Shown here: positions 1 to 64,000 of the stretch, piece by piece
Position numbering within the stretch: the stretch's first letter is position 1
Layout: each line of letters opens with the position of its first letter
DNA from: Candidatus Omnitrophota bacterium
GTDB taxonomy: Bacteria > Ratteibacteria > UBA8468 > MWAK01
Length of the DNA stretch: 64,000 nt
Assembly: GCA_043797665.1 (NCBI GenBank)
Contig: JAZDPL010000073.1
Location: forward strand, 62,009 to 126,008
Direction: 5' to 3'
Notes under the pieces: generated by a model
Told to the model about the DNA's origin: nothing
The model's input: the letters and a program-made list of their open reading frames with translations, nothing else
Database searches by the model: none
Made by a program: the position numbers and the translations under genes

Positions 1-271
1 TCGCCAGGCGGTAGTCACCGATTGTGGCGTAGGCATTACCCCGGCGGTGGTAGGCTTTTTCGTGGTCCGGATTTATCTTTAAGGTCCTGGTGTAGTCGGC
101 AATTGCCCCGGTATAATTTTTTTGAGCCCAGTAGACGATACCCCGGTTGTAATAGGCTTCCGTACTTTCCGGATTGAGTTCTATCGCCTGATTGAAACAG
201 TCGAACGCCTCTTCGTATTTACCCTGTTGATAGGCGGTGATACCCTGGTCGATCAGTTTCAGTACCGACAT
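1..271 (-). CDS. TPR-repeat protein (N-terminal part; runs off the window edge)
   Basis: Manual translation from ATG at 271: MSVLKLIDQGITAYQQGKYEEAFDCFNQAIELNPESTEAYYNRGIVYWAQKNYTGAIADYTRTLKINPDHEKAYHRRGNAY. These are consecutive TPR motifs. Not in the supplied ORF track. Confidence 0.85.
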   Translation of the reverse strand, partial: MSVLKLIDQGITAYQQGKYEEAFDCFNQAIELNPESTEAYYNRGIVYWAQKNYTGAIADYTRTLKINPDHEKAYHRRGNAYATIGDYRLA

Positions 272-285
272 CGTTTTCCTTATGA

Positions 286-335
286 GTAGGGGCTTGATTT
301 ATCAAGCCCGCGGGCGCCATGAATGGCGCCCCTAC
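286..335. repeat. REP-like doublet, family A (GTAGGGG-hairpin ... hairpin-CCCCTAC)
   Basis: GTAG-GGGCTTGA-TTTA-TCAAGCCC-GC-GGGCGCCA-TGAA-TGGCGCCC-CTAC, abutting the valS stop codon. Related copies at 2998, 30800 and 63902. Confidence 0.85.
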
Positions 336-2993
336 TTATTCTAAAAATAATAGGTGGTCTTCCAGACTCTGCTTCTTTTCCCGAAACTCTTTTTGTCTAA
401 CTTCTTCTCTACCGATAACCTCGGCCGGCGCCTTACTCAAGAACTCCGGGTTCTTTAGCCGGTTTTCAATCTTAGCCAGTTCTGCTTCCATCTCTTCCAA
501 TTCCTTCCGGAACCGAAATTTTTCCTTATCCGGGTCAAAGAGACCGGTCAGAGGCAGGAAGACCTCAGCCTTGCCTGAGAGGAGCCGGCAGGCTTCCATC
601 TTCTGGCGCTGGTGGTTAGAGGTAACTTCAATCTCCGAGAGACCGGCCAATTTCAAGAAATAGTGTTTGGTTTCGGAAAGCAGCCCCTTTTCCTCCTGCG
701 TAATCCGCAGAATCGCCGTTACTTTCTGACCCGGCGCAATATTAAATTCCCGCTTTAAATCACGGGTTGCGGTGATAGTTTCCAGGACCAAATTCATCCG
801 CTTATTTAAGCCAGGCTGGTAATGGCCCCGGCCGGTTGTAGGCCAGGCAGACAGCGCCAGAGGTTTGTCTGCTTTCAGACGGCTCCAGATCTCTTCGGTA
901 AGAAAAGGCATTAGAGGATGGAGAAGGTGCAAGAACCGGTCCAGAACAAAGATTGCCACCGCAAGGCTGGTTTTATCACCTTTTTCTTCCAGGTCCACCT
1001 TCATCATCTCCAAATACCAGTCGCAGTACCGGTGCCAGAAGAACTGGTAGAGAGCGAGGGCATTTTCGTTGAGCCGCAGCGTTTTGAACCCCTTCTCAAC
1101 ATTCCGGCGGGTCTCTTCCAATTCGGAAAGAATCCAGCGCTGGCTGCTGGTAAGGGTCGGATAAATCCGACCCCTACACAGAGTGAGATGAGGGGAATCA
1201 GCCAATCCAATTTCCTCGGCGCGGGTTATGAGCAGACGGCTGGCGTTCCAGATTTTGTTGGCAAAGTTCCGGCCCAGGGTGAAACTCTTTCTCCCGATGA
1301 AGAGGTCCTGGCCCTGGCCGGCAAAAGAAATGAGGCTGAACCGCAGAGAATCCGCACCCACCTCTTCAATCACCTCCAAAGGGTCAATGACGTTGCCGTA
1401 TGATTTGCTCATCTTTCTGCCGGTCTCATCCCTTACGGTTCCGTGGATATAGACTTCAGCGAAGGGTAATTTTCCGGTAAACTCCAGGCCAGCCATTACC
1501 ATCCGGGCGACCCAGAAGAAGATGATTTCCGGTGCGGTAACCAGAATATGGGTGGGATAAAAGGACCGGAGGTCGGTGGTTTCTTCCGGCCAGCCAAAGA
1601 CCGAGAAGGGCCAGAGCCAGGAGGAGAACCAGGTGTCCAGAACGTCCGAATCCTGGCTGATGTTGGTAGCGCCGCAGTCCGGACACCTATCCGGAGGTGT
1701 TTCCGAAACGATGATACCTTTAGCAGAATTGCGGTTGATACATTCTTGACAATAGTAGACCGGTATCCGGTGTCCCCACCAGATTTGCCGGCTGATGCAC
1801 CAGTCTTCAATATTCTCCAGCCACTGCCGGTATACCTTCTGCCAGCGCTTCGGGTAGAAACGGGGCTTCCCTTTTTTTGCCCATTCCAGAGCGGATTCTG
1901 CCAGCGGTTTCATCCGGACAAACCACTGTTGGGAAAGGTATGGCTCCACCACAGTTTCGCACCGGTAACAACGACCGATACTGTGCTGGTAGTCAGAGGT
2001 CTTTTCTAACAGACCATCCTCTTTCAGAAGCGCCACCACTTCCTCCCGGCAGGAAAACCTTTCCTTGCCGGCAAAAGCCCCGGCTTCTTTGGTCAAAAAA
2101 CCCTTTTCATCTATCGCGGTGATGCCGGGCAGACCCAGGTCTTTAGCGATTCGGAAGTCGTTGGCGTCGTGGTGAGGTGTTATCTTGACCGCACCGGTCC
2201 CGAACCCTTTGTCCACTAAAGGATGTGCCACAATGGGTATCGGACGGTTTAAAATCGGAAGGAGCACTTTTGTCCCGACCAGTTTTTTGTACCGGATATC
2301 TTTTGGGTTGACCGCAACTGCGGTATCGCCGAAGAGCGTCTCCGGCCGGGTGGTGGCAACCACCACACCTTTGGTCCCGTCCGCGCCGGGGTAACGGATA
2401 TAGTAAAGGTGGCTGTCCTCCGGTTCGTGCTCCACCTCTTCGTTAGCCAGCGCGGTTCCGCAGCGCGGGCACCAGTTAACGATGTAGTTCCCCCGGTAGA
2501 CCAGACCTTTCCGGTAGAGACGGACAAAGGCAATACGTACCGCCTGGCTCAAGCCTTCGTCCATCGTGAACCGCTCCCTTTCCCAGTCGCAGGACGCTCC
2601 CAATTTTTTTAACTGTTCAATAATAGTGGAACCGCGTTTTTCTTTCCACTGCCAGACCTCTTCCAGAAACTTCTCCCGGCCCAGGTCGTTCCGTTTCAGA
2701 CCCTTTTCCAGAAGGTAGCGTTCCACCACGTTCTGGGTGGCGATACCCGCGTGGTCGGTCCCGGGAACCCATAAGGCATTAAAGCCAGCCATCCGTTTCC
2801 AGCGGATGAGCACGTCCTGGATAGTATTATTCAGGGCATGGCCGATGTGGAGGACGCCGGTCACGTTGGGCGGCGGAATGACGACGACAAAGGGTTTCTT
2901 GTCGGAAAGGTTATCGGCGCGGAAAAACCCGTTCTCCTGATAGACCTTCAGCCACTTTGTTTCCACCTCTTTCGCATTATACTGCTTATCCAT
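336..2993 (-). CDS. valS: Valine--tRNA ligase
   Basis: PPPNVTG-LHIGH (HIGH), GTDHAGIATQ, DWCISRQIWWGH, KMSKS, C-terminal coiled coil; 885 aa. Confidence 0.98.
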   Translation of the reverse strand: MDKQYNAKEVETKWLKVYQENGFFRADNLSDKKPFVVVIPPPNVTGVLHIGHALNNTIQDVLIRWKRMAGFNALWVPGTDHAGIATQNVVERYLLEKGLKRNDLGREKFLEEVWQWKEKRGSTIIEQLKKLGASCDWERERFTMDEGLSQAVRIAFVRLYRKGLVYRGNYIVNWCPRCGTALANEEVEHEPEDSHLYYIRYPGADGTKGVVVATTRPETLFGDTAVAVNPKDIRYKKLVGTKVLLPILNRPIPIVAHPLVDKGFGTGAVKITPHHDANDFRIAKDLGLPGITAIDEKGFLTKEAGAFAGKERFSCREEVVALLKEDGLLEKTSDYQHSIGRCYRCETVVEPYLSQQWFVRMKPLAESALEWAKKGKPRFYPKRWQKVYRQWLENIEDWCISRQIWWGHRIPVYYCQECINRNSAKGIIVSETPPDRCPDCGATNISQDSDVLDTWFSSWLWPFSVFGWPEETTDLRSFYPTHILVTAPEIIFFWVARMVMAGLEFTGKLPFAEVYIHGTVRDETGRKMSKSYGNVIDPLEVIEEVGADSLRFSLISFAGQGQDLFIGRKSFTLGRNFANKIWNASRLLITRAEEIGLADSPHLTLCRGRIYPTLTSSQRWILSELEETRRNVEKGFKTLRLNENALALYQFFWHRYCDWYLEMMKVDLEEKGDKTSLAVAIFVLDRFLHLLHPLMPFLTEEIWSRLKADKPLALSAWPTTGRGHYQPGLNKRMNLVLETITATRDLKREFNIAPGQKVTAILRITQEEKGLLSETKHYFLKLAGLSEIEVTSNHQRQKMEACRLLSGKAEVFLPLTGLFDPDKEKFRFRKELEEMEAELAKIENRLKNPEFLSKAPAEVIGREEVRQKEFREKKQSLEDHLLFLE
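1154..1177 (-). repeat. Family A REP half-site inside the valS reading frame
   Basis: Minus strand GTAGGGGTCGGATTTATCCGACCC is identical to 30800-30823 and is translated as CRGRIYPTL. Confidence 0.85.
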
Positions 2994-2997
2994 AATG

Positions 2998-3083
2998 GTA
3001 GGGGTTCGATTTATCGAACCCGCGGGCCCCGTATAGGCGGCTATCGCCTTTTACGGGGAGGGCTTGATGAATCAAACCCCTAT
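2998..3083. repeat. REP-like doublet, family A, with an extra internal hairpin, just upstream of valS
   Basis: GTAG-GGGTTCGA-TTTA-TCGAACCC ... CCCCGTA..TACGGGG ... GGGCTTGA-TGAA-TCAAACCC-CTAT. Confidence 0.8.
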
Positions 3084-3163
3084 TATTAAACCCTTATTTG
3101 GGTACATCTGTCAAGAATTCTGCAGAATGCGATTACGAGTGACCCTGCAATATTATTCCCGGC

Positions 3164-3207
3164 CGGTTGACAATAAAAAATAAGGAAGGTTGACATTTAG
3201 TTGACAA
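3164..3207 (+). repeat. Triple TTGACA array, upstream copy
   Basis: TTGACA at 3167, 3190 and 3201 (spacing 23 and 11). Matches 4224-4267 at 34 of 44 positions by hand alignment. Confidence 0.8.
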
Positions 3208-3218
3208 TAGCGTATAAT
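3190..3218 (+). promoter_or_regulatory. Consensus sigma70 promoter
   Basis: TTGACA-17 bp-TATAAT. The ATG lies only 8 nt after the -10 box and there is no SD. Confidence 0.8.
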
Positions 3219-3226
3219 GTTATTCC

Positions 3227-4243
3227 ATGGAAACGATTGATAAAATACTGAGGTATCTCAAGGTAAGAAATACCGTTTCCGGAGGAGAATTGTCCGAACT
3301 CCTCGGGATATCAAGACAGGCAATAAATAAGCATCTTAAGTCCTTGATTCAAAGAGGCGTTGTTGCCAAAGAGGGTAATACAAAGGGGACAATATATCGG
3401 ATTGCCGGGAAGATTAAACCGCAACGGAAATTCAGAAAAATCTGTGTCCTTAAGGACTTAGAAGAAGACAGGGTATTTAAGGAAGTGGAATTATTTCTAA
3501 ATTTAGGGGGCAATCTCAGGGAAAATGTTCTTGATATCGTCAACTATGTATTCACGGAAATTCTGAATAATGCCATAGAACACTCTAAGTCGGAAAAATG
3601 CGGCGTGGAAGTCTGTCTCAGTGAGTACCAGTGCAGGTTTACCATAAGAGACTACGGCATCGGTATTTTTCATTCTATTTATACCAAGTTTAACCTCCCG
3701 GATGAAAATTCTGCCATGGGAGAACTTATCAAAGGGAAAATAACCACGATGCGGGAAAAACACACCGGCGAAGGCGTCTTTTTTTCCTCAAAATCAGGGG
3801 ATAGTGTTCTTTTCAGGTCTCACAAAATAAATCTTGGTTTTGATAATATGAAACAGGATGTTTTTGTGGAAGAAAAGAAATTCATAAACGGTACCGAGGT
3901 CACCTTTAATATCAGCCGTTCTTCGCGGAGAAGACTTGCGGAAATTTTTAAACAGTATGCTCCGGAGGAGTTTGATTACGGATTTGAAAAAACCAGGGTA
4001 TTTGTAAAACTATTTCAAAAAGATTACGTCTCCAGGTCAGAGGCGAAAAGATTACTTGCCGGGCTGGATAGGTTTAAAGAAATCGTATTGGATTTTAAGG
4101 ATGTCAAATCCATTGGTCAGGGTTTTGCCGACGAAACATTCCGGGTATTCCGGAGACAACATCCGGATATCGTGATAAAGACCGAAAATCTTAGCCCCCT
4201 TATTTCCCCGGTCATTAAACATGCGGTTGACAATATAATTTAG
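3227..4243 (+). CDS. Winged-HTH + HATPase_c-like + STAS-like (DUF4325-type) regulatory protein
   Basis: N-terminal SGGELSELLGISRQAINKHL HTH; EILNNAIEH, IRDYGIGI and HTGEGVF GHKL boxes; C-terminal IVLDFKDVKSIGQGFADE STAS-like segment. Confidence 0.8.
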   Translation: METIDKILRYLKVRNTVSGGELSELLGISRQAINKHLKSLIQRGVVAKEGNTKGTIYRIAGKIKPQRKFRKICVLKDLEEDRVFKEVELFLNLGGNLRENVLDIVNYVFTEILNNAIEHSKSEKCGVEVCLSEYQCRFTIRDYGIGIFHSIYTKFNLPDENSAMGELIKGKITTMREKHTGEGVFFSSKSGDSVLFRSHKINLGFDNMKQDVFVEEKKFINGTEVTFNISRSSRRRLAEIFKQYAPEEFDYGFEKTRVFVKLFQKDYVSRSEAKRLLAGLDRFKEIVLDFKDVKSIGQGFADETFRVFRRQHPDIVIKTENLSPLISPVIKHAVDNII

Positions 4244-4267
4244 CCAAGGTTGACAATAGATTGACAA
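4224..4267 (+). repeat. Triple TTGACA array, downstream copy overlapping the last codons of the gene
   Basis: TTGACA at 4227, 4250 and 4261, the same spacing as the upstream copy and offset exactly 1060 bp. Confidence 0.8.
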
Positions 4268-4278
4268 ATGGGGGGTGA

Positions 4279-6207
4279 TTAGCCAACGCCGATGAGAATC
4301 GGATTGATTTGTTGACCGGAAAGGGCATTGATCGCGGTCCAGACGCCAACCGCACCAATCAGCCCCAGGATTAAACCCAGGAAGAACGGCACCGTCCGGC
4401 GGTAAACGATTGGCCCGCCGTAACGCAGGATGAGAGATTTGATTAACCAGGCTAAAAAGATCGAGAACCACGCGTAACGCATCACGTAGGTATCCGCGAT
4501 GGGGAAACCGATGTAGTGCAGGGGCCACCACAGAAATTTCTGGCGCATCACCGCCAGAAAGAGCATAACCGCAGCGCCCAGTCCGGCGAAGCCCAGACGG
4601 GGCAGGATGACCTGGACAGTTGGCGGGTTTGTTATCTTATCCTTGATAAAGTTGGCGATTGCAGAAGGCATACCAACGCCGTAGAACCACCCGTTGGGCG
4701 CGTTAAGCGCTCCGTACCGGTAACCTATTTTCACAATCATCCAGGCAGAGATAAAGTAAGAGACCACCAAAGAAGCGATGATTCCCCAGAAGAGAAGTCT
4801 GGGTTTTATCTTTGCCTCTTCCTGGATTTTCAGTCCGTTGGCGGTAGAAGCCATCACTGTGGTCCTGATATCTGAAGACCAGACGTATTGCAGACCCAAG
4901 GCGGTGTATCCGGACGGTTTCACCATTGATGGCGGCAAGGTATAAGCGGTAAAGTCCGGGGGGACGCATTGGCTCCGGGCAAAGCCGATTCCTGCCTGGC
5001 TGATGATGCGGGTTAAACCTAAGAAGACCACCAGTACGAAGAAGAGAAAGAGAAGGAGCGCCAGAAAGGACATCCCGGCATAAGACAGGAACCCGGCCAA
5101 AAGAATGATGGAGATTAACCCGCCGAAGACCGCGGTGCGGTAGGAGATAATTTCCGGGGAATCATCCGCCTCTCCTTTCCCGAAGGCCTTTCGGAAGACC
5201 GCAGATAGGTGTTTCCGGCCGGTCCAGATGAGGAAGAAGAAAAGGACAACCATCGCCCCGCCGCCCTGAAAGGAGGTGGCGGCAGAACCTCCCGCAAAGA
5301 CTTCGTTATGCCCCGGCAGGGAATAACCGGTGACATTGAACCAGCCGGTCTGCAGTTTAGAGACCAGGTGGAAGAACCACAGGGAGAAAGCGATATCTAA
5401 ACTTAAGAGATAGGCAAACCCCATAATGGGGAAACTGAGGAGGAAGGAGAGCGAATCGGTATTCCTGAATATATTTATGGCGTATTCAAATGAAATTCGC
5501 TTAAAAGCCGGGAAGAAGTAATTTAACCCGTTGATAGAAATCAAGATGAAGGGAATCGCAAAGCCCATCCACATAACCTTGTCGTAAAACAGGGAAGGCA
5601 GTCTCTGAGATGCTGTCTCCTTCCGGCACATCTCCAGAGGGACAAGGGCTAAGGGGAAGATGAGCCGTTCGTTCTCCATCCATTGCTTGCGGAAGATGAC
5701 CGCTAAAGAAATGGAAAGGAAAGAGAAGAAAAGGAAGGGCAGGAACCAGACCACAAGAGGTTTCAGCCAGGGGAGGAAGGAGACCGGAACGTTAGGGGGT
5801 AGACCTTCATAGAAGTAGAGGATACTCTGGAAGTCCTGGTTCACCAGGCAGGTCTTAATCTTGTCTCCAAAGGTGGCTACCCACTCGTTGGCCGGGCTGG
5901 CAAAGTAGGGGATGCCCGCGATGACCGGAAAGAGGTTTCCCATCACGCCCCAACTGGGTACCACGCAGGCTTCCGAGACCATAATAAAGATAAGCAGCAA
6001 CTCCGGAGGGCTAAAGATGAGTTTGCGGTGGACGAAGGATAATGCGCCGCTTAGCAGAATGACCACCAGAAGCGCCAGGAGGGCTCCGGCGGTCATAAAA
6101 TCAGAACAGAGTCCGTTCCCCTGAATTTTCAGCAGGAGTAAAGGTTCCAGCGCCGCAATTCCGGCAGACAGGACCAGACCGGTCAGGAACGCCCGTTTCA
6201 TCGCCAT
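4279..6207 (-). CDS. Large polytopic membrane protein, putative transporter (resembles DUF6785/DUF6784 proteins)
   Basis: 642 aa with many hydrophobic helices; motifs FRKQWMENERLIFPL, WWPLHYIG and KSLILRYGG...PFFLGLILG. Last gene of a GH operon. Confidence 0.7.
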   Translation of the reverse strand: MAMKRAFLTGLVLSAGIAALEPLLLLKIQGNGLCSDFMTAGALLALLVVILLSGALSFVHRKLIFSPPELLLIFIMVSEACVVPSWGVMGNLFPVIAGIPYFASPANEWVATFGDKIKTCLVNQDFQSILYFYEGLPPNVPVSFLPWLKPLVVWFLPFLFFSFLSISLAVIFRKQWMENERLIFPLALVPLEMCRKETASQRLPSLFYDKVMWMGFAIPFILISINGLNYFFPAFKRISFEYAINIFRNTDSLSFLLSFPIMGFAYLLSLDIAFSLWFFHLVSKLQTGWFNVTGYSLPGHNEVFAGGSAATSFQGGGAMVVLFFFLIWTGRKHLSAVFRKAFGKGEADDSPEIISYRTAVFGGLISIILLAGFLSYAGMSFLALLLFLFFVLVVFLGLTRIISQAGIGFARSQCVPPDFTAYTLPPSMVKPSGYTALGLQYVWSSDIRTTVMASTANGLKIQEEAKIKPRLLFWGIIASLVVSYFISAWMIVKIGYRYGALNAPNGWFYGVGMPSAIANFIKDKITNPPTVQVILPRLGFAGLGAAVMLFLAVMRQKFLWWPLHYIGFPIADTYVMRYAWFSIFLAWLIKSLILRYGGPIVYRRTVPFFLGLILGLIGAVGVWTAINALSGQQINPILIGVG

Positions 6208-6259
6208 ACAGTATACCCTTTTTCCATCAAAATTTTCAAACGGGCGGGAAGAATATAAG

Positions 6260-8251
6260 TCACCGCCTTAAAGCGGATTGGCCTCTTTGAAAAAGTTTGC
6301 GGATTTTCTTTGCGGCCGGCTTGGGATGGCCGTAAAAATCTATAATGGATGTATTTGCGGTACAGGGAAAACTGTCGTGTCCCATCCAGATAATAATGCC
6401 GCCGCAGGCCGGAAAACGTGCCTGGCATGCTTCCACCGCGATTGACAGAGCCTGTGCCTGGCGTTTCTGGCTCCACCGGACATACTCACCCAGGTTTTTT
6501 GGCCCCCGGCCTTTTTCCCGGATAAACTGCGGCCATTCTATCCACCAAGTGGAAGTCCGACGCCAAAGAGGATTTTCTGCTTTGCCGGGCACCTCCGGAC
6601 AATTGCCCCGAAACGCACGGATGACCTTGACAGAACTTGCTCCGGGCGCACCAACCTCTGACCGAAAGAGTGCGTCGTCCTTCTGCCAGTAACTTCTCCA
6701 CCCCTTCTCCAGATTTCCGATTGCCTTCCAGGGACCGTGCACATCCCAGTGCAAACCTTTGCCGAAATCTTTTTTATCAGCGGTGAAGCGGGGTCCCCCG
6801 GCTGATGTCGGCAGAAAGCGCCGCGTCGGGTCTCTTTTGGCAACAATACTTTTCAGCCGCCTGATAAGAGGGTGGCTGCACTCAACCGGTTTTCCGATAC
6901 CAACCTTGCCGCCCTTCAAATCTCCCTGCAATTCGTTACCTCCGCACCAGAGAGATAGAGAGACGTGGTGCTGTCGCCGGCTGATATAGGATTCGGCAAT
7001 CTGAGCCATTTCAACAATGATTGCTTTATCTTCCGGCGGCCAGTTATCTATACCCGACGAGGACAAGGGGAATTCTTGCCAGACCAAAAACCCCAGTTCA
7101 TCACAGAGGTCATAGAAAGCCCCCTTCTCCAGATAACCTCCGCCCCAGACGCGTAAAATATTGCACCCCAGGTCTTGATAAAGTTTCAGTCTTCGGCGAT
7201 AATCGCCGGGAGTTACGTCGGCGAAATTCGGCCGGAGCGGAGTCCAGTTTACTCCCTGCAGGAAGACCGTCCGGCCGTTCACCACGCATAACCAGGGGTC
7301 AGCTTTTTCGGGCGCTTCCCGGCACTGCGACCAGGCCAGAGATTTGAAACCGACCCGTCGCGTAACCCGGTCATTTTCCTTTCCTTTTTCGTCAAGCAAC
7401 CGGCAGGACAAAAGGTAAAGAGGTTGTTTTCCCTGTAAGTTCGGCCACCACAAATCCACCGGTAGACCGCTCCAGGAAAAACCATCTCTATTAAATTTTG
7501 ATGCTTCCAGTTCTTCCGTGCGCAACGCAAGGCCGTCCTTCTTCAAAGAAAGTCTGACCAGATAACGCCCCGGACCCGCCGGAACCGAACCCGAAACCCG
7601 CAGGGAGCCGGTCTTGTCGGAGAGGTTAACATCGGTGATGCAGCGAAAATCATTAATTTCCTTCCTGTCAAACGATTCCAAAAGAACCGAATCCCAGATG
7701 CCCGTCTGAACCAGTCTCGCGGTCCAGTCCCAGGTGTAATTGAAGCGGGGCTTCCAGTCTTTAATCCGGCTGGTAAACCCGAATTGTCCCAGCCACCGGG
7801 GAGGATAGTCGAAGATTATGGTTAAGAAATTATTCTTCTTTCGCAAATAAGGAGTGAGGTTGAATATGTGCGGGATAAAAGAACCTTTAAATTGTGCAAC
7901 TTTCCGGCCATTGACAAATATCCAGCCGCTGTAGTCAAGCCCCAGGCAATTCAGGCGCCAGGAACTTCCGGTCCGCAGCCAATGGTCTGGAATCCGCACC
8001 CCGTAAATCCAGTGGCGGTTTTCCACCCACTCACAGTCCCGTCCGTTCAACCCCTTGTTCCAATCCGGCAGAATTCCGGCCTTACGCAGTGCGCCCTGAA
8101 CCGAACCGGGTACCCTGACGCTTATGCCCGGCACTTCGGCGTGAGGATGGAAGGAATCCTTGGTTCCTTCAGGGAGCCACTGATAGGGCGTCCACCCTGA
8201 TAAACGCCACTTCAGTTGTGACAGGTCATACGTTCTTTTCATCGGCGTCAA
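6260..8251 (-). CDS. GH2 glycoside hydrolase (beta-mannosidase-like), no signal peptide
   Basis: WDW, VNGRTVFLQGVNW, NILRVWGGG, YDLCDELGFLVWQEF, LWCGGNE and SEVG motifs. Confidence 0.85.
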   Translation of the reverse strand: MTPMKRTYDLSQLKWRLSGWTPYQWLPEGTKDSFHPHAEVPGISVRVPGSVQGALRKAGILPDWNKGLNGRDCEWVENRHWIYGVRIPDHWLRTGSSWRLNCLGLDYSGWIFVNGRKVAQFKGSFIPHIFNLTPYLRKKNNFLTIIFDYPPRWLGQFGFTSRIKDWKPRFNYTWDWTARLVQTGIWDSVLLESFDRKEINDFRCITDVNLSDKTGSLRVSGSVPAGPGRYLVRLSLKKDGLALRTEELEASKFNRDGFSWSGLPVDLWWPNLQGKQPLYLLSCRLLDEKGKENDRVTRRVGFKSLAWSQCREAPEKADPWLCVVNGRTVFLQGVNWTPLRPNFADVTPGDYRRRLKLYQDLGCNILRVWGGGYLEKGAFYDLCDELGFLVWQEFPLSSSGIDNWPPEDKAIIVEMAQIAESYISRRQHHVSLSLWCGGNELQGDLKGGKVGIGKPVECSHPLIRRLKSIVAKRDPTRRFLPTSAGGPRFTADKKDFGKGLHWDVHGPWKAIGNLEKGWRSYWQKDDALFRSEVGAPGASSVKVIRAFRGNCPEVPGKAENPLWRRTSTWWIEWPQFIREKGRGPKNLGEYVRWSQKRQAQALSIAVEACQARFPACGGIIIWMGHDSFPCTANTSIIDFYGHPKPAAKKIRKLFQRGQSALRR

Positions 8252-8272
8252 ATTTTTAAATGCCTGATTTCC

Positions 8273-10351
8273 TCAGAAAATCCGGAAAAGGCTGGTGCTC
8301 CGCGGCGGAAAATTCCGGACAAAAAAGTCTTTATCTTTGACAATCCGTTTTCTGGCAAAGAGGTCGTAAACGGAAGTTCTTTTCTTGAGTCTGATTTTCT
8401 TTACGCCGCCGTACTTTGTGTGTATCGCCAAAAAACTTTTGTTGACATAAATAACGTCGCCCGCGTCTCCGTAGATGTGCACCCCGCAATATCTGGCGAT
8501 GCTGCGGAAAAGGGGGAATGGCATCTCCGGTACCGCACAGTAAATAGATGTCCAGTCCCGGAATTTCCGCAGGACCAAACCCGGCTTTTGGTTGTCTAAA
8601 AACTCTCCCAGCACCTCCGCGTCCCTGTCTTCGGCATAATATACCGGATTCAACCAGCCGTCCAGCACCTGGCCCGGGATGTCGTAGAAACAGCGGGGGT
8701 TGATACCTTCTGTAATTTCGGGCATATTGTCGGTGAGCCTCAAATAAGGCAGAGCGGCCTGATATTTCACCGACGCCTTTATTCCGGTAAGAGCCCTCAC
8801 GTTATCCAGCGAAAACCCTTTATTGTTTATTATTCCCGGAGCGTAAAACCACACGCACAGCTTGTCTTCGGCCTTAACCTTTAGATTCATTATTGTCCGG
8901 CAAGCGTCGCTTACGTAAAAAGCGTTCAGGAAGATGTACATCTTATACTGCTTGTGATTCAGGTTCCCGATGTCGCTCAGGAGATACGTGTCGTAAGGAC
9001 TCCCGATACGGCTTAATTGGTACTGCAGGTTCCGGATAATAAGCGGATAGGTTACGTTGTTGTTAATGTCCTGGTAAGCGAAACTTTCTTCGTCGATGAA
9101 CACCGCGATTTCCGAAACGGAAGAACGGTCTAATCCAAGGCTTCCGTCCCCTATTTTCTTAAGATTCCGCATCAATGCCAGAATTTTGCGGTCAGCGAAC
9201 CACCCTGAGTTCTCCAGGTCGAACCACCACATATCAACGCCGGATGTCAGGGTTCTTGCGAAGTCCCTCTTAATTATCGCCAGGGAGTCTTCCAGGTTTT
9301 CCGGACGCCCGAACGCATCCTGTTCCGGGGAGGCAAGGAAGGTTCTGGTATCGGTCTCCGCAAACCACAGTTTTTTGTGCATCTTCACGGAATCAAGGGT
9401 AGTCATACTGGCGGCTGTCCCGCCCATCCCGCGGTTGATGTAATTGTTAGGGGACGAAAGAAAATCTATGTGCCTTGATTCCAGCATTTTTTTGAGGGCA
9501 AGGTGTCCGGAATGCTGATAGAGATACGGGTGCCAGGCAAAGACTAAATTATATCCGTAAAATGCGCCGCATAAAACATCTCTGGATGAAGCGCTTTTGA
9601 CCGCCTTCCCGAAATATGTGATATCCTGAACAATGAGTTCCGAAAGGAATTCGAAATAGTCGATGACGTTTCTCTCGGTGGATACGTCGCGGAATCCGGT
9701 CCGGTTGCATCGCAACCTCTCGTCCCGCGAAGGAATGCCGACATTGCCAAAATCCACCCGGTTATTGTTCCACTCTCTTTGCAACTCGGATAGGTTTTTG
9801 TATTTCCTCCGGAGCCAATTCCGGAATGTCCGTTCCATCGGCCGGGAAAAATCGCTGATGCGGAAATCGACGTATCCCCGGTAAAACCATTCGCCGGTCT
9901 CTCCGGCGCATAACATATAGCCGATAATCCTCTCCCGGTAAATCTTTTCCAGATACTTTACCAGGAGGGTCAATTTTTCCTTCCGTTCTTTTCTCCAGAG
10001 TTCTGAGGCCAGGGACTGACCGTGGCGCCCCCCCTGGTCGTCCCGCTGCATCTCATCGGGATGGCTTTTTTCCCACCAGGCGGGTGCGTCCACTTCAACC
10101 CTGAGAAGGAATTTTGCGTCCTTATCCGCCCGGATAACTGCGTCAATGTCTTTCTTTATCTTTTTGTAATCGTAATCTTTCCGGATTATGTGCTGAAAGA
10201 CATGAACCCCGCAATCTGCAAACTGGGCGTTATAAATTCCATTCGGGGAGGGAATGGCAAACTGCATGGTAAAAACGGGTTTGTTATTAAGATGCAAGGC
10301 CGGTGTGCCTTTGCAGTTTTTAACTTCTGCTTTCAATTTCCCGTATACCAC
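8273..10351 (-). CDS. GH42-like beta-galactosidase family protein, no signal peptide
   Basis: GETGEW acid/base region, [26 protein letters not shown] and a C-terminal trimerisation-type domain. Confidence 0.7.
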
Positions 10352-10995
10352 ATATTATTCCCTTGATTGGGAGGGATACTGGCTGCCTCACAGGACACCC
10401 AACCGGCATGGCCATCTACGTAGAGGACGTTTAAACCGACCTTGTGAAGTGTCGGCAGGGAAGTATCGATAAACATAACATCTACTGCTCCCCGGTCACC
10501 CATCATGGCACAGTCCGAGGGATTTGGGATACCGGTTATTCGGTGGCGGTCTCCCATATAATCAGCAGGGTGTCCGACCGCGTCTCCGCAGATATAAAGG
10601 CTCAAACCATAATGCCAGTTTGGTGACCAGGATATATCACTGAAATTCGCAACCCCGTTGCCGTATATATTAGCGGTATTCGTGCTGTTGGAAGGACACT
10701 TAAGTATCCTGCTGTTTGTTATGTAATTCATCATTTCTCCTCCGTCGGGAGCATAGTAGCCGACGTCGGAGCACCACCAGACATTAGCCGGGCTTCTTGC
10801 CAGCGGAAGCCAATCATCATAGTCCTGCTCATACATCAAAATACATAACCCCAGTTGTTTCAGATTGTTCAGACACGCCGCCTGCCTGGCTTTGTCCCTC
10901 GCCTGACTGAGCGCCGGCAGCAGCATCGCCGCCAGAATGGCAATAATCGCGATGACCACCAGCAACTCAATTAAAGTGAATCCTCTTTTCTTCAT
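10333..10995 (-). CDS. Prepilin-type N-terminal cleavage/methylation protein (DUF1559, H-X9-DG)
   Basis: [45 protein letters not shown], and H...NVLYVDGH. Confidence 0.92.
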
Positions 10996-11009
10996 TTTAC
11001 CCTCATTTT

Positions 11010-13526
11010 TTAAGGCTCGACAAATATCAAATCTCCGTACAAACGTGAACCTTCACAGTATCCGATTCCGCCGGCCCATTCCAGCCAACCCCGTCGGCCC
11101 TGCCCATCGTTGTCGTTCACCAGAGCGGAAAACCCGATTATTTTTCCCGGAACCGGTGCCAACAGAAGTTCATTTAGCGGAATAGCGGCTTCACAGGTCC
11201 ATCCGTCCGGGTCGTTCTTTATGCTCACTATGGCTTTATCAACCAGTTTTCCTTGAGCGGCACCAAATGCCTGGTCGGCAAAATTTTCCCACACCTGTGG
11301 ACCTTCCGGTGTCAGGGCAATGGTAAAAACCCGGCCGTGACTGACCGGCGACTCCGGCTCGGGGTCAACGGCAAACTGGATACTGTCTCCCGCCCAGGTC
11401 CGGTCACCTTTTTCATCCTGGACAAATTTATCATCGTAAACCCTTCCGGCCAGGTAGAGGTTCCTTTCGTCCCAGAGGGTGTAGAGAACGGCGCTTAAAT
11501 CATTTCGGCCATGCCACTCCTGAATTTCTCTAACCTGGCTTGCCTGTTCCAGCCGGACCGGAGTAGCCCTGTCCCATTCTGTCTTAAGAAGTCCGTCTAT
11601 TTCCGGTGCAGAGAGGGTTTTCACGCAGGTCAAAAAGTCCATTGTTTCTTCGCTGTGATACACAAGACCCCTGGCTGTTTTCAGCGTCGCCGCTATCCCG
11701 TACCAGGCATCAGGAATAACCCCGCCGCTTTCAACCGTAAACTTCAGCGAGGTTTCTTCAGATGGATTCAACTGCTCCAGCGTGGCGTGAACGGGTTCCA
11801 TAACCCAGCCTCCGGGGACCGCAAGGCTGACATCGCCGCTCAACGCCTTTTTCGTACAATTGTCAACGCTTACCGAAATTACCGGTTTTTCCGAGGATTT
11901 AACCAGATACGGTCTTAACTTAATGGTTGGCTGCGCAAGAATTCCCTCCGGCTTGACGTGCATATAGACAGGGCTCTCATCCAGGTCCAGACTCAAAACT
12001 CCGTTTTTCGGCTGCAGGGTGGTCGGGTTACCCATAATGTCTACGACCTCAATTTTATCATTGATAACGTTCAGGTTCAATTTCTGGTTGCCCTTGTTGG
12101 ACCAGAGCACGGAAATCGGCTCACCTTTTTTCTCGAAATAATAACCGGTGAAGCCCGCTCCCATTTTCAGGCGGGACACCGGCCGGGCGCCGTCAAGCTC
12201 GGAAATCAAAGCCGCATAACTTAGATAAGCCGATTTCGGCGTAAGGTCCCGGTAGAGCATGCCGATATTATTTAAATTGGCGGAGGACTCGTCCGTAAGG
12301 ATATCCGTCCCGAGAAACCAGAAGACCTTGCTTATTCCCTCGCCCAGAAAAACAATGGTCAATTTGGTCCTCAACTCGGTATCCGCTTTGGTGTCGGGTC
12401 CGGAGGGATAGTTCGCCATTTCGGTCATCCACAAAGGTTTGTCGTACCCGCGTTTCTTCAACGTCTGGCCGATTTTCGCGCCTTCCCGCGCCCCCTCTAA
12501 GTAATTGCCGGTATGGATGCCGAAAATATCAAAATAATCACCGCCTCCGTTTTTCAGCACTGCTTCCAGGAAGGGATTCCAGACGTCATAATTCTCGTCT
12601 CGCTGAGTATCCAGAATCGACTTCCCGATCGGCATACTTAAACTGCCCAGGTGTATTACGCAGTCGGGGTCTTCCTTTTTGGCTGCCTGATAGGACAGTT
12701 TAAGCATTTCCGTGTAAGATTCTACAGGTCCGTTCCAGAAATCAATCAGGTTTGCTTCGTTCAGCAGTTCCCAATTTTTGACCCTGTCTTTGTAACGCTT
12801 AACCGACGTAGCAAGGAAATCAGCAAAATCCTGTACATTCTTGGGCGGGGTGTTCAGATAACCGGTACCGTTTGCCCATTTCGGATAACTCACCACGCAA
12901 GCCAGGATATTCAAATGGTGTCTTTCCGCCCTGGGAATAAAGTCGTCAAAATGCGCCCAGACATATTTGTCCTTTCCTTCATTCTCGGCAAAATTCCAGG
13001 GCCAGTCCATCCTTATCCACCGGATGCCTATCTTTTCGTAAAGTTCCAGGAGCGGGTCATCCCAATCAAACCAGGAACAGATTCCGAAAGGGGAATCAGG
13101 GTTAAACTTCAGCGGAGGCGCCGGCGGGATAATTCCAAAGGTGGATTTCTTCTCCGCCAGGACGTCTTTGCCGGAAAGCAATTCGCAGGATACATAAAAT
13201 ATGCCTTTCTTTTTTAACCGGAGGCTGATTTCCCGGGAGATTTCCTGGCTGTTTGTATACTTTATGGCTATACGTTCATCTTTTATGGATTCGCCGTAAT
13301 AATCGAAAATGCAACATCTTAAAATTGCCTCCGGTACTTCCCTGGGATAAGATTTAACCGTAACCGTTAACCTTACTTCCTCGTCATAGTTGAATATGTT
13401 GCCGGTTTTGGTGCTGGCAATGGAAATGATTGCAGATTCCACCCTTGCGCCCGGCACGAGGACGACCGCTGCCAGGAATAATGTTTTAAAGAAATTATTT
13501 TTCATGAAAAATAAACCCTGGTCCAT
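11010..13526 (-). CDS. Secreted clan GH-A (GH39-like) hydrolase with Ig-like and CBM9-like domains
   Basis: Signal peptide (alternative start 13505); GIRWIR, WELLNE and LWMTE catalytic-like motifs; C-terminal [32 protein letters not shown]9-like domain. Confidence 0.72.
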
Positions 13527-13529
13527 TTA

Positions 13530-14282
13530 TTATTGCATTAACATACCACCACAAACCGGCAAATTTGCACCAGTAATAAAGTCTGCAAGCTCACTGGAAA
13601 AAAAGACACAGGCTTTCGCAATGTCATCAGCATTTGCAATACGTCCAAGCGGCGTACGTTCAACATGTCTGGTGAGCAATATGGAACTGGGAGATTTTGT
13701 TAGATCAGTCCACACCAGGCCAGGTGTAACCATATTCGCCGTGATATTGAATTTTCCGTAGTCACGTGCCAATGCTCGAGTCATGGTAAGAAGGCCGCCT
13801 TTCGCCGTAATATAGGGAGCGCTTGCTTCATTTAGCTCCCACATACAGGTAGTGCCAATATTAATAATGCGACCATAATTTTGCTGGCTCATCGTTGGCA
13901 ATACTGCTTGGCAGCAGTTGAAGGCGCCATGTACGATGACCTCCCAGGAATACACGAAATCTTTCCATTTTCCCTCCCCGACCGTTCCGCCGTGAAAGCC
14001 TGGAAAGGCATTGTTAATCAATACATCAATACGTCCGCCAAATTCATTTTTTGTCTGTTCCGCCATTGTGCTTACCGAGTCGGCATCTGAGACATCAGTC
14101 TGTATGGCAATCGCCGCACCACCGTCAGATTTAATCTGCTCAACAATTGCAATTGCGGCATCGGCATTATGAGCAAAGTTTACCACAACACGCGCACCCT
14201 CGCGGGCGAAACGCAAGGCTGTTGCTGCGCCAATACCACGACTGGCGCCGGTGATAATCGTCACCTTATCTTTTAATAACAT
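13530..14282 (-). CDS. SDR family oxidoreductase (FabG-like)
   Basis: TGASRGIG, NNA and YITAK motifs. Confidence 0.92.
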   Translation of the reverse strand: MLLKDKVTIITGASRGIGAATALRFAREGARVVVNFAHNADAAIAIVEQIKSDGGAAIAIQTDVSDADSVSTMAEQTKNEFGGRIDVLINNAFPGFHGGTVGEGKWKDFVYSWEVIVHGAFNCCQAVLPTMSQQNYGRIINIGTTCMWELNEASAPYITAKGGLLTMTRALARDYGKFNITANMVTPGLVWTDLTKSPSSILLTRHVERTPLGRIANADDIAKACVFFSSELADFITGANLPVCGGMLMQ

Positions 14283-14309
14283 GAAAAAACCTCCCGCATC
14301 TGTTTTTAT

Positions 14310-15656
14310 TCATTCCTCTTCGTCGTCGGCCGGTTTACTTTCAGCAATAGTTGAATTTTCCGCTTCTATCCGGGTTGCCGGGTTCAAAATGAAGTTTGTT
14401 ATGTCGGTATAATTCAGTTTTAAGGAGCCTGTTTTGGAGAATGTCCAGGTTCGATTCCCTTTTTCAATGTCCATCCGGGAGCGTTTTTCCGGTGTTCCGG
14501 TTACCGACAACGAAGCACCGTCCGGGACCACCAGGCTTGAACCGATCGGACTGAATTTCACGTTGACGCTGGAATGCGGTTTGCCGCCTTTCCAGAACGG
14601 CTGACCGCCTCCCCAGACCACCGGTCCGCCTTTGGGAATATAATAGGTTCCGATAATGTAGATGACATCGCTATCTTTGCCGCCGTGACTTTCGCTGATA
14701 ACACCTCCGTTTGCGGGGTCATCTACGACGCAGTTCTTAAAATCAGAGTTCCGGAGTTCCATTATGGATTTGCTTGCGAGGTAAATATCGATGGCGTTAT
14801 TTAAAAATTTTGCATCTGAGAACGCGCTATCAGAAAGATCGTGGGCTACAAAAATGGCGTAAGCGGCCGCTTTTTCGAAAACGCAGTTCTTAACTGTAGA
14901 ATCGCTCAGACCCAACTGGGAGCCGCTCGCAAAGATATGAGCGGTGGCGTTCTTCAACGTGCAATCACTTATTTCCATACGGCTGACGTCATGCAAAAAA
15001 ATGTTATAGGTACAGTCTTGAAAGAGACAATTCCGGACCCGGATGTCGTTCGACATAAATAGGCCCAAACCATAATAACCTTTTGAAATAGTGCAATAGT
15101 CCATTTCCAGCGCCGGCACGTTTACCGACTCACCGCAGTAATATGCGGAAACGCCGTATTTCTGAGGGGCATCTTTACCGAGTGATTCAAAAGACACGCA
15201 ATAGAATTTCCCTTTCGCCGATTGACTTAAAAGAATGTAGGCGTTCTTCCCGGGTTTTGGCATATCAGTATATATCCTGTTCAACGCTCCGGGATTTTTT
15301 TCCCCGTCGGGATTTCCCCGGTTGACAAAAACGCCCCCGTCTACAGACAGGCCCCCGCCGGCGTCAATCGCAATGTTTACCTGCTTGTTACCGTTGGAAG
15401 AATAGTCTATTTCCAGAATGCCGCCTTTTTTAATGGTTCCTTCTTTAAAACTGATGTTGATGGGCGCCGCACCTTTGGCAACGGTAATTTTATGTCCTTC
15501 TTCAATAACGAGATTATCTCCGCTCCGGGGGACGCCGATGTCGTTCCAGGTCGCCGGGTCGTTCCAATCACCGCCGCGGCTTGAGGCATAATCCGCCCCG
15601 GACAAGTAACCGCCGAAACCCGCAATAAACATCAAAACCATTATGGTCCTGCGCAT
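14310..15656 (-). CDS. Secreted right-handed beta-helix protein with a G8-like N-terminus
   Basis: Signal peptide; GGDWNDPATW..GVP..GD cap; repeated IRVRNCLF, ISDCTL and VKNCVF beta-helix turns. Confidence 0.65.
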   Translation of the reverse strand: MRRTIMVLMFIAGFGGYLSGADYASSRGGDWNDPATWNDIGVPRSGDNLVIEEGHKITVAKGAAPINISFKEGTIKKGGILEIDYSSNGNKQVNIAIDAGGGLSVDGGVFVNRGNPDGEKNPGALNRIYTDMPKPGKNAYILLSQSAKGKFYCVSFESLGKDAPQKYGVSAYYCGESVNVPALEMDYCTISKGYYGLGLFMSNDIRVRNCLFQDCTYNIFLHDVSRMEISDCTLKNATAHIFASGSQLGLSDSTVKNCVFEKAAAYAIFVAHDLSDSAFSDAKFLNNAIDIYLASKSIMELRNSDFKNCVVDDPANGGVISESHGGKDSDVIYIIGTYYIPKGGPVVWGGGQPFWKGGKPHSSVNVKFSPIGSSLVVPDGASLSVTGTPEKRSRMDIEKGNRTWTFSKTGSLKLNYTDITNFILNPATRIEAENSTIAESKPADDEEE

Positions 15657-16780
15657 ATTTCCCCCCTTAAAACCGTTTGCGTTTTCGCCAAAGTTCTGAC
15701 TCTCGCCTTTCCGGTTGATTCCCGGACGACCAATTCCACCGGAAAGGAGAACACCACTTTCTTATTTGTCAATTTTCCCGTTATTTGCCCCAGCAGAATG
15801 TCGGCTGCCTTTTCACCCATTTGGTATTTTAGTTGGTTGACCGTTGTCAAAGACGGGTAAAGGTTAGAGGTGAAATCCAGGTTGTCAAATCCCAGTACGG
15901 AAAAATCCTGCGGGATGTTGATTTTCATTTCGGCAAGTCGTTTTAAAGCGCCCCAGGCGATGTCGTCGTTAAGACAGAAAGCCGCGGTAACTTCCGGCCG
16001 GTTTTCAATAACCTCTCGGATAAAATGATAACCGGCCGGCCCCCCCCTTTTTTCCCCGCGGAAAATAAGGTTTTCGTTTTCAGGAAGACCGTATTCCAAC
16101 CGGGCTTTTTTGTAACCGTCAATTCTTTCCGACAGGGAGGTGGCTTCCGGTTCGCTCAAAACGGCAATCTGTTTGTGACCTAAGTCCAGCAGGTATTTGG
16201 TGGCTAAGTAACCACCCTGTACGTTGTCGGAAAGTACCGCATCAACATTAAATTCCGGTAGATGCCGGTCGACAAAGACGAACGGGATTTTCTCAGCCAA
16301 CAGTCCTCCATAATAAGCATGATTCTGGTTACCGGTAGCGGGTGCGACAATAAAACCAGCCACTGAACCGGTATATTTTGAGAAGTAGTCTCTCTCTTTT
16401 TCGGACGAGTTTTCGGTATCGCAGAGAATCAATTTGTAACCTTCCTGGTCAAGTTTACCCTGGATACCTTTCAGGATTTCCGCAAAAAACGGCCTGGTTA
16501 TATCCACCAGCATGACGGCGATTGCCTTTTCATCCCTTTTTACTTCCGGAGAATATGAAATTTCCGTGCCGTATCCCCTTTTCCTGACCAGGTATTTTTC
16601 CCTCTGAAGTTTCAGTAAAGCCTGCCTGATTGTCACCCGGCTGACCCTGAATTTATCAGCCAGCGCATATTCGGAAGGGATAATTTCACCCTTGACCAGT
16701 TTACCTTTTTCTATCTGCTGTTTCAGAGAATGGTAGATTTGGAGATATAAATATTTTGCCGGGCGGCTTTTTATCTTCAC
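15641..16780 (-). CDS. GntR-HTH / LacI-type sensor fusion regulator (AraR-like)
   Basis: PSEYALADKFRVSRVTIRQAL GntR HTH plus periplasmic-binding-type domain (IPQDFSVLGFDN, LTTV, VRES). Start placed at GTG 16780 from promoter geometry; the ORF track gives 16825. Confidence 0.9.
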   Translation of the reverse strand: MKIKSRPAKYLYLQIYHSLKQQIEKGKLVKGEIIPSEYALADKFRVSRVTIRQALLKLQREKYLVRKRGYGTEISYSPEVKRDEKAIAVMLVDITRPFFAEILKGIQGKLDQEGYKLILCDTENSSEKERDYFSKYTGSVAGFIVAPATGNQNHAYYGGLLAEKIPFVFVDRHLPEFNVDAVLSDNVQGGYLATKYLLDLGHKQIAVLSEPEATSLSERIDGYKKARLEYGLPENENLIFRGEKRGGPAGYHFIREVIENRPEVTAAFCLNDDIAWGALKRLAEMKINIPQDFSVLGFDNLDFTSNLYPSLTTVNQLKYQMGEKAADILLGQITGKLTNKKVVFSFPVELVVRESTGKARVRTLAKTQTVLRGEICAGP

Positions 16781-16786
16781 AATCAT

Positions 16787-16816
16787 ATTATACCCCAGCC
16801 GGGATTTCTTTGTCAA
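16787..16816 (-). promoter_or_regulatory. sigma70 promoter for the regulator/GH operon
   Basis: Minus strand TTGACA-18 bp-TATAAT. Confidence 0.7.
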
Positions 16817-16841
16817 TACCTTCATAATACTTTAATAATAC

Positions 16842-16871
16842 TTGTACAATACAACTTCCTTATGTTATAAT
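16842..16871 (+). promoter_or_regulatory. Extended -10 promoter overlapped by a candidate AraR-like operator
   Basis: TGnTATAAT at 16863-16871; inverted repeat TTGTA-CAA-TACAA at 16842-16854 over the -35 position. Confidence 0.6.
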
Positions 16872-16877
16872 TACAGC

Positions 16878-18005
16878 ATGGATATCATAACTTCCCGGCA
16901 AAGACTGTTAAGAACATTAAAGGGAGAACCAACGGACAGGATTGCCATTTCTCTGTATGAATTTGACGGAATTTACGATTCCTGGATTCACAACCATCCG
17001 GAATATGAAGCGATTCTAAAGTATGCGGAGGGAAAAACCGACCGGCTCTATTTCTGGAACCCAATCGGCGATAAGCCGGTTTTATTTTTGGGAGAAGTTA
17101 CCCCGGAGATTATCCGCGCGGATACCTGGAAAAAAGGCGATTCAGCCTACACCAGAACAACGGTCAAAACGCCGAGGGGCGAAATCTCCAACCTGGTTCG
17201 GCAGGACGACAACATACACACCTGCTGGGAACTGGAAGAATTTTGCAAGACCGAAGAGGACGCGGAAAAAGTCATTTCCCTGCCTTATATTCCCTATAAG
17301 CCGCTGGTGGGTTCGTTTTTTGAATTGGACAAGAATCTGGGCGAGTCGGGTATCGTCCTGGGAGATTTTCCGGACGCCCTCTGTTTAACCGTGGGCATCT
17401 TCGGGTTCAGCCGGTTTTTAATGATTTACACCGACAACCCGTCGCTTATTTTCAGGTTGCTTAATTTTTTTCAGGAAAGGATTTTGGATTACGCCCGGCA
17501 TCTTTTGGAAAAAGGGGCAGTTACGCTTTACCGCATCGTTGGACCTGAGTATGCGACTCCGCCTTATCTGTCTCCGACGGTATTTGATGAACTGGTTACC
17601 GGATATGACCGGGAATTGATAGTACTTTTTCATAAATACGGCGCTAGAGTGCGGTTGCATGCGCACGGAAAAATAAGAAAAGTGCTCGCTTCTTTTCTGG
17701 AAATGGGCATAGATGCCACCGACCCGGTTGAGCCGCCGCCGGACGGCGACGTAACGCTTGCCGAAGCAAGGAAAGTTTTAGGCAGCAAAGTAACTTTATT
17801 CGGCAACATTGAGGAAAGACTATTTGAAATCGGTACCAAAAATGACGTGGAAGAGGCGGTCCGGAAGGCGATTGAAGAAGGTGCGTCCGGCGGACCTTTC
17901 GTCCTCTGTCCGACCGCTATGCCCCTGGCCACTCCCCTGGACAGGAAAATCCAGGAAAATATCATCCACTACATAGATTGCGGGTTAAAGTACGGCAAGG
18001 TCTGA
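16878..18005 (+). CDS. Uroporphyrinogen decarboxylase / MtaA-family protein
   Basis: SRQRLLRTLKGEPTDRI N-terminus, LHAHG, GIDATDPVEPPP.GD, TLFGNI. Start ATG 16878 lies 6 nt after the -10 box. Confidence 0.8.
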   Translation: MDIITSRQRLLRTLKGEPTDRIAISLYEFDGIYDSWIHNHPEYEAILKYAEGKTDRLYFWNPIGDKPVLFLGEVTPEIIRADTWKKGDSAYTRTTVKTPRGEISNLVRQDDNIHTCWELEEFCKTEEDAEKVISLPYIPYKPLVGSFFELDKNLGESGIVLGDFPDALCLTVGIFGFSRFLMIYTDNPSLIFRLLNFFQERILDYARHLLEKGAVTLYRIVGPEYATPPYLSPTVFDELVTGYDRELIVLFHKYGARVRLHAHGKIRKVLASFLEMGIDATDPVEPPPDGDVTLAEARKVLGSKVTLFGNIEERLFEIGTKNDVEEAVRKAIEEGASGGPFVLCPTAMPLATPLDRKIQENIIHYIDCGLKYGKV

Positions 18006-18090
18006 AAGGAAATTTGCCGATGATAAAGATGCGGACTTTGTTTGAAGATAACCGGTTCACCCGGGCCGGAATGGTTCTGAAACTACGGTC

Positions 18091-21000
18091 ATGACAAAAC
18101 AAGAATTTAAAGAGCCGGGGGACCGGTATCGGCCGGTGCCTTTCTGGTTCTGGAATTTTTACCTCGACGACGAGGTTATTAAATTCCAGATCAAGCAGAT
18201 GAAAGAGGCAGGGCTGACTGGTTTTTTTATTCATGCCCGCCACGGTTTAAACATTCCTTACCTGGGCGAATCCTGGATGCAGAAATGCCTGATTGCCATT
18301 ACCGAAGCGGAAAAATTGGGCATGCAGGCCTGGATTTACGATGAGGATAACTGGCCCAGCGGGACAACAAGCGGCCGCGTAATCCGGGAGCACCCGGAGT
18401 ACCTGGCTTCGTTCATAACTGCAAAGGATGTCAACCTGTCCGGTCCTAAAAAAGTGGTTCTTGAGATAGAGCCCGAAGACGGCCTGTTCCTCCTGTTGGC
18501 GCTAAAAAGAACAGAAGAGGACAAGTTATCCGGTTTTCCCGGGGACGCGATTGACTTGAAACCGCACCTGGTTGGAAAACGGCTGAAGTGGCAGGTGCCG
18601 GCCGGAAACTGGAAGATAATAACGATTACAAGGAGGGTTTACCGCAACCTGATCTGGGGTGGTGAGGAGAAGAACGTCCGGAGAGGTTATCTTGACGTTC
18701 TGAATGAAAAAGCCGTGCGGTGTTTTATCGAAACGACGCACCAAAAGTACGTGGAAAGGTTTGAAAAGTACATCCCGGCGGTCATCCCCGGATTCTTTGT
18801 CGATGAACCGTCAATGAACTACAGCAATACCAACGATTACAACTGGAATCATGCCCGGTTGAAAGCGGTTCCTTTCACTCCCGGTCTGGCGGAAAAATTT
18901 TTACGGGTTGCCGGTTATGATTTTCTGACGGTTCTGCCCGGACTCTTTTATGATGTCGGAAAAGAGACGGCCAAAATCCGTTGCGATTACTACGAAACCA
19001 TCACCACTCTTTATAGCGAAAACTTTTTCAGACAGATTCACGATTATTGCCAGGCGCACAAACTTTTAAGCGTCGGACACGTCATTGCCGAAGGGGAACT
19101 GTTTATGCAGGTCAGGAACCAGGGAGACTACTTCCGGGTTACTGAACATATGCACTATGCCGGGTGCGACCAGCTGGCTGACCAGACCTGGCCGGCCGGT
19201 CTCTTTCACACCAATAATCTGGCGGCGCCGAAGTTCGCCAGTTCTGCCGGCCATCTGCTCAATAAACCGCGGGTGATGAGCGAAGCATACGGACTGGCCG
19301 GCGGCTGGGGTCTCACCCTGAAGACTCTGAAGAAACTGACCGACTGGCAGGTGGCTTTAGGCGTAAATTTCTTTGTGCCTCACGCTTTTTACCATTCAAT
19401 CTTCGGTTTCCGGAAGTGGGAATGCCCGCCTTCCCATTACCAGACAACCTTTTGGAAATATTACCGCATTTACGCCGATTATGTGGCCCGGCTGTGTTCG
19501 GTTTTTTCCGGCGGGCGTCATGTGGCGAAGGTGGCGGTTTTGTCGCCGGTCAAGAGCATTTGGTCGCAGATGGACCCGGATGATAGTCCGTTGATAAACA
19601 AAATTTGCGAAGAATTCGACTGGGTCAGCGGATTCCTTCTCCGCCGCCATTACGACTTCGACTACCTGAATGAGGAGATTTTACAGAAGGCAAAGGTTCA
19701 GGACAACCGGCTGAAGTTTTTTAAGGAAGACGGTGAGTTGAGCGAAGAATTTGAAGTGTTGATTCTACCCCGCATTACCACTCTTTCCCTGGCAACGGCG
19801 GAAAAGATTGAAGAGTTCGCAAAAAGAGGCGGTCTGGTAATCGCAACTTCACGCCTTCCGGATACTTCCGTAGAACGGGGTGGGGATGAAGTGTTGGAAA
19901 GAAGGATGGCCGGTATCTTTGCGAATGACCGCTGCAGTCTTGTCAAGGACGCATCAAAAAAGAGGAAAGAAGAAATTCTGGGAAGGCTGCTTGCCAAAAA
20001 TCTGAGGCCGGATGTGGTCATCAGGAAGAACAATAAACCGGTGGAAGAGATTATCTACCTCCATTATCTTAAAGACGAAAAAGATTTCTACTATTTGGTC
20101 AACACTTCCGAGACGGGAAAGAAGACCGCAGAAATAGTATTGGACCGGGCGGGAACAATGGAGGTGTGGGACCCGCTGAACGGAGAGACCGCGGTCTGTC
20201 ACAGTAAAGTTGTTGACGGCCGGATTAATCTTGACTTGAAGTTTGAGCCGGTTCAATCCTACCTGCTGGCGGTTGACAACGGGCCGCCGGTCCCGGAGGC
20301 AGACAGTACCGGGTTTTCCGGCCGGAATCCCCGGCCCGCCTTTTCCATCGGCCTGAAAGGACTATGGGGATTTTCCACTCTGAAACCGAACGCGCTTCCG
20401 CTGAAAGAATGGCAGTATGCGACTGCGGTTAAGATTACGCCCACCAGCGGTTTTCCGCTGGGAGTGCACCGTTACCGGACCGTCTTCTACGTCCGGGACG
20501 TGCCTGATTCTTTGAGAGTTTTACTTGACGGTTTACTCATTGACCGGATAAATTACGCCTGTCCGGCGCTTCGGGAAACCACCGAACACGGCATCCGGGT
20601 TTCTGTCAATGGGAAAAAAATCCCGCGGTGGCAGGACGGAACCTATCTTGACCACTATATCAAAGAGATGGATATCAGCCGGCTGGTTAAAAAAGGAAGA
20701 AATGTCATCGCGGTGGAGACCCTGAGCGAACTTTTTGAAGCGCCTAACCTGACCGACCCTTTTATCCTGGTCGGAAATTTCAGCCTCCGTTTTAAGGGCA
20801 GGAGACCTTTTCTGGTCAGGGAAAAAGGTGCGGTGAAAACAGGTTCCTGGGCTGAGCAGGGTTATCCCTACTATTCCGGGACCGCCTCTTACCGGAAATC
20901 ACTTAAGATATTCAGGAGCGTTGCGGGAATGAGAGTGGTTCTCAGGATGGAGGGCATCGCTGATATGGCGGAAGTGTGCGTTAACGGCCGGGATGTCAAG

Positions 21001-21192
21001 GTTGTACCCTGGCCGCCGTACGAAGCAGACATCACCGGATTGCTGAAACAAGGCGGGAACGAACTGGTTCTGAAGATAACCAATTCCCTTCATAATCTTT
21101 TGGCTGGAGAAAAGAATCCCTCCGGTTTGCTGGGAAAGGTACGGATTGACTTCTATGGTGAAAAAAAGGAAATAATTGTCGGGGAGGAATAA
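18091..21192 (+). CDS. GH106-like alpha-L-rhamnosidase family glycoside hydrolase
   Basis: RPVPFWFWN, GFFIHAR.G, WIYDEDNWPSG, GFFVDEP, GVNFFVPHA, and C-terminal GSW..QGYPYYSG. Confidence 0.8.
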   Translation: MTKQEFKEPGDRYRPVPFWFWNFYLDDEVIKFQIKQMKEAGLTGFFIHARHGLNIPYLGESWMQKCLIAITEAEKLGMQAWIYDEDNWPSGTTSGRVIREHPEYLASFITAKDVNLSGPKKVVLEIEPEDGLFLLLALKRTEEDKLSGFPGDAIDLKPHLVGKRLKWQVPAGNWKIITITRRVYRNLIWGGEEKNVRRGYLDVLNEKAVRCFIETTHQKYVERFEKYIPAVIPGFFVDEPSMNYSNTNDYNWNHARLKAVPFTPGLAEKFLRVAGYDFLTVLPGLFYDVGKETAKIRCDYYETITTLYSENFFRQIHDYCQAHKLLSVGHVIAEGELFMQVRNQGDYFRVTEHMHYAGCDQLADQTWPAGLFHTNNLAAPKFASSAGHLLNKPRVMSEAYGLAGGWGLTLKTLKKLTDWQVALGVNFFVPHAFYHSIFGFRKWECPPSHYQTTFWKYYRIYADYVARLCSVFSGGRHVAKVAVLSPVKSIWSQMDPDDSPLINKICEEFDWVSGFLLRRHYDFDYLNEEILQKAKVQDNRLKFFKEDGELSEEFEVLILPRITTLSLATAEKIEEFAKRGGLVIATSRLPDTSVERGGDEVLERRMAGIFANDRCSLVKDASKKRKEEILGRLLAKNLRPDVVIRKNNKPVEEIIYLHYLKDEKDFYYLVNTSETGKKTAEIVLDRAGTMEVWDPLNGETAVCHSKVVDGRINLDLKFEPVQSYLLAVDNGPPVPEADSTGFSGRNPRPAFSIGLKGLWGFSTLKPNALPLKEWQYATAVKITPTSGFPLGVHRYRTVFYVRDVPDSLRVLLDGLLIDRINYACPALRETTEHGIRVSVNGKKIPRWQDGTYLDHYIKEMDISRLVKKGRNVIAVETLSELFEAPNLTDPFILVGNFSLRFKGRRPFLVREKGAVKTGSWAEQGYPYYSGTASYRKSLKIFRSVAGMRVVLRMEGIADMAEVCVNGRDVKVVPWPPYEADITGLLKQGGNELVLKITNSLHNLLAGEKNPSGLLGKVRIDFYGEKKEIIVGEE

Positions 21193-21197
21193 GAAGA

Positions 21198-24182
21198 ATG
21201 GAGTGGAAAGCGAACTGGCTCTGGGCCGCCGGGAGAGGCAAGGCAGTAAATCAATATCTCTACGCGCGAAAAGTCGTGGAGATTCCCGGGGCAGTTAACA
21301 GCGCTCAAGTTTATTGCGCCTGTTTTTCAAGGTATAAATTATACGTTAACGGAAAGTATGTCGGGAGAGGTCCCAGTCACTGCAACCCGGCCTGGCAGTA
21401 TTATGATGAATACGGGTTGGCCGGCTATCTGCGTCCGGGCAGGAATGTAATTGCCGTCATTTGCTACAACTATGGAATAGGAACGCACAACCGACCGTAT
21501 TGCCGCGGCGGTTTTCTCTTTCAAGGCGAAATTTTTTCCGATAAAGAAAAGATTGCCGTTTTTTCCGATAGTTCCTGGAAGGTATCGCCGGAGACGCCCT
21601 GGGCGCAGGACAGCCCCCGGCTCTTCTTCCCGGCTGGATTCCAGGAGATTTACGACAAACGGAAAGAATCGCGGTGGCTGGACCCGGACTTTGACGATTC
21701 ATCCTGGGAGGAACCGGAGATAATCGGTCGTCCGCCCGTGGCGCCCTGGTTACGGTTAATCCCGCGGGAGATACCGCCGTTACGGGAGACCGCATCATTT
21801 CCGGAAAGCATCTTGAGAATCGGCCAGGGAGAACGACCGGACGGTCTCTTTAACATCAACTTTGACCGTTTTCTTGCTCCGGACGAAAACGGCATTGTCT
21901 ACGCCCTGACCTATCTGTATTCCGCTGTTAACCGCAAAGCGCAACTGACACTCGCGTGTGACGATGCGTTCAAAGCATGGATTAACGAAAAGTCTGTTTT
22001 GACCCAGAACGGGGAGGGATGGACCAAGTGGATCCCGGACGAAAAGGAAACTTATCACCAGTTTCACAAGGGGTACGGTTGGCCGAAGGAGATAGCCGGA
22101 ATTTCCCTGCGGCGCGGCTGGAATAAGATACTGGTAAAAGTCAGCCAGGGTGTAAAGAGCTGGGGTTTTCTTTTTTACATATCTCCCCTGTCGGCGGGAA
22201 TTATCGGGAAGGATATGTTCTATTCCAGCCGCAAAGAATATGAGGACGCGGAGTCCTGGATGTTGGCCGGTCCTTTCCCCGAAACGCTGAAAGAGGGAAA
22301 AGAAATCGGCCTGGAGACAACTTATCCGCCCGAGAAAGAAATAGACTTCAGCAAGTCCTATCCGTCTGACGACCGCAGGGCGAGGTGGAAACCGTTTGGG
22401 GATGAACGGACGGTTATAGAAGTGGCGGGATTTATGAAAAAGGAAAAGAAGAGCCTCGCCCCGGAAAACTTGTTTGCCAATCCATCGGCAATCTTATCGG
22501 ATAATGAAGAATTTGCCGAAGTCAGAACGGAGGGGCAAAAGTCCACATTCATCCTCTGCGATTTCGGCCGGGAAGTGACGGGTTATCCGAAAGTTGAAAT
22601 TGCTGAATGTCGGGGCGGCATCCTGGATTTGGGCTACAGTGAATGGCTGGACGAAAAAGGGAATATTGACCCCACCAGACAGAACATCAAACAAGCGGAC
22701 CGGTTCATCCTCGCCGAAGGACCGCAGACCATCCAGACATTTTCCCGGCGGGCTTTCCGTTATCTTCAACTCACCTTCCGTTCCTGTCCCGGCTCGGTAA
22801 AGATAAGGGACGTGGAAATTATTTCGGTTAATTATCCGGTGGAATACAAGGGATTATTCCATTGTTCGGATGAACTCCTGAATAGTATCTGGAAGGTGAG
22901 CCGTTACACCTTGCAATTGTGTATGCAGGACCACTATGAGGACTGTCCGCTGCGTGAACGTGCCCAGTACTGTGGAGACATGCGCGTGGAAGCCATGGAA
23001 AACTACTACGCTTTCGGGGACTACAAACTTTCCGGCAAAGGTTTGAAACAATTTATCCAGTCGCAGGAGCCCAGCGGCTGGTTCCGCGCCGATTACCCCA
23101 GCGCCACTTATCACCAGATTGTTGATTACTGCGCCGTTTGGGTCCTTGCTCTGTATGATTACTATTTCTACACCGGAGACATCCGCCTGGTTTCGGAACT
23201 CTACCCGAATCTGCTTGCGGTGTTGGGCTGGCTTGAAGACCAGTTGAACGAGCGGAAACTGATTTCCAAGAAAGAACAATGGTGGGTTTTCATTGATTGG
23301 GCGGAGATGGACAACAGAGGTGAAGTAACCGGATTTCAGATGTTCTATTACCAGGCGCTTCTGACTGCGGCGAAATTATCTTCCGCATTGGGTGACCGGA
23401 AGCAGGCAAACAGGCAGCGCCGGCTTGCCGACAGGATTAAGGCTTCCATCAACCGATACCTCTGGTCGGATAAGAAAGGCGCCTACGTGGATTGCTGCAG
23501 CGGGGGTCGTCAGAGTCCCTCGGTCAGTTATCCTGCCAATTGCCTGGCGATTCTCTTTGGGGTTGCCGATGACCGTAAGTCAAGGAAGATTCACGCCAAC
23601 GTCTTTAACAATCCTGCGGTGAAGCCGCTCAACGCCCCCTATTTTTATTTCTATTTTCTGGACACTCTTTTCAACTTTAAAAAAGATAAAGAAGCGGTTT
23701 TGCGGACAAGGGATTACTACGGACGGATGCTGGAACACGGTGCAACCACCTGGTGGGAATGGTTTGAACCCGGAGCGAAGGTCATTCCCAGGGAAGACGT
23801 CAGCCTTTGCCACGCATATTCTTCGGCGCCGGCCTATATTTTTCCTTCGCGCATCTTGGGGGTAAGACCGCTGGAGCCGGGGTTCAGCCGCTTCTGCGTA
23901 GCGCCGATGTTGGGCGGTCTGACGTGGGCCGAGGGAAAAGTCCCGACACCCAAAGGCATCATCACGGTCTATTGGAAAAGGGACCTTAAAAAAAATTCCT
24001 TGGAAATAGAAATAACCGCTCCGGAGGGTTGTCAGGCCGATGTTCTTTTACCCGAGATAAAATTTTCTGAAACCATAGTTAGGGTCAACGGCGAATTGAA
24101 AAAGTCCGGCAGGATTCGGCAAAAAAGGAAAGGAGGGATTAGAAATGGGGTGTTTTGTCCGGGAAGAACCGAGAAGGGTTGA
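21198..24182 (+). CDS. GH78 alpha-L-rhamnosidase with an inserted beta-sandwich module
   Basis: YKLYVNG, DFGREVTG, RAFRYLQL, EDCPLRERAQYCGD, FIDW, GATTWWE, SLCHAYS. Confidence 0.9.
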   Translation: MEWKANWLWAAGRGKAVNQYLYARKVVEIPGAVNSAQVYCACFSRYKLYVNGKYVGRGPSHCNPAWQYYDEYGLAGYLRPGRNVIAVICYNYGIGTHNRPYCRGGFLFQGEIFSDKEKIAVFSDSSWKVSPETPWAQDSPRLFFPAGFQEIYDKRKESRWLDPDFDDSSWEEPEIIGRPPVAPWLRLIPREIPPLRETASFPESILRIGQGERPDGLFNINFDRFLAPDENGIVYALTYLYSAVNRKAQLTLACDDAFKAWINEKSVLTQNGEGWTKWIPDEKETYHQFHKGYGWPKEIAGISLRRGWNKILVKVSQGVKSWGFLFYISPLSAGIIGKDMFYSSRKEYEDAESWMLAGPFPETLKEGKEIGLETTYPPEKEIDFSKSYPSDDRRARWKPFGDERTVIEVAGFMKKEKKSLAPENLFANPSAILSDNEEFAEVRTEGQKSTFILCDFGREVTGYPKVEIAECRGGILDLGYSEWLDEKGNIDPTRQNIKQADRFILAEGPQTIQTFSRRAFRYLQLTFRSCPGSVKIRDVEIISVNYPVEYKGLFHCSDELLNSIWKVSRYTLQLCMQDHYEDCPLRERAQYCGDMRVEAMENYYAFGDYKLSGKGLKQFIQSQEPSGWFRADYPSATYHQIVDYCAVWVLALYDYYFYTGDIRLVSELYPNLLAVLGWLEDQLNERKLISKKEQWWVFIDWAEMDNRGEVTGFQMFYYQALLTAAKLSSALGDRKQANRQRRLADRIKASINRYLWSDKKGAYVDCCSGGRQSPSVSYPANCLAILFGVADDRKSRKIHANVFNNPAVKPLNAPYFYFYFLDTLFNFKKDKEAVLRTRDYYGRMLEHGATTWWEWFEPGAKVIPREDVSLCHAYSSAPAYIFPSRILGVRPLEPGFSRFCVAPMLGGLTWAEGKVPTPKGIITVYWKRDLKKNSLEIEITAPEGCQADVLLPEIKFSETIVRVNGELKKSGRIRQKRKGGIRNGVFCPGRTEKG

Positions 24183-26130
24183 AATTGGCAATGAGCAAAT
24201 AAGGGTTTCCTGGACCAGACTTCGGGGAAACTTGATTGCCAGAACCGGCGGAGGAGTCTTTTACCGGGAAGGCCGGGAATGGATGAAGGTTGCCGAATTG
24301 GCCGAAGGTGATTGTACAATCAGTAGCGGAACGGGCGACAAATCCCCCAACTTTCCGGTCTCCGGCCGGGTTATTGCAAAAGGAGGCGAAGCGGTCATGC
24401 GCCTGGAATTTCCACTGGTTCACACCGGCACTACCGATTGGCGGATAGAGGGCGAATGGCGTATCATATCAGGCGAAAATAGGGTACACTGGTCTTATGA
24501 ATTCATCCCGTCCTGGCACCTTGAATTTACGCCTTCCGGTCCGCTGGAACAAAAGTTTCTTTTAAGCGTCAACTTTAACGTCCTGCCTAATGTCTGGAGG
24601 AACCTTACCGTTCCCTCCTGCTGCGGTTATAAAGAAGGAGACATCTGCTATGCCGTCTTTCCTGAAAAGGAAGACCCTTTTTGGATGCGGTTGGAAGATC
24701 CGGAATGGGTGCGCAACAACGTAAATTCCCTGGAGATAATGAAGTACAAGCATTACGCGTCTTCCTACAAGCCCTCGAAATACTCCAAAGGTTTGCAGAA
24801 GGTGAGGTTGGCCGGTTGGTTTCTGGTGGACCGGATTGATCCGCGGATGCTTCACCAGACATTGTGGAACTATCTGAAACCGGTTCCGAACCAGGCAGTC
24901 CGAAGCCTGAACGAGACATCAAAATTAGCTTTTGACTTTTTGTGCCGTAGTTTCCAGGAGGCAGTCAGGACCGGGTACTTCGTTCCCGGAGAAGGCGCTT
25001 TTACTGATTTGGCCACCGGTTATGACTGGTTTCATATGTACAGCCCCAGTACTTACGGGGTTGGTTTCAGTTGTGGTTACGCCGGCGGTTCCATCGCTTT
25101 TCTGCTTGAATATTACCGGGCAAAAAAGGATAGACGAGCGCAAGAGATGGCCCGTTCCATCGCCAACTGGGTCTGCCGTCGTGTCCAGGCAACGTACGGC
25201 GGTTACCATAATATGTACGACGTGATACTCCGGGAAGGCTTCGAAATGGCCGGAGAGGACTACATCAATCCACATACGACCGGGCGCATTGCGGCAAACA
25301 TCTTTTCCGCCTATAAACATTTCGGAGCGGAAGAGTATAAGAACTCCGCACTCAATGCCTGTGACTGGCTTTTAAAAATCCAGGAACAAGATGGAGCATT
25401 ACCTTACCGGTTAGTTGCTTCAACCGGTGAACCGGATGGAGTTAAGGCTTATGCGGCAACCGCTCTACAGGTGGCCAGCGCCTGGCTTGCGGCCTACGAA
25501 ATAACCGGGAAGAAACATTATCTGAAGTCTTCCCGAAAACTGGCCGAATGGGTTGAATCCCGGTTCCTATGCCGCCGGATAATCAGCGGCTACTTCAGTT
25601 ACGAAAGGCCAGCCAACGGTTTAAGCGACTGGGAAGTTCCCAGCGTCAGTGCACCTTCGTTTGTGATTGAAGCCCTATCCAACCTTTACCGCGTCACCGA
25701 TGACCGGAAATATCTCAACCAGGCTGAGGAGGTCGGTTACCTCAACAGCCTCTGGCAGTGGCTGTGGGAATTTCCGGAAGGTTCTCTGGGTAAGCGGGTA
25801 AAGGGTACCTGCCAGGCCGGTTACGGTATGAGTTATACCATAGACCAGATTCTTGGTAACGAACTGCCCAACGTAATCGACGGTTTTTTAACTCTATATG
25901 AATTGACCGGCAAGAAACACTGGCTTCAACTGGCGGAACTCGGTCTGCCCTGCCTGGCCGAATACCAGCACAGCATTCCAGGTCAACCGATGTACGGCGC
26001 CATCTGTGAGGGCTGGAGTCTGACTGAAGACCGTTTTTTGCCTCACCCAACCGGCTTGGCCGGCGGCACTGCTTATCTGCTACATGTTATCATTAAGTAT
26101 CGGCAATTAACCAGGAGAAACAGAAGATAA
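24145..26130 (+). CDS. Hypothetical protein with an (alpha/alpha)6-barrel (six-hairpin glycosidase-like) C-terminus
   Basis: Repeated helix-hairpin motifs AYEITGKKHYL, LYRVTDDRKYL, LYELTGKKHWL and WLLKIQEQDG; GGAGG SD. Confidence 0.6.
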   Translation: MGCFVREEPRRVEIGNEQIRVSWTRLRGNLIARTGGGVFYREGREWMKVAELAEGDCTISSGTGDKSPNFPVSGRVIAKGGEAVMRLEFPLVHTGTTDWRIEGEWRIISGENRVHWSYEFIPSWHLEFTPSGPLEQKFLLSVNFNVLPNVWRNLTVPSCCGYKEGDICYAVFPEKEDPFWMRLEDPEWVRNNVNSLEIMKYKHYASSYKPSKYSKGLQKVRLAGWFLVDRIDPRMLHQTLWNYLKPVPNQAVRSLNETSKLAFDFLCRSFQEAVRTGYFVPGEGAFTDLATGYDWFHMYSPSTYGVGFSCGYAGGSIAFLLEYYRAKKDRRAQEMARSIANWVCRRVQATYGGYHNMYDVILREGFEMAGEDYINPHTTGRIAANIFSAYKHFGAEEYKNSALNACDWLLKIQEQDGALPYRLVASTGEPDGVKAYAATALQVASAWLAAYEITGKKHYLKSSRKLAEWVESRFLCRRIISGYFSYERPANGLSDWEVPSVSAPSFVIEALSNLYRVTDDRKYLNQAEEVGYLNSLWQWLWEFPEGSLGKRVKGTCQAGYGMSYTIDQILGNELPNVIDGFLTLYELTGKKHWLQLAELGLPCLAEYQHSIPGQPMYGAICEGWSLTEDRFLPHPTGLAGGTAYLLHVIIKYRQLTRRNRR

Positions 26131-26215
26131 TATATCCAAGGATATTTTGCATTACCAATGCAAATTTGTCTTGATTGATCGGATGCGGAGGCACCGTTGG
26201 ACGCGAGGGGACGAT

Positions 26216-27232
26216 ATGGATAATATCAAGGCGGTAGTGGTTGGGGCGGGGGGTATTTCCGGTGCGTGGTTTGGGCCTCTTAAAGCCGAAGGGGTGGAAA
26301 TTATGGCGGTGGTGGAAAAAGATACGGAAAAGGCGAAAACCCGGCTTAAGGAATTTGGTCTTGAGACTGAGATATCCGATGACCTTAAAGGTGTTCTTAA
26401 AAAGAAGAAGCCTGATTTTGTGGTTGACTTAACCCCGCCGGAGGGACACTGTCAGGTTACCTGTACCGCACTTAAAGCCGGCTGCCACGTGATTGGCGAA
26501 AAGCCGATGGCTTCAAGTATGAGTGAAGCAAGGAAGATGGTGCATACATCAGAAAAGACCGGAAGGCTCTACATGGTCAGCCAGTCCCGGCGGTGGGATA
26601 CCAACTTTGAGACCGTCAGGCAGACAATCATAACCGGTGAAATCGGAGTTTTGACCACCGTTAATTGTGGGTTTTTCTTAGGCGCCCATTTTGGCGGGTT
26701 TCGGGACCGGATGTCAAGCCCGTTGATTCTTGATATGGCAATTCATCACTTTGACTTAGTGCGTTTCCTCTCCGGTTTGGACCCGATAACGGTGGTGGCG
26801 AAAGAGTTCAACCCGAAAGGCTCCTGGTATGCGGGAGACGTCTCGGCAAGCTGTATCTTTGAGATGACCGATAGGGTTATCTTTACCTACCGGGGCAGTT
26901 GGTGTTCCGAGGGATGTGCTACCGGATGGAACGGATGTTGGCGGTTTATCGGGGATAAAGGTACCCTGATTTATGAAAAGGACAGCCAGATTTACGGTCA
27001 GGTAGTGGCAGGTTCCGAAGGTTTCTCACTGCCCTTAAAAGACCTGCCGATTCACGCTACGAAAGTAGAATTTACAGGAATGCACGGTGCTCTTCGGGAA
27101 ATGCTGGATTTTATTCGTACCGGCAAAAAACCCCGGACAGAATGCCATGACAACATTAAGTCTTTAGCCATGGTTTTTTCCGTGTTAGAAAGCGCAAAAA
27201 AAAGACGCTGGGTACCCGTCCGCACTTTATAG
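26216..27232 (+). CDS. Gfo/Idh/MocA family oxidoreductase
   Basis: VVGAGGI, HVIGEKPMA, DMAIHHFD. Start ATG 26216 follows a GAGGGG SD; the ORF track gives 26147. Confidence 0.9.
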   Translation: MDNIKAVVVGAGGISGAWFGPLKAEGVEIMAVVEKDTEKAKTRLKEFGLETEISDDLKGVLKKKKPDFVVDLTPPEGHCQVTCTALKAGCHVIGEKPMASSMSEARKMVHTSEKTGRLYMVSQSRRWDTNFETVRQTIITGEIGVLTTVNCGFFLGAHFGGFRDRMSSPLILDMAIHHFDLVRFLSGLDPITVVAKEFNPKGSWYAGDVSASCIFEMTDRVIFTYRGSWCSEGCATGWNGCWRFIGDKGTLIYEKDSQIYGQVVAGSEGFSLPLKDLPIHATKVEFTGMHGALREMLDFIRTGKKPRTECHDNIKSLAMVFSVLESAKKRRWVPVRTL

Positions 27233-27250
27233 TCACATCTATAAAAAAGG

Positions 27251-27280
27251 TTGAATTAATACCGGGTTTTGCGGTATAAT
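27251..27280 (+). promoter_or_regulatory. sigma70 promoter, probably leaderless
   Basis: TTGAAT-18 bp-TATAAT, with the GTG start 6 nt downstream. Confidence 0.6.
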
Positions 27281-27286
27281 TAAGTA

Positions 27287-27928
27287 GTGAAACTGTTCTG
27301 GGAAGTCCTGGGCAAAGAGCAGATAAAACTCTTACCCCGCCTCCGGTTTTTAAAAGAAGAAGGGTTCTACTTATCCGGAGGAACCAGCCTTGCTCTCCAG
27401 ATTAACCACCGTACCTCGGTGGACTTTGACTTTTATAACGAGAAAGAATTTTCTTCAGAGGATATCGTAACCCTATTTCAGAAAAAGATAAAAGATACTA
27501 CTATCGTTCAAACCGGGAGAGGAACTCTGATTACCAAAGCAGGAAATACAGAAATAAGCCTTTTTTATTATCCCTATAAACTTTTAGCGCCTCTTGTCGA
27601 GACCGAAAGCATTGTTTTGACTTCACTGCAGGATATCGCGGCCATGAAATTGGTCGCCATCATTCAGAGAGGTAAAAAAAGAGATTTCTTTGACCTCTAT
27701 TTTTTAGTTAAGACCTTTGGGTTTGGGGAGGTTTTTAAATTGACCTCTCAAAAATATCCGCCGTTCAACCCTTATTTAGGTCTGCGGGCATTAACCTATT
27801 TTGAGGATGCGGAAAGAGAAGATTTAAAAGAAAGGAAAATTGTCTTGTTTAATCCAATCACCTGGAAAGAAGTTAAGGAGTTTTTTATCAAGGAAACAAA
27901 GAACTATTATAAAGAAAAACTGCAATGA
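27287..27928 (+). CDS. AbiEii/AbiGii-type nucleotidyltransferase (putative toxin)
   Basis: FYLSGGTSLALQINHRTSVDFDF, IAAMKL, RGKKRDFFDLY. Confidence 0.85.
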   Translation: MKLFWEVLGKEQIKLLPRLRFLKEEGFYLSGGTSLALQINHRTSVDFDFYNEKEFSSEDIVTLFQKKIKDTTIVQTGRGTLITKAGNTEISLFYYPYKLLAPLVETESIVLTSLQDIAAMKLVAIIQRGKKRDFFDLYFLVKTFGFGEVFKLTSQKYPPFNPYLGLRALTYFEDAEREDLKERKIVLFNPITWKEVKEFFIKETKNYYKEKLQ

Positions 27929-28233
27929 TTACCAGGATTCCCGGGTTCCTTAAGCATGCTTTCCCTTCCTATAATGTGAATATGCTAAATCGGAAGGAAG
28001 ATAAAAGATTGATTATTACTCAGATTTTGAATTATGGGGTTTGGAAAGATATAAAGTGGCTTTACTCTGTCTATAACGAAGAAGATATTAAAAAAATTCT
28101 CAGGGTTCCTGACCGGGGGGTATGGTTCCCTGATGTCTTGAATTTCTGGGAGACCATGCTGGGCATAAAAGTCCCGCCAAAAAAGAGAAAGAAAGCAATA
28201 TTTAACCTCCACCCTGATTTTACCGGGGATTGA
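27925..28233 (+). CDS. Small partner protein of the AbiEii-type gene (DUF6922-like)
   Basis: ATGA coupling to the upstream gene; IITQILNYG..DIKWL...Y motif. Confidence 0.7.
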   Translation: MITRIPGFLKHAFPSYNVNMLNRKEDKRLIITQILNYGVWKDIKWLYSVYNEEDIKKILRVPDRGVWFPDVLNFWETMLGIKVPPKKRKKAIFNLHPDFTGD

Positions 28234-28252
28234 TTTAGATTAGGTTGTGTAC

Positions 28253-28816
28253 CTACTCCAGGTTGGCGTGGCGTTTCCAGAGGTCTTCGTTCTTCAGTTC
28301 CTTCTTTTTCTGAATCATTATCGTGACGATATCTCCAAAAACTACCAGAGCCTGTTCAAAAAGGTTACTCATCGGCTGGATTGAAGAGACACTGGCTGAT
28401 GAACCGGTTTTGGTGGGTGCGGACAGATGGACGCAGAAGTCCGCGATGCTTTTTAGTGTGGATTTCCGGGCAGAAGTGATTAGACCGATTGTCGCGCCTT
28501 TCTCTCCGGCTATCCGGGCAATCTGAACCGGAAGTTTACTCTCTCCGGAACCGCTGGCAACCAGAAGAAGGTCCTTTTTCGTGATGGGCTTTTCCGTAAC
28601 CGAACCGACCGCCTGGCAGTCAATCTGAAGGTGTCCTAACCGCTTTCCCAAACACTGTAAGGCAAGGAAGACCCTGCCGACGCCAAAGATGAAGACCTTT
28701 TCTGCCTTCAGGATTTCCGCAACCAATTTCTCCGCTTCTGCCGGAGTAACCTTTTGAAGTACCGCGCTGATTTCAGCGGTCACCTTCGGCGCTAATTCTG
28801 AATATTCTCTTTTCAT
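28253..28816 (-). CDS. SIS-domain sugar-phosphate isomerase (6-phospho-3-hexuloisomerase-like)
   Basis: FIFGVGR, SGSGES, QPMSNLFEQ and C-terminal RHANLE typical of the PHI/HxlB family. Start 28816 overlaps the upstream stop. Confidence 0.85.
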   Translation of the reverse strand: MKREYSELAPKVTAEISAVLQKVTPAEAEKLVAEILKAEKVFIFGVGRVFLALQCLGKRLGHLQIDCQAVGSVTEKPITKKDLLLVASGSGESKLPVQIARIAGEKGATIGLITSARKSTLKSIADFCVHLSAPTKTGSSASVSSIQPMSNLFEQALVVFGDIVTIMIQKKKELKNEDLWKRHANLE

Positions 28817-29730
28817 GGCACGTCTCTTCCCTTTACCCAGTGGCGCCAATATTTTACTGATTCCCGCAGGTTGTGTTCTAAATGACATTCTTCCGGATAA
28901 TAAGCCCGGTGACGAATCTCCAGAGCCAAAAGGATTTCGTGTTTGGCTTCCGAACGTCTTAGTGCCGCCAGGACTTTTTCGGGTTGAACGTCGCCCTTAT
29001 TATTATACTCCGGAACAAATGGCCAGTGGAAACTACCCTGGTTGTTGCTCTGCTGGATGTGGATGAGCGGAGAGACCTTGCCATAGCGTTCAATCCAGGC
29101 ATAGGGGTCTGCCTCCGGCGCCCCGGGATTCTCCTGGTTCCGGTGGCCTACGTCAAGGCAGAGCAGCATCGGTATGGCCGAACCTTTCATCCGGGAAAGG
29201 AGCCAGTCGTTTTCCTCAAAGGTCGCGCCGGTCTCCCGGGGGGTTGAGGTCGTTTCGTAAAGGAGGTACTTAAGACCCAGTTTCTTACCGTAATCAGCCA
29301 GCCGGTGGTAAGATTCTATCGCCCGCAAAAGTATTTCTTTCCGGCGTTTCCGGTCCCGGTTGGCGTTAACGGTGAGAATCGCAAAGCAGGTGCCGAACCC
29401 TTCCGCACCCAACCCTGCGGTGAGGTCCGCCATCTGCCGGTAGAAGGTTTCGTAAGCCTTTGCTGCCTCGTCGTCCGGATGACCCAAATAGTTCTGGTGA
29501 TGGTTGTGACCGCCGAAGGCGCACTTAATCCGAATATTATTCTTCCGGCAGGACGCCAGCGTTTTTTCGACTAATTTCTTTTGAATCTTTGCCGGCAGCA
29601 GGAAATCAATGACGTCGAAATTGAACTGGATTATGTGGATGCCGCAGGAGGCAACAACATCGGTCCAGGCTTCCGGCTCCATATAGCGGTTGCCGAAACA
29701 GTTGAGGTCAAATCCTAATTTGATATTCAT
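28813..29730 (-). CDS. Xylose-isomerase-like TIM-barrel sugar-phosphate epimerase (EryC-like)
   Basis: NRYMEP, LDVGH, DPYAW and IHIQQ...HWPF..EYN.KG resemble the D-erythrulose-1-phosphate 3-epimerase family. Confidence 0.7.
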   Translation of the reverse strand: MNIKLGFDLNCFGNRYMEPEAWTDVVASCGIHIIQFNFDVIDFLLPAKIQKKLVEKTLASCRKNNIRIKCAFGGHNHHQNYLGHPDDEAAKAYETFYRQMADLTAGLGAEGFGTCFAILTVNANRDRKRRKEILLRAIESYHRLADYGKKLGLKYLLYETTSTPRETGATFEENDWLLSRMKGSAIPMLLCLDVGHRNQENPGAPEADPYAWIERYGKVSPLIHIQQSNNQGSFHWPFVPEYNNKGDVQPEKVLAALRRSEAKHEILLALEIRHRAYYPEECHLEHNLRESVKYWRHWVKGRDVP

Positions 29731-30767
29731 GGGTTTATCACTACTTTTAAGGCACTGTGGCTTTCCACGGTTTCAAAAGCCTTTACGATTTCAATTAAGG
29801 GAAACCGGTGCGTAATCAATTTGCCGGCATCCACTTTTCCGGAAGCGATTAATTCTAAGGCTTCTTTATTCTGGCGTGCCAGAGAGGAAGAGGCACCGCT
29901 GACGAAGAACTCTTTGTAATGGATTTCGTTGGCGTTAATCGTTATCCGGTAGTCATCCTTGGGCAATCCGCCAAAGAGGTTTATCCTGCCCCGGGGCGCC
30001 AGGAGTTTAAAAGCCCCTTCCTGAGCCTGCCGGGAAGGCGCGCAGACAAAGATGACGTCCGCACCCAGGCCGTTGGTCTCTTTCATTACTATCTCCGCAA
30101 GGTCTTCCTCCTCAGAAGCGATGATTCGGTCCGGACTGAATTTTTTTGCTAACTCCAGCCTTGCCTGACTGCGCTGGGTTATCAGGATTTTCCGGGCTTT
30201 GTGCAATTGCGATAAGAGTATCTGGATACAGCCGGCCGGTCCGGCGCCGATAATCAGGACGACGTCGCCTTCCCTGACCGGGCAGTTCTCCCGGGCGTTC
30301 AAACTGCAGGCTAAAATCTCTGAAATGGAAGCTTCGTCAAAGGACAATCCATCAGGAATTTTATTGACAAAACCCAACCGGACCACATTTTCCGGCGGAA
30401 CGACGTATTCCGCAAAACCGCCGTCAGAAGCGTAGCCGATGGCAGGACAGGGTCTGATACAAACATTACTGTTGCCGGAAAGACAAAGCCGGCATTTCCC
30501 GCAGCCGTGTCCGGGCGCCACGCAGACCCTATCCCCTTCCTTAAAGCCTTTCAGTTTTTTGCCTACCGCCTCCACCACGCCGGCAATCTCGTGGCCAATG
30601 ACAATCGGGTACTTTGCCCGGGTATCTCCTTTCCGGAAGATGCGCACGTCCGAACCGCAGATGGCACAGGATTCAACCTTGACCAGAAGGGAATTTCCGC
30701 CGGGCGCTGGTTTTGGTTTTTCCACCAGTTCCATCTTACCCAAACTTACTACCTGTGCCACCAACAC
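29727..30767 (-). CDS. Zinc-dependent polyol/sugar dehydrogenase
   Basis: ICGSD, GHE, CGKCRLC...C, GAGPAG. Start placed at GTG 30767 after a GGAGG SD. Confidence 0.9.
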   Translation of the reverse strand: MLVAQVVSLGKMELVEKPKPAPGGNSLLVKVESCAICGSDVRIFRKGDTRAKYPIVIGHEIAGVVEAVGKKLKGFKEGDRVCVAPGHGCGKCRLCLSGNSNVCIRPCPAIGYASDGGFAEYVVPPENVVRLGFVNKIPDGLSFDEASISEILACSLNARENCPVREGDVVLIIGAGPAGCIQILLSQLHKARKILITQRSQARLELAKKFSPDRIIASEEEDLAEIVMKETNGLGADVIFVCAPSRQAQEGAFKLLAPRGRINLFGGLPKDDYRITINANEIHYKEFFVSGASSSLARQNKEALELIASGKVDAGKLITHRFPLIEIVKAFETVESHSALKVVINP

Positions 30768-30799
30768 TGGTACCTCCCAGATCCTTAAACATTTCACTC

Positions 30800-30849
30800 G
30801 TAGGGGTCGGATTTATCCGACCCGCGGGCTTGATGAATCAAGCCCCTAC
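30800..30849. repeat. REP-like doublet, family A
   Basis: GTAG-GGGTCGGA-TTTA-TCCGACCC-GC-GGGCTTGA-TGAA-TCAAGCCC-CTAC, intergenic within an operon. Confidence 0.85.
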
Positions 30850-30865
30850 AATTATCCAAACTCTA

Positions 30866-31858
30866 TTACGTAATTTTGATTAACACCTTACAATAAAACA
30901 TTTCCTTACGCCACATCTTTTCAATTATCTCCGGACCTTCTTCTATGGGAATCCGCTGAGTAATCATAGGCTGGAAATTAAAACTACCGGACTGAAGATG
31001 GCTATAAATCAGTTTTTCCTCTCCCCGGATATCATAACCCCAGCAACCTCTTAAGTCAACCTCTTTGCGCATAATCTTTTCAAAGATTGTCAGGGGCAGG
31101 ACCGTATCCTTGGTGTCCCGGCCGACCACCGTAATCGTCCCTTTTGGCGCAGATTTTCCCACCGCAGAAATCAAGGCTTTTCCGGAGCCCGCCGCCTCAA
31201 AGACCAGGTCGAAATTATCCAACCTTTGAAAAAGGTCTGAGGCCGGATTGATTACATTTTCAAAACCACAGTTTTGGGCAATCCGGAGCGATTCCTCTCT
31301 GATATCTGCCACCCAGATTTCACCCGCACCTAAAATCCTTGCCCACTGGCTGATGAGGAGTCCGATGGTGCCGGCTCCAAAGACCAGTACCCGCTCCTTC
31401 CCTTTCAGACCGGCACGCCTTGCCGTATAGAGCGCCACTAACAACGGTTCTAAAAACGCGCCTTCTTCCAGGGAAAAGTTTTCCGGCAGCGGGAAGAGGT
31501 TCTGGTTGGGAACAAGGCAGTATTCCGCAAAGCCGCCGTCCCGGCGGGAGCCCAGAAAATCGTATTTCTCGCAATGGAACGGACCCAGCCGGCAGCCGGG
31601 ACATTTTCCGCAGGGAATAATAGGCAGCACCGCCACTTTTCTTCCCCTCTCCGCAACATTTTCAACTGTGCCGGCAAACTCGTGGCCCGGGATAAGCGGG
31701 TGGCAATAGGCGCCGGTCTGCATAATCCTGGGCAGGTCAGAACCGCAGATACCGGAGGCAGCCACCTTAACCAGCGTCCATCCGTCTTTCGGGTCAGGCT
31801 GGGCCCGGTCCGGCTCAAACCTGAGGTCTCCCGGAGCATGCAAAACCAACGCCTTCAT
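30866..31858 (-). CDS. Galactitol-1-phosphate 5-dehydrogenase-like zinc dehydrogenase
   Basis: GICGSDLPR, GHEFAG, CGKC, YDFLGSRRDGGFAEY, GAGTIG. Confidence 0.85.
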   Translation of the reverse strand: MKALVLHAPGDLRFEPDRAQPDPKDGWTLVKVAASGICGSDLPRIMQTGAYCHPLIPGHEFAGTVENVAERGRKVAVLPIIPCGKCPGCRLGPFHCEKYDFLGSRRDGGFAEYCLVPNQNLFPLPENFSLEEGAFLEPLLVALYTARRAGLKGKERVLVFGAGTIGLLISQWARILGAGEIWVADIREESLRIAQNCGFENVINPASDLFQRLDNFDLVFEAAGSGKALISAVGKSAPKGTITVVGRDTKDTVLPLTIFEKIMRKEVDLRGCWGYDIRGEEKLIYSHLQSGSFNFQPMITQRIPIEEGPEIIEKMWRKEMFYCKVLIKIT

Positions 31859-34002
31859 CGGTAGTCAAGTGCTAACATCATAAAGGTGTTGAGTTTAGGT
31901 ACGCCAAACTCAACGTATCCATCCGTTAATTTATACTTTAAAATTTTTTCATCAGGCAGGACGACCAACCTAATCCCCCTTCTCCCCCTTTGCAAAAGGG
32001 GGATTGAGGGGGATTTCAATTTCAGACTGATTTTTATTCCCGCTACCGGAATATTGGGAAGTTCCTTCTGGAAGTTAAGAAGATTGATAAGGTAACGTCT
32101 TTTTTTTCTCTGGTGGAAGGTGGTAACCTCGACTGATTTTGGAGCCTCGGCTTCCAGGCTGTAGGAACTGACCAGAAGTTTCAGAAATCGGCTGAAGATA
32201 TCCCGGTGGATATCCAATTCACTGCTTTCTATTTCGCCGGCAGCGTAAAGCACTTTTCCTTTCCCGAATTTGTTGAATACTACCGCTGGTTGGTCTGTCT
32301 GGACACCTGGCGGGTTGCTGTGGATGGAGGCGAACCGGGTGGTATCAGCCGGGTTCGTGTAGGGAAGGACCAGATAACCTAAAACCTTTGCCCCGGGCAA
32401 GGCTTTTACCTTCATCTGGTACGAATCTAAACCCACCGGATACTTCTGCGAGAAGTCTGCAAACTTCTGCGAGAAATCAGCAAAAAGGTCTTGTGACCCT
32501 TCTGCAGGTGCGATATAGGTAAACCTCTCTTTTGTTTCACCTGCATACGAGACGCCAAAAAGGTCAGCCAGGAGGAAATCCTTCTGCCTTACTCCATCTT
32601 TGGTAAGGAGAGAGGTATATTTACTGGCGTAGAGGGTTCCGCCGGACCGGACGTATTCCCTGATGGCGGAGGCCTCCTCCTTATCCATCATCAGGACGTT
32701 AGGAAGAACAAGCATCTTGTACCGGGAAAGTTCGTTAATCCGTTTTTTGGTTATGATGCCAAAAGGAATATGGTTATTGATGAGCGTTTTACAGACGTTC
32801 ACCGCACCGTCTACGTGGGGCATCTTTGAAGAAAGTGGTGAATTCCCGGTTTGAACATTCTCTAACGACTTGCCGTTATCCGCAAAGTCGCATTTTGATT
32901 CGGTACTCAGGTAAATCGCAACGTCCTGAACCATCTCGCCGCCTAAATACAGTTCGTAGACCTTAGTTTCTTCAAAGACATCGTGCATCTTCTGATAGAC
33001 CGCCGGATTCAGGGTTCCGACCGGGTCGACGGCATCGATAAAGATGAAGGTACCTCCGTCAGCCAGGGCAGCGCAGGCTTTAGTTTGTAATAGTTCTTTT
33101 GACTTCATCCCGGTGTGGTAACCTAAGTTAACGCAGATGGAGGTTTCAAAACCGTAAGGCAGGTTTTCGCTCAAATTATAAAACAATTTTCGGGCGAATG
33201 AACCCTGCAGGGCATCACCGTAAAAGTCACCCTGAAGGAAATCACACTGCCGGGTCATGGGATGAGTCACTCCCAGCACCCAGGACTGATTATAGGTGGA
33301 CGCCTGATGTTCCACCGTAACTTCAGGTTTGAGTTTCTTGACGGTACTGGTCATTAGGGTAGCGAAGTCAACCAGCCACTCCTCCCGTTTACGCTGGAAA
33401 CTTACCCAGACCGGGTCTTCCCAGTTAATCACCCTGGGCAGACTGCCACCAACCTCCCGGGCAAACCTTTTCTGGCAGTAAGGGCAGTAACATATCGCGG
33501 GCCAGAAGGTCATATCAAACCGTATCCCTTCAAAATCAAAATCTTGACAGATTTCTTTTGCGATACCGGACGCATAGTTCCGGTAAGGACTGTTAGGACA
33601 GCAGAGTCCGTATCTGCTTTTCTCGGCGCGGCTGGTTCCGTCCACATCTACGACGTGCCAGTCGGGGTGGGTCCGGAAAGCTGATGTATCAAAGATAACG
33701 CTGTAATAGACCACCACGTAAATACCTTTTCGGTGGCACTCTTCAATCACCTCCGCCAGAATATTCCTTCCTTTCAGGCCCCGGTGCATCTGGCCGAGCC
33801 TGGTGGGGAAGTAACAGAGTCCGGCGTGGGAGTGGGCATGGATCACCGCAGACTGAACCTGTGCCAAAGCCATCATTTCCGCGTACTTTTTCGGGTCAAA
33901 CTCAGACATAAACCTTGCATCCCAGTCAGCAATGTGCATATCAACCACATTTCTGCGATACGCCTTCTGATACCACTTCTTCTTCATTCCCCCTCGATTC
34001 AT
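31855..34002 (-). CDS. GH151/GHL6-like (putative alpha-L-fucosidase) with trimerisation-type domain
   Basis: VVDMHI, HSHAGLCYFPT..G.MH, CCPNSPY, GIRFDM, CYCPYC. No signal peptide. Confidence 0.72.
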   Translation of the reverse strand: MNRGGMKKKWYQKAYRRNVVDMHIADWDARFMSEFDPKKYAEMMALAQVQSAVIHAHSHAGLCYFPTRLGQMHRGLKGRNILAEVIEECHRKGIYVVVYYSVIFDTSAFRTHPDWHVVDVDGTSRAEKSRYGLCCPNSPYRNYASGIAKEICQDFDFEGIRFDMTFWPAICYCPYCQKRFAREVGGSLPRVINWEDPVWVSFQRKREEWLVDFATLMTSTVKKLKPEVTVEHQASTYNQSWVLGVTHPMTRQCDFLQGDFYGDALQGSFARKLFYNLSENLPYGFETSICVNLGYHTGMKSKELLQTKACAALADGGTFIFIDAVDPVGTLNPAVYQKMHDVFEETKVYELYLGGEMVQDVAIYLSTESKCDFADNGKSLENVQTGNSPLSSKMPHVDGAVNVCKTLINNHIPFGIITKKRINELSRYKMLVLPNVLMMDKEEASAIREYVRSGGTLYASKYTSLLTKDGVRQKDFLLADLFGVSYAGETKERFTYIAPAEGSQDLFADFSQKFADFSQKYPVGLDSYQMKVKALPGAKVLGYLVLPYTNPADTTRFASIHSNPPGVQTDQPAVVFNKFGKGKVLYAAGEIESSELDIHRDIFSRFLKLLVSSYSLEAEAPKSVEVTTFHQRKKRRYLINLLNFQKELPNIPVAGIKISLKLKSPSIPLLQRGRRGIRLVVLPDEKILKYKLTDGYVEFGVPKLNTFMMLALDYR
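31972..32015. repeat. Palindromic element (family C) translated in frame within the GH
   Basis: AATCCCCCT-TC-TCCCCCTTT-GCA-AAAGGGGGA-TTG-AGGGGGATT, read as KSPSIPLLQRGRRGI. Confidence 0.7.
32443..32484. repeat. In-frame 21-bp tandem duplication (FADFSQK x2)
   Basis: CTTCTGCGAGAAGTCTGCAAA / CTTCTGCGAGAAATCAGCAAA, with two synonymous differences. Confidence 0.85.
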
Positions 34003-34013
34003 TATCTCCTAAC

Positions 34014-35279
34014 TTATTTCAGTTCGCCAAGTACTTTCTTGGTTCCGTTGACAATAAGCTTGTATCCGGCACAGTCCAATACCGCTCCTTTTTCTACCGT
34101 AAGGTCATTTTCCACAATACAGTCGGCTGACAGGGTTGTCTTTCCGGAGACCACCAGGTTATAGAATTTCGTCGGCTGGACAACCTCACCTGAAGGCAGG
34201 GTATTCTCTCCAGTCAGGATAAAGGTTGACTTTCCGCAGGAGATGCAGGAATTTTCGTCGTCGATATATATTGTGCCGCTGCATTTTACGGTACTTTCTC
34301 TGCAGTCTAAGGCACTCTGCCGCACCTTACTTCCCTTATTACCCAGGCGCAGGTCCTTGAATGTCAGAGGCAAGCCGCCGGTATCCAGAATTGTCCAGGC
34401 GTTATCCTCCTGGCAGTCGATACTTAACTGGGCGCATTCGATTGGACCGGACGTAGTATAGGTACAGCAGGCGGTAAAGAAAAGGTTGGGATACCTGCCT
34501 CCAGGAACCACTGCGGTTGAGTTCTTGCCCGGTGCGCTCATACAGACATTTACACTGTCAGCCCAGGTGGCACCGGAATAACGGTAGCAGTCTTTGTTGG
34601 GATTGTAGAAAACGATTGTACCGGTGCCGCCGATTGTACCGGTTTTTACCTGTAAAGAGAGCGCCCGCATCGTACCGGATATATCCAGCCTCCGGTCTTC
34701 TCCGCCTCCGATGACCACCTTGGAAAAACTGAACCCCTCAGAAGGGAATTCCTGGGTGTAAGTTTTCGTCCCTTTACCGCAGAATGTCACGGTCTCACCG
34801 TGCCAGCCGGTAAATCGGCTCTTCTGTTTTGCGGTGTAGTTACCGTAGAAATAAAATTGGCTCTTAATGCCGGTGTTTACTACCGCAGAATTGGTTATGG
34901 TAAAATCGACACCCACCGTTAGATTACATTCCGCTGTATCCCAGATGGCTGCACCGGAATGGCTGAAGTCTCCGCTAACAGTGAGATTCGTACTTTGGGT
35001 AATTTTGCCGGTGTGACCTTCCGTGATTGTAATTGAACCGATATTGTCGGCTGTCTTATCCACAGAACAGACACCCTGTCCCTTATCATCGAAGAAGATA
35101 TTGTCTCCGGATTCCGGCAGTGTATCGCAGGGGTTGCCTCCGGAGGTCTCACTCCAGTTTTTTCCGTCGCTCCAGTTGCCGGAACCGGAGGCTGTCCAGT
35201 ATCTATCCGCCGCAAAAACTTTTGAAGTAAGCGGGATTAACATTGCTGTGATTATCATAAGAAGTTTTTCTTTTCGCAT
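34014..35279 (-). CDS. Secreted beta-helix-like protein (autotransporter-passenger-like N-cap)
   Basis: Signal peptide ending VFA; RYW...GNWSDGKNWS...GDNIFFD; G/T/V-rich beta-strand repeats. Apparent paralogue of 43471-44700. Confidence 0.65.
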   Translation of the reverse strand: MRKEKLLMIITAMLIPLTSKVFAADRYWTASGSGNWSDGKNWSETSGGNPCDTLPESGDNIFFDDKGQGVCSVDKTADNIGSITITEGHTGKITQSTNLTVSGDFSHSGAAIWDTAECNLTVGVDFTITNSAVVNTGIKSQFYFYGNYTAKQKSRFTGWHGETVTFCGKGTKTYTQEFPSEGFSFSKVVIGGGEDRRLDISGTMRALSLQVKTGTIGGTGTIVFYNPNKDCYRYSGATWADSVNVCMSAPGKNSTAVVPGGRYPNLFFTACCTYTTSGPIECAQLSIDCQEDNAWTILDTGGLPLTFKDLRLGNKGSKVRQSALDCRESTVKCSGTIYIDDENSCISCGKSTFILTGENTLPSGEVVQPTKFYNLVVSGKTTLSADCIVENDLTVEKGAVLDCAGYKLIVNGTKKVLGELK

Positions 35280-35290
35280 ACGATTACCTC

Positions 35291-36043
35291 CTAAAAAAGA
35301 TAAATTAACCTAAATTCAACATCACTGCCTTTTGCCACAAAGTTTTGCTGCGACATCCATTCAACATGTCCGTCGCAGAAGGCAACATTCACCCCGTTAT
35401 TATGCCGAAAAGCAATCGTTCCTGTATCAGCGGGGTCCACCATTTCGTAATTCCAATATGACTCTTGAGATGCATCGGCTAAGAGGCAGGCATTGCTGGG
35501 CTGTCTGACCTGGCTGTCTTTTACTTCCTTCGACCTGTCGACTCCACAGTAAGCTCCGCTGCGGGTAAGAAATGCGTTGCAACCGTATGACATTAAATAA
35601 CCGGCTCCGGGAACCGTTGTCCGGTCGTACGGATTCCTGTCGGACGGGCAACGCAATACCCCACTCCCGACCCCGATATAGTTTATAAGTTTACCTTCCA
35701 ACCAGTACACCGGGGCATAAGAAGTTCCATTCCAAAGGGTTGGATAGTAACCATCGTAGTCTGCACGGTATAACTCAAACGCCAGGCCCAACTGCTTCAG
35801 GTTGCTGATACACTGGGCCTTCCGCGCCTGCTCCCTTGCCTGGCTCAACGCCGGTAAAAGCATCGCCGCCAGGATGGCGATGATGGCGATTACAACCAAA
35901 AGTTCTATCAGGGTGAAGGCATGTAGGGAGGAAGGGGGAGGGGTGGTAGAATAAGATGACGACCGCAGATTTGTCTGTACCCGACGTACCGACAAAGAAA
36001 ACTTGCGCTCCATTAAAGAAAGGAGTTTAGTTATGAGCACCAT
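35291..36043 (-). CDS. Prepilin-type N-terminal cleavage/methylation protein (DUF1559, H-X9-DG) with an extended leader
   Basis: [66 protein letters not shown] before 36043. Confidence 0.92.
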
Positions 36044-36133
36044 AAATACCTCCGGTTTCCTGGCTACTACACACAGGGATAAGTTTAATTCTAACGTGGG
36101 TACATACCTTCAAGATTTCGGTAATTGGTCCCA

Positions 36134-38215
36134 TTACGGTTTTCGGCTGGAAATCTCTATGATCGTATGTATCTGCACCGGGGGCGCCTCAATCACCGCC
36201 AGACGGTTTCTTAGCTTTAGTTTGAGGTCCTGTTTCTTCGGATAGACCACACCGGCGCAATGGAATTTCCAGGTGTCTTGGTCAAAGATGATCTTCACTC
36301 CGGTTATGGGGATAACCTCACCGCGCAAGAGTTCAATGGAGTTATTCAGAAGATGGACAAGTACTTTGTTTTTCTTCTGGACAAAGACCGCCTCCACCAC
36401 GGACGGACCTTCTTTCCTGAGTCCGATGTCTATCTTAAGGTAATCGATGACCGCCTTGAGGAAAACCGCCGGCCACCTGACGTTTTGGTGCAGAATGCGG
36501 CCCAGCGGCGCCACGGTATAGATGACCTTGCCTTTGCCATAATCAGCGATGGTGACCGCCGGCCAGGAGGCCTCGTTGCCGGGCGGCAGGGGCCCCCAAC
36601 CGATATAGGCATCCCGGCTCTCAACCCCGACCGGCTTCGCCACCCAGGCGATTGGCTCAGCGTTGGTGCATTCTACCTGGACAAAGTTCTTCCCGAGCAG
36701 GTAATCGGTCTTGCGGAAGTTCTTGAAGAGGGGGTGGTCCCGGAAGCGAAGGTATCCACCGATGGTATTGACCTCGTAATCCCGGCAGATACCCCGGTAT
36801 CTTATGCCCAGTAAGTCTGCCAGGAGGAAATCTTGTCTCAGGGAGGCGGTCTCATCCCTCAAGCCGGTTTCTGCGGTCACCAGAAGGTTCCCGCCTTCCC
36901 TGACATAGTCTGTGATGGCAGCGACCTTCTTTTTTTCCAGGCAGGCCATTTCCGAGATGACCAACAGCTTGAATTTTTTGAAATTGGCTTCATTCATGCG
37001 CCAGTCAGGGATAAATTCGCAAGGGATGCTTAAGCCCCGAAAGACATCGATGATCTTTCCGATGCCGTAACCGTACTTGTTCTCTTCCATTATATCGGTC
37101 GCACTTTCCAGAAGCCAGGTATTTTCGTCGTGGCAGACCCCTACCGCCTTGACCGGTTCGGAATCTCTGACAAATTTCTGTTTCCGTGCGGTTTCCCGGT
37201 TCACCCCTTTCAGGAATTGGTACTTGGAATCGGCAAAAGTCCCGTCACCGGAGCGGCCCTGGGTAAAGAAGAAGAAGGTACGGTTGCCGTGGGCAAGTAC
37301 CCGGGCTGCCTGAAGGCGGACGGTAGTCTGGGGCCAGGCGTCCATTATATCGTTCCCGCCCCAGATGCCGCACTGGGCATGGGCATAATTGTCCCGGCAA
37401 CCCCTTAAAACCACACAGTTCCATGCCCGTTCACCGCCTTCGCTGTAAACCCAGTCAAGCTGTTTCAGGACTTCCTGGCCTTCAAAAAGAAGACCGGTCG
37501 GACCTCCGTTAACTGTAATGGGAATGTCCGAAGGATAGGCAACTGCCCTGATTTCTCTCAGAAATTCCGCCCATTCTTCGCACCAGTACTTCATAACCAG
37601 GAAGCGCTCTTCCGGTTTTTCACTGTAGGGGTTAAGCCCTCTGGACCGGTATTTGGACTGGCAACCCTGGCAAAAACAGACTGACTTGTACCAGGTGTAA
37701 ATATGAAAGATGTCAAGCATGATGCTATCAAACTTATACTTTCCGGTAAATTCAGCTATCTGGTCCAGGCAGTACTTCCGGAAGCCGGTATTGATACAGG
37801 CCATATCCCAGCGCCAGCCAGAATTATCCTTCAAGTTCCAGTACCAGACCAGGTCTTTACCTTCACTGTTCTTAAACCGCCAGTCAGGGTGAGTTCGGGC
37901 GGCAAGGTTGTCAAATCCGATGCAGTAATAAGCTACTGCTTCCACGTCGTTCTTGCGGCATTCATCGACCAGTTCCTTTACCATATCCCGCTTGCCCAGG
38001 GCCGGGTGTTTTACACCGAATTTTGTATCGTAATAGGAATAGCCCCAGTGGCATTTGGTTGTCAGATGCAAAGAATCAATACCTGCGTCCAGGCATTTCT
38101 TCAGTTGCTCCCGGGCGGAGAACTTCTCAAAAGTAATGTAGGGTGCATCCGGAAAATGCTGGTCAATCATCAGTGCCCGAAATATACTCTTGTATTTCTC
38201 GTTCATTCTGTTCAT
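36134..38215 (-). CDS. GH151/GHL6-like (putative alpha-L-fucosidase) with trimerisation-type domain
   Basis: IDQHFPD, KCHWGYSYYDT..G.KHP, ACINT, IMLD, CFCQGC. Confidence 0.72.
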   Translation of the reverse strand: MNRMNEKYKSIFRALMIDQHFPDAPYITFEKFSAREQLKKCLDAGIDSLHLTTKCHWGYSYYDTKFGVKHPALGKRDMVKELVDECRKNDVEAVAYYCIGFDNLAARTHPDWRFKNSEGKDLVWYWNLKDNSGWRWDMACINTGFRKYCLDQIAEFTGKYKFDSIMLDIFHIYTWYKSVCFCQGCQSKYRSRGLNPYSEKPEERFLVMKYWCEEWAEFLREIRAVAYPSDIPITVNGGPTGLLFEGQEVLKQLDWVYSEGGERAWNCVVLRGCRDNYAHAQCGIWGGNDIMDAWPQTTVRLQAARVLAHGNRTFFFFTQGRSGDGTFADSKYQFLKGVNRETARKQKFVRDSEPVKAVGVCHDENTWLLESATDIMEENKYGYGIGKIIDVFRGLSIPCEFIPDWRMNEANFKKFKLLVISEMACLEKKKVAAITDYVREGGNLLVTAETGLRDETASLRQDFLLADLLGIRYRGICRDYEVNTIGGYLRFRDHPLFKNFRKTDYLLGKNFVQVECTNAEPIAWVAKPVGVESRDAYIGWGPLPPGNEASWPAVTIADYGKGKVIYTVAPLGRILHQNVRWPAVFLKAVIDYLKIDIGLRKEGPSVVEAVFVQKKNKVLVHLLNNSIELLRGEVIPITGVKIIFDQDTWKFHCAGVVYPKKQDLKLKLRNRLAVIEAPPVQIHTIIEISSRKP

Positions 38216-38225
38216 TTGGAATCCT

Positions 38226-40265
38226 TCATTCTTCTAACACGACCATCCGGTAACCATCGATGCGTGGCACCGTAAAGCAGGTTTTGCCTCCGTGTGATTC
38301 AAAGGTAAATTCTGTTCCATCACTCGGCGAGAAAACGCGCTGAATCCGCTTTCCGGTTTTCACCCTGAGGGTTATGTCCACCAGCGGAAATACATCTTCA
38401 ACTATGTCCAGATTAGCGGCACGACGCTGGGGTACATAATTTAAAATATTAATGACCAGGTATCGGCCATTTCTCCGGAGGGTAACCTCGGCCGTGGTAG
38501 GGAGGTTGGAGTCCACCAGACGTTCACCCAGCAGTAAATTAAGAGCGTACCGTACTATTTCACGATAAGGCCAATAAGCATATTTATGATAGAGATCGAA
38601 CAGACGGGGCGCGATATAGATGATATTACGGTTATTGTAAATCATTTCAGGCCGGTCACTGCGCCGGGCGACGGGAGTCTGAGCATGCGAACAAAAATGG
38701 TCCCAGCTGCGGTTGAAATAAGGTTCCGAGGCACGCAGCAGTATCGGGTAACTGTTATCCAGTGTTTGCACCATGACTGCCGGTTTCTCAATTTTATAGA
38801 CTACATAGTCAAAGTCCGCCAGCACCTCCAAAAATTTCCCGCAGGGATAAATGTAATAAGGCTCATAGGGATTTCTTCCCAGGGCCTTAAGTTGGATTCC
38901 TGGAAGGGCGAAGCTTCCCTCCGCATTTAGACCGGAATTGCCGGTGGCAAGAATTTTGCCGCCACCGGCCAGGTAACTTTCCAATTTGCCAATAAGCGCA
39001 TCGGTAAGAGTTATATTATCAGGAAGAATGATCAGGGGATAGCGGATAAAATCGCTCGCATCGTCCAGAAAAGAAAACTGGATATGCATCTGCATTAAGA
39101 TGCGAAGTGCTCCATATATGGGCGAATAAATATCATCCCAGAAATTATGAGGCTTGCCATCCTCGTAAGGAATAACTACGCCTGCCTCATCTACCGGTTC
39201 TGAGGGGTAAGCGTATTCCTCGATCGTTTTTACTTTGGCATAGGTCCGGCCAATAAGTTCATAAGCGGCTTTTTCCATGGTACCGTCAGGATTGAGCTGG
39301 TCACCCACGCCACAGGTGACACCGAAACTCACCATACGCAAGCATTCGTAGTCCAGGGCAGCTTGAGGTTTGAGGCCCCCGAAATCCCCCCAGTTTAGGT
39401 GGAAGCGGCAGGTTTGGGAGACCATTGGCAATCCTGTATTCTGAAAATACCGGACCAATAGAGCAAAGTGGTCGTAGCCAAAACCGGTGCCCGTGGGGAG
39501 AGATTCCATTCCGATATGCCCCATCCGTTCAAGCTCGGGTATGGGGCCTCGCTCGCGTTTGCCGTCAAGACGCAGTCGTCCGTTAAACCAGAGGATAGCC
39601 TTCGGGTGCCTCACCCGTATTAGATCGCTGAACTCGGATATAAAGTCCCGGGCGGTTAAGCGCGAATATTCCAGTACATCCGCTTCAGATTTAGGATCCA
39701 GACCGCGTTCTTTCATCCCGGCAAGGCAGTACCGGCAACAACAGCCAAATGGAGCCCAGAGAATGTCCAATATCATCTCTTTCACGACGTAGCGTTCACA
39801 TAGTTCTACTACCTGTCGGCGGAAGTACTCGCGGTAAGGGCTGTTCCAGCAAACGAACCGCCAGCCCGGCTGAAATAATAAGCCTTCTTCGGATTTTGTT
39901 GCCCACTTCAGAAGTCGGCCGTCCTTATCCTGCATGCACCACTCCGGATGCTGTTCTGCTGTATACTCATCAAAAGCAATGCTGGTATAAAGCGCGTAGT
40001 CAAGGCCCGCTTCGCTCAAAGCCTTGATCTGTTCCCCGAGAAGATCAATGCTTTTCAATCCGGGATGTACGGGACCAACGGCAGAGGGGTAATAACAGTA
40101 ACCGTGATGACAGCGGGTGAAAATATTGACCGATTGGATATGGGCATTCTTTAACCTGCGGACAAATTCTCTCCCATCAAATTTCCCTCCAACATCAGGG
40201 ATGGCACCGGAAGTATGAAAATCCAGCTGAAGCGTTCGTCTGGCAAAATGAAGTTTTCTTTCCAT
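38226..40265 (-). CDS. GH151-like alpha-L-fucosidase
   Basis: LDFHTS, RCHHGYCYYPS..G.VHP, VCWNSPY, ESLPTG, FHLNWGDFGGLK, GDQL. Confidence 0.8.
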   Translation of the reverse strand: MERKLHFARRTLQLDFHTSGAIPDVGGKFDGREFVRRLKNAHIQSVNIFTRCHHGYCYYPSAVGPVHPGLKSIDLLGEQIKALSEAGLDYALYTSIAFDEYTAEQHPEWCMQDKDGRLLKWATKSEEGLLFQPGWRFVCWNSPYREYFRRQVVELCERYVVKEMILDILWAPFGCCCRYCLAGMKERGLDPKSEADVLEYSRLTARDFISEFSDLIRVRHPKAILWFNGRLRLDGKRERGPIPELERMGHIGMESLPTGTGFGYDHFALLVRYFQNTGLPMVSQTCRFHLNWGDFGGLKPQAALDYECLRMVSFGVTCGVGDQLNPDGTMEKAAYELIGRTYAKVKTIEEYAYPSEPVDEAGVVIPYEDGKPHNFWDDIYSPIYGALRILMQMHIQFSFLDDASDFIRYPLIILPDNITLTDALIGKLESYLAGGGKILATGNSGLNAEGSFALPGIQLKALGRNPYEPYYIYPCGKFLEVLADFDYVVYKIEKPAVMVQTLDNSYPILLRASEPYFNRSWDHFCSHAQTPVARRSDRPEMIYNNRNIIYIAPRLFDLYHKYAYWPYREIVRYALNLLLGERLVDSNLPTTAEVTLRRNGRYLVINILNYVPQRRAANLDIVEDVFPLVDITLRVKTGKRIQRVFSPSDGTEFTFESHGGKTCFTVPRIDGYRMVVLEE

Positions 40266-40278
40266 TGGTTCGTATTTT

Positions 40279-43200
40279 TTAATCCATTGGTCCGGCTATT
40301 TTATCCAGCGGCAGTGACCGCTGTGCCAGTACCTTATTATCCTTCAGCAGTTCAATCTTGATTTCATATCTGCCCGCGGGCAAACCGCCGGTATTTAGGG
40401 TGTACCCGGCCGGTTCCGCCTTGGCCGGCAGAGCTGCCTCCCGCAGGACCTCGTTCTTCGGACCGCGCAGACTCATCTTCAGAATGCTTCCCTTCAACAT
40501 CGGCGGTGTGGCAAAGACGCTCATCTCTAAATAAGACCGGTTCTCGTTCAGGTACTGCTTGTTGTTTAATGCCTGGACCTGGAGGACTTCCTTAAATATT
40601 ACCGCATACGCAATTTCGTCCACCGCCTTGCCGGTAAGATTATCTGCCACCGAAGCCGTAAAGGTGTAGTTCCCGGGTGCCAGCAGAGTAAAGGGCAGTT
40701 CTACCTTCTTCTCCTGGCCGCCATTCAAGGTTACCGGCAGAGGAGGAATGGTTACGGAATCTTTATCCGCAATCAGGGTAGCCTGCACGGTAAGGGCTGT
40801 TTTCCCTTTTTTCGGATTGGCCAGGGTCAGGATAATGCTATTTTCTCCGAGCAGAGCTTTCTCAATTGCGGCTCTCTTCAGGAATGACCGTTCGAAATTG
40901 ATGATATTGAACTTATCCGGATTGTAGCCGAAGACTCCGTAAGACCAGCTGCTCATCTCGCAGTCCTGCAACGCCTCGTCCCGGCTCTGTCTCTCCCGGG
41001 CAAAGTTGATGCCCCACCGTGGCCCGTATTTCTCCTTTAACTCTTTTATTGGGATTGCCATCTCCAGCATCCAGTAGTCCTGACCCCGGGAACCTTTCGC
41101 CTTTACTTTCAGATCAGACGGGCTGGCGTACATGTTCCAGAAACCGTTGGCGTTCACCATCAGGTGAACCTTATTCTTCCAGGTGAAGTCAGGGTCAATA
41201 AAGATTTCGGCGCAGTCGTCCCGCCAGGTTTCCGGGTCTTTATTCTTGTAAACCTTCAGTTTTAACCCGGCCATATCCTTTTCTTCGCACCGGTACCCTA
41301 CATACATATTCTGGTTATCACCGAGCAGATAGACCTCTGTCTGCTGTGCTGCGGCTTTGCTGGCAAAATTATCTTCGGCCCCGGTCCGTACTTGGAAATC
41401 TCCTATCTTTAAAGCAGTCTTCCACACTTTTTCATCCAGCCGGCCGTCAATCTCCGGTGCCTGGCTGACCACCGGCAGGTTAATAATCTGCCTGGTAATG
41501 ACCGGAGAATACGGTTCGGTCTTCGGCAGCGTTACTCTGTTCAAGACCAACGGGCTGCGTTCAATCAGCCGGGCTTTTTTTTTAGCGGTATCGCTCTCGA
41601 CCGGCAGATTCTTCGCCCGCATAATCATCTGCGCTACCTTCCAGCGTGTCCGGTCGTAATCGTTTAAATCCCATCCGTTTTTCCATTTCATAGGACCTTC
41701 ATTCTGAAACTTCCTGGTTTTGAAATCGACTTTGGTGCTCTTCCAGCCGAATATCCTGCCGTCTCCGTTGGATAAGCCGCCCATCTCTTCCGACATCTTA
41801 ATTGAGGTTCTGATTGCGTCCATTTCCTGTTCTATTTCCGAAACGATCTGTTTGTCTCCGTCGCTGGTACTCTTCTTGAGTTCTGCCAGGGCATTTTCCA
41901 GGGTAACCAGGTAGCGGTAATCATCGATGCCTTCCCGGAAACCTTCCAGGCCGGTCGAAGGACCGCCTACCTCCCCGTCCTGCGGAGGGTACCGGAAATT
42001 CCAGCCAAAGGATTTAAAGTCGTCGTAAGGGTCACCGTGGTTCTGGTAAGCCCAGGTACAGGCACCATCAGTACCTCTTGCCCAGGAAAGAAACCCCAGG
42101 GTAAACCGTTGGGCTTCAGGGAAATAGCCACTTTCATCGTAGTTATAACAAATTACTTTTTTCCCTTGGGTGTGAATAGTAGCAGTCTTATCTTTGAAAG
42201 GCAGATAACCGTTGGGGTTTAAGAGGTCAATCAGGGGATAGACATCCGGCTGGTTCATAAATATGTCCCAGCCTCCATCGATCGTGGTCTTTACACCAGA
42301 CTCCTTTAAGAGTTTTAATAGTACCGTACATTTCTTTATATCTTCCTGCGGTTTCTCTCCCCAGCCCACCTCGTCCATCGGTCCCCAGTAAATTTCAGAC
42401 CAGCCCTTCTGTTTGCAATAGTCAGATACCGCCTTGACCGCTGCCTTGTAGGCATTATTAAACCCTTCGGAACCAAACTCGCCGTACTGTAAAGCAAACT
42501 TTTCGACGTCATGGGGCCACATTCCGAATATCACGGGTGCCGGATATTGGTTCTTCTTGTACTCTTCCATACATTGCTCGAACCAGCTGGTACCGTCAAA
42601 ATGGAGCGTTACCTTGTTGCCATCGTACTCCACATTCCGAAACCGGCTGTCATTCCTGTCCTGCGTGAGACAACTTACCCACCCCACCCAGACGGTAGTG
42701 GCACCGTATTCCCGCATGTCTTTGAAGTGGGCACTTCTGAAGGAGTGCTGGTAATCGTCCTGGTAGCAGAAACCGAACATCTTGTCCGGAGGTACCGGTG
42801 CCAGTTTGAAAGGGAGCACCCGGAATTTCAAGGATAACTCGGAAGCCGGAGCGTTTGCCGGCGTAAAGCTGACCTTACCGGTATAGATACCTGCCGGGGC
42901 ATCGTCAGGCACCTTGATTGTCAGCCAGAACCGAAAGCTGGTGTTAGCCGGAATATCCACGGCCGGGCGCTTTTCAATGATACTGGGTAGGTTATAGTAT
43001 GCCTTGCCATTCTCAGCCGCCCGGCGATAAAATGACCTTACCGCACCCACCTCGATATTATTTACCGGGATTACCTTGCCGTTCTCATTCTTTAAATCCG
43101 TAACCTTGACCGCCACTCCCTTAAGTTCTTTTAAGGTGCGGACGCAGAAGGTCACCGGGTCATATTCACCGGGCGTGGCAAAACCGTTCAGTTCCGAAAC

Positions 43201-43449
43201 GACTTCATCTTCTCTGGGTATCACCGCTTCATAAACTATCTCTACGGTGGGTCGCTTAAAGATGATATAACCGTTCTTCTCCTGTTCTGGAGTTGTTTGG
43301 AACATCGGGGTCTTGTCTACTAACTCTATTTCGCTGAAGTCCTTCGGGATATCCTCTTTCCTGGGCACACCAGCAGATACCACGCCGGCCTGGATAAGCA
43401 AGAAGAGACAGGCCGTAATACCTTTCAGCCACAGCCTTTTCGGTTCCAT
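40279..43449 (-). CDS. Secreted GH123/DUF4091-like TIM-barrel protein with CBM9-like domain
   Basis: Signal peptide; FWLTIKVPDDAPAGIYTG, DE, EGFREGIDDYRYL; APEIDGRLDE..W..DDCAEIFID..WGINFAR. Confidence 0.7.
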   Translation of the reverse strand: MEPKRLWLKGITACLFLLIQAGVVSAGVPRKEDIPKDFSEIELVDKTPMFQTTPEQEKNGYIIFKRPTVEIVYEAVIPREDEVVSELNGFATPGEYDPVTFCVRTLKELKGVAVKVTDLKNENGKVIPVNNIEVGAVRSFYRRAAENGKAYYNLPSIIEKRPAVDIPANTSFRFWLTIKVPDDAPAGIYTGKVSFTPANAPASELSLKFRVLPFKLAPVPPDKMFGFCYQDDYQHSFRSAHFKDMREYGATTVWVGWVSCLTQDRNDSRFRNVEYDGNKVTLHFDGTSWFEQCMEEYKKNQYPAPVIFGMWPHDVEKFALQYGEFGSEGFNNAYKAAVKAVSDYCKQKGWSEIYWGPMDEVGWGEKPQEDIKKCTVLLKLLKESGVKTTIDGGWDIFMNQPDVYPLIDLLNPNGYLPFKDKTATIHTQGKKVICYNYDESGYFPEAQRFTLGFLSWARGTDGACTWAYQNHGDPYDDFKSFGWNFRYPPQDGEVGGPSTGLEGFREGIDDYRYLVTLENALAELKKSTSDGDKQIVSEIEQEMDAIRTSIKMSEEMGGLSNGDGRIFGWKSTKVDFKTRKFQNEGPMKWKNGWDLNDYDRTRWKVAQMIMRAKNLPVESDTAKKKARLIERSPLVLNRVTLPKTEPYSPVITRQIINLPVVSQAPEIDGRLDEKVWKTALKIGDFQVRTGAEDNFASKAAAQQTEVYLLGDNQNMYVGYRCEEKDMAGLKLKVYKNKDPETWRDDCAEIFIDPDFTWKNKVHLMVNANGFWNMYASPSDLKVKAKGSRGQDYWMLEMAIPIKELKEKYGPRWGINFARERQSRDEALQDCEMSSWSYGVFGYNPDKFNIINFERSFLKRAAIEKALLGENSIILTLANPKKGKTALTVQATLIADKDSVTIPPLPVTLNGGQEKKVELPFTLLAPGNYTFTASVADNLTGKAVDEIAYAVIFKEVLQVQALNNKQYLNENRSYLEMSVFATPPMLKGSILKMSLRGPKNEVLREAALPAKAEPAGYTLNTGGLPAGRYEIKIELLKDNKVLAQRSLPLDKIAGPMD

Positions 43450-43470
43450 TCGTTCCCCCCTTTGAAATTT

Positions 43471-44700
43471 CTATTCTGGTTTGGTTATCTTACCGGTACA
43501 GACGATATTACCGCCGACATTCATCTCGCCTTTGACCACCAGGTCGTTGTTCCCCATATCAAGGGTGGCACCATACGCGATATCGAGCGTTCCGGTCACC
43601 GTCAACGGTCCCTGGCAGGCCAGTGTCCCGTCGGTGACGGTAACATTTTCCGCGGTTATTGATTTGCCCTGGATGGTTCCCGTGGTGCTCTTGGTCTCCT
43701 TGTTTTGAGTCTTTTCATAGATTAATTCACCGATGGTGAGGATCCCGCCGTTGATGATGGTATTCCCGCCCCGCAAGGTAACCATCTTTGTTTTGAAACT
43801 GCGGTTCTGGCAATCCAATACGGCGCCGGCGTGTCCGAGGTCGTCTCCTATTGTTACCAGGGACCCGGAAGTCAAATCACTGCTCAATTTCAACACTCCT
43901 TCCCAACTCAGATAGATCGAAGTCCACGGCTCATCCGGAACTACTACCGCAAACTGAGTCGAGCCCCACCGCCTCAGGTGCGAATTCTCGTTTAGGGTGA
44001 GTACGCCCTTGGGACCCCGGTTCCATTTGACCAGCCCCAGGCAGATGCTCGTGTCGCGCATGTCAAGTTCGCCGCCCTCCTTGCCGCCTATGGTTACGTC
44101 CTTACCTATGGTAAACCAGTTGCTGGTTGTTAATTTACAGCCTCTGGTGTCGGAAATCACCAGACCGCGGGGGCTGTTGCCATGTATTGAGGTATGAGTG
44201 TTTACGATGTGATTTGCCGAACCGCTTATGGTCAATCCGTCAAATGAACCGCTCAGGATTCTGGATTTACCATCAACGATGTTGTGGACTATCTCTCCGT
44301 CACCGTATATCCCCTTCATCCATTGTCCGCTCTGGGCGGCCACGATGTTTCCCTGTATCTCCACCCGGTTGCCGCCATTATTCAGACCCTTCTCGGGAGC
44401 GATATTACAGTCGCCGGTAATCGTCATCTTGCCTGCCTGGCTTACCGCTTTGGCAAATCCTCCTGAAACCGTGAAGTTCTTCACCCGGGCGTCGGCCGAT
44501 ACCAGGCAGTCGGCCCTGGCCTGGTTGTCAAATACCACATTATCATCCGGACCGGGAGCTTTACCCTCAGACCAGTTACCGGCTTCTTCCCAGGCAGTCT
44601 CCTTTCCAGGTGCTCCGCCCTGCCAGTGGAGGTCGGCTGTCCGGGCCTGACCGCAAAATAATAAAAGTATGAAAAGAGATGCACCATAAATCTTTGCCAT
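43471..44700 (-). CDS. Secreted beta-helix-like protein (autotransporter-passenger-like N-cap)
   Basis: Signal peptide; LHWQGG...AWEEAGNWS...DNVVFD; C-terminal GATLDMG..DLVVKG resembles 34014-35279. Confidence 0.65.
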   Translation of the reverse strand: MAKIYGASLFILLLFCGQARTADLHWQGGAPGKETAWEEAGNWSEGKAPGPDDNVVFDNQARADCLVSADARVKNFTVSGGFAKAVSQAGKMTITGDCNIAPEKGLNNGGNRVEIQGNIVAAQSGQWMKGIYGDGEIVHNIVDGKSRILSGSFDGLTISGSANHIVNTHTSIHGNSPRGLVISDTRGCKLTTSNWFTIGKDVTIGGKEGGELDMRDTSICLGLVKWNRGPKGVLTLNENSHLRRWGSTQFAVVVPDEPWTSIYLSWEGVLKLSSDLTSGSLVTIGDDLGHAGAVLDCQNRSFKTKMVTLRGGNTIINGGILTIGELIYEKTQNKETKSTTGTIQGKSITAENVTVTDGTLACQGPLTVTGTLDIAYGATLDMGNNDLVVKGEMNVGGNIVCTGKITKPE

Positions 44701-44712
44701 TTCTCCCCCCTG

Positions 44713-44749
44713 TATTCTGATACTCTATTTTATATTCTGTTTTATTCGT
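44713..44749. promoter_or_regulatory. Candidate DeoR operator (phased TATTCTG repeats)
   Basis: TATTCTG at 44713 and 44733 and TATTCG at 44743; same motif and 20-bp spacing as upstream of the DeoR gene. Confidence 0.5.
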
Positions 44750-44827
44750 TGCCCCATCCGAACCACCATGAGGGCAGGAAGTTTATGACCACCGGAACCT
44801 TTGTCTTTGCCTTAACTTCGTACCACA

Positions 44828-46111
44828 TTATCCAGTAAAGGTTAAGAATTCAGGGATAGCCAGACCGGTTGCTTCCGGATTGGATCTGGAAGCAAAATGC
44901 TGGCAGAAACTTAACGGTTCGGTGCTTTCGCAGATAACCTCAGACCTTTTAGCCGCCTCTATGCTTACAAAGACCTCGTCCGCGCCGGTTTCTTCCCTGG
45001 TTTCGTACATCGCCGGGGACTCAACTTCTAAGTATTCTTTCTTTGGTACACCAATCTTTCCGTGTCCCCGCAAGACAATGATACCGAAAGCGGATTTTTC
45101 TTCCAGTATTAACTTTTTACCCGGATAGACTACGGTTCTCTTGGCACTATAATAGTCGGGAGCCTTAGGCTCACTGCTTCGGCTGGTTCGGTAGACGACA
45201 AAATCCTGTCTGCCGGAAGAGGAGGAGAATACTTTTACGGGTGGCCGGAAGTACTCCTGGCGGAAGTTGTGCCGGTTGCCGGAATTAGGACACTTAATCA
45301 TATTGAGAATATACTGAAAGACCGTGTCTTTGCCATCCTTCTTCAGGTCTACCGGCAGGTCCTTATCTATCAGGTCCGGCGGCATAACCATATCGTTGAC
45401 CCTTGATTCCGGAACGCAACTTACGTCTGAGGCGGACTGGAGTTCATACGTTACCAGGGAACCCGGTGCATGTAAGGTGCAGGGAGGCATAAACCAGCCG
45501 GTGCCGGGGATGAGGTTGATAGCGTTGGAAAGGTCAGCGAGGCGGTTGTCACCCTGAAAATAGCGTTGCAGATAGTTGAGTATCTGTCGGTCGGAGTAGG
45601 AGGGGTCAGACCCAAAGTAGGTGCTGGGAAATGCGTTCCGGTTCAGGTTCAATTCCAGCGGGAAATAGTAGGACTCGGGTTTTCCTTTCAGACCTTTTCG
45701 CACGTGCTGGTCACAGGGATGGAGGTGGTTGGGAATCCGGTGCCAGTTATCAAAGAACTTGGTCAGAACGTCCCACCGCCTGCCTTTACCCAAAACAAGG
45801 TTACCATAGATGTCCAGGATATCTTTCAATTGTACTTTCTTCCCGTCAATGATGACGTAACTTAAACCATGGTCCGGCGGGCAGGATTTGTTGTAGACGC
45901 CGTTGTCTGCGTAGGTAGCCGAAGCCAGCCAGCGCTCATTGACGACCACGTCCTGGGAGAGATAGTCATCCAGGAGTTTAATCCTTCTGCCTGGTATGAT
46001 GATGCCGGGACGGCCCACCCAGGCTGGTGTCAGCCGGAATATTCCGCCGGTCCTTTCGGCCTCTTTTTCTACCAGCTTCTTTATCTCCGTTTCTTTATCA
46101 ACCCGTTTCAC
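44828..46111 (-). CDS. Cupin-fold phosphomannose-isomerase-like protein
   Basis: HLHP, KPESYYF, GTGW, LHAPGSL.TYE.Q..SDV metal-binding cupin motifs. Confidence 0.65.
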   Translation of the reverse strand: MKRVDKETEIKKLVEKEAERTGGIFRLTPAWVGRPGIIIPGRRIKLLDDYLSQDVVVNERWLASATYADNGVYNKSCPPDHGLSYVIIDGKKVQLKDILDIYGNLVLGKGRRWDVLTKFFDNWHRIPNHLHPCDQHVRKGLKGKPESYYFPLELNLNRNAFPSTYFGSDPSYSDRQILNYLQRYFQGDNRLADLSNAINLIPGTGWFMPPCTLHAPGSLVTYELQSASDVSCVPESRVNDMVMPPDLIDKDLPVDLKKDGKDTVFQYILNMIKCPNSGNRHNFRQEYFRPPVKVFSSSSGRQDFVVYRTSRSSEPKAPDYYSAKRTVVYPGKKLILEEKSAFGIIVLRGHGKIGVPKKEYLEVESPAMYETREETGADEVFVSIEAAKRSEVICESTEPLSFCQHFASRSNPEATGLAIPEFLTFTG

Positions 46112-46126
46112 AGCAATCTTTCACCT

Positions 46127-46157
46127 TGTCATTCTGAGTTGGAATCAAGAAGGAATT
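46127..46157. repeat. Degenerate family B repeat (TGTCATTCTGAG...)
   Basis: Shares its first 12 nt with the copies at 58057, 60015 and 63216. Confidence 0.55.
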
Positions 46158-46161
46158 TTTG

Positions 46162-46935
46162 TTAAGCCACTATTATTTCCACCTTGTTTTTTTTAAGCAC
46201 TTCGGCTAAGAAAACAGAAGGCTTCCGGTCAGAGATGATAGCATCCACCTCAGAGAAATCTGCGGCTAAATACATACCGTTTTTAGCCCACTTACTGTGG
46301 TCTGCCACCAGAAAAACCTCCTGTGTTTTCTTGAGAATATTTCTCTGCAGTTCCACGGTCTGAAGGTCGGTGTTAGTGAAACCATCTTCGGTTATCCCCG
46401 CTACGCCTAAAAACGCTTTCTGGCTGTTTACCTTAATGGCCATCTCTTCGGTAAAAAATCCGAGGAATACCCCTCTCTTGGGGTACAGGGTTCCGCCCAG
46501 AAGGAAGACTTCAGTCGTCAATGAATTGGCAAAGAGGCCGGCGATGGGCAGGGAGTTGGTAATTATCTGGATGTGTCTATTGATTAGATGCCGGGCAACC
46601 TGATAGGTGGTGGTTCCGCCGTCCAGGATAATCGTTTCACCATCACGAACAAAAGAAGCGGCTTTGGTACCAATGGTTTCTTTTTCTTTGTTCAATTTAG
46701 GTTCGCGTTCGCTGAGAGTAAGAATCCTGTTTATCCCAGGCCGGTGGCGGCTTAAAGTTGCTCCGCCGTGGACCCTTTCCAGCGAACCTTCAGTTTCTAA
46801 CGTCATCAGGTCCCGACGGATGGTGGCGGGAGAAGCCTTCAGTTCTTGAACCAAAAATTCTATCGGCACAAATTCCTTCTGGGTCAGTATCTCTAAGATA
46901 CGCTGCCGACGTTCCGCTCCGATTAAGATTCCCAT
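46162..46935 (-). CDS. DeoR/GlpR family transcriptional regulator
   Basis: ERRQRIL, SPATIRRDL, RVHGGA, LDGGTT, ITNS, ADHSK. Confidence 0.95.
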   Translation of the reverse strand: MGILIGAERRQRILEILTQKEFVPIEFLVQELKASPATIRRDLMTLETEGSLERVHGGATLSRHRPGINRILTLSEREPKLNKEKETIGTKAASFVRDGETIILDGGTTTYQVARHLINRHIQIITNSLPIAGLFANSLTTEVFLLGGTLYPKRGVFLGFFTEEMAIKVNSQKAFLGVAGITEDGFTNTDLQTVELQRNILKKTQEVFLVADHSKWAKNGMYLAADFSEVDAIISDRKPSVFLAEVLKKNKVEIIVA

Positions 46936-47004
46936 TTCTGGATTATTCTGATTATATCTGAATTATTCTGATTATATTATACCGAAAAAGTTCATCTTTG
47001 TCAA
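46935..47004 (-). promoter_or_regulatory. Consensus sigma70 promoter with a 10-bp-phased direct-repeat operator downstream
   Basis: Minus strand TTGACA(47004-46999)-17 bp-TATAAT(46981-46976); TCTG repeated at 46937, 46947, 46957 and 46967. Confidence 0.8.
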
Positions 47005-47053
47005 GTGCGTAAATTAATTTTAAGGAATGGATTATCAATCGTGAGTCACTTGA

Positions 47054-47230
47054 CTTGAACCTACAGGAATTTATATCTTTTATGCTACGTAGGTTCAAGG
47101 GGGGATTGCCAAGGGGGTGGCGAGGAACCCCCTTGCGTAGTAGAGAGGGTAACAGGGAGCGGAGCGACCGCCATAGGGGGTGTAAACCCCCTATGGGGAG
47201 TTCGCCGAAGGCGGACGCCTTGAAGGTAGC
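47054..47230. other. GC-rich multi-hairpin non-coding element
   Basis: Inverted repeats CTTGAACCTAC/GTAGGTTCAAG, CAAGGGGG/CCCCCTTG, CCATAGGGGG/CCCCCTATGG, GTTCGCC/GGCGGAC and TTCAAGG/CCTTGAA. Confidence 0.55.
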
Positions 47231-47232
47231 GG

Positions 47233-47559
47233 TTAAAGTTTTTGCGCCAGATACCGGTCAATGGCTTCCACCATATCCGTCGGGTTGTGGAAAGAGGCAT
47301 CTTCCGTATTAATGAACCGTCGGAAAGGTTTTGCAGGTTCTGCCGATGAGCCCTCATTCCAGGCTTTTCGGATTCCGGACTTTATCTCGTCAAAGATTTT
47401 CGGATAGTCCCAGTAGAGGTGATTATTTATTAAGACCGGTTTGTTCTGGTAACGAAGGTACTCCCGGATTTTGACCCGTTTACCGTCGGTACTAACCAGG
47501 AAGACCCGACCACTTTCGGCACCTAAGTCCAAAACTATGTACTTACCCCAGGTTGGCAT
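47233..47559 (-). pseudogene. rhaB: Rhamnulokinase/FGGY kinase remnant with an internal deletion and truncation
   Basis: N-terminal DLGAESGR...LYWD joined to the mid-protein motif PFRRFINTEDASFHNPTDMVEAI; only 108 aa. Confidence 0.75.
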
Positions 47560-47649
47560 ATTACTTCCAATTAAAATATTCTTTTCACAATTTAATTACA
47601 TTTCTGCAAGTTTGTCAGATTTATGTGCCAGAGGTAGGGAACTAACGTG

Positions 47650-47973
47650 TTAGACGCAGGAGGTGGTAAGCCAGTCTAAGTAGTCCTGGCTGCCGGCGAT
47701 GATGGGCAGGGCAATAATTTCGGGAACCTCGTAGGAGTGTACCTTTTTTACCGCCCGGACAATCCCTGGGAAAATCTTACGTTGTGTTTTTGCCAGAAGC
47801 AGTACCTCAGGGCAGGAGTCTATCTTGCCTTTCCACCAGAAGTAGGACTTTATTCCGCTAATGATATTTACGCAGGCAACCAGTTTTTCAGCCAGTAACA
47901 CATCTTTAATCTTCTCCGCCTCTTTTTTGGACCCGGCGGTAATCATCACCACAATGTTTTGCGTACTCTTCAC
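47650..47973 (-). CDS. cutA: Divalent-cation tolerance protein CutA
   Basis: EKLVACVNI, SYFWWKG, HSYEVPEII, YLDW. Confidence 0.95.
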   Translation of the reverse strand: MKSTQNIVVMITAGSKKEAEKIKDVLLAEKLVACVNIISGIKSYFWWKGKIDSCPEVLLLAKTQRKIFPGIVRAVKKVHSYEVPEIIALPIIAGSQDYLDWLTTSCV

Positions 47974-48374
47974 GTCAATAAGTTTAAAAATGCCTTTGGA
48001 GTTAATATCGTAATTCCCTTATAGGATTTCAGAACCAATAGGTCTTTATCGCCGGTAATTAGATAGTCCACTTTTGCACTCAGGGCAGAGGCTATAATCT
48101 TTACGTCGGTCAAGTCCCTTAATTCTTTAACCGTAATTTCGTCCACAGTGGTAAGTTCTGAATAGCTAAGAATATCTCTGATTACCTCTTCGATTTTGTG
48201 GTAAGGTGTCTCCGTAAAACCTTCAAACAGGACTGTCTCTACTTCTTTTAAAATCTCAACCGAGGTGACCGATTTTATCTTTTCAATAATAGCCAGATCT
48301 ACAATCTGTCGGCAATGTCCTTTCCAGAAGATGCTGGCAATTAAAACATTGGTGTCCAGCACGACTTTAATCAT
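47970..48374 (-). CDS. PIN-domain putative toxin
   Basis: VVLDTNVLIAS, RD..D, ITGDKDLL. Confidence 0.9.
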   Translation of the reverse strand: MIKVVLDTNVLIASIFWKGHCRQIVDLAIIEKIKSVTSVEILKEVETVLFEGFTETPYHKIEEVIRDILSYSELTTVDEITVKELRDLTDVKIIASALSAKVDYLITGDKDLLVLKSYKGITILTPKAFLNLLT

Positions 48375-48658
48375 TTCCCGTACCGTTTTTTAGAAATGAT
48401 TTTTTGGATGTCTTTTTCTTTCAAACCCCTATCTTTAGCAAAACTACCGGCCCAGATTCTTAGTTCCTCGCGCTTTGCAGAATTCCATTGAAAGGAAGAC
48501 AGCCTGAGCCAGCTGTCAATAACATCTCTTTTAAACCTTAAGGTTTTGCCAATACGAACACCAGGAATTTGGCCCGTACGGGTCTTTCGGTAAATGGTCT
48601 GTTCATCCAATTGTAGGTATTTAGCCAATTGTTCAGCGGTCATAATATCGGGAAGCAT
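48371..48658 (-). CDS. Excisionase-type HTH protein, putative antitoxin
   Basis: MTAEQLAKYLQL...TIYR...GQIPG.RIG...RF. Start 48658 follows an AAGGAGG SD; coupled to the PIN gene. Confidence 0.85.
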   Translation of the reverse strand: MLPDIMTAEQLAKYLQLDEQTIYRKTRTGQIPGVRIGKTLRFKRDVIDSWLRLSSFQWNSAKREELRIWAGSFAKDRGLKEKDIQKIISKKRYGK

Positions 48659-48682
48659 AATCCATTCCTCCTTTCTAATGAG

Positions 48683-48711
48683 AGAGTACCACAAAAAGAG
48701 AGAAATGTCAA
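48683..48711 (-). promoter_or_regulatory. sigma70 promoter for the HTH-PIN-cutA unit
   Basis: Minus strand TTGACA-17 bp-TACTCT. Confidence 0.6.
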
Positions 48712-48774
48712 CATTATATTATACTTTAGTATATTATTTTAGATTATTTTGTTATAACAGAGGACGCCGGTAAT

Positions 48775-48804
48775 TTGTCAAAAGAGGGTACCGGAGGGTA
48801 TAAT
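48775..48804 (+). promoter_or_regulatory. sigma70 promoter for the enolase-family gene
   Basis: TTGTCA-18 bp-TATAAT, followed by an AAGGAGG SD. Confidence 0.55.
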
Positions 48805-48828
48805 TTACGGAAAATACAAGGAGGAAGG

Positions 48829-50193
48829 ATGCTGAGCGATATCAGAGTTCTGGAAACAAAAGTAAGGTTTTCCGAAGAGAAAGCACGGGTGCCCCTGAAG
48901 TTTGGCAAGGTAGTAGCGGAAAAGGTTACCTACGCGGAAGTGGAGGTTCTGGTAGAGAATAAGGCGGGGAAAACCGCCAAAGGTTATGGCGGTATCTTTC
49001 TCTCGGACTTCTGGGCTTTTCCTACCTTTGCCATTTCCCACGAGGAAAAAGACCGGGCGATGAGGGAATTTACCCTGATGTATGCAGAAAGGCTTGGCCG
49101 GGTTAAAGAATTTAAGCATCCGGTAGAACTCTACCTGGAGATAGAGCCGGAGATTAAACGGATGTGCCGGGAAATAACAAAGGAATCTCATTTCCCGGAA
49201 GATTTTACGCTTCTGGCGGGGTTAGTCTGCGCCTCTCCTTCTGACGCCGGTATCCACGATGCGTTCGGCAATGTTAATGGCATCTGCTCTTACGACGGCT
49301 ACGGCAAAGAGTTTATGAAGGACTTGGGGTCCTTTCTGGGTAACCAGTTCCAGGGGAAATATATCTCCGACTATCTCCGGAAGGAGTATTTGAAAGAGAT
49401 ACCGGTTTTTCATTTAGTGGGTGGTTTAGATAAACTGTGGGAAAGGGAAGTAACCCCGGAAGACCCCAGGGATGGATTGCCGGTTTCCTTAGAAAAGTGG
49501 CTGGAAGTTGAGAACCTTTTCTGTCTCAAGGTTAAGTTGCGGGGAAATGACCTGGATTGGGATGTGGCAAGAACGATTGAGGTCTCCAAAGTAGCCCATT
49601 CGGTCTATCAGAGACTGAACTTAAAAAAAGACCTTTTCCTGTCCGTAGATACCAATGAGGTTTGCGAGAGGCCGGAATATATCGTGGAGATGCTGAACCG
49701 TATCAGGGAAAGAGACCGCCGGACTTTTGAGGAGATTCTTTACGTGGAACAGCCTACCGGAAGGGACCTCAGCCAGTACGAGTTTGATATGGAAGGAATC
49801 GCCGGGATGAAGCCGGTCCTGGTTGACGAAAGCCTGACTGGCATTCCAGAATTTTACCGGGCAAAAGATTTGAAATGGTCCGGTCTTGCCCTTAAGACCT
49901 GTAAATGCCATTCCGCAGAACTTCTTATGGTGGCGTTATCTGCTCACCATCGGATGCCTTATACCATTCAGGACCTGACCAATCCCAGGATTTCCCTCGT
50001 CCACTCCGCTGGTTTTGCCGGCCGGACCTATCCGATGATGGGTGTGGAGTCTAACGCCAGCCAGTTTTTCCCTTCCGCTTCCCGGATAGAAAGCCGGGTC
50101 CATCCGGGTATCTTCTCCAGAAAGGGAGGCTACCTGAACTTGAGTACCTTAGGTAGGATGGGTTTAGGTTACCGGATAGAAGAGATTATTTGA
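48829..50193 (+). CDS. Enolase superfamily (mandelate racemase/muconate lactonising-like) protein, possible sugar-acid dehydratase
   Basis: LKVKL (KxK) and DTNE, YVEQP and VDES metal ligands, ALKTCK. Start 48829 follows an SD. Confidence 0.8.
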   Translation: MLSDIRVLETKVRFSEEKARVPLKFGKVVAEKVTYAEVEVLVENKAGKTAKGYGGIFLSDFWAFPTFAISHEEKDRAMREFTLMYAERLGRVKEFKHPVELYLEIEPEIKRMCREITKESHFPEDFTLLAGLVCASPSDAGIHDAFGNVNGICSYDGYGKEFMKDLGSFLGNQFQGKYISDYLRKEYLKEIPVFHLVGGLDKLWEREVTPEDPRDGLPVSLEKWLEVENLFCLKVKLRGNDLDWDVARTIEVSKVAHSVYQRLNLKKDLFLSVDTNEVCERPEYIVEMLNRIRERDRRTFEEILYVEQPTGRDLSQYEFDMEGIAGMKPVLVDESLTGIPEFYRAKDLKWSGLALKTCKCHSAELLMVALSAHHRMPYTIQDLTNPRISLVHSAGFAGRTYPMMGVESNASQFFPSASRIESRVHPGIFSRKGGYLNLSTLGRMGLGYRIEEII

Positions 50194-50205
50194 GGAATCA
50201 GGCCT

Positions 50206-51308
50206 CTACTCTGCCAGGCCGCAGATTTTGTCAACCAGTCCGGAAACAGCCTCTATCTTTTCAATCTGGCCGACCTGTGAGATTTCATCGGAAACTCCCA
50301 GGATGAGCCGGGGCGCAAAAAGGTCAATTACCTGCCGGGTAAAGTCAAGCAGTTTTTCCGTCGGGTGGTTTGCCAGGAAGTCAATGGCGGGCAGGAGGTC
50401 CAGCACGACCATTTTATCGCCGACCGCCTTCTTAATCTGTTCCAGGGTCATATCACCCATTGGAGCAGGTGTTAGGGCTTCCACCCCGTCAAGATGCGTG
50501 TCGAGCAGAAGAGGAAGGATGTGCCGGGAGTTGCCGTCCCAGTGCGAGTGGACGAAGCGACCTTCCGAATGCAGCCGTTTGGAAATGCGTTGCCATCTCG
50601 GAATCAGATACTTCTTCAAAATTGGCGGCGGAGTGAATTCGTTGGTGGCGTGGTCACCGAGGTTGAAGATGCGGCAGGGAAGTTTGAGCGCCGCATCCAT
50701 TTGGCGGTCGTCTCTACGGTCGCAGGCTTCAAGACAGGTTTCCACTTCAACCGGGTGGTCGTTCAGCAAGTAGTAGGTGTCAAGCAAACCACACCAGTTT
50801 TTGATTAATTCCGTAAAACCCGAACTGGAAAAGTAGATGGTCGGTTCCGCGCGGTGTCCAACCGCCTTCGCTGCCTTTTCAAATGCGGTCGGATTTGCCC
50901 GGAACTGCTGCCGGTTGACCAGGTCGGTCAGAACCGCAAGGTCTTCGTTTTTACGGGAAACTCCTCAATCCGGTGGTTGATGCGGCGGCCTTCTTTCCAG
51001 ATGTCATGGTATACCGTGCGGAGTTCGCCGACCGGAGTACGGATTTTCTCCACCGTGCGGTCAGGATATTTTTCTTCTATCCGCACCAGGTCGTCCCGGA
51101 TTTCAAAATACTCAATTCCGGCGCTGGCTGCGTAACGTACAGAGCAGCCGAGGGCATCGTAGATTTCCAGGGGTTCCATATCCCGGAACCGTTCCGGCAT
51201 CGTTCCGTATTCCAGGTGGTGGCCGATCCAGGTTTCCAGCCGGGGCTGCCAGAGCACGCCTTTTGCCTTTCCTTCGAAAATCGCCAGGTTCAACTCTTTT
51301 CTGGTCAT
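50206..51308 (-). pseudogene. UroD/MtaA-family gene split by a frameshift
   Basis: ORF 50928-51308 (...EEFPVK) continues in the -1 frame as EDLAVLTDLVNRQQF...NWCGLLDTYY into ORF 50206-50787 (HSHWDG, EALTPAPMGD). The shift maps to the A5 run at 50948-50952. Confidence 0.75.
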
Positions 51309-51330
51309 TGTGTTATCTCCTAATCTCTTA

Positions 51331-51603
51331 GGGGTTGTGCCAGAATAAAATTAACTATTTGGAGTCCCGGATTTGAGATCAGTGCAAGACGCGACGAAGA
51401 TTCTGTGCCCACTGTGGCACATAATCGAGGAGCAACGCCGCAATGACCCAAAGATGGGACTCCCCGAAGGGCCAGGCCGCTTTTGGGCTGCGACTGCGTC
51501 GCTTATTGCTTCCGTACCACAGGGGGTACGCCAGCTTCTTCGCTCCTTGTCTCGCTCCAAAATCGCCTCTGGCAAATAGTCAATTTTATTCTGGCACAAC
51601 CCC
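51331..51603. mobile_element. 273-bp MITE-like element with 31-bp terminal inverted repeats and a TTA target duplication
   Basis: GGGGTTGTGCCAGAATAAAATTAACTATTTG ... CAAATAGTCAATTTTATTCTGGCACAACCCC (one mismatch), with TTA on both sides. No transposase. Confidence 0.8.
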
Positions 51604-52509
51604 TTATGCTTTACCCGTACTTCCGTATACTCTCATGCGGCGTTTGACCTCAGACTTCATTTTATTCTTCGCCTTTTCCAGAAAATCACCTGCTTTGCGG
51701 GAACCGATTACCTCCTGGACATTTATTGTAGACGGTAAGGTACCAACCGTCTCCCGGATAGTGCTCCAAAAAATCTGCTTCAAAATCGTGCCGACATTGA
51801 ACTTGGCTACTCCCATTTCAATAACCCTGGGTACCGCGTCATCCGGGAAACCGGTACCTCCATGAACGACAAATGGCACCTTCACCATCTGTTTGAGCCG
51901 AACCAGAAGATTAAAATCTATCTTCGCTTTTCCTTCGGTTAAGCAATGGACGTTACCGATGGAGATCGAAAGAGCATCAAGGCCGGTTTCTTTTACGTAG
52001 CGAGCCGCCTGCGCCGGTTCCCGGTTTTCGGTAACGGAGGGCAAATCTGTAGTACCCTTTGCCTGGGGAAGCCGCCATAATTCTCCTTCTACGTCGGCGC
52101 CCAGGGCGTGAGCTATTTCCACCACTTTGCGTGTTGCGGCGATATTCTGTTCTAAAGACAAATTCGAGGTGTCCAGCATTACCGCGTTAAAACCCCAGGT
52201 GAGTCCTCGTCTTATCTGTTCTAATGTCTTAACCTCGTTTAACAGCAAGGTTACGGGTACTTTGGCGTCTTCGGCCGCAGCACGACCCAGGGCTGCCAGG
52301 CGCCGCAATCCACCGCTATCGCACCATTTCTGATTTATAGATTCACCGCCGAAGCCGAGTATGACCGGTGAACGGGATTCCTCAGCTGCTTCCAGCACCG
52401 CTTCCAGCGAGTACTGGTCCCAGGTTTCAAAGTAACCTACCGCATAACCCCCGGTCAGGGCTTTAGCCAGCATTTCACGCAAAGGTATGAGAAACATAAT
52501 TTTCCTCAT
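51604..52509 (-). CDS. Class II fructose/tagatose-bisphosphate aldolase family protein
   Basis: GGYAVG, AVLEAAEE..SPVI, VMLD, VEGEL, SIGNVH, VHGGTG, KFNVGT. Confidence 0.85.
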   Translation of the reverse strand: MRKIMFLIPLREMLAKALTGGYAVGYFETWDQYSLEAVLEAAEESRSPVILGFGGESINQKWCDSGGLRRLAALGRAAAEDAKVPVTLLLNEVKTLEQIRRGLTWGFNAVMLDTSNLSLEQNIAATRKVVEIAHALGADVEGELWRLPQAKGTTDLPSVTENREPAQAARYVKETGLDALSISIGNVHCLTEGKAKIDFNLLVRLKQMVKVPFVVHGGTGFPDDAVPRVIEMGVAKFNVGTILKQIFWSTIRETVGTLPSTINVQEVIGSRKAGDFLEKAKNKMKSEVKRRMRVYGSTGKA

Positions 52510-53471
52510 TTGGTATTCAAAACCTCAGCGCGTTCCATGAAATCCAAAACTTGCTCCATATTTCGCAGTCCGGTCGTTGTACCGATGGCACCGGCGCACA
52601 AAGCTCCGACAGCACATCCAAAACGGCCGGCTCGCTCTAAATCCCAACCATGGCTCACTCCGGTTAGGAAACCGGCTATCCAGGCATCTCCCGCTCCGCT
52701 GGTATCTACCGGTTTTATCTTAAAAGCGGGAATGCGTAAATCCAGCCCGGCGTTGCGCAGGTAGCACCCCTCCGCGCCCATTTTCAGTCCCACCGTCTTT
52801 ACGCCCTGGTCCATCAGGAACCGGGCGATGTCGGCCGGCGATTTTTTTCCGCTTATCAGACGCGCCTCGTCGATACTGGGCAGGAAATAATCCAGATGTT
52901 TCAGGCTGGATCTTATGGTTGCGTAAGCATCAAGGGAAGAATTCCAGACGGTATCCAAAGCCGTGATGATTCCCATCCGCCGGGCTCGTTTCAGGAGTTT
53001 TGCCGTGGGCTCGCCGTCAAGCCCCGGCATGACTAAAGAACCGGCCACGTGCAGAATTTTGGTCTGCTGAATCAGGGAGAAATCAATGTCTTCGTAACCT
53101 AATTTTCCGTTGGCGCCTATGTAGTGAAAGAAACACCTTTCCCCATTCGGCGCAATCATAACAAAAGTAAAGGATGTATTGGTTTCTTTGCTCCGGCGCA
53201 TACCCCGGATGTCAATCTTTTCGGCCTCAAGATGCCGCAGGACAAAATCACCGAATCCGTCACGACCTACTTTACCTATTGCTCCGACCCGCAGGCCGAA
53301 TCGAGCCAGGACCGTAGCCGTGTTGTTGGCGCATCCGCCGACCGCCAGTTCCACCTGGTCCACCAGCGCCAACCGCCGCCATTTTGGCATCTTTGAAATT
53401 GGTTTGGCCAATGTATCGGCTACAAAGATACCCAGGCAGAGGACGTCCAGTTTTTTTTGTTGGTCTGTCAT
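52506..53471 (-). CDS. PfkB family carbohydrate kinase
   Basis: GGCANNTA, GKVGRDGFG, DTSGAGDAW. Confidence 0.93.
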   Translation of the reverse strand: MTDQQKKLDVLCLGIFVADTLAKPISKMPKWRRLALVDQVELAVGGCANNTATVLARFGLRVGAIGKVGRDGFGDFVLRHLEAEKIDIRGMRRSKETNTSFTFVMIAPNGERCFFHYIGANGKLGYEDIDFSLIQQTKILHVAGSLVMPGLDGEPTAKLLKRARRMGIITALDTVWNSSLDAYATIRSSLKHLDYFLPSIDEARLISGKKSPADIARFLMDQGVKTVGLKMGAEGCYLRNAGLDLRIPAFKIKPVDTSGAGDAWIAGFLTGVSHGWDLERAGRFGCAVGALCAGAIGTTTGLRNMEQVLDFMERAEVLNTK

Positions 53472-55996
53472 ACTTTCTTCCCCGGTTTGAATCGCAATCT
53501 GATCGTCTTGATTTCGAATGGCTGAAGGTTCAGTTGCACTGTGTCATGGCTCGGGTTGAGCTTCCGGACAGGGTTTTCCATCAGGTCCACTTCCTCAGCG
53601 GAGGCGATATGAGCCGACAACTTTATCTTTGCACCATCTACCGGTTGTCCGGTTGTTTCGTAAATCCGCAGCACGGCGCTGCCGTCCTCGCCGGGTTTCA
53701 ACGCAGAAACCACGACGTTGGGACAGGTGATATCCAGAAAACCCCAGCGGTTCGGTAGAACCCCCGGGTGGAAGTTCGCCGTCAAAGTAATGAGCGGATT
53801 GTTGAACTCCAGGCCGTCGTGGTAGACGGCGGCCTGACGCCAATCCTGGCTATGAGGAACCAGCGCGTAATCGAAGGTTAACTCCTTACCCAGTTCCAGA
53901 CCCGAATCAGAACCCATACCCGGCTCATGCCCGCCTCCGAAGCCGTAGGCCTTGATGCGCGTGCTGCGCATGAGTGACAGCATCATCACGCCATCAGCGA
54001 CGTTGTTCCCGGGAAGCCCGCGATTCAGCAGCGCAACACCCTTCTTCCCGTCGCCCCAATCAATCCAGTTCTGAGCCGGAAACTCGATTCCGTCAGGCCG
54101 CTCAATGGCGCCGAAAGGGATTTCATGAATGGCATTGCCGTTTTGGATCGTGGTCGGGAACAATACACGGTAGCGCACGTCCGTGTCATGGTTGAGAATC
54201 TTTGTTTGAATTTCAATCCGGTGCACACCTGCATAGATCCGGACTGTAGTCCGGAAACGTCCCTTGGCGCTGAACGGGTGTGCCACGATAAACTCCGACA
54301 TTACCGGTCCGGCCGTGACCGCACCGGGCGCTTCCGCCTGACCGTTGCTGAACGTGGCTGTGCCGGTCCGGGGCGGTGCGTGCCGTTCCGTCATGGCAAT
54401 GCGGCTGCCGCCGTCCAGGGGTCGGTAGAATTCCCAGAAGTCGCCTTTGTCCGTCTCCATGGCCACGATATTGCCGGGGCCGCTCAAGGCGTCCCAGTTA
54501 CCGTCGTTCACAGTTAATTTTGAAATCGCGCCGGTGACCGGGTCGAGTTTCAGACGATAAAATTCGTTTTCCAACACTGGTGTCTGCTGCGGCGCGGCCG
54601 GAGCAGTGGCGGATTCTTGTAATGACCTGATGTGGTGGACCGCATGCCCCAGCGCGGGTACGTCGCGAGCTACGAAAGCAACCCTGGCGTTCAGCAAAGA
54701 GCCGTCTGCATAGTGCTGTGCATCAAGAATTTGACACGGTACTTCGCCGCCGTCCGGTCCAACCAGTTTCACGTCCTGTACGCCGGGGTCTGTGAACCCG
54801 ACCGTCGCGACCGCAATATCCGTGCGTAACCAGCTCAGCGTGTTAAACACCACCAAGGGAATTCCATCGCCCTGGGTATCAATCCTATTGCCGACCGCCT
54901 CTAACCTCGCCTGCAGTTCGTCCCCGGCGATCCGCCGAGAGAAATCATACCCGCGGATTGTATCCTCGTAAACGCGGTCGGTCATCACCCCGGACATCAG
55001 GTCGTGCGCCTGGTTAAAGAGCATCGGTTCCCAGGCGCGCCGGAGAATATCGTCGTTTGTCGTAATTTCCAGCCAACGCAACAACACCCCCATTTTCTCT
55101 GCCGTTGTCAGAAGACGCTCCAATTCCCGCGTCCGCTGTTTGAGTTCAATCCGGCTGCTGTAAGTCCCCTGAAAGATCGGGTTGAGTTCGCCGCGGATAA
55201 CGGATCGTTCGGAACGTTGCGCGACAACCGCCTCGAAATCGGAAGGGACCCCGAGCTGCAGATGGAAGGGGGTATCCTTCCGTTGATTGAACTCCGCGAC
55301 CATTTGGGGTACATGTTCCTCGGGTTCGCACACGTCGGCCCCAGACAGACCGACCCGAGCCGGTCCTTGAGCAAACGGCGTCAAGGCATCAAACTTCTCT
55401 TTTATGAATGCGGTAAACTCGGGTAGCGAGTTGGGTGAACCATACACATTGGCATAGCCATGCGGCAGCCAGAAGGCAGGAATCCGGGAGCCGTCAAGGC
55501 CTTCCCAAAGGAATTCCGAAGGCCCGCTCAAACCGGAGACACCGCGGAAGAACCAGAAAGATTTGTAACCCGCCAGTTTGAGCAGTTGCGGCATCTGGGC
55601 GTGGTGGCCGAAGGTGTCCAGCTGCCAGCCCACGGTGACGTCCACCCCCAGCTTCTTACGGAAGTATCTTTTACCGTAAAGGACCTGGCGGACGAACGAT
55701 TCGCCGCCCGGCATATTGACGTCCGGCATTACGTCCGTGCCGCCGACGATGGCCAGCCGGCCCTCGGCCACAAACCGGCGGAACGCCGCTTCCTCCTCCG
55801 GGTAGCGTTCCAGAAAGGGCTTGACATAACATACCTGGTCAAGCGTAAACCGGTAGGCCGGATATTGTTTGAGCAGTCTCAGCGCCCGCAGAATATTGGG
55901 CAGTCCCATTTCCAAATATTCTTCGCGCGTCTTGAAGACCGCTCCTTCCCAGTGTGTATGCGGAATGAAGAAAAATGTGTCACGACAATCTTTCAT
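53468..55996 (-). CDS. GH38 alpha-mannosidase family protein
   Basis: PHTHWE, GESFVRQ, WQLDTFGH, EFLWEGLDGS, NQAHD, EIPFG, PFEIKT. Start 55996 is coupled to the upstream stop; the ORF track gives 56137. Confidence 0.9.
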   Translation of the reverse strand: MKDCRDTFFFIPHTHWEGAVFKTREEYLEMGLPNILRALRLLKQYPAYRFTLDQVCYVKPFLERYPEEEAAFRRFVAEGRLAIVGGTDVMPDVNMPGGESFVRQVLYGKRYFRKKLGVDVTVGWQLDTFGHHAQMPQLLKLAGYKSFWFFRGVSGLSGPSEFLWEGLDGSRIPAFWLPHGYANVYGSPNSLPEFTAFIKEKFDALTPFAQGPARVGLSGADVCEPEEHVPQMVAEFNQRKDTPFHLQLGVPSDFEAVVAQRSERSVIRGELNPIFQGTYSSRIELKQRTRELERLLTTAEKMGVLLRWLEITTNDDILRRAWEPMLFNQAHDLMSGVMTDRVYEDTIRGYDFSRRIAGDELQARLEAVGNRIDTQGDGIPLVVFNTLSWLRTDIAVATVGFTDPGVQDVKLVGPDGGEVPCQILDAQHYADGSLLNARVAFVARDVPALGHAVHHIRSLQESATAPAAPQQTPVLENEFYRLKLDPVTGAISKLTVNDGNWDALSGPGNIVAMETDKGDFWEFYRPLDGGSRIAMTERHAPPRTGTATFSNGQAEAPGAVTAGPVMSEFIVAHPFSAKGRFRTTVRIYAGVHRIEIQTKILNHDTDVRYRVLFPTTIQNGNAIHEIPFGAIERPDGIEFPAQNWIDWGDGKKGVALLNRGLPGNNVADGVMMLSLMRSTRIKAYGFGGGHEPGMGSDSGLELGKELTFDYALVPHSQDWRQAAVYHDGLEFNNPLITLTANFHPGVLPNRWGFLDITCPNVVVSALKPGEDGSAVLRIYETTGQPVDGAKIKLSAHIASAEEVDLMENPVRKLNPSHDTVQLNLQPFEIKTIRLRFKPGKKV

Positions 55997-57150
55997 TTTA
56001 TTTTTGACAGTACCGGTAATCCGTACTCTTCTGAAACCTCTGTCAGGACCGCCAGATTTTCCACCGGGGTTCCCGGACAGACATTGGCGCCGTCGCCGAG
56101 TATAAACCCTCCACATGGTCCTAACGCCTCCAGACACTCCATAGCCGCATCTTTCACATTAGCGTTTGTCCCGTTCAGCATCAGCATGGGATTAATATTC
56201 CCCCAAAGATACATCTTCCCCCCGAGATTTTCCGCGGCTACCTTTGGCGTAACCTGATAACCGAAAATATTAAAGCTGGAAATTTTCAGATCATTAACCA
56301 AGGCCGAATGCAAATGCGTACTGTTTCCGCACATATGCATTCCACGACCATCGGGTAAGCCTTTCCCGAACGTATCATATAAACGATTATCGTAGGGTAC
56401 ACAAAACTCTTTAAATATTTCCGGCGACAGGATTGTCGAGGTATCTCCCGCCAGTCCGAACCCTCCACGGGGCCGCGGGTCAATTTCCATAAAATACCTT
56501 TGTTGGCGAAGCAACCCCTGGGTGATCTTGCCGAGAAAACGATGACATTTTTCAGGACAATCCAGCATCCACCAGTAAAAATCATGACCGACCAAATCAA
56601 CCGCGATCATGTGCGGGTCCAAACCGCTGATGGATAAAGAAGCAACGTCAACCTTTCCTTCCCGTCCGTTAAACGTCAGACGGGTTTCGCGGATAAATTC
56701 TTTCATTTGCGTCCACCAGTCCAAGGCTTTACCCCAGAGGCCCGAATTTGCGGGTGGAATCTCAAATTGGTCCATTTGTTCCACATTGTGAATCGTCGGA
56801 GTAGAATGCAGCGTTTCATTTTCCGGCCACACCGTCTTAGCTCCAAAAGCATCGGAATCGAGCACATTATCAAAATAAGGCGCAACGGAAAGTCCTGGTC
56901 CGGTCCAGATATCCTCCGGAATATTCTCCATCCGATACTTGAAAAATTGTAACTGCCAATAATATTGTGTCTCCGCATCCTTGAAAAAATCAATGTATTC
57001 AAGTCCGAGTATTGGCGCAAAAAATCGAGGAACTACACAAAAAGAAACCGGAATCCTATCAACATATTGAAAATGCTCCCGAGCTTCCATTCGCTTTCGG
57101 TTCATTTCAAATTTTTCAGCCGGATAATCGATGTTGAGACGGAATTTCAT
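55993..57150 (-). CDS. UroD/MtaA-family (methyltransferase-like) protein
   Basis: LSPEIFKEFCVPY, HMCGN, LWGNINP, GGFILGDG. Confidence 0.8.
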   Translation of the reverse strand: MKFRLNIDYPAEKFEMNRKRMEAREHFQYVDRIPVSFCVVPRFFAPILGLEYIDFFKDAETQYYWQLQFFKYRMENIPEDIWTGPGLSVAPYFDNVLDSDAFGAKTVWPENETLHSTPTIHNVEQMDQFEIPPANSGLWGKALDWWTQMKEFIRETRLTFNGREGKVDVASLSISGLDPHMIAVDLVGHDFYWWMLDCPEKCHRFLGKITQGLLRQQRYFMEIDPRPRGGFGLAGDTSTILSPEIFKEFCVPYDNRLYDTFGKGLPDGRGMHMCGNSTHLHSALVNDLKISSFNIFGYQVTPKVAAENLGGKMYLWGNINPMLMLNGTNANVKDAAMECLEALGPCGGFILGDGANVCPGTPVENLAVLTEVSEEYGLPVLSKIK

Positions 57151-57210
57151 TTTCAGCCTCCGGTTGACCTCTAATATTTTCCGTATGTCCTGGCTCTTTT
57201 TAACTTTAAG

Positions 57211-57945
57211 TTATCTTCTTATTTTCATATGGAATTTATATTTATCACTCCGGAAAACGTTTATCGTAAAGTCAAGGAATCTCCCGTCTTCCAGATAAGT
57301 CGCTCTCTCCACAAAAAAAACCGGGTCTCGCGGCAAGATGTTCAGAAATGTTGCCTCGTCCTTCCTGGCAAAAGAGACTTCGATTGTTTGTTCTGCCAGG
57401 GAAAAAACCAGACCGTACCTGGAATTTAAGATAGACTTGATAGAATTCTCTTCAAGGTTCTCTTCAATCAGTCCCGGGCAAAGATAAAAGGGAATGTGGG
57501 AGGTGTTGATCCCGACCGGTTCTCCATCTGCAAAACGCAGTCTTTTGGTTATGATTACCCTTTCATCCCGCGGCAGGTTCCATTTCTTTACAGCATAAGG
57601 AGGGAGATGGCCCAGTTTTTGATAGATAAGTTTTGAAGCAGGAACAATGCCTCTTTCCGTCATATCTTCGGTAAAACTGGTTAATCTGGAAATATCCGGT
57701 TCTATTTTAAATTCCTTGACAAAAGTTCCTTTTCCCTGCTTTCGGTAAAGGAGTTTTTCATTTACGAGGTCAGACAGTGCCTGGCGCACAGTCATTCTGC
57801 TGACCCCGAACTTTTTGCATAGTTCTCGTTCCGGCGGAACAACATCACCCGGTTTTAACTCCCCTTGTCTTATGAGGGTACGAAAATTCTCCCTGATATA
57901 GCAATACTGAGGAATATTGCGAGATTTTTCACCTGGTAACAACAT
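57211..57945 (-). CDS. GntR family regulator, HutC/UTRA subfamily
   Basis: PPERELCKKFGVSRMTVRQAL, QGKGTFV, LTSFTEDM, RLR..DGEP, FRSDKY. Confidence 0.95.
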   Translation of the reverse strand: MLLPGEKSRNIPQYCYIRENFRTLIRQGELKPGDVVPPERELCKKFGVSRMTVRQALSDLVNEKLLYRKQGKGTFVKEFKIEPDISRLTSFTEDMTERGIVPASKLIYQKLGHLPPYAVKKWNLPRDERVIITKRLRFADGEPVGINTSHIPFYLCPGLIEENLEENSIKSILNSRYGLVFSLAEQTIEVSFARKDEATFLNILPRDPVFFVERATYLEDGRFLDFTINVFRSDKYKFHMKIRR

Positions 57946-57979
57946 GCCCGGCTCCCGACTATATCTTAAGCAATATAAT

Positions 57980-58020
57980 AATGTCTATACCAATTTATCA
58001 TAAAAATAAACCGGTGTCAA
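57980..58020 (-). promoter_or_regulatory. sigma70 promoter with a HutC-type operator at the start site
   Basis: Minus strand TTGACA-17 bp-TAAATT immediately followed by GGTATAGACA (GT-N-TA-N-AC pattern). Confidence 0.7.
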
Positions 58021-58030
58021 GTACTCGTTC

Positions 58031-58153
58031 GGAGGTCTCTGAAAAAGTCGCATTTTTGTCATTCTGAGCGTAGCGAAGAATCTGGTCCTCGTCGACAAAC
58101 GAGATCCTTCACTTTGTTCAGGATGACATTTGTAGACTTTTTCAGAGACCTCC
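58031..58153. repeat. Family B palindromic element nested in a 19-bp perfect inverted repeat
   Basis: GGAGGTCTCTGAAAAAGTC / GACTTTTTCAGAGACCTCC enclosing TGTCATTCTGAGCGTAGCGAAGAATCT...AGATCCTTC...TCAGGATGACA. Confidence 0.85.
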
Positions 58154-58205
58154 TGTTGGAATAATGAATTGTGGTATAATAAAAGACCTCTCAGAAATTT
58201 ATACT

Positions 58206-59999
58206 ATGACTGATATAACACAAAAAAAGATACGGAATTTTGCCGTTGTGGCGCACATCGACCACGGCAAAAGTACGTTGGCCGACCGGTTTTTGCAATT
58301 ATGTGGGGCGGTAGACAAACGGACCTTCCGGAACCAGATGCTGGACAGTATGGATTTAGAAAGGGAACACGGCATTACCATTCGTTCCCATCCGGTAGCC
58401 ATTCATTATCAGGACTATACCTTGAATCTGATTGATACCCCCGGTCACTGCGACTTTTCTTATGAGGTAGAGAAGAGTTTAGCGGCGACCAGCGGGGTCA
58501 TTTTGTTGATAGACGCCACCCAGGGTGTCCAGGCTCAGACCATTACCAACCTGAATTTAGCGCAGCGTCTTAATCTCTTGGTTATCCCTGCCATCAATAA
58601 GATTGACCTGCCTAATGCCCAGGTTGAAATCACAAAAAAAGAATTGATGGAAATTCTGCCGGTATTCGAAAATGAAATCTATTTAGTCAGCGCCAAGACC
58701 GGTCAGGGTGTGCCGGAACTTCTCTCCGGTGTAGTGGCGAAGATTCCTCCTCCGGAAGGCGATTCAACAAAGAACCTCTCCAGCCTGGTCTTTGACGCCC
58801 GGCATAACCCTTATTTGGGCGTTGATCTTTACCTTATGGTACGGGAAGGAAGGGTGAAAAAGGGTGATAAGGTTATCCTGATGGGAGGAGATATCGCTGC
58901 AGAAGTAATGGAAGTCGGTATCTTTAAACCTCAGCCGGAACCGGTGTTGGTTCTGGAAGCCGGTATGGTCGGTTTTGTGACGCTTAACATCAAGGATTTC
59001 AGCCTGGAATTTATCGGCGACACCCTTACCCATCAGAACCAGCCTGCGAAAAAACCCCTGCCCGGATACCGGAAACTGAAGCAGTTTGTCTTCTGCGGTT
59101 TCTACCCGGCCGACGGTGAAAGTTTTCCCGTCTTAAAAAACAGTTTGGCGCGGCTCCACCTCAATGACCCTTCTTTCAGTTACACCGAAGAGCGGTCTGC
59201 GGCGTTAGGGGTTGGTTTCCGGGCCGGTTTTTTGGGAATGCTTCATATGGAAATTGTCCAGGAACGCTTGGAGCGGGAGTTTGAGGTGAACGTAGTGCGC
59301 ACCACCCCCAATACTACCTACCGTTTCTGTCTAAAAGACAACCGGACCGTGGAGGTGAAAAGTTCCACGGAACTGCCGGACTGGAGTAACGTAAAGGAGA
59401 TTCTGGAACCTTACCTGAAGGTTCTGGTTATTACACCCACCCTTTATTTTGGCGAGGTCACCAGACTCTGCCAGAATTACCGGGCAGACCAGAAAAAGAT
59501 AGAGTTTTTGGGACCGGACCTGGTTCTCCTGACTTACGAAATGCCCCTGACCGAGATGATGGTTGATTTTTACGATAACCTGAAATCGGTTACCCGGGGC
59601 TACGGCTCTTTAGACTACGAATTTATTGACTACCGACCCTCTGATTTGGTAAAATTAGATATTTTAGTTAACGGAAAACCGGTTGACGTTCTCTCTTCCA
59701 TCGTCCACCGGGACAAAGCACGTCCCATAGCGCAAAACCTTCTGACCGGTCTGCGCCGTAACATACCCCGGCACCTCTTTGCCGTGGTTATCCAGGCTGT
59801 GGTTGACGGCAAGATTGTCGGTCGGGAAGAAGTTGTGCCTTACAAAAAATTTGTTACCGGGAAGTGCTACGGAGGAGATATTACCCGGAAACGGAAACTC
59901 TGGGAGAAACAGAAGATGGGCAAGCGGCGCATGAAGATGGTGGGGCAGGTGCAGATACCGGAGAGCGCTTTTCTGTCGCTTTATAAGAAGGCTACTTAA
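58206..59999 (+). CDS. lepA: Elongation factor 4 (LepA)
   Basis: AHIDHGKSTLADR, DTPGH, NKID, GFLGMLHMEI, KCYGGDITRKRKL. TGnTATAAT at 58172-58180 favours start 58206. Confidence 0.97.
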   Translation: MTDITQKKIRNFAVVAHIDHGKSTLADRFLQLCGAVDKRTFRNQMLDSMDLEREHGITIRSHPVAIHYQDYTLNLIDTPGHCDFSYEVEKSLAATSGVILLIDATQGVQAQTITNLNLAQRLNLLVIPAINKIDLPNAQVEITKKELMEILPVFENEIYLVSAKTGQGVPELLSGVVAKIPPPEGDSTKNLSSLVFDARHNPYLGVDLYLMVREGRVKKGDKVILMGGDIAAEVMEVGIFKPQPEPVLVLEAGMVGFVTLNIKDFSLEFIGDTLTHQNQPAKKPLPGYRKLKQFVFCGFYPADGESFPVLKNSLARLHLNDPSFSYTEERSAALGVGFRAGFLGMLHMEIVQERLEREFEVNVVRTTPNTTYRFCLKDNRTVEVKSSTELPDWSNVKEILEPYLKVLVITPTLYFGEVTRLCQNYRADQKKIEFLGPDLVLLTYEMPLTEMMVDFYDNLKSVTRGYGSLDYEFIDYRPSDLVKLDILVNGKPVDVLSSIVHRDKARPIAQNLLTGLRRNIPRHLFAVVIQAVVDGKIVGREEVVPYKKFVTGKCYGGDITRKRKLWEKQKMGKRRMKMVGQVQIPESAFLSLYKKAT

Positions 60000-60000
60000 A

Positions 60001-60576
60001 ATGGTCCATAAAGATGTCATTCTGAGTGTAACGAAGAATCCGACCCAGAAAAAGAAGACCTGGAAGGAAGAACTCTGGGAGTGGGTAAAGTCGCTGGTAA
60101 TCGCCTTTATTATGGCGATGTTCATCCGTACCTTCTTCTTCCAGGCTTTCAAGATTCCCAGCAGTTCCATGCACCCAACCCTGCGGATTGGCGACCACCT
60201 CATCGCCAACAAACTCGTCTACCGGTTCCGGGAACCTGAGCGCGGTGAAATAATTATCTTCCGGTTTCCGGACAATACCAAAAGGGATTTTGTCAAACGC
60301 CTGGTTGCTCTACCCGGGGAAAAAGTGGAGATTGCCGGGGGTCAGATATACATCAACGGTAAGGCGGTAGACGATAACCGGATTAACGGACGGTACTACT
60401 TTAACAACGAGGGGATGCGGGAGACAGACGTTCCTTCGGATTCCTACTTTGTTCTGGGAGACAACAGCGCCAACAGTTATGACAGCCGGTACTGGGGTTT
60501 TGTCCTCCACAAACACCTTCTGGGTAAAGCGCTCTTCATTTACTGGCCGCCCAACCGCTGGGGACCGATAAAATAA
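60001..60576 (+). CDS. lepB: Signal peptidase I
   Basis: TM helix, IPSSSMHPTL..GD, FVKR, YFVLGDN..NSYDSRYWG; follows lepA. Confidence 0.95.
   Translation: MVHKDVILSVTKNPTQKKKTWKEELWEWVKSLVIAFIMAMFIRTFFFQAFKIPSSSMHPTLRIGDHLIANKLVYRFREPERGEIIIFRFPDNTKRDFVKRLVALPGEKVEIAGGQIYINGKAVDDNRINGRYYFNNEGMRETDVPSDSYFVLGDNSANSYDSRYWGFVLHKHLLGKALFIYWPPNRWGPIK
60015..60040 (+). repeat. Family B repeat half inside the lepB 5' coding region
   Basis: TGTCATTCTGAGTGTAACGAAGAATC, translated as VILSVTKNP. Confidence 0.75.
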
Positions 60577-60580
60577 GAAG

Positions 60581-61153
60581 ATGAAAGAGAATCAGGGGAA
60601 AGAAGACGAAGTGGAGATAAAAGAAGATCAGAATGTCCCGGCGGAAGAAGCCATAACGCTAAGTAAGAAAGAGTGGCAGGACCTTTCCGAGCAAGCCGGG
60701 AAATCTGCCGAAACTCAGGACCGGCTTCTGCGTTTAGCCGCCGATTTTGACAACTTCCGAAAGAGAACCGAACAGGAAAAACGGCAATTGGCTACCTTTG
60801 TGGAATCCGCTCTTTTATCCCAGTTCCTGCCCACGCTGGACAGTTTAGAAAAGATAACGGAAAAAGAACATAGTGAGGGATTAAAATTAATCGCCAAGGA
60901 GATTCACCGCACCTTCCAGGATTTGGGACTAAATCCCGTAGAGGTACTCGGAAAGTCGTTTGACCCCCAGTATGCGGAGGTAGTGGAAGTTACCGAAAAT
61001 GATGAACAAGAGGAAGGAACCGTCTTAGCGGTTTTGCGTCCGGGCTATCTTTATAAAGACATGGTTTTACGACCGGCTCTGGTCCGGATAAGCAAAAGAA
61101 AAGAAACACCTCCCGATGCGACAACTGGAAATAACAGCCCCGGCCAAGATTAA
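60581..61153 (+). CDS. grpE: Nucleotide exchange factor GrpE
   Basis: LRLAADFDNFRKR, FDP, GY....VLRPA.V. Confidence 0.95.
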   Translation: MKENQGKEDEVEIKEDQNVPAEEAITLSKKEWQDLSEQAGKSAETQDRLLRLAADFDNFRKRTEQEKRQLATFVESALLSQFLPTLDSLEKITEKEHSEGLKLIAKEIHRTFQDLGLNPVEVLGKSFDPQYAEVVEVTENDEQEEGTVLAVLRPGYLYKDMVLRPALVRISKRKETPPDATTGNNSPGQD

Positions 61154-61943
61154 CCTCTTTTTAGAGGTTTTGCCAAAACCAGACGGTGCGGTTTTGCACC
61201 CGGTCGATACGGTAATCGAAAAGATAGACCTCTGCGACCGGTTAGCGCTGAAGGTAACATCAGGCCGGCTGGATATAAAAAGCAATATTCCTTCTCTTGC
61301 CGCTCCGTCTAACTTAGCCTTCAAAGCAGCCCGCCTGTTAAAAAGAACCTACCGGATTAAAGAAGGCGTTTCTATTTCCCTCTCTAAAAAGATACCGATG
61401 TCCGCCGGTTTAGGCGGCGGCAGCAGCGATGCGGCCGCGGTCCTTTTGGGTCTTAATCAGCTCTGGAAGATTCAGGAACCGGTTTCCCGGCTGGTACCGT
61501 TGGCGTTGGAGTTAGGTTCTGACGTGCCGGTTTTTCTTTTCCCGGGACGGTGTCTGGTTTCCGGTTTCGGTGAAAAGGTTAAAACTTTATCCACCCGTAA
61601 AAAATTTCAGTACCTGCTCATCCTTACCGGCGTAAAAATTTCTACCGCTGCCGCGTACCAATGGCTTGACGAAAATTTGACATACAAGCCCTATTCCAGT
61701 AAAATTATGGTGGATGCTTTAAAAAAGGGCACTCCGGAACTTGTTGCCCAAAGTATGTTTAACCGATTCGAGGAGGAGGTGACAAAAAGAGAGAAGAGAT
61801 TGAGAGGCTGGAAAAAGAATCTGGATGAAAATTTTAACCACTATCTTCTGACCGGGAGCGGCGGAGCATTCTTTGCCTTTCTGTCAGAAGAAAACGCAGG
61901 GAACGCGGTGAAATTCTTACGCGTATCTACTTACGGGAGGTAA
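61116..61943 (+). CDS. ispE: 4-diphosphocytidyl-2-C-methyl-D-erythritol kinase
   Basis: APAKINLFL, KKIPMSAGLGGGSSDAA, LGSDVP, LTGSG. Confidence 0.93.
   Translation: MRQLEITAPAKINLFLEVLPKPDGAVLHPVDTVIEKIDLCDRLALKVTSGRLDIKSNIPSLAAPSNLAFKAARLLKRTYRIKEGVSISLSKKIPMSAGLGGGSSDAAAVLLGLNQLWKIQEPVSRLVPLALELGSDVPVFLFPGRCLVSGFGEKVKTLSTRKKFQYLLILTGVKISTAAAYQWLDENLTYKPYSSKIMVDALKKGTPELVAQSMFNRFEEEVTKREKRLRGWKKNLDENFNHYLLTGSGGAFFAFLSEENAGNAVKFLRVSTYGR
61677..61705 (+). promoter_or_regulatory. Candidate internal promoter within ispE
   Basis: TTGACA-17 bp-TAAAAT, about 240 bp upstream of spoVG. Confidence 0.5.
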
Positions 61944-61944
61944 T

Positions 61945-62352
61945 ATGGAAATTACGGAAGCTCGGGTGTCGCCGGTAGAAAAAGCGAACGGACGTCTAAA
62001 GGGTTTTGCCACGATTACCTTTGACAACGTGCTTGTCGTCCGGGGAATCAGAATCGTAGAAGGCGAAAAAGGGCTTTTTATCGCGATGCCCAACCGCAAG
62101 GCTGAGTTCCGCTGCGGTTCTTGTAACGCCTGGAACGTTTTCCATGCCCGATACTGCAACCGCTGCGGTAAAGAACTTGCGCGGCCGGCCGGTGCCGAAA
62201 CCAGCCGGGGAGACGACGAAAAAAATTACCACGACATCGTCCATCCCATTGACAACGAATTTCGGCAATACGTCCAGGGCAAAATATTAGAAGCCTATCA
62301 AGTCCAATTGGAAAGCGGTGGCCCGGGTCCGAAATCAGAGGTACCTCTTTAG
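61945..62352 (+). CDS. spoVG: SpoVG family protein with a zinc-ribbon insertion
   Basis: MEITEARV, ATITFD, GLFIAMP, DIVHPI; inserted CGSC...YCNRCG. Confidence 0.9.
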   Translation: MEITEARVSPVEKANGRLKGFATITFDNVLVVRGIRIVEGEKGLFIAMPNRKAEFRCGSCNAWNVFHARYCNRCGKELARPAGAETSRGDDEKNYHDIVHPIDNEFRQYVQGKILEAYQVQLESGGPGPKSEVPL

Positions 62353-63195
62353 TTGAAGATGGATTTTCAAACCCTGCAAGCACAACTCCTTGATTTCTGG
62401 CGTCAAAAGGGTTGCCTGATACACCACCCAACCGGAATAGAAGTCGGAGCCGGAACCATGAATCCGGCTACCTTCTTCGGAATCCTCGGAGCAGGCCCCT
62501 GGAAGGTAGCCTATTTAGAACCTTCCCGCAGGCCGGCCGACGGACGTTACGGTGAGAATCCCACCCGGGTTTACCAGCACTACCAATTACAGGTAATTTT
62601 GAAGCCTTCTCCTTCTCAAACCCAGAGGTTGTATCTGGAAAGTCTGGAAGCAATTGGGATTAAGTGGCGCAAACACGACATCCGGTTCGTTGACGACAAC
62701 TGGGAAGCGCCCACGTTGGGTGCCTGGGGTGTTGGCTGGGAGGTCTGGTTAGACGGTCTGGAGATTACCCAGTTTACCTACCTTCAGCAGGCCGGCGGTA
62801 TCGACCTGAAACCGGTTTCCGTGGAACTCACCTACGGCCTGGAAAGGTTAGCCTGTTTTTTGCAGAAGAAGCGGGCGGTCTATGACCTTGACTGGTCGCC
62901 GGAGGTTACCTACGGCCAGATAAGACGCCGGGCCGAGGCCGAGTACTCCAAGTACAGCTTTGAATTAGCGGACATCAACCTGCACCTTAACCTTTTTGCC
63001 GAGTACGAACAGGAGGCGGCACGGCTTATCCAGTTAAAGATGGTGTATCCTGCTTATGACTACGTTCTGAAATGTTCCCACACCTTCAACGTTCTGGACA
63101 GCCGCGGCGCCATCAGCCTGAGCGAGCGCCAGCGTTTCGTTGCCAGGATACGCAGGATTGCCTCAACTTGTGCCCAACTCTATCTGGCAGTATAA
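62353..63195 (+). CDS. glyQ: Glycine--tRNA ligase alpha subunit
   Basis: [52 protein letters not shown]. The start may be ATG 62359. Confidence 0.97.
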
Positions 63196-63215
63196 TAAAT
63201 CCTCAGTGAAGTACG

Positions 63216-63285
63216 TGTCATTCTGAGCAGAGCGAAGAATCTATCTTTAAACAGCGAGATTCTTCGGCTTCGCCTCAGAATGACA
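63216..63285. repeat. Family B palindromic element
   Basis: TGTCATTCTGAGCAGAGCGAAGAATCT ... AGATTCTTCGGCTTCGCCTCAGAATGACA. Confidence 0.85.
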
Positions 63286-63302
63286 TTTGACGGAACGTCC
63301 TT

Positions 63303-63384
63303 GCCGGGATGGCGGAATTGGCAGACGCGTGCGTTTGAGGGGCGTATGGGGTAACCTGTGGGGGTTCAAATCCCCCTCCCGGCA
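63303..63384 (+). tRNA. tRNA-Leu(GAG)
   Basis: GCCGGGA acceptor pairs with TCCCGGC; D arm GGCGGAATTGGCAGACGC; anticodon loop TTGAGGG; long variable arm; GGTTCAAATCC T arm. CCA not encoded. Confidence 0.95.
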
Positions 63385-63392
63385 CTATTTTT

Positions 63393-63437
63393 TGTCATCC
63401 TGAGTCCCTGTCGGTTTCATTCAGAGGCGAAGGATCT
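63393..63437. repeat. Degenerate family B half-element between the tRNA genes
   Basis: TGTCATCCTGAG...GCGAAGGATCT. Confidence 0.6.
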
Positions 63438-63446
63438 CTGTTTTTT

Positions 63447-63489
63447 TGGCGGTTAGCTCAGCTGGTTAGAGTGCCACGTTGACATCGTG
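63447..63489 (+). pseudogene. tRNA-Val(GAC) 5' half only (probable att-site fragment)
   Basis: TGGCGGT-TA-GCTCAGCTGGTTAGAGT-G-CCACG-TTGACAT-CGTG, then no T arm or 3' acceptor strand. Confidence 0.85.
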
Positions 63490-63608
63490 TTTAAGCCATT
63501 TTTCGCAAACCCGCACCAGACAAGCGAATCCGTTGTCTATCAACGGTCTCCCTCACCTTCTCAACTTATATCAAGTTATACGGAAATATACCAAATTGGA
63601 CGGCAACA

Positions 63609-63628
63609 TGGCACAAATCTGGCACAAA
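63609..63628 (+). repeat. Direct repeat TGGCACAAA x2, resembling tyrosine-integrase arm sites
   Basis: TGGCACAAA-TC-TGGCACAAA, about 120 bp from the tRNA fragment. Confidence 0.5.
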
Positions 63629-63901
63629 ATTTTTACCCCACCATCCAGTCGAAATTAATTCCGTTTGACTACCTAAAAACAAGGTGGTATTCTTTAATAT
63701 GGGTCGGCTGACAAGGATTGGACTATTTGAGGCTAATATGATACTAATACCTGAAAAAAGCGTGAAAAATGATACCTAAAATCAGAAAACCGCGAAAGAA
63801 TTGGGAATTCCAGAGTCTCATTTCTACAATTTCCAGCAAATGGACAAAAAATCATAGAAATTTCACCTTTAAAAAATATTAATACAAGCGATTAAATAAA
63901 A

Positions 63902-63958
63902 GTAGGGGCTTGATTTATCAAGCCCGCTTAATTCGGGTCGGATGAATCCGACCCCTAC
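63902..63958. repeat. REP-like doublet, family A
   Basis: GTAG-GGGCTTGA-TTTA-TCAAGCCC ... GGGTCGGA-TGAA-TCCGACCC-CTAC. Confidence 0.85.
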
Positions 63959-64000
63959 AGCCCTTGATGAAAAAGAACCTTTTTCTGCAAATGCCACTTG

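Follow-up and report, generated by a model that had tools for sequence, protein, structure and literature searches.

Several described systems come close to the operon reported here. The SusC/SusD PULs of Bacteroidota occur many times per genome; each groups a regulator and a variable, locus-specific surface-type protein with glycosidases, both exported and cytoplasmic, and with a permease of the inner membrane. In DNA uptake through type IV pili, a filament that can retract feeds a secretin, and its minor pilin ComP is specific for the ligand. Polysaccharide uptake by PVC-type bacteria that lack SusC/D awaits an explanation, and so does DUF1559, one of the largest families in these bacteria. 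In the excerpted text on the Akkermansia MUL2 locus, a pilin-like protein and PilM-type genes are tied to glycan acquisition in a PVC bacterium (PMC13174399). MUL2 itself is a single conserved locus of four genes, and its pilin is of the archaeal type. DUF1559/SBP_bac_10 (PF07596) prepilins of PVC bacteria have a class III leader, a C-x2-N-L-K-Q segment, an H-x9-DG end and many paralogues. According to the excerpts on this family, Planctomycetales genomes each have at least 41 copies, often with genes for signal-peptide proteins next to them (PMC8567305), and some of the DUF1559 genes in Rhodopirellula are responsive to cold, salt and heat shock (PMC2754498). As far as they go, the excerpts name the proteins as solute-binding proteins without assigned function and do not link them to glycosidase operons. 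A search of titles and abstracts outside subscription journals likewise returned no link between DUF1559/H-X9-DG pilins and such operons.

The operon described here resembles each of these systems in part. It is set apart from SusC/SusD PULs by the absence of SusC, SusD or any TonB-dependent receptor from the window (the whole 64-kb stretch of DNA analyzed) and from the 86%-complete assembly, by a variable protein that models as a type IV pilin, and by a permease with a predicted OPT fold. MUL2 is a single locus, whereas here there are dozens of different pilins, one per enzyme operon; the operon differs from the ComP system in that ligand binding and retraction are our inference.

In the ORF list, the operon comprises eight co-directional genes on the minus strand, with intergenic gaps of -16, 27, 3, 14, -19, 21 and 52 bp, so that the single, tightly packed unit described by an earlier, sequence-only reading stands, gene order included. 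At its front lies a sigma-70-type promoter match, TTGACA-18-TATAAT (16787..16816, minus strand; 12/12 consensus), the top one of 21 sites, where shuffled sequence gives a mean of 12.7. Because of this match the regulator start is placed at GTG 16780, in a frame open as far as 16825, and the transcript is probably leaderless. The regulator (15641..16780) combines a GntR-type HTH with a LacI-type sensor (PF00392, E 1.7e-18; PF13377, E 4.5e-31) and is presumably AraR-like; its sensor domain matches periplasmic-binding-protein models, as is usual for such regulators. It is followed by a right-handed β-helix protein of 448 aa with a signal peptide (14310..15656; PF13229, E 3.8e-12, and a weak G8 match), for which the PDB gave no meaningful match, and by an SDR-family oxidoreductase of 250 aa (13530..14282; PF13561, E 2.3e-52, also adh_short) that falls under every NCBIfam cut-off among the models shown. 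The fourth gene (11010..13526) encodes an exported GH39-like clan GH-A glycosidase that aligns with PDB 5jvk (E 1.4e-13) and PslG (E 3.8e-11), including the NE and TE motifs, and has a C-terminal CBM9-like domain (1i82, E 8.7e-6; PF06452/CBM9_1); its start is probably at 13505, giving the 831 aa called in the protein collection. Next come the DUF1559/H-X9-DG type IV pilin-like protein of 220 aa, 215 when mature (10333..10995; PF07963, PF07596, TIGR02532), a signal-less GH42-like clan GH-A enzyme of 692 aa (8273..10351; PF02449, Glyco_hydro_42, E 7.3e-8; PDB matches weak), and a signal-less GH2 enzyme of 663 aa that is closest to β-mannosidases (6260..8251; PDB 5n6u, E 4.9e-55, and GH2 Pfams). 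The last gene (4279..6207) encodes a polytopic DUF6785/DUF6784 membrane protein of 642 aa (PF20581, E 6.7e-114; PF20580, E 1.6e-29). A promoter-like site ahead of it, TTGAAA-18-TATACT (6210..6239, minus strand; 10/12 consensus), ends 8 nt before the probable start at ATG 6201, inside a modest genome-wide peak at 6-9 nt, and the gene seems to have its own promoter. Inspection by eye revealed no operator common to the two promoters, and an Rfam search of the window returned one tRNA and nothing else. Signal peptides were called by eye and with our own hydropathy rule. The cluster is PUL-like in its regulator and glycosidases, as had been proposed, and is likely a sugar-regulated glycan-degradation operon; its substrate is probably a β-linked glycan.

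Pfam scanning of 44 window ORFs gave no match to the SusC/D, TonB, ABC permease, PTS or MFS families, and the 642-aa protein is the only polytopic membrane protein that a hydropathy scan found in the window. The earlier impression that no canonical sugar transporter is present therefore holds for these families, but the operon itself contains a candidate transporter with a predicted OPT fold. The assembly of this uncultured bacterium as a whole encodes 125 GH-like ORFs and few conventional transport genes (the TonB-receptor families PF00593 and PF07715 and PTS EIIC, PF02378, 0 each; SBP_bac_1, PF01547, and PF00474, 1 each; PF07690, 3; PF00528, 7), too few to explain uptake for 56 pilin loci from elsewhere in the genome. 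TonB/ExbB-like genes are present without a receptor, which could have been lost from an assembly that is 86% complete. Across the phylum, a TonB receptor scores above cut-off in 11/65 genomes and SBP_bac_1 genes number at most three in 63/65.

The leader of the operon pilin is of class III, with a basic stretch, a G/F cleavage site, E5 and a hydrophobic helix (TIGR02532, 36.2 bits against a cut-off of 16.3; PF07963 above cut-off). The protein shares the C-x2-N-L-K-Q segment with its family, and the H-X9-DG motif is present as H179-x9-D189-G-H191 in mature numbering. Its PF07596 match (34.4 bits against a gathering score of 23.3) covers residues 31-65 only; the protein differs from the rest of the DUF1559 family in being short, and of the 268 positions in the Pfam model it matches 2-35 alone. 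TIGR04294 does not match it at E ≤ 0.01, whereas the second pilin of the window does match. In the structural model (pLDDT 80.5), a helix at residues 3-53 is modeled and the head loops are poorly modeled. The top 24 hits of a fold search were all pilins or pseudopilins, the best with only Z 6.1, an rmsd of 3.6 and 120 aligned residues, and ComP was among the weak matches (Z 4.9); with Foldseek the best E was 0.13, and no pilin reached E ≤ 0.001. The 215-residue model consists of a long helix and a small head that aligns with pilins; it has no two-lobed periplasmic-binding-protein fold, and no carbohydrate-binding fold is recognizable in the head. As modeled, the protein is a type IV pilin without the fold of a solute-binding protein, and the binding-protein role proposed for it does not hold in its simple form. 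A plain exchange of pilin for binding protein was rejected because one locus of a related genome (L215 in G053) holds both in the same operon.

Among the pilin paralogues, median identity is 81% for the N-termini and 22% for the heads; across 63 paralogues, F1, E5 and the entire α1 helix vary little or not at all. A hypervariable head on a conserved assembly helix, together with the type IV pilin topology of the model, would also suit an adhesin with substrate specificity, which fastens the cell to glycan particles or to other cells while enzymes work and moves no substrate. An attachment role has been proposed for the pilin-containing MUL2 of Akkermansiaceae in the excerpted account (PMC13174399). 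We consider such an adhesin quite unlikely, as it leaves outer-membrane entry unexplained in a phylum where 54/65 genomes have no TonB receptor above cut-off. Alternatively, the pilin might never polymerize: its N-terminal helix would anchor it in the inner membrane, while the head binds or senses an oligosaccharide and passes it to the OPT-fold protein or another permease. The scarcity of SBP_bac_1, the direct adjacency of DUF6785 and pilin genes in two loci (L157 and L140) and the recovery of Tuwongella DUF1559-type proteins from detergent-soluble fractions (PMC8567305, in excerpt) are consistent with this proposal. The near-invariance of F1, E5 and α1 goes beyond the needs of an anchor, however, and the pilin and binding protein that share an operon in L215 also argue against it; we rate it as distinctly unlikely.

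The operon exemplifies a design found across the genome, in which most exported-enzyme operons carry their own pilin-like gene. The genome encodes 56 DUF1559/H-X9-DG pilins. A GH/CBM/lectin-type domain is found in the gene after the pilin in 34/55 cases, compared with 2/70 pilin-distant ORFs (Fisher p 7e-14), and a GH-named Pfam in 20/55 compared with 2/70 (p 1e-6); a regulator directly precedes the pilin in 19/53, compared with 1/70 distant ORFs. The pairing extends to stretches from three relatives (G003, G045 and G018), where homologs of the glycosidases, lectins and secreted pilin neighbors of this genome make up 15/54 of the ORFs that lie no more than 5 kb from a pilin and 3/240 of those farther away. 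The enrichment of DUF1559 genes next to CAZymes, on which the sequence-only reading depended, is thus strongly confirmed in this genome and in those stretches, and the pilins are enriched beside sugar-type regulators as well. Of 10 loci in relatives that hold a homolog of the GH42-like enzyme, 4 have it directly beside a pilin, and 33 of 81 non-seed GH homologs lie more than 10 kb from any pilin. Four of the six pilin pairs with heads at least 40% identical share a neighboring enzyme family, as against 30/1317 other pairs; these close pairs may be locus duplications, and over all pairs head identity tracks shared neighbors weakly (rho 0.09). A few pilins sit amid housekeeping genes (C1 and C63).

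All 65 phylum genomes carry the pilin, whereas the exact gene set of the operon was not found elsewhere among the genomes searched. The exported GH39-like protein has one homolog at E ≤ 1e-60 among 8000 scored candidates, and that homolog has no match at E ≤ 1e-40 in the 64 other phylum genomes. The singular gene set, and the varied neighbors of DUF6785 genes, are what one would expect if pilins and DUF6785 had merely piled up in variable sugar islands without a functional link. Chance of this kind is very improbable given the fixed position of the pilin between regulator and enzyme, the co-directionality of 52/53 downstream neighbors and the repetition of the pattern in three other families.

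The genome encodes machinery on which such pilins could act, namely a Peptidase_A24 (PilD), 12 strong PF00437 matches, four secretins, PilT and GspD above NCBIfam cut-offs, and PilB/GspE-like ATPases. The GspD and GspE-like proteins would also serve a pilin that handles enzymes, as a cognate pseudopilin that recognizes the folded exported proteins of its operon and drives them through a type II secretin or as an adaptor that displays them on a filament, with sugars entering via porins and OPT-fold or shared permeases. The gene order fits enzyme export as well as glycan capture, and the presence of an exported protein in 45/50 pilin-containing runs is predicted equally well by export. A signal peptide occurs in the gene right after the pilin in 26/53 cases, against a background of 13.5%, and of the GH-like proteins, 34/46 with a signal peptide are encoded no more than 5 kb from a pilin, compared with 40/79 without one. 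Yet the exported neighbors span many unrelated folds, often several per pilin, the gene right after some pilins encodes a GH29, URO-D-like or PfkB protein with no apparent signal peptide, and the type II systems characterized so far move every cargo with a single set of pseudopilins. We regard enzyme handling as the main rival, though unlikely.

The membrane protein was resolved by fold search only; PDB sequence searches with the protein and with its 98-sequence profile returned nothing. Its model (pLDDT 95.8) matches barley HvYS1 (YS1; 7wsr) with Z 23.8 and rmsd 3.9 over 549/600 residues, the next match being at Z 6.4, and we predict with high confidence a whole-length OPT/Yellow-Stripe transporter fold. 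Identity to the OPT/YSL family is 9%, and PF03169 has no match to the window protein at E ≤ 0.1; a fold match without a PF03169 match places the protein on a distant branch of the OPT fold, outside Pfam membership. The PF03169 gathering score was passed by 1 of 18 DUF6785 proteins scanned, a 44%-identical homolog, with one more matching weakly; weak PF03169 matches also occur on five other DUF6785 genes. Profile comparison of the DUF6785 family with the OPT-like family of the phylum gave a weak match (85% probability, 171 columns). A literature search outside subscription journals found no paper on DUF6785/DUF6784.

DUF6785 is present in 60/65 phylum genomes. All three DUF6785 genes of this genome are co-directional and within 8 kb of a pilin, as are 21% of ORFs, and the closest relative, L001, likewise ends an operon of regulator, pilin and glycosidase. 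DUF6785 nevertheless accompanies only 3/56 pilin loci (any co-directional gene with at least six membrane helices, 10/56, these three included). In other genomes, only 8/52 DUF6785 copies lie 8 kb or less from a pilin, and about 16 belong to a housekeeping operon. Pilin and DUF6785 counts show a weak partial correlation given genome size (rho 0.25), with the highest pilin counts entered as at least 46 and kin not independent. A fixed pilin-DUF6785 module was rejected on these counts. The membrane protein that had been listed as a member of the unit is indeed a membrane protein; it is better described as a protein of predicted transporter fold that is occasional in pilin loci, and it probably works as a shared importer under its own promoter.

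We favor, with a probability of roughly 45%, a reading in which the pilin is an operon-specific glycan-capture subunit on a shared pilus/secretin machinery, followed by periplasmic cutting and OPT-type import. Judging from the domains, an inducer would release the GntR/LacI repressor. PilD would cleave the prepilin, and the pilin would join the filament as a minor or tip subunit, using machinery encoded elsewhere. By analogy with ComP, the variable head would bind the target glycan and retraction would bring it to or through the secretin. The GH39-like/CBM9 enzyme, perhaps with the β-helix protein, would cut the glycan outside the cytoplasm. The OPT-fold protein may then move oligomers across the inner membrane, cargo and energy source being our supposition. 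In the cytoplasm, degradation would be finished by the GH42-like and GH2 enzymes, which lack a signal peptide, together with the SDR.

Known OPT cargo consists of peptides or metal chelates, not sugars, and a sugar cargo would be new for the fold; the predicted fold makes DUF6785/6784, in 60/65 phylum genomes, a concrete importer candidate. From the regulator-pilin-enzyme rule, a ligand class or a partner can be predicted for each pilin. More tentatively, and with the odds against it, the whole phylum may forage for glycans without SusC/D and sugar ABC systems, dozens of interchangeable pilins encoded in the operons lending glycan specificity to one shared, retractile pilus/secretin machine and DUF6785/6784 proteins, as a bacterial branch of the OPT/Yellow-Stripe fold, importing the oligosaccharides. 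If true, polysaccharides would have a third general way into cells, and two large families of unknown function would gain a job.

The eight-gene co-directional operon proposed in the sequence-only reading (window 4279..16780, minus strand) was borne out in its order, with gaps of -16, 27, 3, 14, -19, 21, and 52 bp. Its Pfam domains run GntR with a LacI sensor; beta-helix; SDR; CBM9-like; N_methyl with DUF1559 (PF07596), the type IV pilin-like protein hereafter called pilin; GH42-like; GH2; and DUF6785 with DUF6784. The exported 838-aa ORF could be aligned to the GH39-type structures 5jvk and PslG with the NE and TE motifs, which have a catalytic role, in place, and the nearest relatives of the GH2 protein are beta-mannosidases. 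Six nucleotides separate a perfect upstream sigma-70 match from the regulator start (GTG 16780), and eight separate an upstream 10/12 match from ATG 6201 of the membrane gene; because strong promoter sites show a modest genome-wide peak 6 to 9 nt upstream of start codons, both sites may be leaderless promoters. Back-to-back promoter matches at 16786-16878, each ending near a start codon, face the regulator and a divergent URO-D-like gene. URO-D/MtaA-like paralogs number 58 in the genome, many in glycosidase or pilin loci (in the window, 16842-18005, 50206-50787, and 55993-57150); demethylation of sugars is our guess at their function.

The operon exemplifies a pattern found throughout the genome. 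In the source genome (2.69 Mb, 86% complete), a motif scan recovered 54 pilins as well as two ORFs where the reading frame of a GntR/LacI-type regulator continues into that of a pilin (C8:31840-33723 and C65:29409-31355); since the linker has possible start codons, each of the two may be a gene pair with no stop codon in between. For 34 of 55 pilins, the next ORF of at least 150 aa on the 3′ side has a Pfam domain of glycosidase, CBM, or lectin type (GH-named in 20; DUF4838/DUF6259, which we take to be GH-like, in 3; LamG, CBM4/9, or F5/8 in 11); in the remainder it had no Pfam match (15) or another (6). Two glycosidase-like ORFs were found among 70 scanned of the 140 in 20 random 10-kb control regions, each at least 8 kb from all 54 pilins (Fisher p = 7e-14; 1e-6 for GH-named only), and the enrichment of DUF1559 genes beside CAZymes anticipated from sequence is thus present in this genome. 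A LacI, GntR, ROK, or AraC regulator precedes the pilin in 19/53 cases versus 1/70 in the control (p = 7e-8, computed on 19/50). The tie has a limit, in that 33 of 81 non-seed GH homologs, mostly signal-less, lie more than 10 kb from any pilin; we consider it very improbable that the association is due to chance. By our own hydropathy rule, the gene after the pilin encodes a signal peptide in 26/53 cases against a 13.5% background, and an exported protein is encoded in 45 of the 50 gene runs that contain a pilin. The pilin could be an adaptor for exporting or displaying the operon's enzymes, a somewhat unlikely role that would explain the tie to secreted proteins equally well. A second pilin operon in the window (28253-46935, minus strand) comprises a DeoR-type regulator, the pilin (35291-36043), dehydrogenases, three GHL6-type enzymes, and, exported, a GH123-like/CBM9 protein and two proteins without clear family (409 and 421 aa), with no membrane gene. 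Toxin-antitoxin genes of AbiEii and PIN type break into the window's sugar region at 27287-28233 and 47233-48694.

Pilins were found in all 65 species genomes of our phylum set, which represents one class, at 1 to at least 46 matches each. Within about 400 kb from three relatives (G003, G045, and G018), chosen for pilins and not for enzyme content, homologs of the source genome's glycosidases, lectins, or secreted pilin neighbors made up 15 of the 54 pilin-proximal ORFs versus 3 of 240 distant ones, a count using labels drawn largely from pilin neighbors and hence favoring such families. Ten loci encoding homologs of the window's GH42-like protein were retrieved; in 4 of them the homolog is directly next to a pilin and in 3 others a pilin lies nearby, and several homologs at these pilin loci have a signal peptide.

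The operon pilin has a canonical leader. Across 56 paralogs, identity is 81% over the first 52 mature residues and 22% in the heads; 63 sequences show no variation at F1, E5, C36, Y50, and C95 and almost none at H179, N184, D189, and H191. The top 24 fold matches of a predicted model (pLDDT 80.5, weak loops) were all pilins, including head-only structures, at low Z scores (best 6.1). These features argue for a probable pilin, a conserved scaffold with a variable surface, rather than a solute-binding-protein fold. The source genome has 12 strong type IV filament ATPase matches, four secretins, PilT and GspD over cutoff, and PilD on the window's contig. Such a pilin might serve adhesion only, which we judge improbable, or act as a membrane-anchored binder, which is a shade less probable again.

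Pfam placed none of the 44 scanned window ORFs in a classical sugar-transporter family, and to that extent the claim of an operon with no canonical sugar transporter stands; however, the operon does have a transporter candidate. The 642-aa DUF6785/6784 protein is the sole polytopic membrane protein in the window by hydropathy scan, and its predicted model (98 sequences, pLDDT 95.8) matched barley Yellow Stripe 1 with a Z score of 23.8 and rmsd of 3.9 over 549 residues (next match Z 6.4). Sequence agreement is weak, with 1 of 18 DUF6785 proteins over the Pfam cutoff for the OPT/Yellow-Stripe (OPT) transporter family. LPS-transport and KDO genes together with the secretins indicate an outer membrane in the source genome, and its 86% complete assembly yielded neither the barrel nor the plug of a TonB-dependent receptor, nor a PTS EIIC. 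Matches to other transporter families in the assembly were one for SBP_bac_1, one for SSS, three for MFS, and seven for ABC inner-membrane proteins; judged by position and sequence, the seven ABC matches appear to be phosphate and peptide permeases plus a single weak one. GH-like ORFs number 125 (BLAST to Pfam-labelled seeds). Across the phylum, a TonB receptor exceeded the cutoff in 11/65 genomes (1-3 copies) and SBP_bac_1 matches were three or fewer in 63/65, a scarcity weakened by incomplete assemblies and by receptor-less TonB/ExbB-like genes in the source genome (TonB_C/ExbD/ExbB-like and TonB_2 genes, at C52:27278-29089 and on C63).

The source genome's three DUF6785 copies are all co-directional with, and within 8 kb of, a pilin; 53 of its pilin loci lack DUF6785, which rules out a fixed pairing. 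The window copy groups (support 0.999) with one that is the last gene of a regulator-pilin-glycosidase operon (L001), and the next relatives stand alone, with promoter matches of at least 10 in 5 of 6. A pilin lies within 8 kb of 8 of the 52 copies taken from other genomes, which were selected for the length of their contigs. About 16, including L109 and representing the commonest copy in the phylum, sit in a conserved string with homocitrate-synthase-like, aconitase, amidase, PfkB-type, and CTP-transferase genes, a context that may point to cargo other than sugar for that copy. At C63:9641-19944, DUF6785, a 1458-aa M28/FtsX fusion, an OPT-matching 655-aa protein, and a pilin lie among housekeeping genes, and the first three recur at another locus (L004). 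The same-family genome G053 (85% complete) has no DUF6785 match. Its SBP_bac_1 matches number 11, several of them lying in glycosidase operons; it also has an operon of LacI, pilin, and SBP genes and apparently one sugar-type permease pair. This single-genome anecdote fits DUF6785 and SBP/ABC serving the inner-membrane step and the pilin another.

We favor, at a probability of about 45%, glycan capture by an operon-specific pilin. The genes present and their order, the enrichment, and the predicted folds lead us to infer binding, assembly, retraction, and cargo as follows: a minor pilin specific to the operon and induced by sugar would use shared retractile machinery to take glycan to or through a secretin, exported enzymes would cut the captured glycan, the OPT-fold protein would import oligomers, and cytoplasmic enzymes would finish them. 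The pilin family has been described as expanded, flanked by signal-peptide genes, and present in detergent fractions (PMC8567305), and as solute-binding proteins, some of them stress-responsive in Rhodopirellula (PMC4807772, PMC2754498); it is mentioned once in the accessible text of PMC5352709. A MUL2 pilin locus and glycan uptake are reported in Akkermansiaceae (PMC13174399), and the accessible part of bioRxiv 10.64898/2026.09.21.753266 mentions neither the pilin nor the DUF. In the portions available of the literature searched, we found none tying DUF1559 pilins to glycosidase operons and none naming DUF6785/6784. The operon would work like a PUL, yet without SusC/D, and there is a real chance that it represents an undescribed uptake route.

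Follow-up and report, generated by a model that had tools for sequence, protein, structure and literature searches.

Glycan-degrading bacteria of the PVC type must bring in polysaccharides by some means other than SusC/D. A glycan-utilisation operon in the MAG of an uncultured bacterium, a probable Ca. Ratteibacteria (here G000, 86% complete), puts the matter in a particular form: what does a pilin-like gene do among carbohydrate-active enzymes (CAZymes)? The protein belongs to DUF1559, one of the largest paralogue families of the Planctomycetes, for which no assigned function was found in the literature. The lineage offers a clean natural test, with dozens of CAZyme loci, an outer membrane, hardly any recognised sugar importers and one pilin-like gene per locus. 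The window analysed, a stretch of 64,000 nucleotides, contains two operons of this kind, of which the second is described here.

Layout, regulation and enzymes of operon 2

The seven-gene order proposed in the preliminary description is borne out, all seven ORFs lying on the minus strand in that order and 10-90 bp apart. The operon is longer than first described and begins at a DeoR regulator gene with a perfect promoter; the upstream DeoR gene, a 427-aa gene and the 12/12 sigma70 promoter had been overlooked. The features of the window that concern us are the following:

46976..47004, minus strand: TTGACA-17-TATAAT promoter of sigma70 type, from which the whole operon likely begins
46937..46975, minus strand: two 19-bp direct repeats with a period of 20 (18/19 identical), in the gap from the -10 box to the start of DeoR
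46162..46935, minus strand: DeoR-family sugar-phosphate-sensing regulator, 257 aa (DeoRC E 2e-45, HTH_DeoR)
44828..46111, minus strand: protein without a detected family, 427 aa; the heuristic gives no signal peptide
43471..44700, minus strand: predicted secreted beta-solenoid, 409 aa, autotransporter-passenger-like
40279..43449, minus strand: GH123-like enzyme, 1056 aa, predicted to be secreted, with a CBM9-like domain (profile matches; substrate putative)
38226..40265, minus strand: GH151-like alpha-L-fucosidase homologue, 679 aa (6TVK match; no signal peptide by heuristic)
36134..38215, minus strand: distant GH151-like protein with GHL6 and GH42 trimerisation domain, 693 aa (partial 6TVK match)
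35291..36043, minus strand: DUF1559 / H-X9-DG pilin-like protein, 250 aa (TIGR04294, TIGR02532, PF07596)
34014..35279, minus strand: predicted secreted beta-helix, 421 aa (structural match to Vag8 passenger)
31855..34002, minus strand: third GH151-like protein, 715 aa (weak 6TVK match; no signal peptide by heuristic)
28253..31858, minus strand: catabolic tail of four genes (profile matches), namely the next four entries
30866-31858, minus strand: Zn-dependent polyol/sugar dehydrogenase
29727-30797, minus strand: Zn-dependent polyol/sugar dehydrogenase
28813-29730, minus strand: xylose-isomerase-like TIM barrel
28253-28888, minus strand: SIS/HxlB-like isomerase
10333..10995, minus strand: second pilin of the window (operon 1), with Gly at -1 (profile matches)

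The 12/12 sigma70 score is unique to 46976..47004 among the 23 sites found between 27.9 and 47.7 kb, and the direct repeats downstream of it are a candidate DeoR operator. In its clustered CAZymes and local regulator operon 2 resembles a Bacteroidota-type PUL, and its genes are probably co-regulated. The 427-aa protein had no match in Pfam, NCBIfam or PDB searches. Within the seven-ORF set, signal peptides were found by a crude heuristic only in the 409, 1056 and 421-aa proteins. The gene run of the operon-1 pilin includes a GntR-LacI regulator, a beta-helix protein, a CBM9 enzyme, GH42-like and GH2 enzymes and a DUF6785 membrane protein.

The family labels first given to the enzymes hold to different degrees. 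The 1056-aa protein passes for CBM9_1 (30.7 bits, cut-off 23.4) and for the N-terminal domain of GH123, the beta-N-acetylgalactosaminidase family (46.8 bits, cut-off 27); the GH123 catalytic domain PF13320 is borderline (23.0 bits against a cut-off of 23.1), and the PDB match (E 3e-6) covers the N-terminal part only. The closest relatives of this gene, in genomes G024 and G019, adjoin pilins that best match another G000 paralogue. The three GH151-like proteins were compared with 6TVK, a solved fucosidase of GH151: the match is clear and full-length for the 679-aa protein (E 5e-120, residues 10-678), weak for the 715-aa protein (E 2e-25, residues 13-714) and partial for the 693-aa protein (E 3e-13, residues 30-200 only), for which the genome scan gave no relative.

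Both beta-helix-like proteins resemble, in their predicted structures, the beta-solenoids of autotransporter passengers, and they have an N-terminal cap in common (E 4e-8). The 409-aa model reaches a TM of 0.66-0.70 to autotransporter/PATR models. The best match of the 421-aa model is the Vag8 passenger (Z 16.2, rmsd 4.8, 327 aligned), for a model with an overall pLDDT of 58 and low confidence in its N-terminal half, so that either an adhesin or a lyase is possible. Its cap motif is also found in giant repeat proteins, and it has one full-length homologue (P0003, 55%). These genes had been considered part of a repeated architecture; only three were found genome-wide, all in this window, which rules them out as a fixed part of the module.

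The pilin-like protein and its family

The 250-aa protein passes the cut-offs of all three profiles relevant to its identification as an H-X9-DG pilin: TIGR02532, the prepilin N-terminal cleavage/methylation motif (27.1 bits, cut-off 16.3), PF07596 (47.9 bits, cut-off 23.3, residues 68-101 only) and TIGR04294, the C-terminal H-X9-DG motif (35.4 bits, cut-off 19). PF07963 also matches (27.8 bits, cut-off 21.2). In the operon-1 pilin, the H-X9-DG spacing is seen by eye, with no TIGR04294 score at E<=0.01. The operon-2 pilin has a 42-residue leader behind a GGAGG ribosome site, and a mature form of 208 aa. Because Ala stands at -1 in place of the canonical Gly, which has been termed critical for processing in a review (PMC4471445), the protein is, on its sequence, classed as pilin-like and not as a canonical type IV pilin or pseudopilin. 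Residue -1 is Gly in 27, Ala in 18, Ser in 15 and Asn in one of the 61 paralogues of the genome, 34 of which lack Gly; in conventional pilins it is Gly in all 14 listed.

The structural model (pLDDT 82, helix at 3-53) predicts a pilin-like fold, possibly with the long alpha1 packed on a beta-meander head as in canonical pilins. Every one of its best 16 structural matches (VIA rows) is a pilin; the first is PilA4 (Z 5.8, rmsd 3.7, 119 aligned), the second the DNA receptor ComP (Z 5.1, rmsd 4.0, 99 aligned). All Z-scores are below 8, and Foldseek gave nothing at E<=0.001. There is no periplasmic-binding-protein fold among the structural matches listed, a listing which alone cannot exclude it. 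A homologue search with the head alone returned just the protein itself among 41 candidates.

The two pilins of the window have in common 28 identical mature residues, [10 protein letters not shown] and DGH, and over codons 1-33 they are 73% identical in DNA. The constant N-terminal domain first deduced from this pair extends to the family, with a median amino-acid identity of 91% over residues 1-33, as against a median of only 53% at four-fold third positions, a difference that points to purifying selection as what holds the N-terminus constant. Neither gene conversion nor recent duplication is likely to be the principal reason, since third positions have diverged; their identity is still above the random level of 25-35%, which leaves a trace of common ancestry or codon bias. 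Alpha1-N is hydrophobic, and all 66 aligned members have F1 and E5. Glu5 is reported to be required for homopolymer assembly and not for processing (PMC4471445). Processing of the operon-2 pilin by a prepilin peptidase and its assembly into a filament are putative; the genome encodes a peptidase and machines for both.

The variability claimed for the heads is likewise found across the paralogues. Their description as unrelated holds for the window pair, whose normalised head score is 0.09 against a background median of 0.07. It does not hold for the family, whose heads share a scaffold: among the 66 aligned members, C36, Y50 and C90 never vary, and conservation reaches 90% or more at Y80, P91, Y111, H172, N177, D182 and H184. 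Trp and Tyr make up 11.1% of the heads, compared with 4.9% of the proteome and 8.0% of other pilins.

Gene neighbourhoods and shared machinery

Recurrence within one window had been taken as support for a real functional module, and the genome-wide count, 61 DUF1559 paralogues in the MAG, is in line with it. The adjacency of these pilins to CAZymes is far above chance: CAZyme/CBM domains occur in 73/216 pilin neighbours vs 5/120 controls (OR 11.7, Fisher p 2.5e-11, for genes that occur in blocks and are not independent). A Pfam GH/CBM/LamG gene is found at most two genes away from 49 of the 61 pilins and is the next-downstream gene in 33/59 cases, while 12/61 have no Pfam CAZyme at that distance. 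The next-upstream gene is a GntR-LacI regulator in 18/57; of the 35 regulators of this type, 27 are at most three genes away from a pilin (p 1e-16).

The family is present in all 41 class genomes searched, with per-genome ranges of 3-49 pilin matches, 2-12 ABC permeases and 0-3 TonB receptors; pilin and CBM9 counts are correlated over these genomes (rho 0.65; 0.48 after genome size). Among relatives, CAZyme/CBM domains occur in 28/62 next-downstream genes, and a GntR-LacI regulator lies within three genes of 37/93 pilins. Some relatives have pilin arrays adjoining housekeeping genes.

The check proposed at the outset, whether head clades track neighbouring genes, gave a partial answer, with some correlation present. 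A neighbour is shared by 9/14 cross-genome pairs with a head score above 0.5; among clades spanning different families, 3/7 share a neighbour and 4/7 share none. Within the genome the head-neighbour correlation is weak (rho 0.09, Mantel p 0.014), and the head of locus L102 is 80% identical to one in L106, yet the two have no neighbour in common. Co-inheritance alone predicts such tracking.

The filament machinery is encoded elsewhere in the genome, as had been supposed: four secretins, seven near-full-length PilB/GspE ATPases, four GspF/PilC proteins and one A24 peptidase were found, so that neither pilus/T2SS machinery nor a prepilin peptidase is missing. Contig C21 carries a class-conserved PilM/N-PilO-secretin-GspC-D-E-F locus, and no pilin gene was detected within this locus. 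Secretins occur in 41/41 genomes searched, and BamA and secretins indicate an outer membrane in G000.

Recognised sugar importers are scarce in G000, some of them possibly missing from the 86% assembly. The census gave seven ABC permease matches, one SBP_bac_1, one SSF, three MFS_1 and three DUF6785, and no TonB receptor (0 PF00593 in this 86%-complete genome); there is no ABC transporter gene in operon 2 and no Pfam match to SusC/SusD among the operon genes. Locus-specific transporters were also considered and rejected, polytopic membrane proteins being not enriched near pilins (11/305 vs 60/1544 far from them). General porins could let small sugars in without any pilus.

Proposed glycan capture, its alternatives and known systems

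The explanation that we prefer, with a probability of about 0.5, is that each pilin is specific to its locus and captures glycan as a subunit of a type IV filament common to all, likely providing this pilus-type machine with a tip or coat suited to one substrate. By its composition and gene context the head is a candidate glycan-binding domain, and a protein ligand is conceivable. In operon 2, a sugar signal would relieve DeoR repression, and the pilin would be produced together with the enzymes of the operon. The constant helix would admit any paralogue to one common assembly platform, possibly the C21 locus, and the Trp/Tyr-rich head would bind the glycan and hold it at the secretin or draw it through. 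The secreted GH123-like enzyme would then trim the captured glycan, a shared inner-membrane carrier (DUF6785 is one candidate) would import the fragments, and the GH151-like enzymes and dehydrogenases would finish them in the cytoplasm. The capture subunit would thereby do what SusD or an ABC binding protein does elsewhere among bacteria.

Should the heads bind glycans, they constitute a large untapped set of small glycan-binding domains, each with its likely substrate indicated by the neighbouring enzymes, and utilisation loci of uncultured phyla could be predicted with the pilin gene as a marker. A stronger version, in which one retractile filament with its secretin, reprogrammed for each substrate by turning on one of some 60 interchangeable heads, pulls polysaccharide into the periplasm, is put forward tentatively. 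If true, it would be a third bacterial glycan-uptake route beside SusC/D and ABC binding proteins, and would account for the DUF1559 expansions and for SusCD-free glycan uptake across PVC bacteria and Ratteibacteria. In favour of capture are the linkage of the pilins to regulators and CAZymes, the scarcity of importers, the invariant F1 and E5, the pilin-like fold, the aromatic-rich heads, a sugar-binding protein in the place of the pilin in genome G004 (one case) and the induction of a Verruconatronum locus pilin on alginate. Against capture stand the Z-scores below 8, the incomplete genome and possible entry through porins; the 12 pilins without a Pfam CAZyme, the arrays by housekeeping genes and the uncoupling of heads and neighbours; and the absence of Gly at -1 in more than half of the paralogues, with Ala and a 42-residue leader in the operon-2 pilin.

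A further point against capture is that 53/61 pilin gene runs contain a predicted secreted protein, as would be predicted if the pilin were a T2SS pseudopilin with a protein as its ligand: it would recognise enzymes or beta-helix proteins that its operon exports, and would drive them to secretion or surface display. The next-downstream gene has a signal-peptide-like start in 31/59 cases, aromatic-rich loops suit protein binding too, and the class-conserved locus has GspC-PDZ, GspD, GspE and GspF of T2SS type and no PilT-sized ATPase. Moreover, T2SS export of alginases has been proposed for Verruconatronum (PMC13274419). This role is nevertheless doubtful: in Verruconatronum the pilin exceeds its lyases about fivefold in abundance (PMC13274419), the importer gap is left unexplained, and eight of the 61 runs have no predicted secreted gene, by a crude heuristic and with some runs cut by contig ends. 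Furthermore, in one case (locus L079 of genome G004) a sugar-binding protein and ABC permeases precede the GH123-like genes, in the slot occupied elsewhere by the pilin.

The protein might instead never assemble, its helix serving as an inner-membrane anchor or for dimerisation and its periplasmic head binding or sensing glycan and passing fragments to a shared carrier. The 34 paralogues without Gly at -1, the operon-2 pilin included, and the long and irregular leaders agree with this; the family was first described as solute-binding (PMC2754498), and even the archaeal bindosome has, according to PMC4471445, not been seen as a filament. Such an arrangement is unlikely, as 91% identity over 33 residues, invariant F1/E5 and purifying selection exceed the needs of a plain anchor, and secretins are present in every genome searched. 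Finally, it is very improbable that the pilins are diversified surface variants that co-travel and are co-induced with glycan islands, for non-specific attachment or phage evasion and with no substrate-specific role: heads and neighbours can uncouple, co-inheritance alone accounts for the observed tracking and 12/61 lack a nearby Pfam CAZyme, but orientation is kept (same strand for 57/59 next-downstream and 56/57 next-upstream genes), regulator, pilin and enzyme follow one another in this order in different families, and pilin number follows CBM9 number after genome size.

Among known systems, the expansion of DUF1559 (PF07596, SBP_bac_10)/TIGR04294 in G000 is similar in size to those published for Rhodopirellula baltica (74; PMC2754498) and Planctopirus limnophila (68; PMC10632474). 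In those accounts, as far as their available text goes, the only proposed role is solute-binding and the family is called PVC- or Planctomycetes-restricted (PMC2754498, PMC10632474); here it is linked to CAZyme operons, occurs in a probable Ca. Ratteibacteria genome and has a pilin-like model.

The closest likeness is with the alginate cluster of Verruconatronum alginivorum, which has a PulG-like pseudopilin with 67 homologues in the genome (PMC13274419). As in operon 2, one pilin of about 250 aa stands in a glycan cluster, and there it is induced with the enzymes: the 251-aa locus pilin accounts for 0.513% of the alginate proteome and 0 of the sucrose one, the lyases for about 0.1%, and a small pilin adjoining PilT is co-induced (PMC13274419 Table S3). 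As support for capture these proteomes are limited, being single replicates with a sparse one on mannose, and the induced pilin is a putative H-X9-DG protein. Operon 2 has no transporter, and no TonB receptor was found in G000; in Verruconatronum, the cluster includes a symporter of its own and TonB systems are present in the genome. The authors of that work read T2SS export, and the available text reports no general pilin-CAZyme module (PMC13274419).

Pilins are also linked to polymer capture in ComP, the DNA-receptor minor pilin of Neisseria, and in the MUL2 pilus locus of Akkermansia (PMC13174399); these are single loci, as opposed to a library of about 60 separately regulated subunits. MUL2A is likened to an archaeal type IV pilin, and DUF1559 is absent from the main text of that article (PMC13174399). 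In the Sulfolobus bindosome (Bas system), a type IV filament machine brings sugar-handling proteins with class III signal peptides to the surface (PMC3047682), as would be the case here; its subunits are binding proteins of ABC transporters, whereas here the head is of pilin type and about 150 residues, and the operon has no ABC transporter. No description of the pilin-CAZyme module as such was found in the literature searched, which included few subscription journals. The word 'pilin' is absent from the main text of a 2026 CAZyme-cluster preprint, and the literature searched, in its available text, gave no binding, processing or assembly data for any family member.

Bacteroidota PULs combine, for each substrate, a regulator, a variable non-catalytic surface protein (SusD) and CAZymes, a scheme repeated dozens of times. 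The operon has no SusC/SusD match and no TonB receptor was found in the genome, unlike the situation in Bacteroidota; any channel would be shared and not locus-specific; the likeness lies in the loci themselves, each with a regulator, a variable non-catalytic protein and CAZymes, repeated along the genome.

Organization of operon 2

The gene order put forward in the preliminary description was recovered in full, its seven genes (beta-helix-like, GH123-like, two GH151-like, pilin, beta-helix-like, GH151-like) lying on the minus strand. The operon probably extends from 46935 to 28253 of the window, and comprises a DeoR gene, a 427-aa protein, those seven genes and then four catabolic enzymes. 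The associated features are:

47004-46976, minus strand: sigma70 promoter, 12/12 match, upstream of the DeoR gene
Between this promoter and the DeoR gene, minus strand: two 19-bp direct repeats
27287-28233: AbiEii-type nucleotidyltransferase and DUF6922 gene, just beyond the operon end
47970-48694: PIN/HTH pair, upstream of the operon

Toxin-antitoxin-like genes are thus present on both flanks. Most of the earlier gene labels stand: PDB sequence comparison shows clear homology between the 679-aa protein and 6TVK, a fucosidase of solved structure, but homology is distant for the GH123-like protein and for the remaining two GH151-like ones. For the two beta-helix-like proteins, the resemblance is to autotransporter-passenger solenoids; their N-terminal cap also occurs in giant repeat proteins. 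No membrane transporter gene was found in the operon by the domain search, yet a heuristic predicts no signal peptide for any of its three GH151-like enzymes. The 427-aa protein (44828-46111) had no match in Pfam, NCBIfam or PDB; its histidine motifs, judged by eye, may resemble those of cupins.

Pilin paralogues and their neighbours

The source genome, G000 (2.69 Mb, 86% complete), has its closest named LepA in Ca. Ratteibacteria (76% identity at L160, vs 51% at most for the 79 further loci listed). It holds 61 pilin paralogues, 58 found by motif and 3 by profile, a count which omits one contig-end fragment and weaker hits. The recurrence proposed from the window extends genome-wide, as 49 of the 61 have at least one CAZyme, CBM or LamG neighbour within two genes. 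Such domains occur in 73/216 pilin neighbours vs 5/120 controls, the latter taken from 20 blocks placed at random, each separated from any pilin by more than six genes. Of the 216 neighbours, 138 were scanned, one per BLAST cluster, with regulators, window genes, URO-D proteins and anything shorter than 100 aa set aside; window labels were then added and domain labels passed on within clusters. Among the neighbours, enrichment is highest for GntR-LacI regulators (27/35 within three genes of a pilin). In a typical locus the regulator is followed by the pilin and then by a secreted enzyme or CBM; beta-helix genes, supposed to belong to the general architecture, have no place in this arrangement. 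With a probability of about one half, the pilins form a library from which one shared type IV filament would draw substrate-specific subunits, their heads capturing glycan as SusD or a binding protein does in other systems.

Recent pilin duplicates (head score 0.5-0.9) are found in G000 at C33:9557-24546, C74, C46/C81 and C76/C79, three of the pairs with duplicated neighbours. An H-X9-DG-type pilin adjoins an O-antigen-ligase (Wzy_C) + TPR gene at G000:C1:5734-8536, also near a sugar transferase, and at locus L111 of a relative; given these neighbours, glycosylation of the pilin is possible. A URO-D/methyltransferase-like family, with 54 members in one BLAST cluster of this 2.7-Mb genome and many among sugar loci (e.g. 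window 16842-18005, 55993-57150), might, as a guess, handle O-methyl sugars.

PF07596 and secretins were found in all 41 class genomes searched, the former with 3-49 matches per genome, the number scored being capped at about 47. Pilin and CBM9 counts correlate across these non-independent kin (rho 0.65, or 0.48 once genome size is accounted for), while ABC permeases range from 2 to 12 and TonB receptors from 0 to 3. In 65 relative loci, chosen non-randomly from top PF07596 and GH123-like hits, the next-downstream gene carries a CAZyme/CBM domain in 28/62 cases (24/55 minus GH123-selected loci), 3 of the 62 being pilins themselves. Tandem arrays of 3-4 pilins occur (L123, L125, L133, L140, L154, L157), some adjoining genes without a CAZyme domain. 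One relative (G004, L079, C17) has an SBP_bac_1 sugar-binding protein and ABC permeases ahead of two GH123-like genes; since other genomes have a pilin in that place, this single case may represent slot exchange.

The expectation that head clades track neighbours was borne out in part: cross-genome pairs of similar heads tend to share neighbours (9/14 at score >0.5 vs 15/9035 at <=0.1), but clades spanning families do so in only 3/7, and at L102 a head of 80% identity stands among other neighbours. Pilin and enzymes therefore often co-travel, from which substrate recognition by the head does not follow. The ligand could instead be a protein cargo, with the pilin as its adaptor, which we consider doubtful.

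Pilin structure, filament machinery and importers

The operon 2 pilin (250 aa, 35291-36043) exceeds the cut-offs for TIGR02532, PF07596 and TIGR04294. Its AlphaFold2 model (66 homologues, pLDDT 82) predicts a helix of 50 residues with a small beta-sheet; among 48,161 chains, the 16 best structural matches are all pilins, the best being PilA4 (Z 5.8) and ComP (Z 5.1), both modest, and Foldseek gave no significant match. In the mature numbering F1, E5, C36, Y50 and C90 are invariant, and H172, N177, D182 and H184 almost so; the heads therefore have a common scaffold, and the view that they are unrelated beyond the helix fails family-wide. Paralogue identity over residues 1-33 (91% in protein vs 53% at four-fold third positions) indicates selection on the protein. 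Trp+Tyr content is 11.1% in the heads vs 4.9% in the proteome.

Gly at -1 occurs in only 27/61 paralogues, vs 14/14 conventional pilins among those listed, and the operon 2 pilin has Ala there, after a 42-residue leader, which counts against canonical pilin status. An unassembled periplasmic binder is slightly less probable than the cargo adaptor, and a passenger adhesin is very improbable. Many leaders end in recurrent short peptides common to unrelated pilins (examples on C37, C39, C43, C63, C68, C86), suggesting that small repeat elements may have been inserted ahead of the cleavage site.

For a shared glycan-capturing filament, the machinery expected elsewhere was located: G000 has 4 secretins, 7 near-full-length PilB/GspE ATPases, 4 shorter ones (PilT-like by size only) and one prepilin peptidase, by which the pilins would be processed, the type IV filament/secretion genes lying in at least four clusters. 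One is a hybrid locus:

G000:C21:14974-26570: PilM/N, PilO, two secretins, GspC-PDZ, GspE, GspF

This locus, where a motif scan found no prepilin gene, is a candidate for the shared machine that would assemble the locus pilins. Tandem secretins (two within 6 kb) occur in 34/41 class genomes. Near the C21 locus lie mreB and rodA-like genes.

Importers are scarce: G000 has BamA, 7 ABC permease matches, 1 SBP_bac_1, 1 SSF, 3 MFS_1 and 3 DUF6785, and a profile search of this 86% complete genome found no TonB receptor. Three DUF6785/DUF6784 polytopic membrane proteins are candidates for shared oligosaccharide carriers:

Window 4279-6207 (ends operon 1)
G000:C72:24047
G000:C63:18391

Comparison with known systems

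DUF1559 expansions with a proposed solute-binding role are already described in the available text of PMC2754498, PMC4807772, PMC10632474 and PMC5352709. In that of PMC13274419, based on single replicates, an alginate-induced cluster of Verruconatronum contains a pilin with 67 homologues, the most abundant protein of its cluster (0.513% of the proteome on alginate, 0 on sucrose), which is 'PulG-like' by description and may not belong to DUF1559/H-X9-DG. There, the share of a 129-aa pilin next to PilT increases from 0.006 to 0.222%, a DUF1559 protein is detected on sucrose only (0.033%) and another 251-aa pilin is abundant under all three conditions. The literature searched contained no description of a regulator-pilin-CAZyme module as such. 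This module makes two questions testable, namely DUF1559 function and SusCD-free glycan uptake. Functional precedents exist in the bindosome (available text of PMC3047682 and PMC4471445) and Akkermansia MUL2 (PMC13174399); the pilin module works like a PUL and like a bindosome, yet its features place it outside the membership of either.
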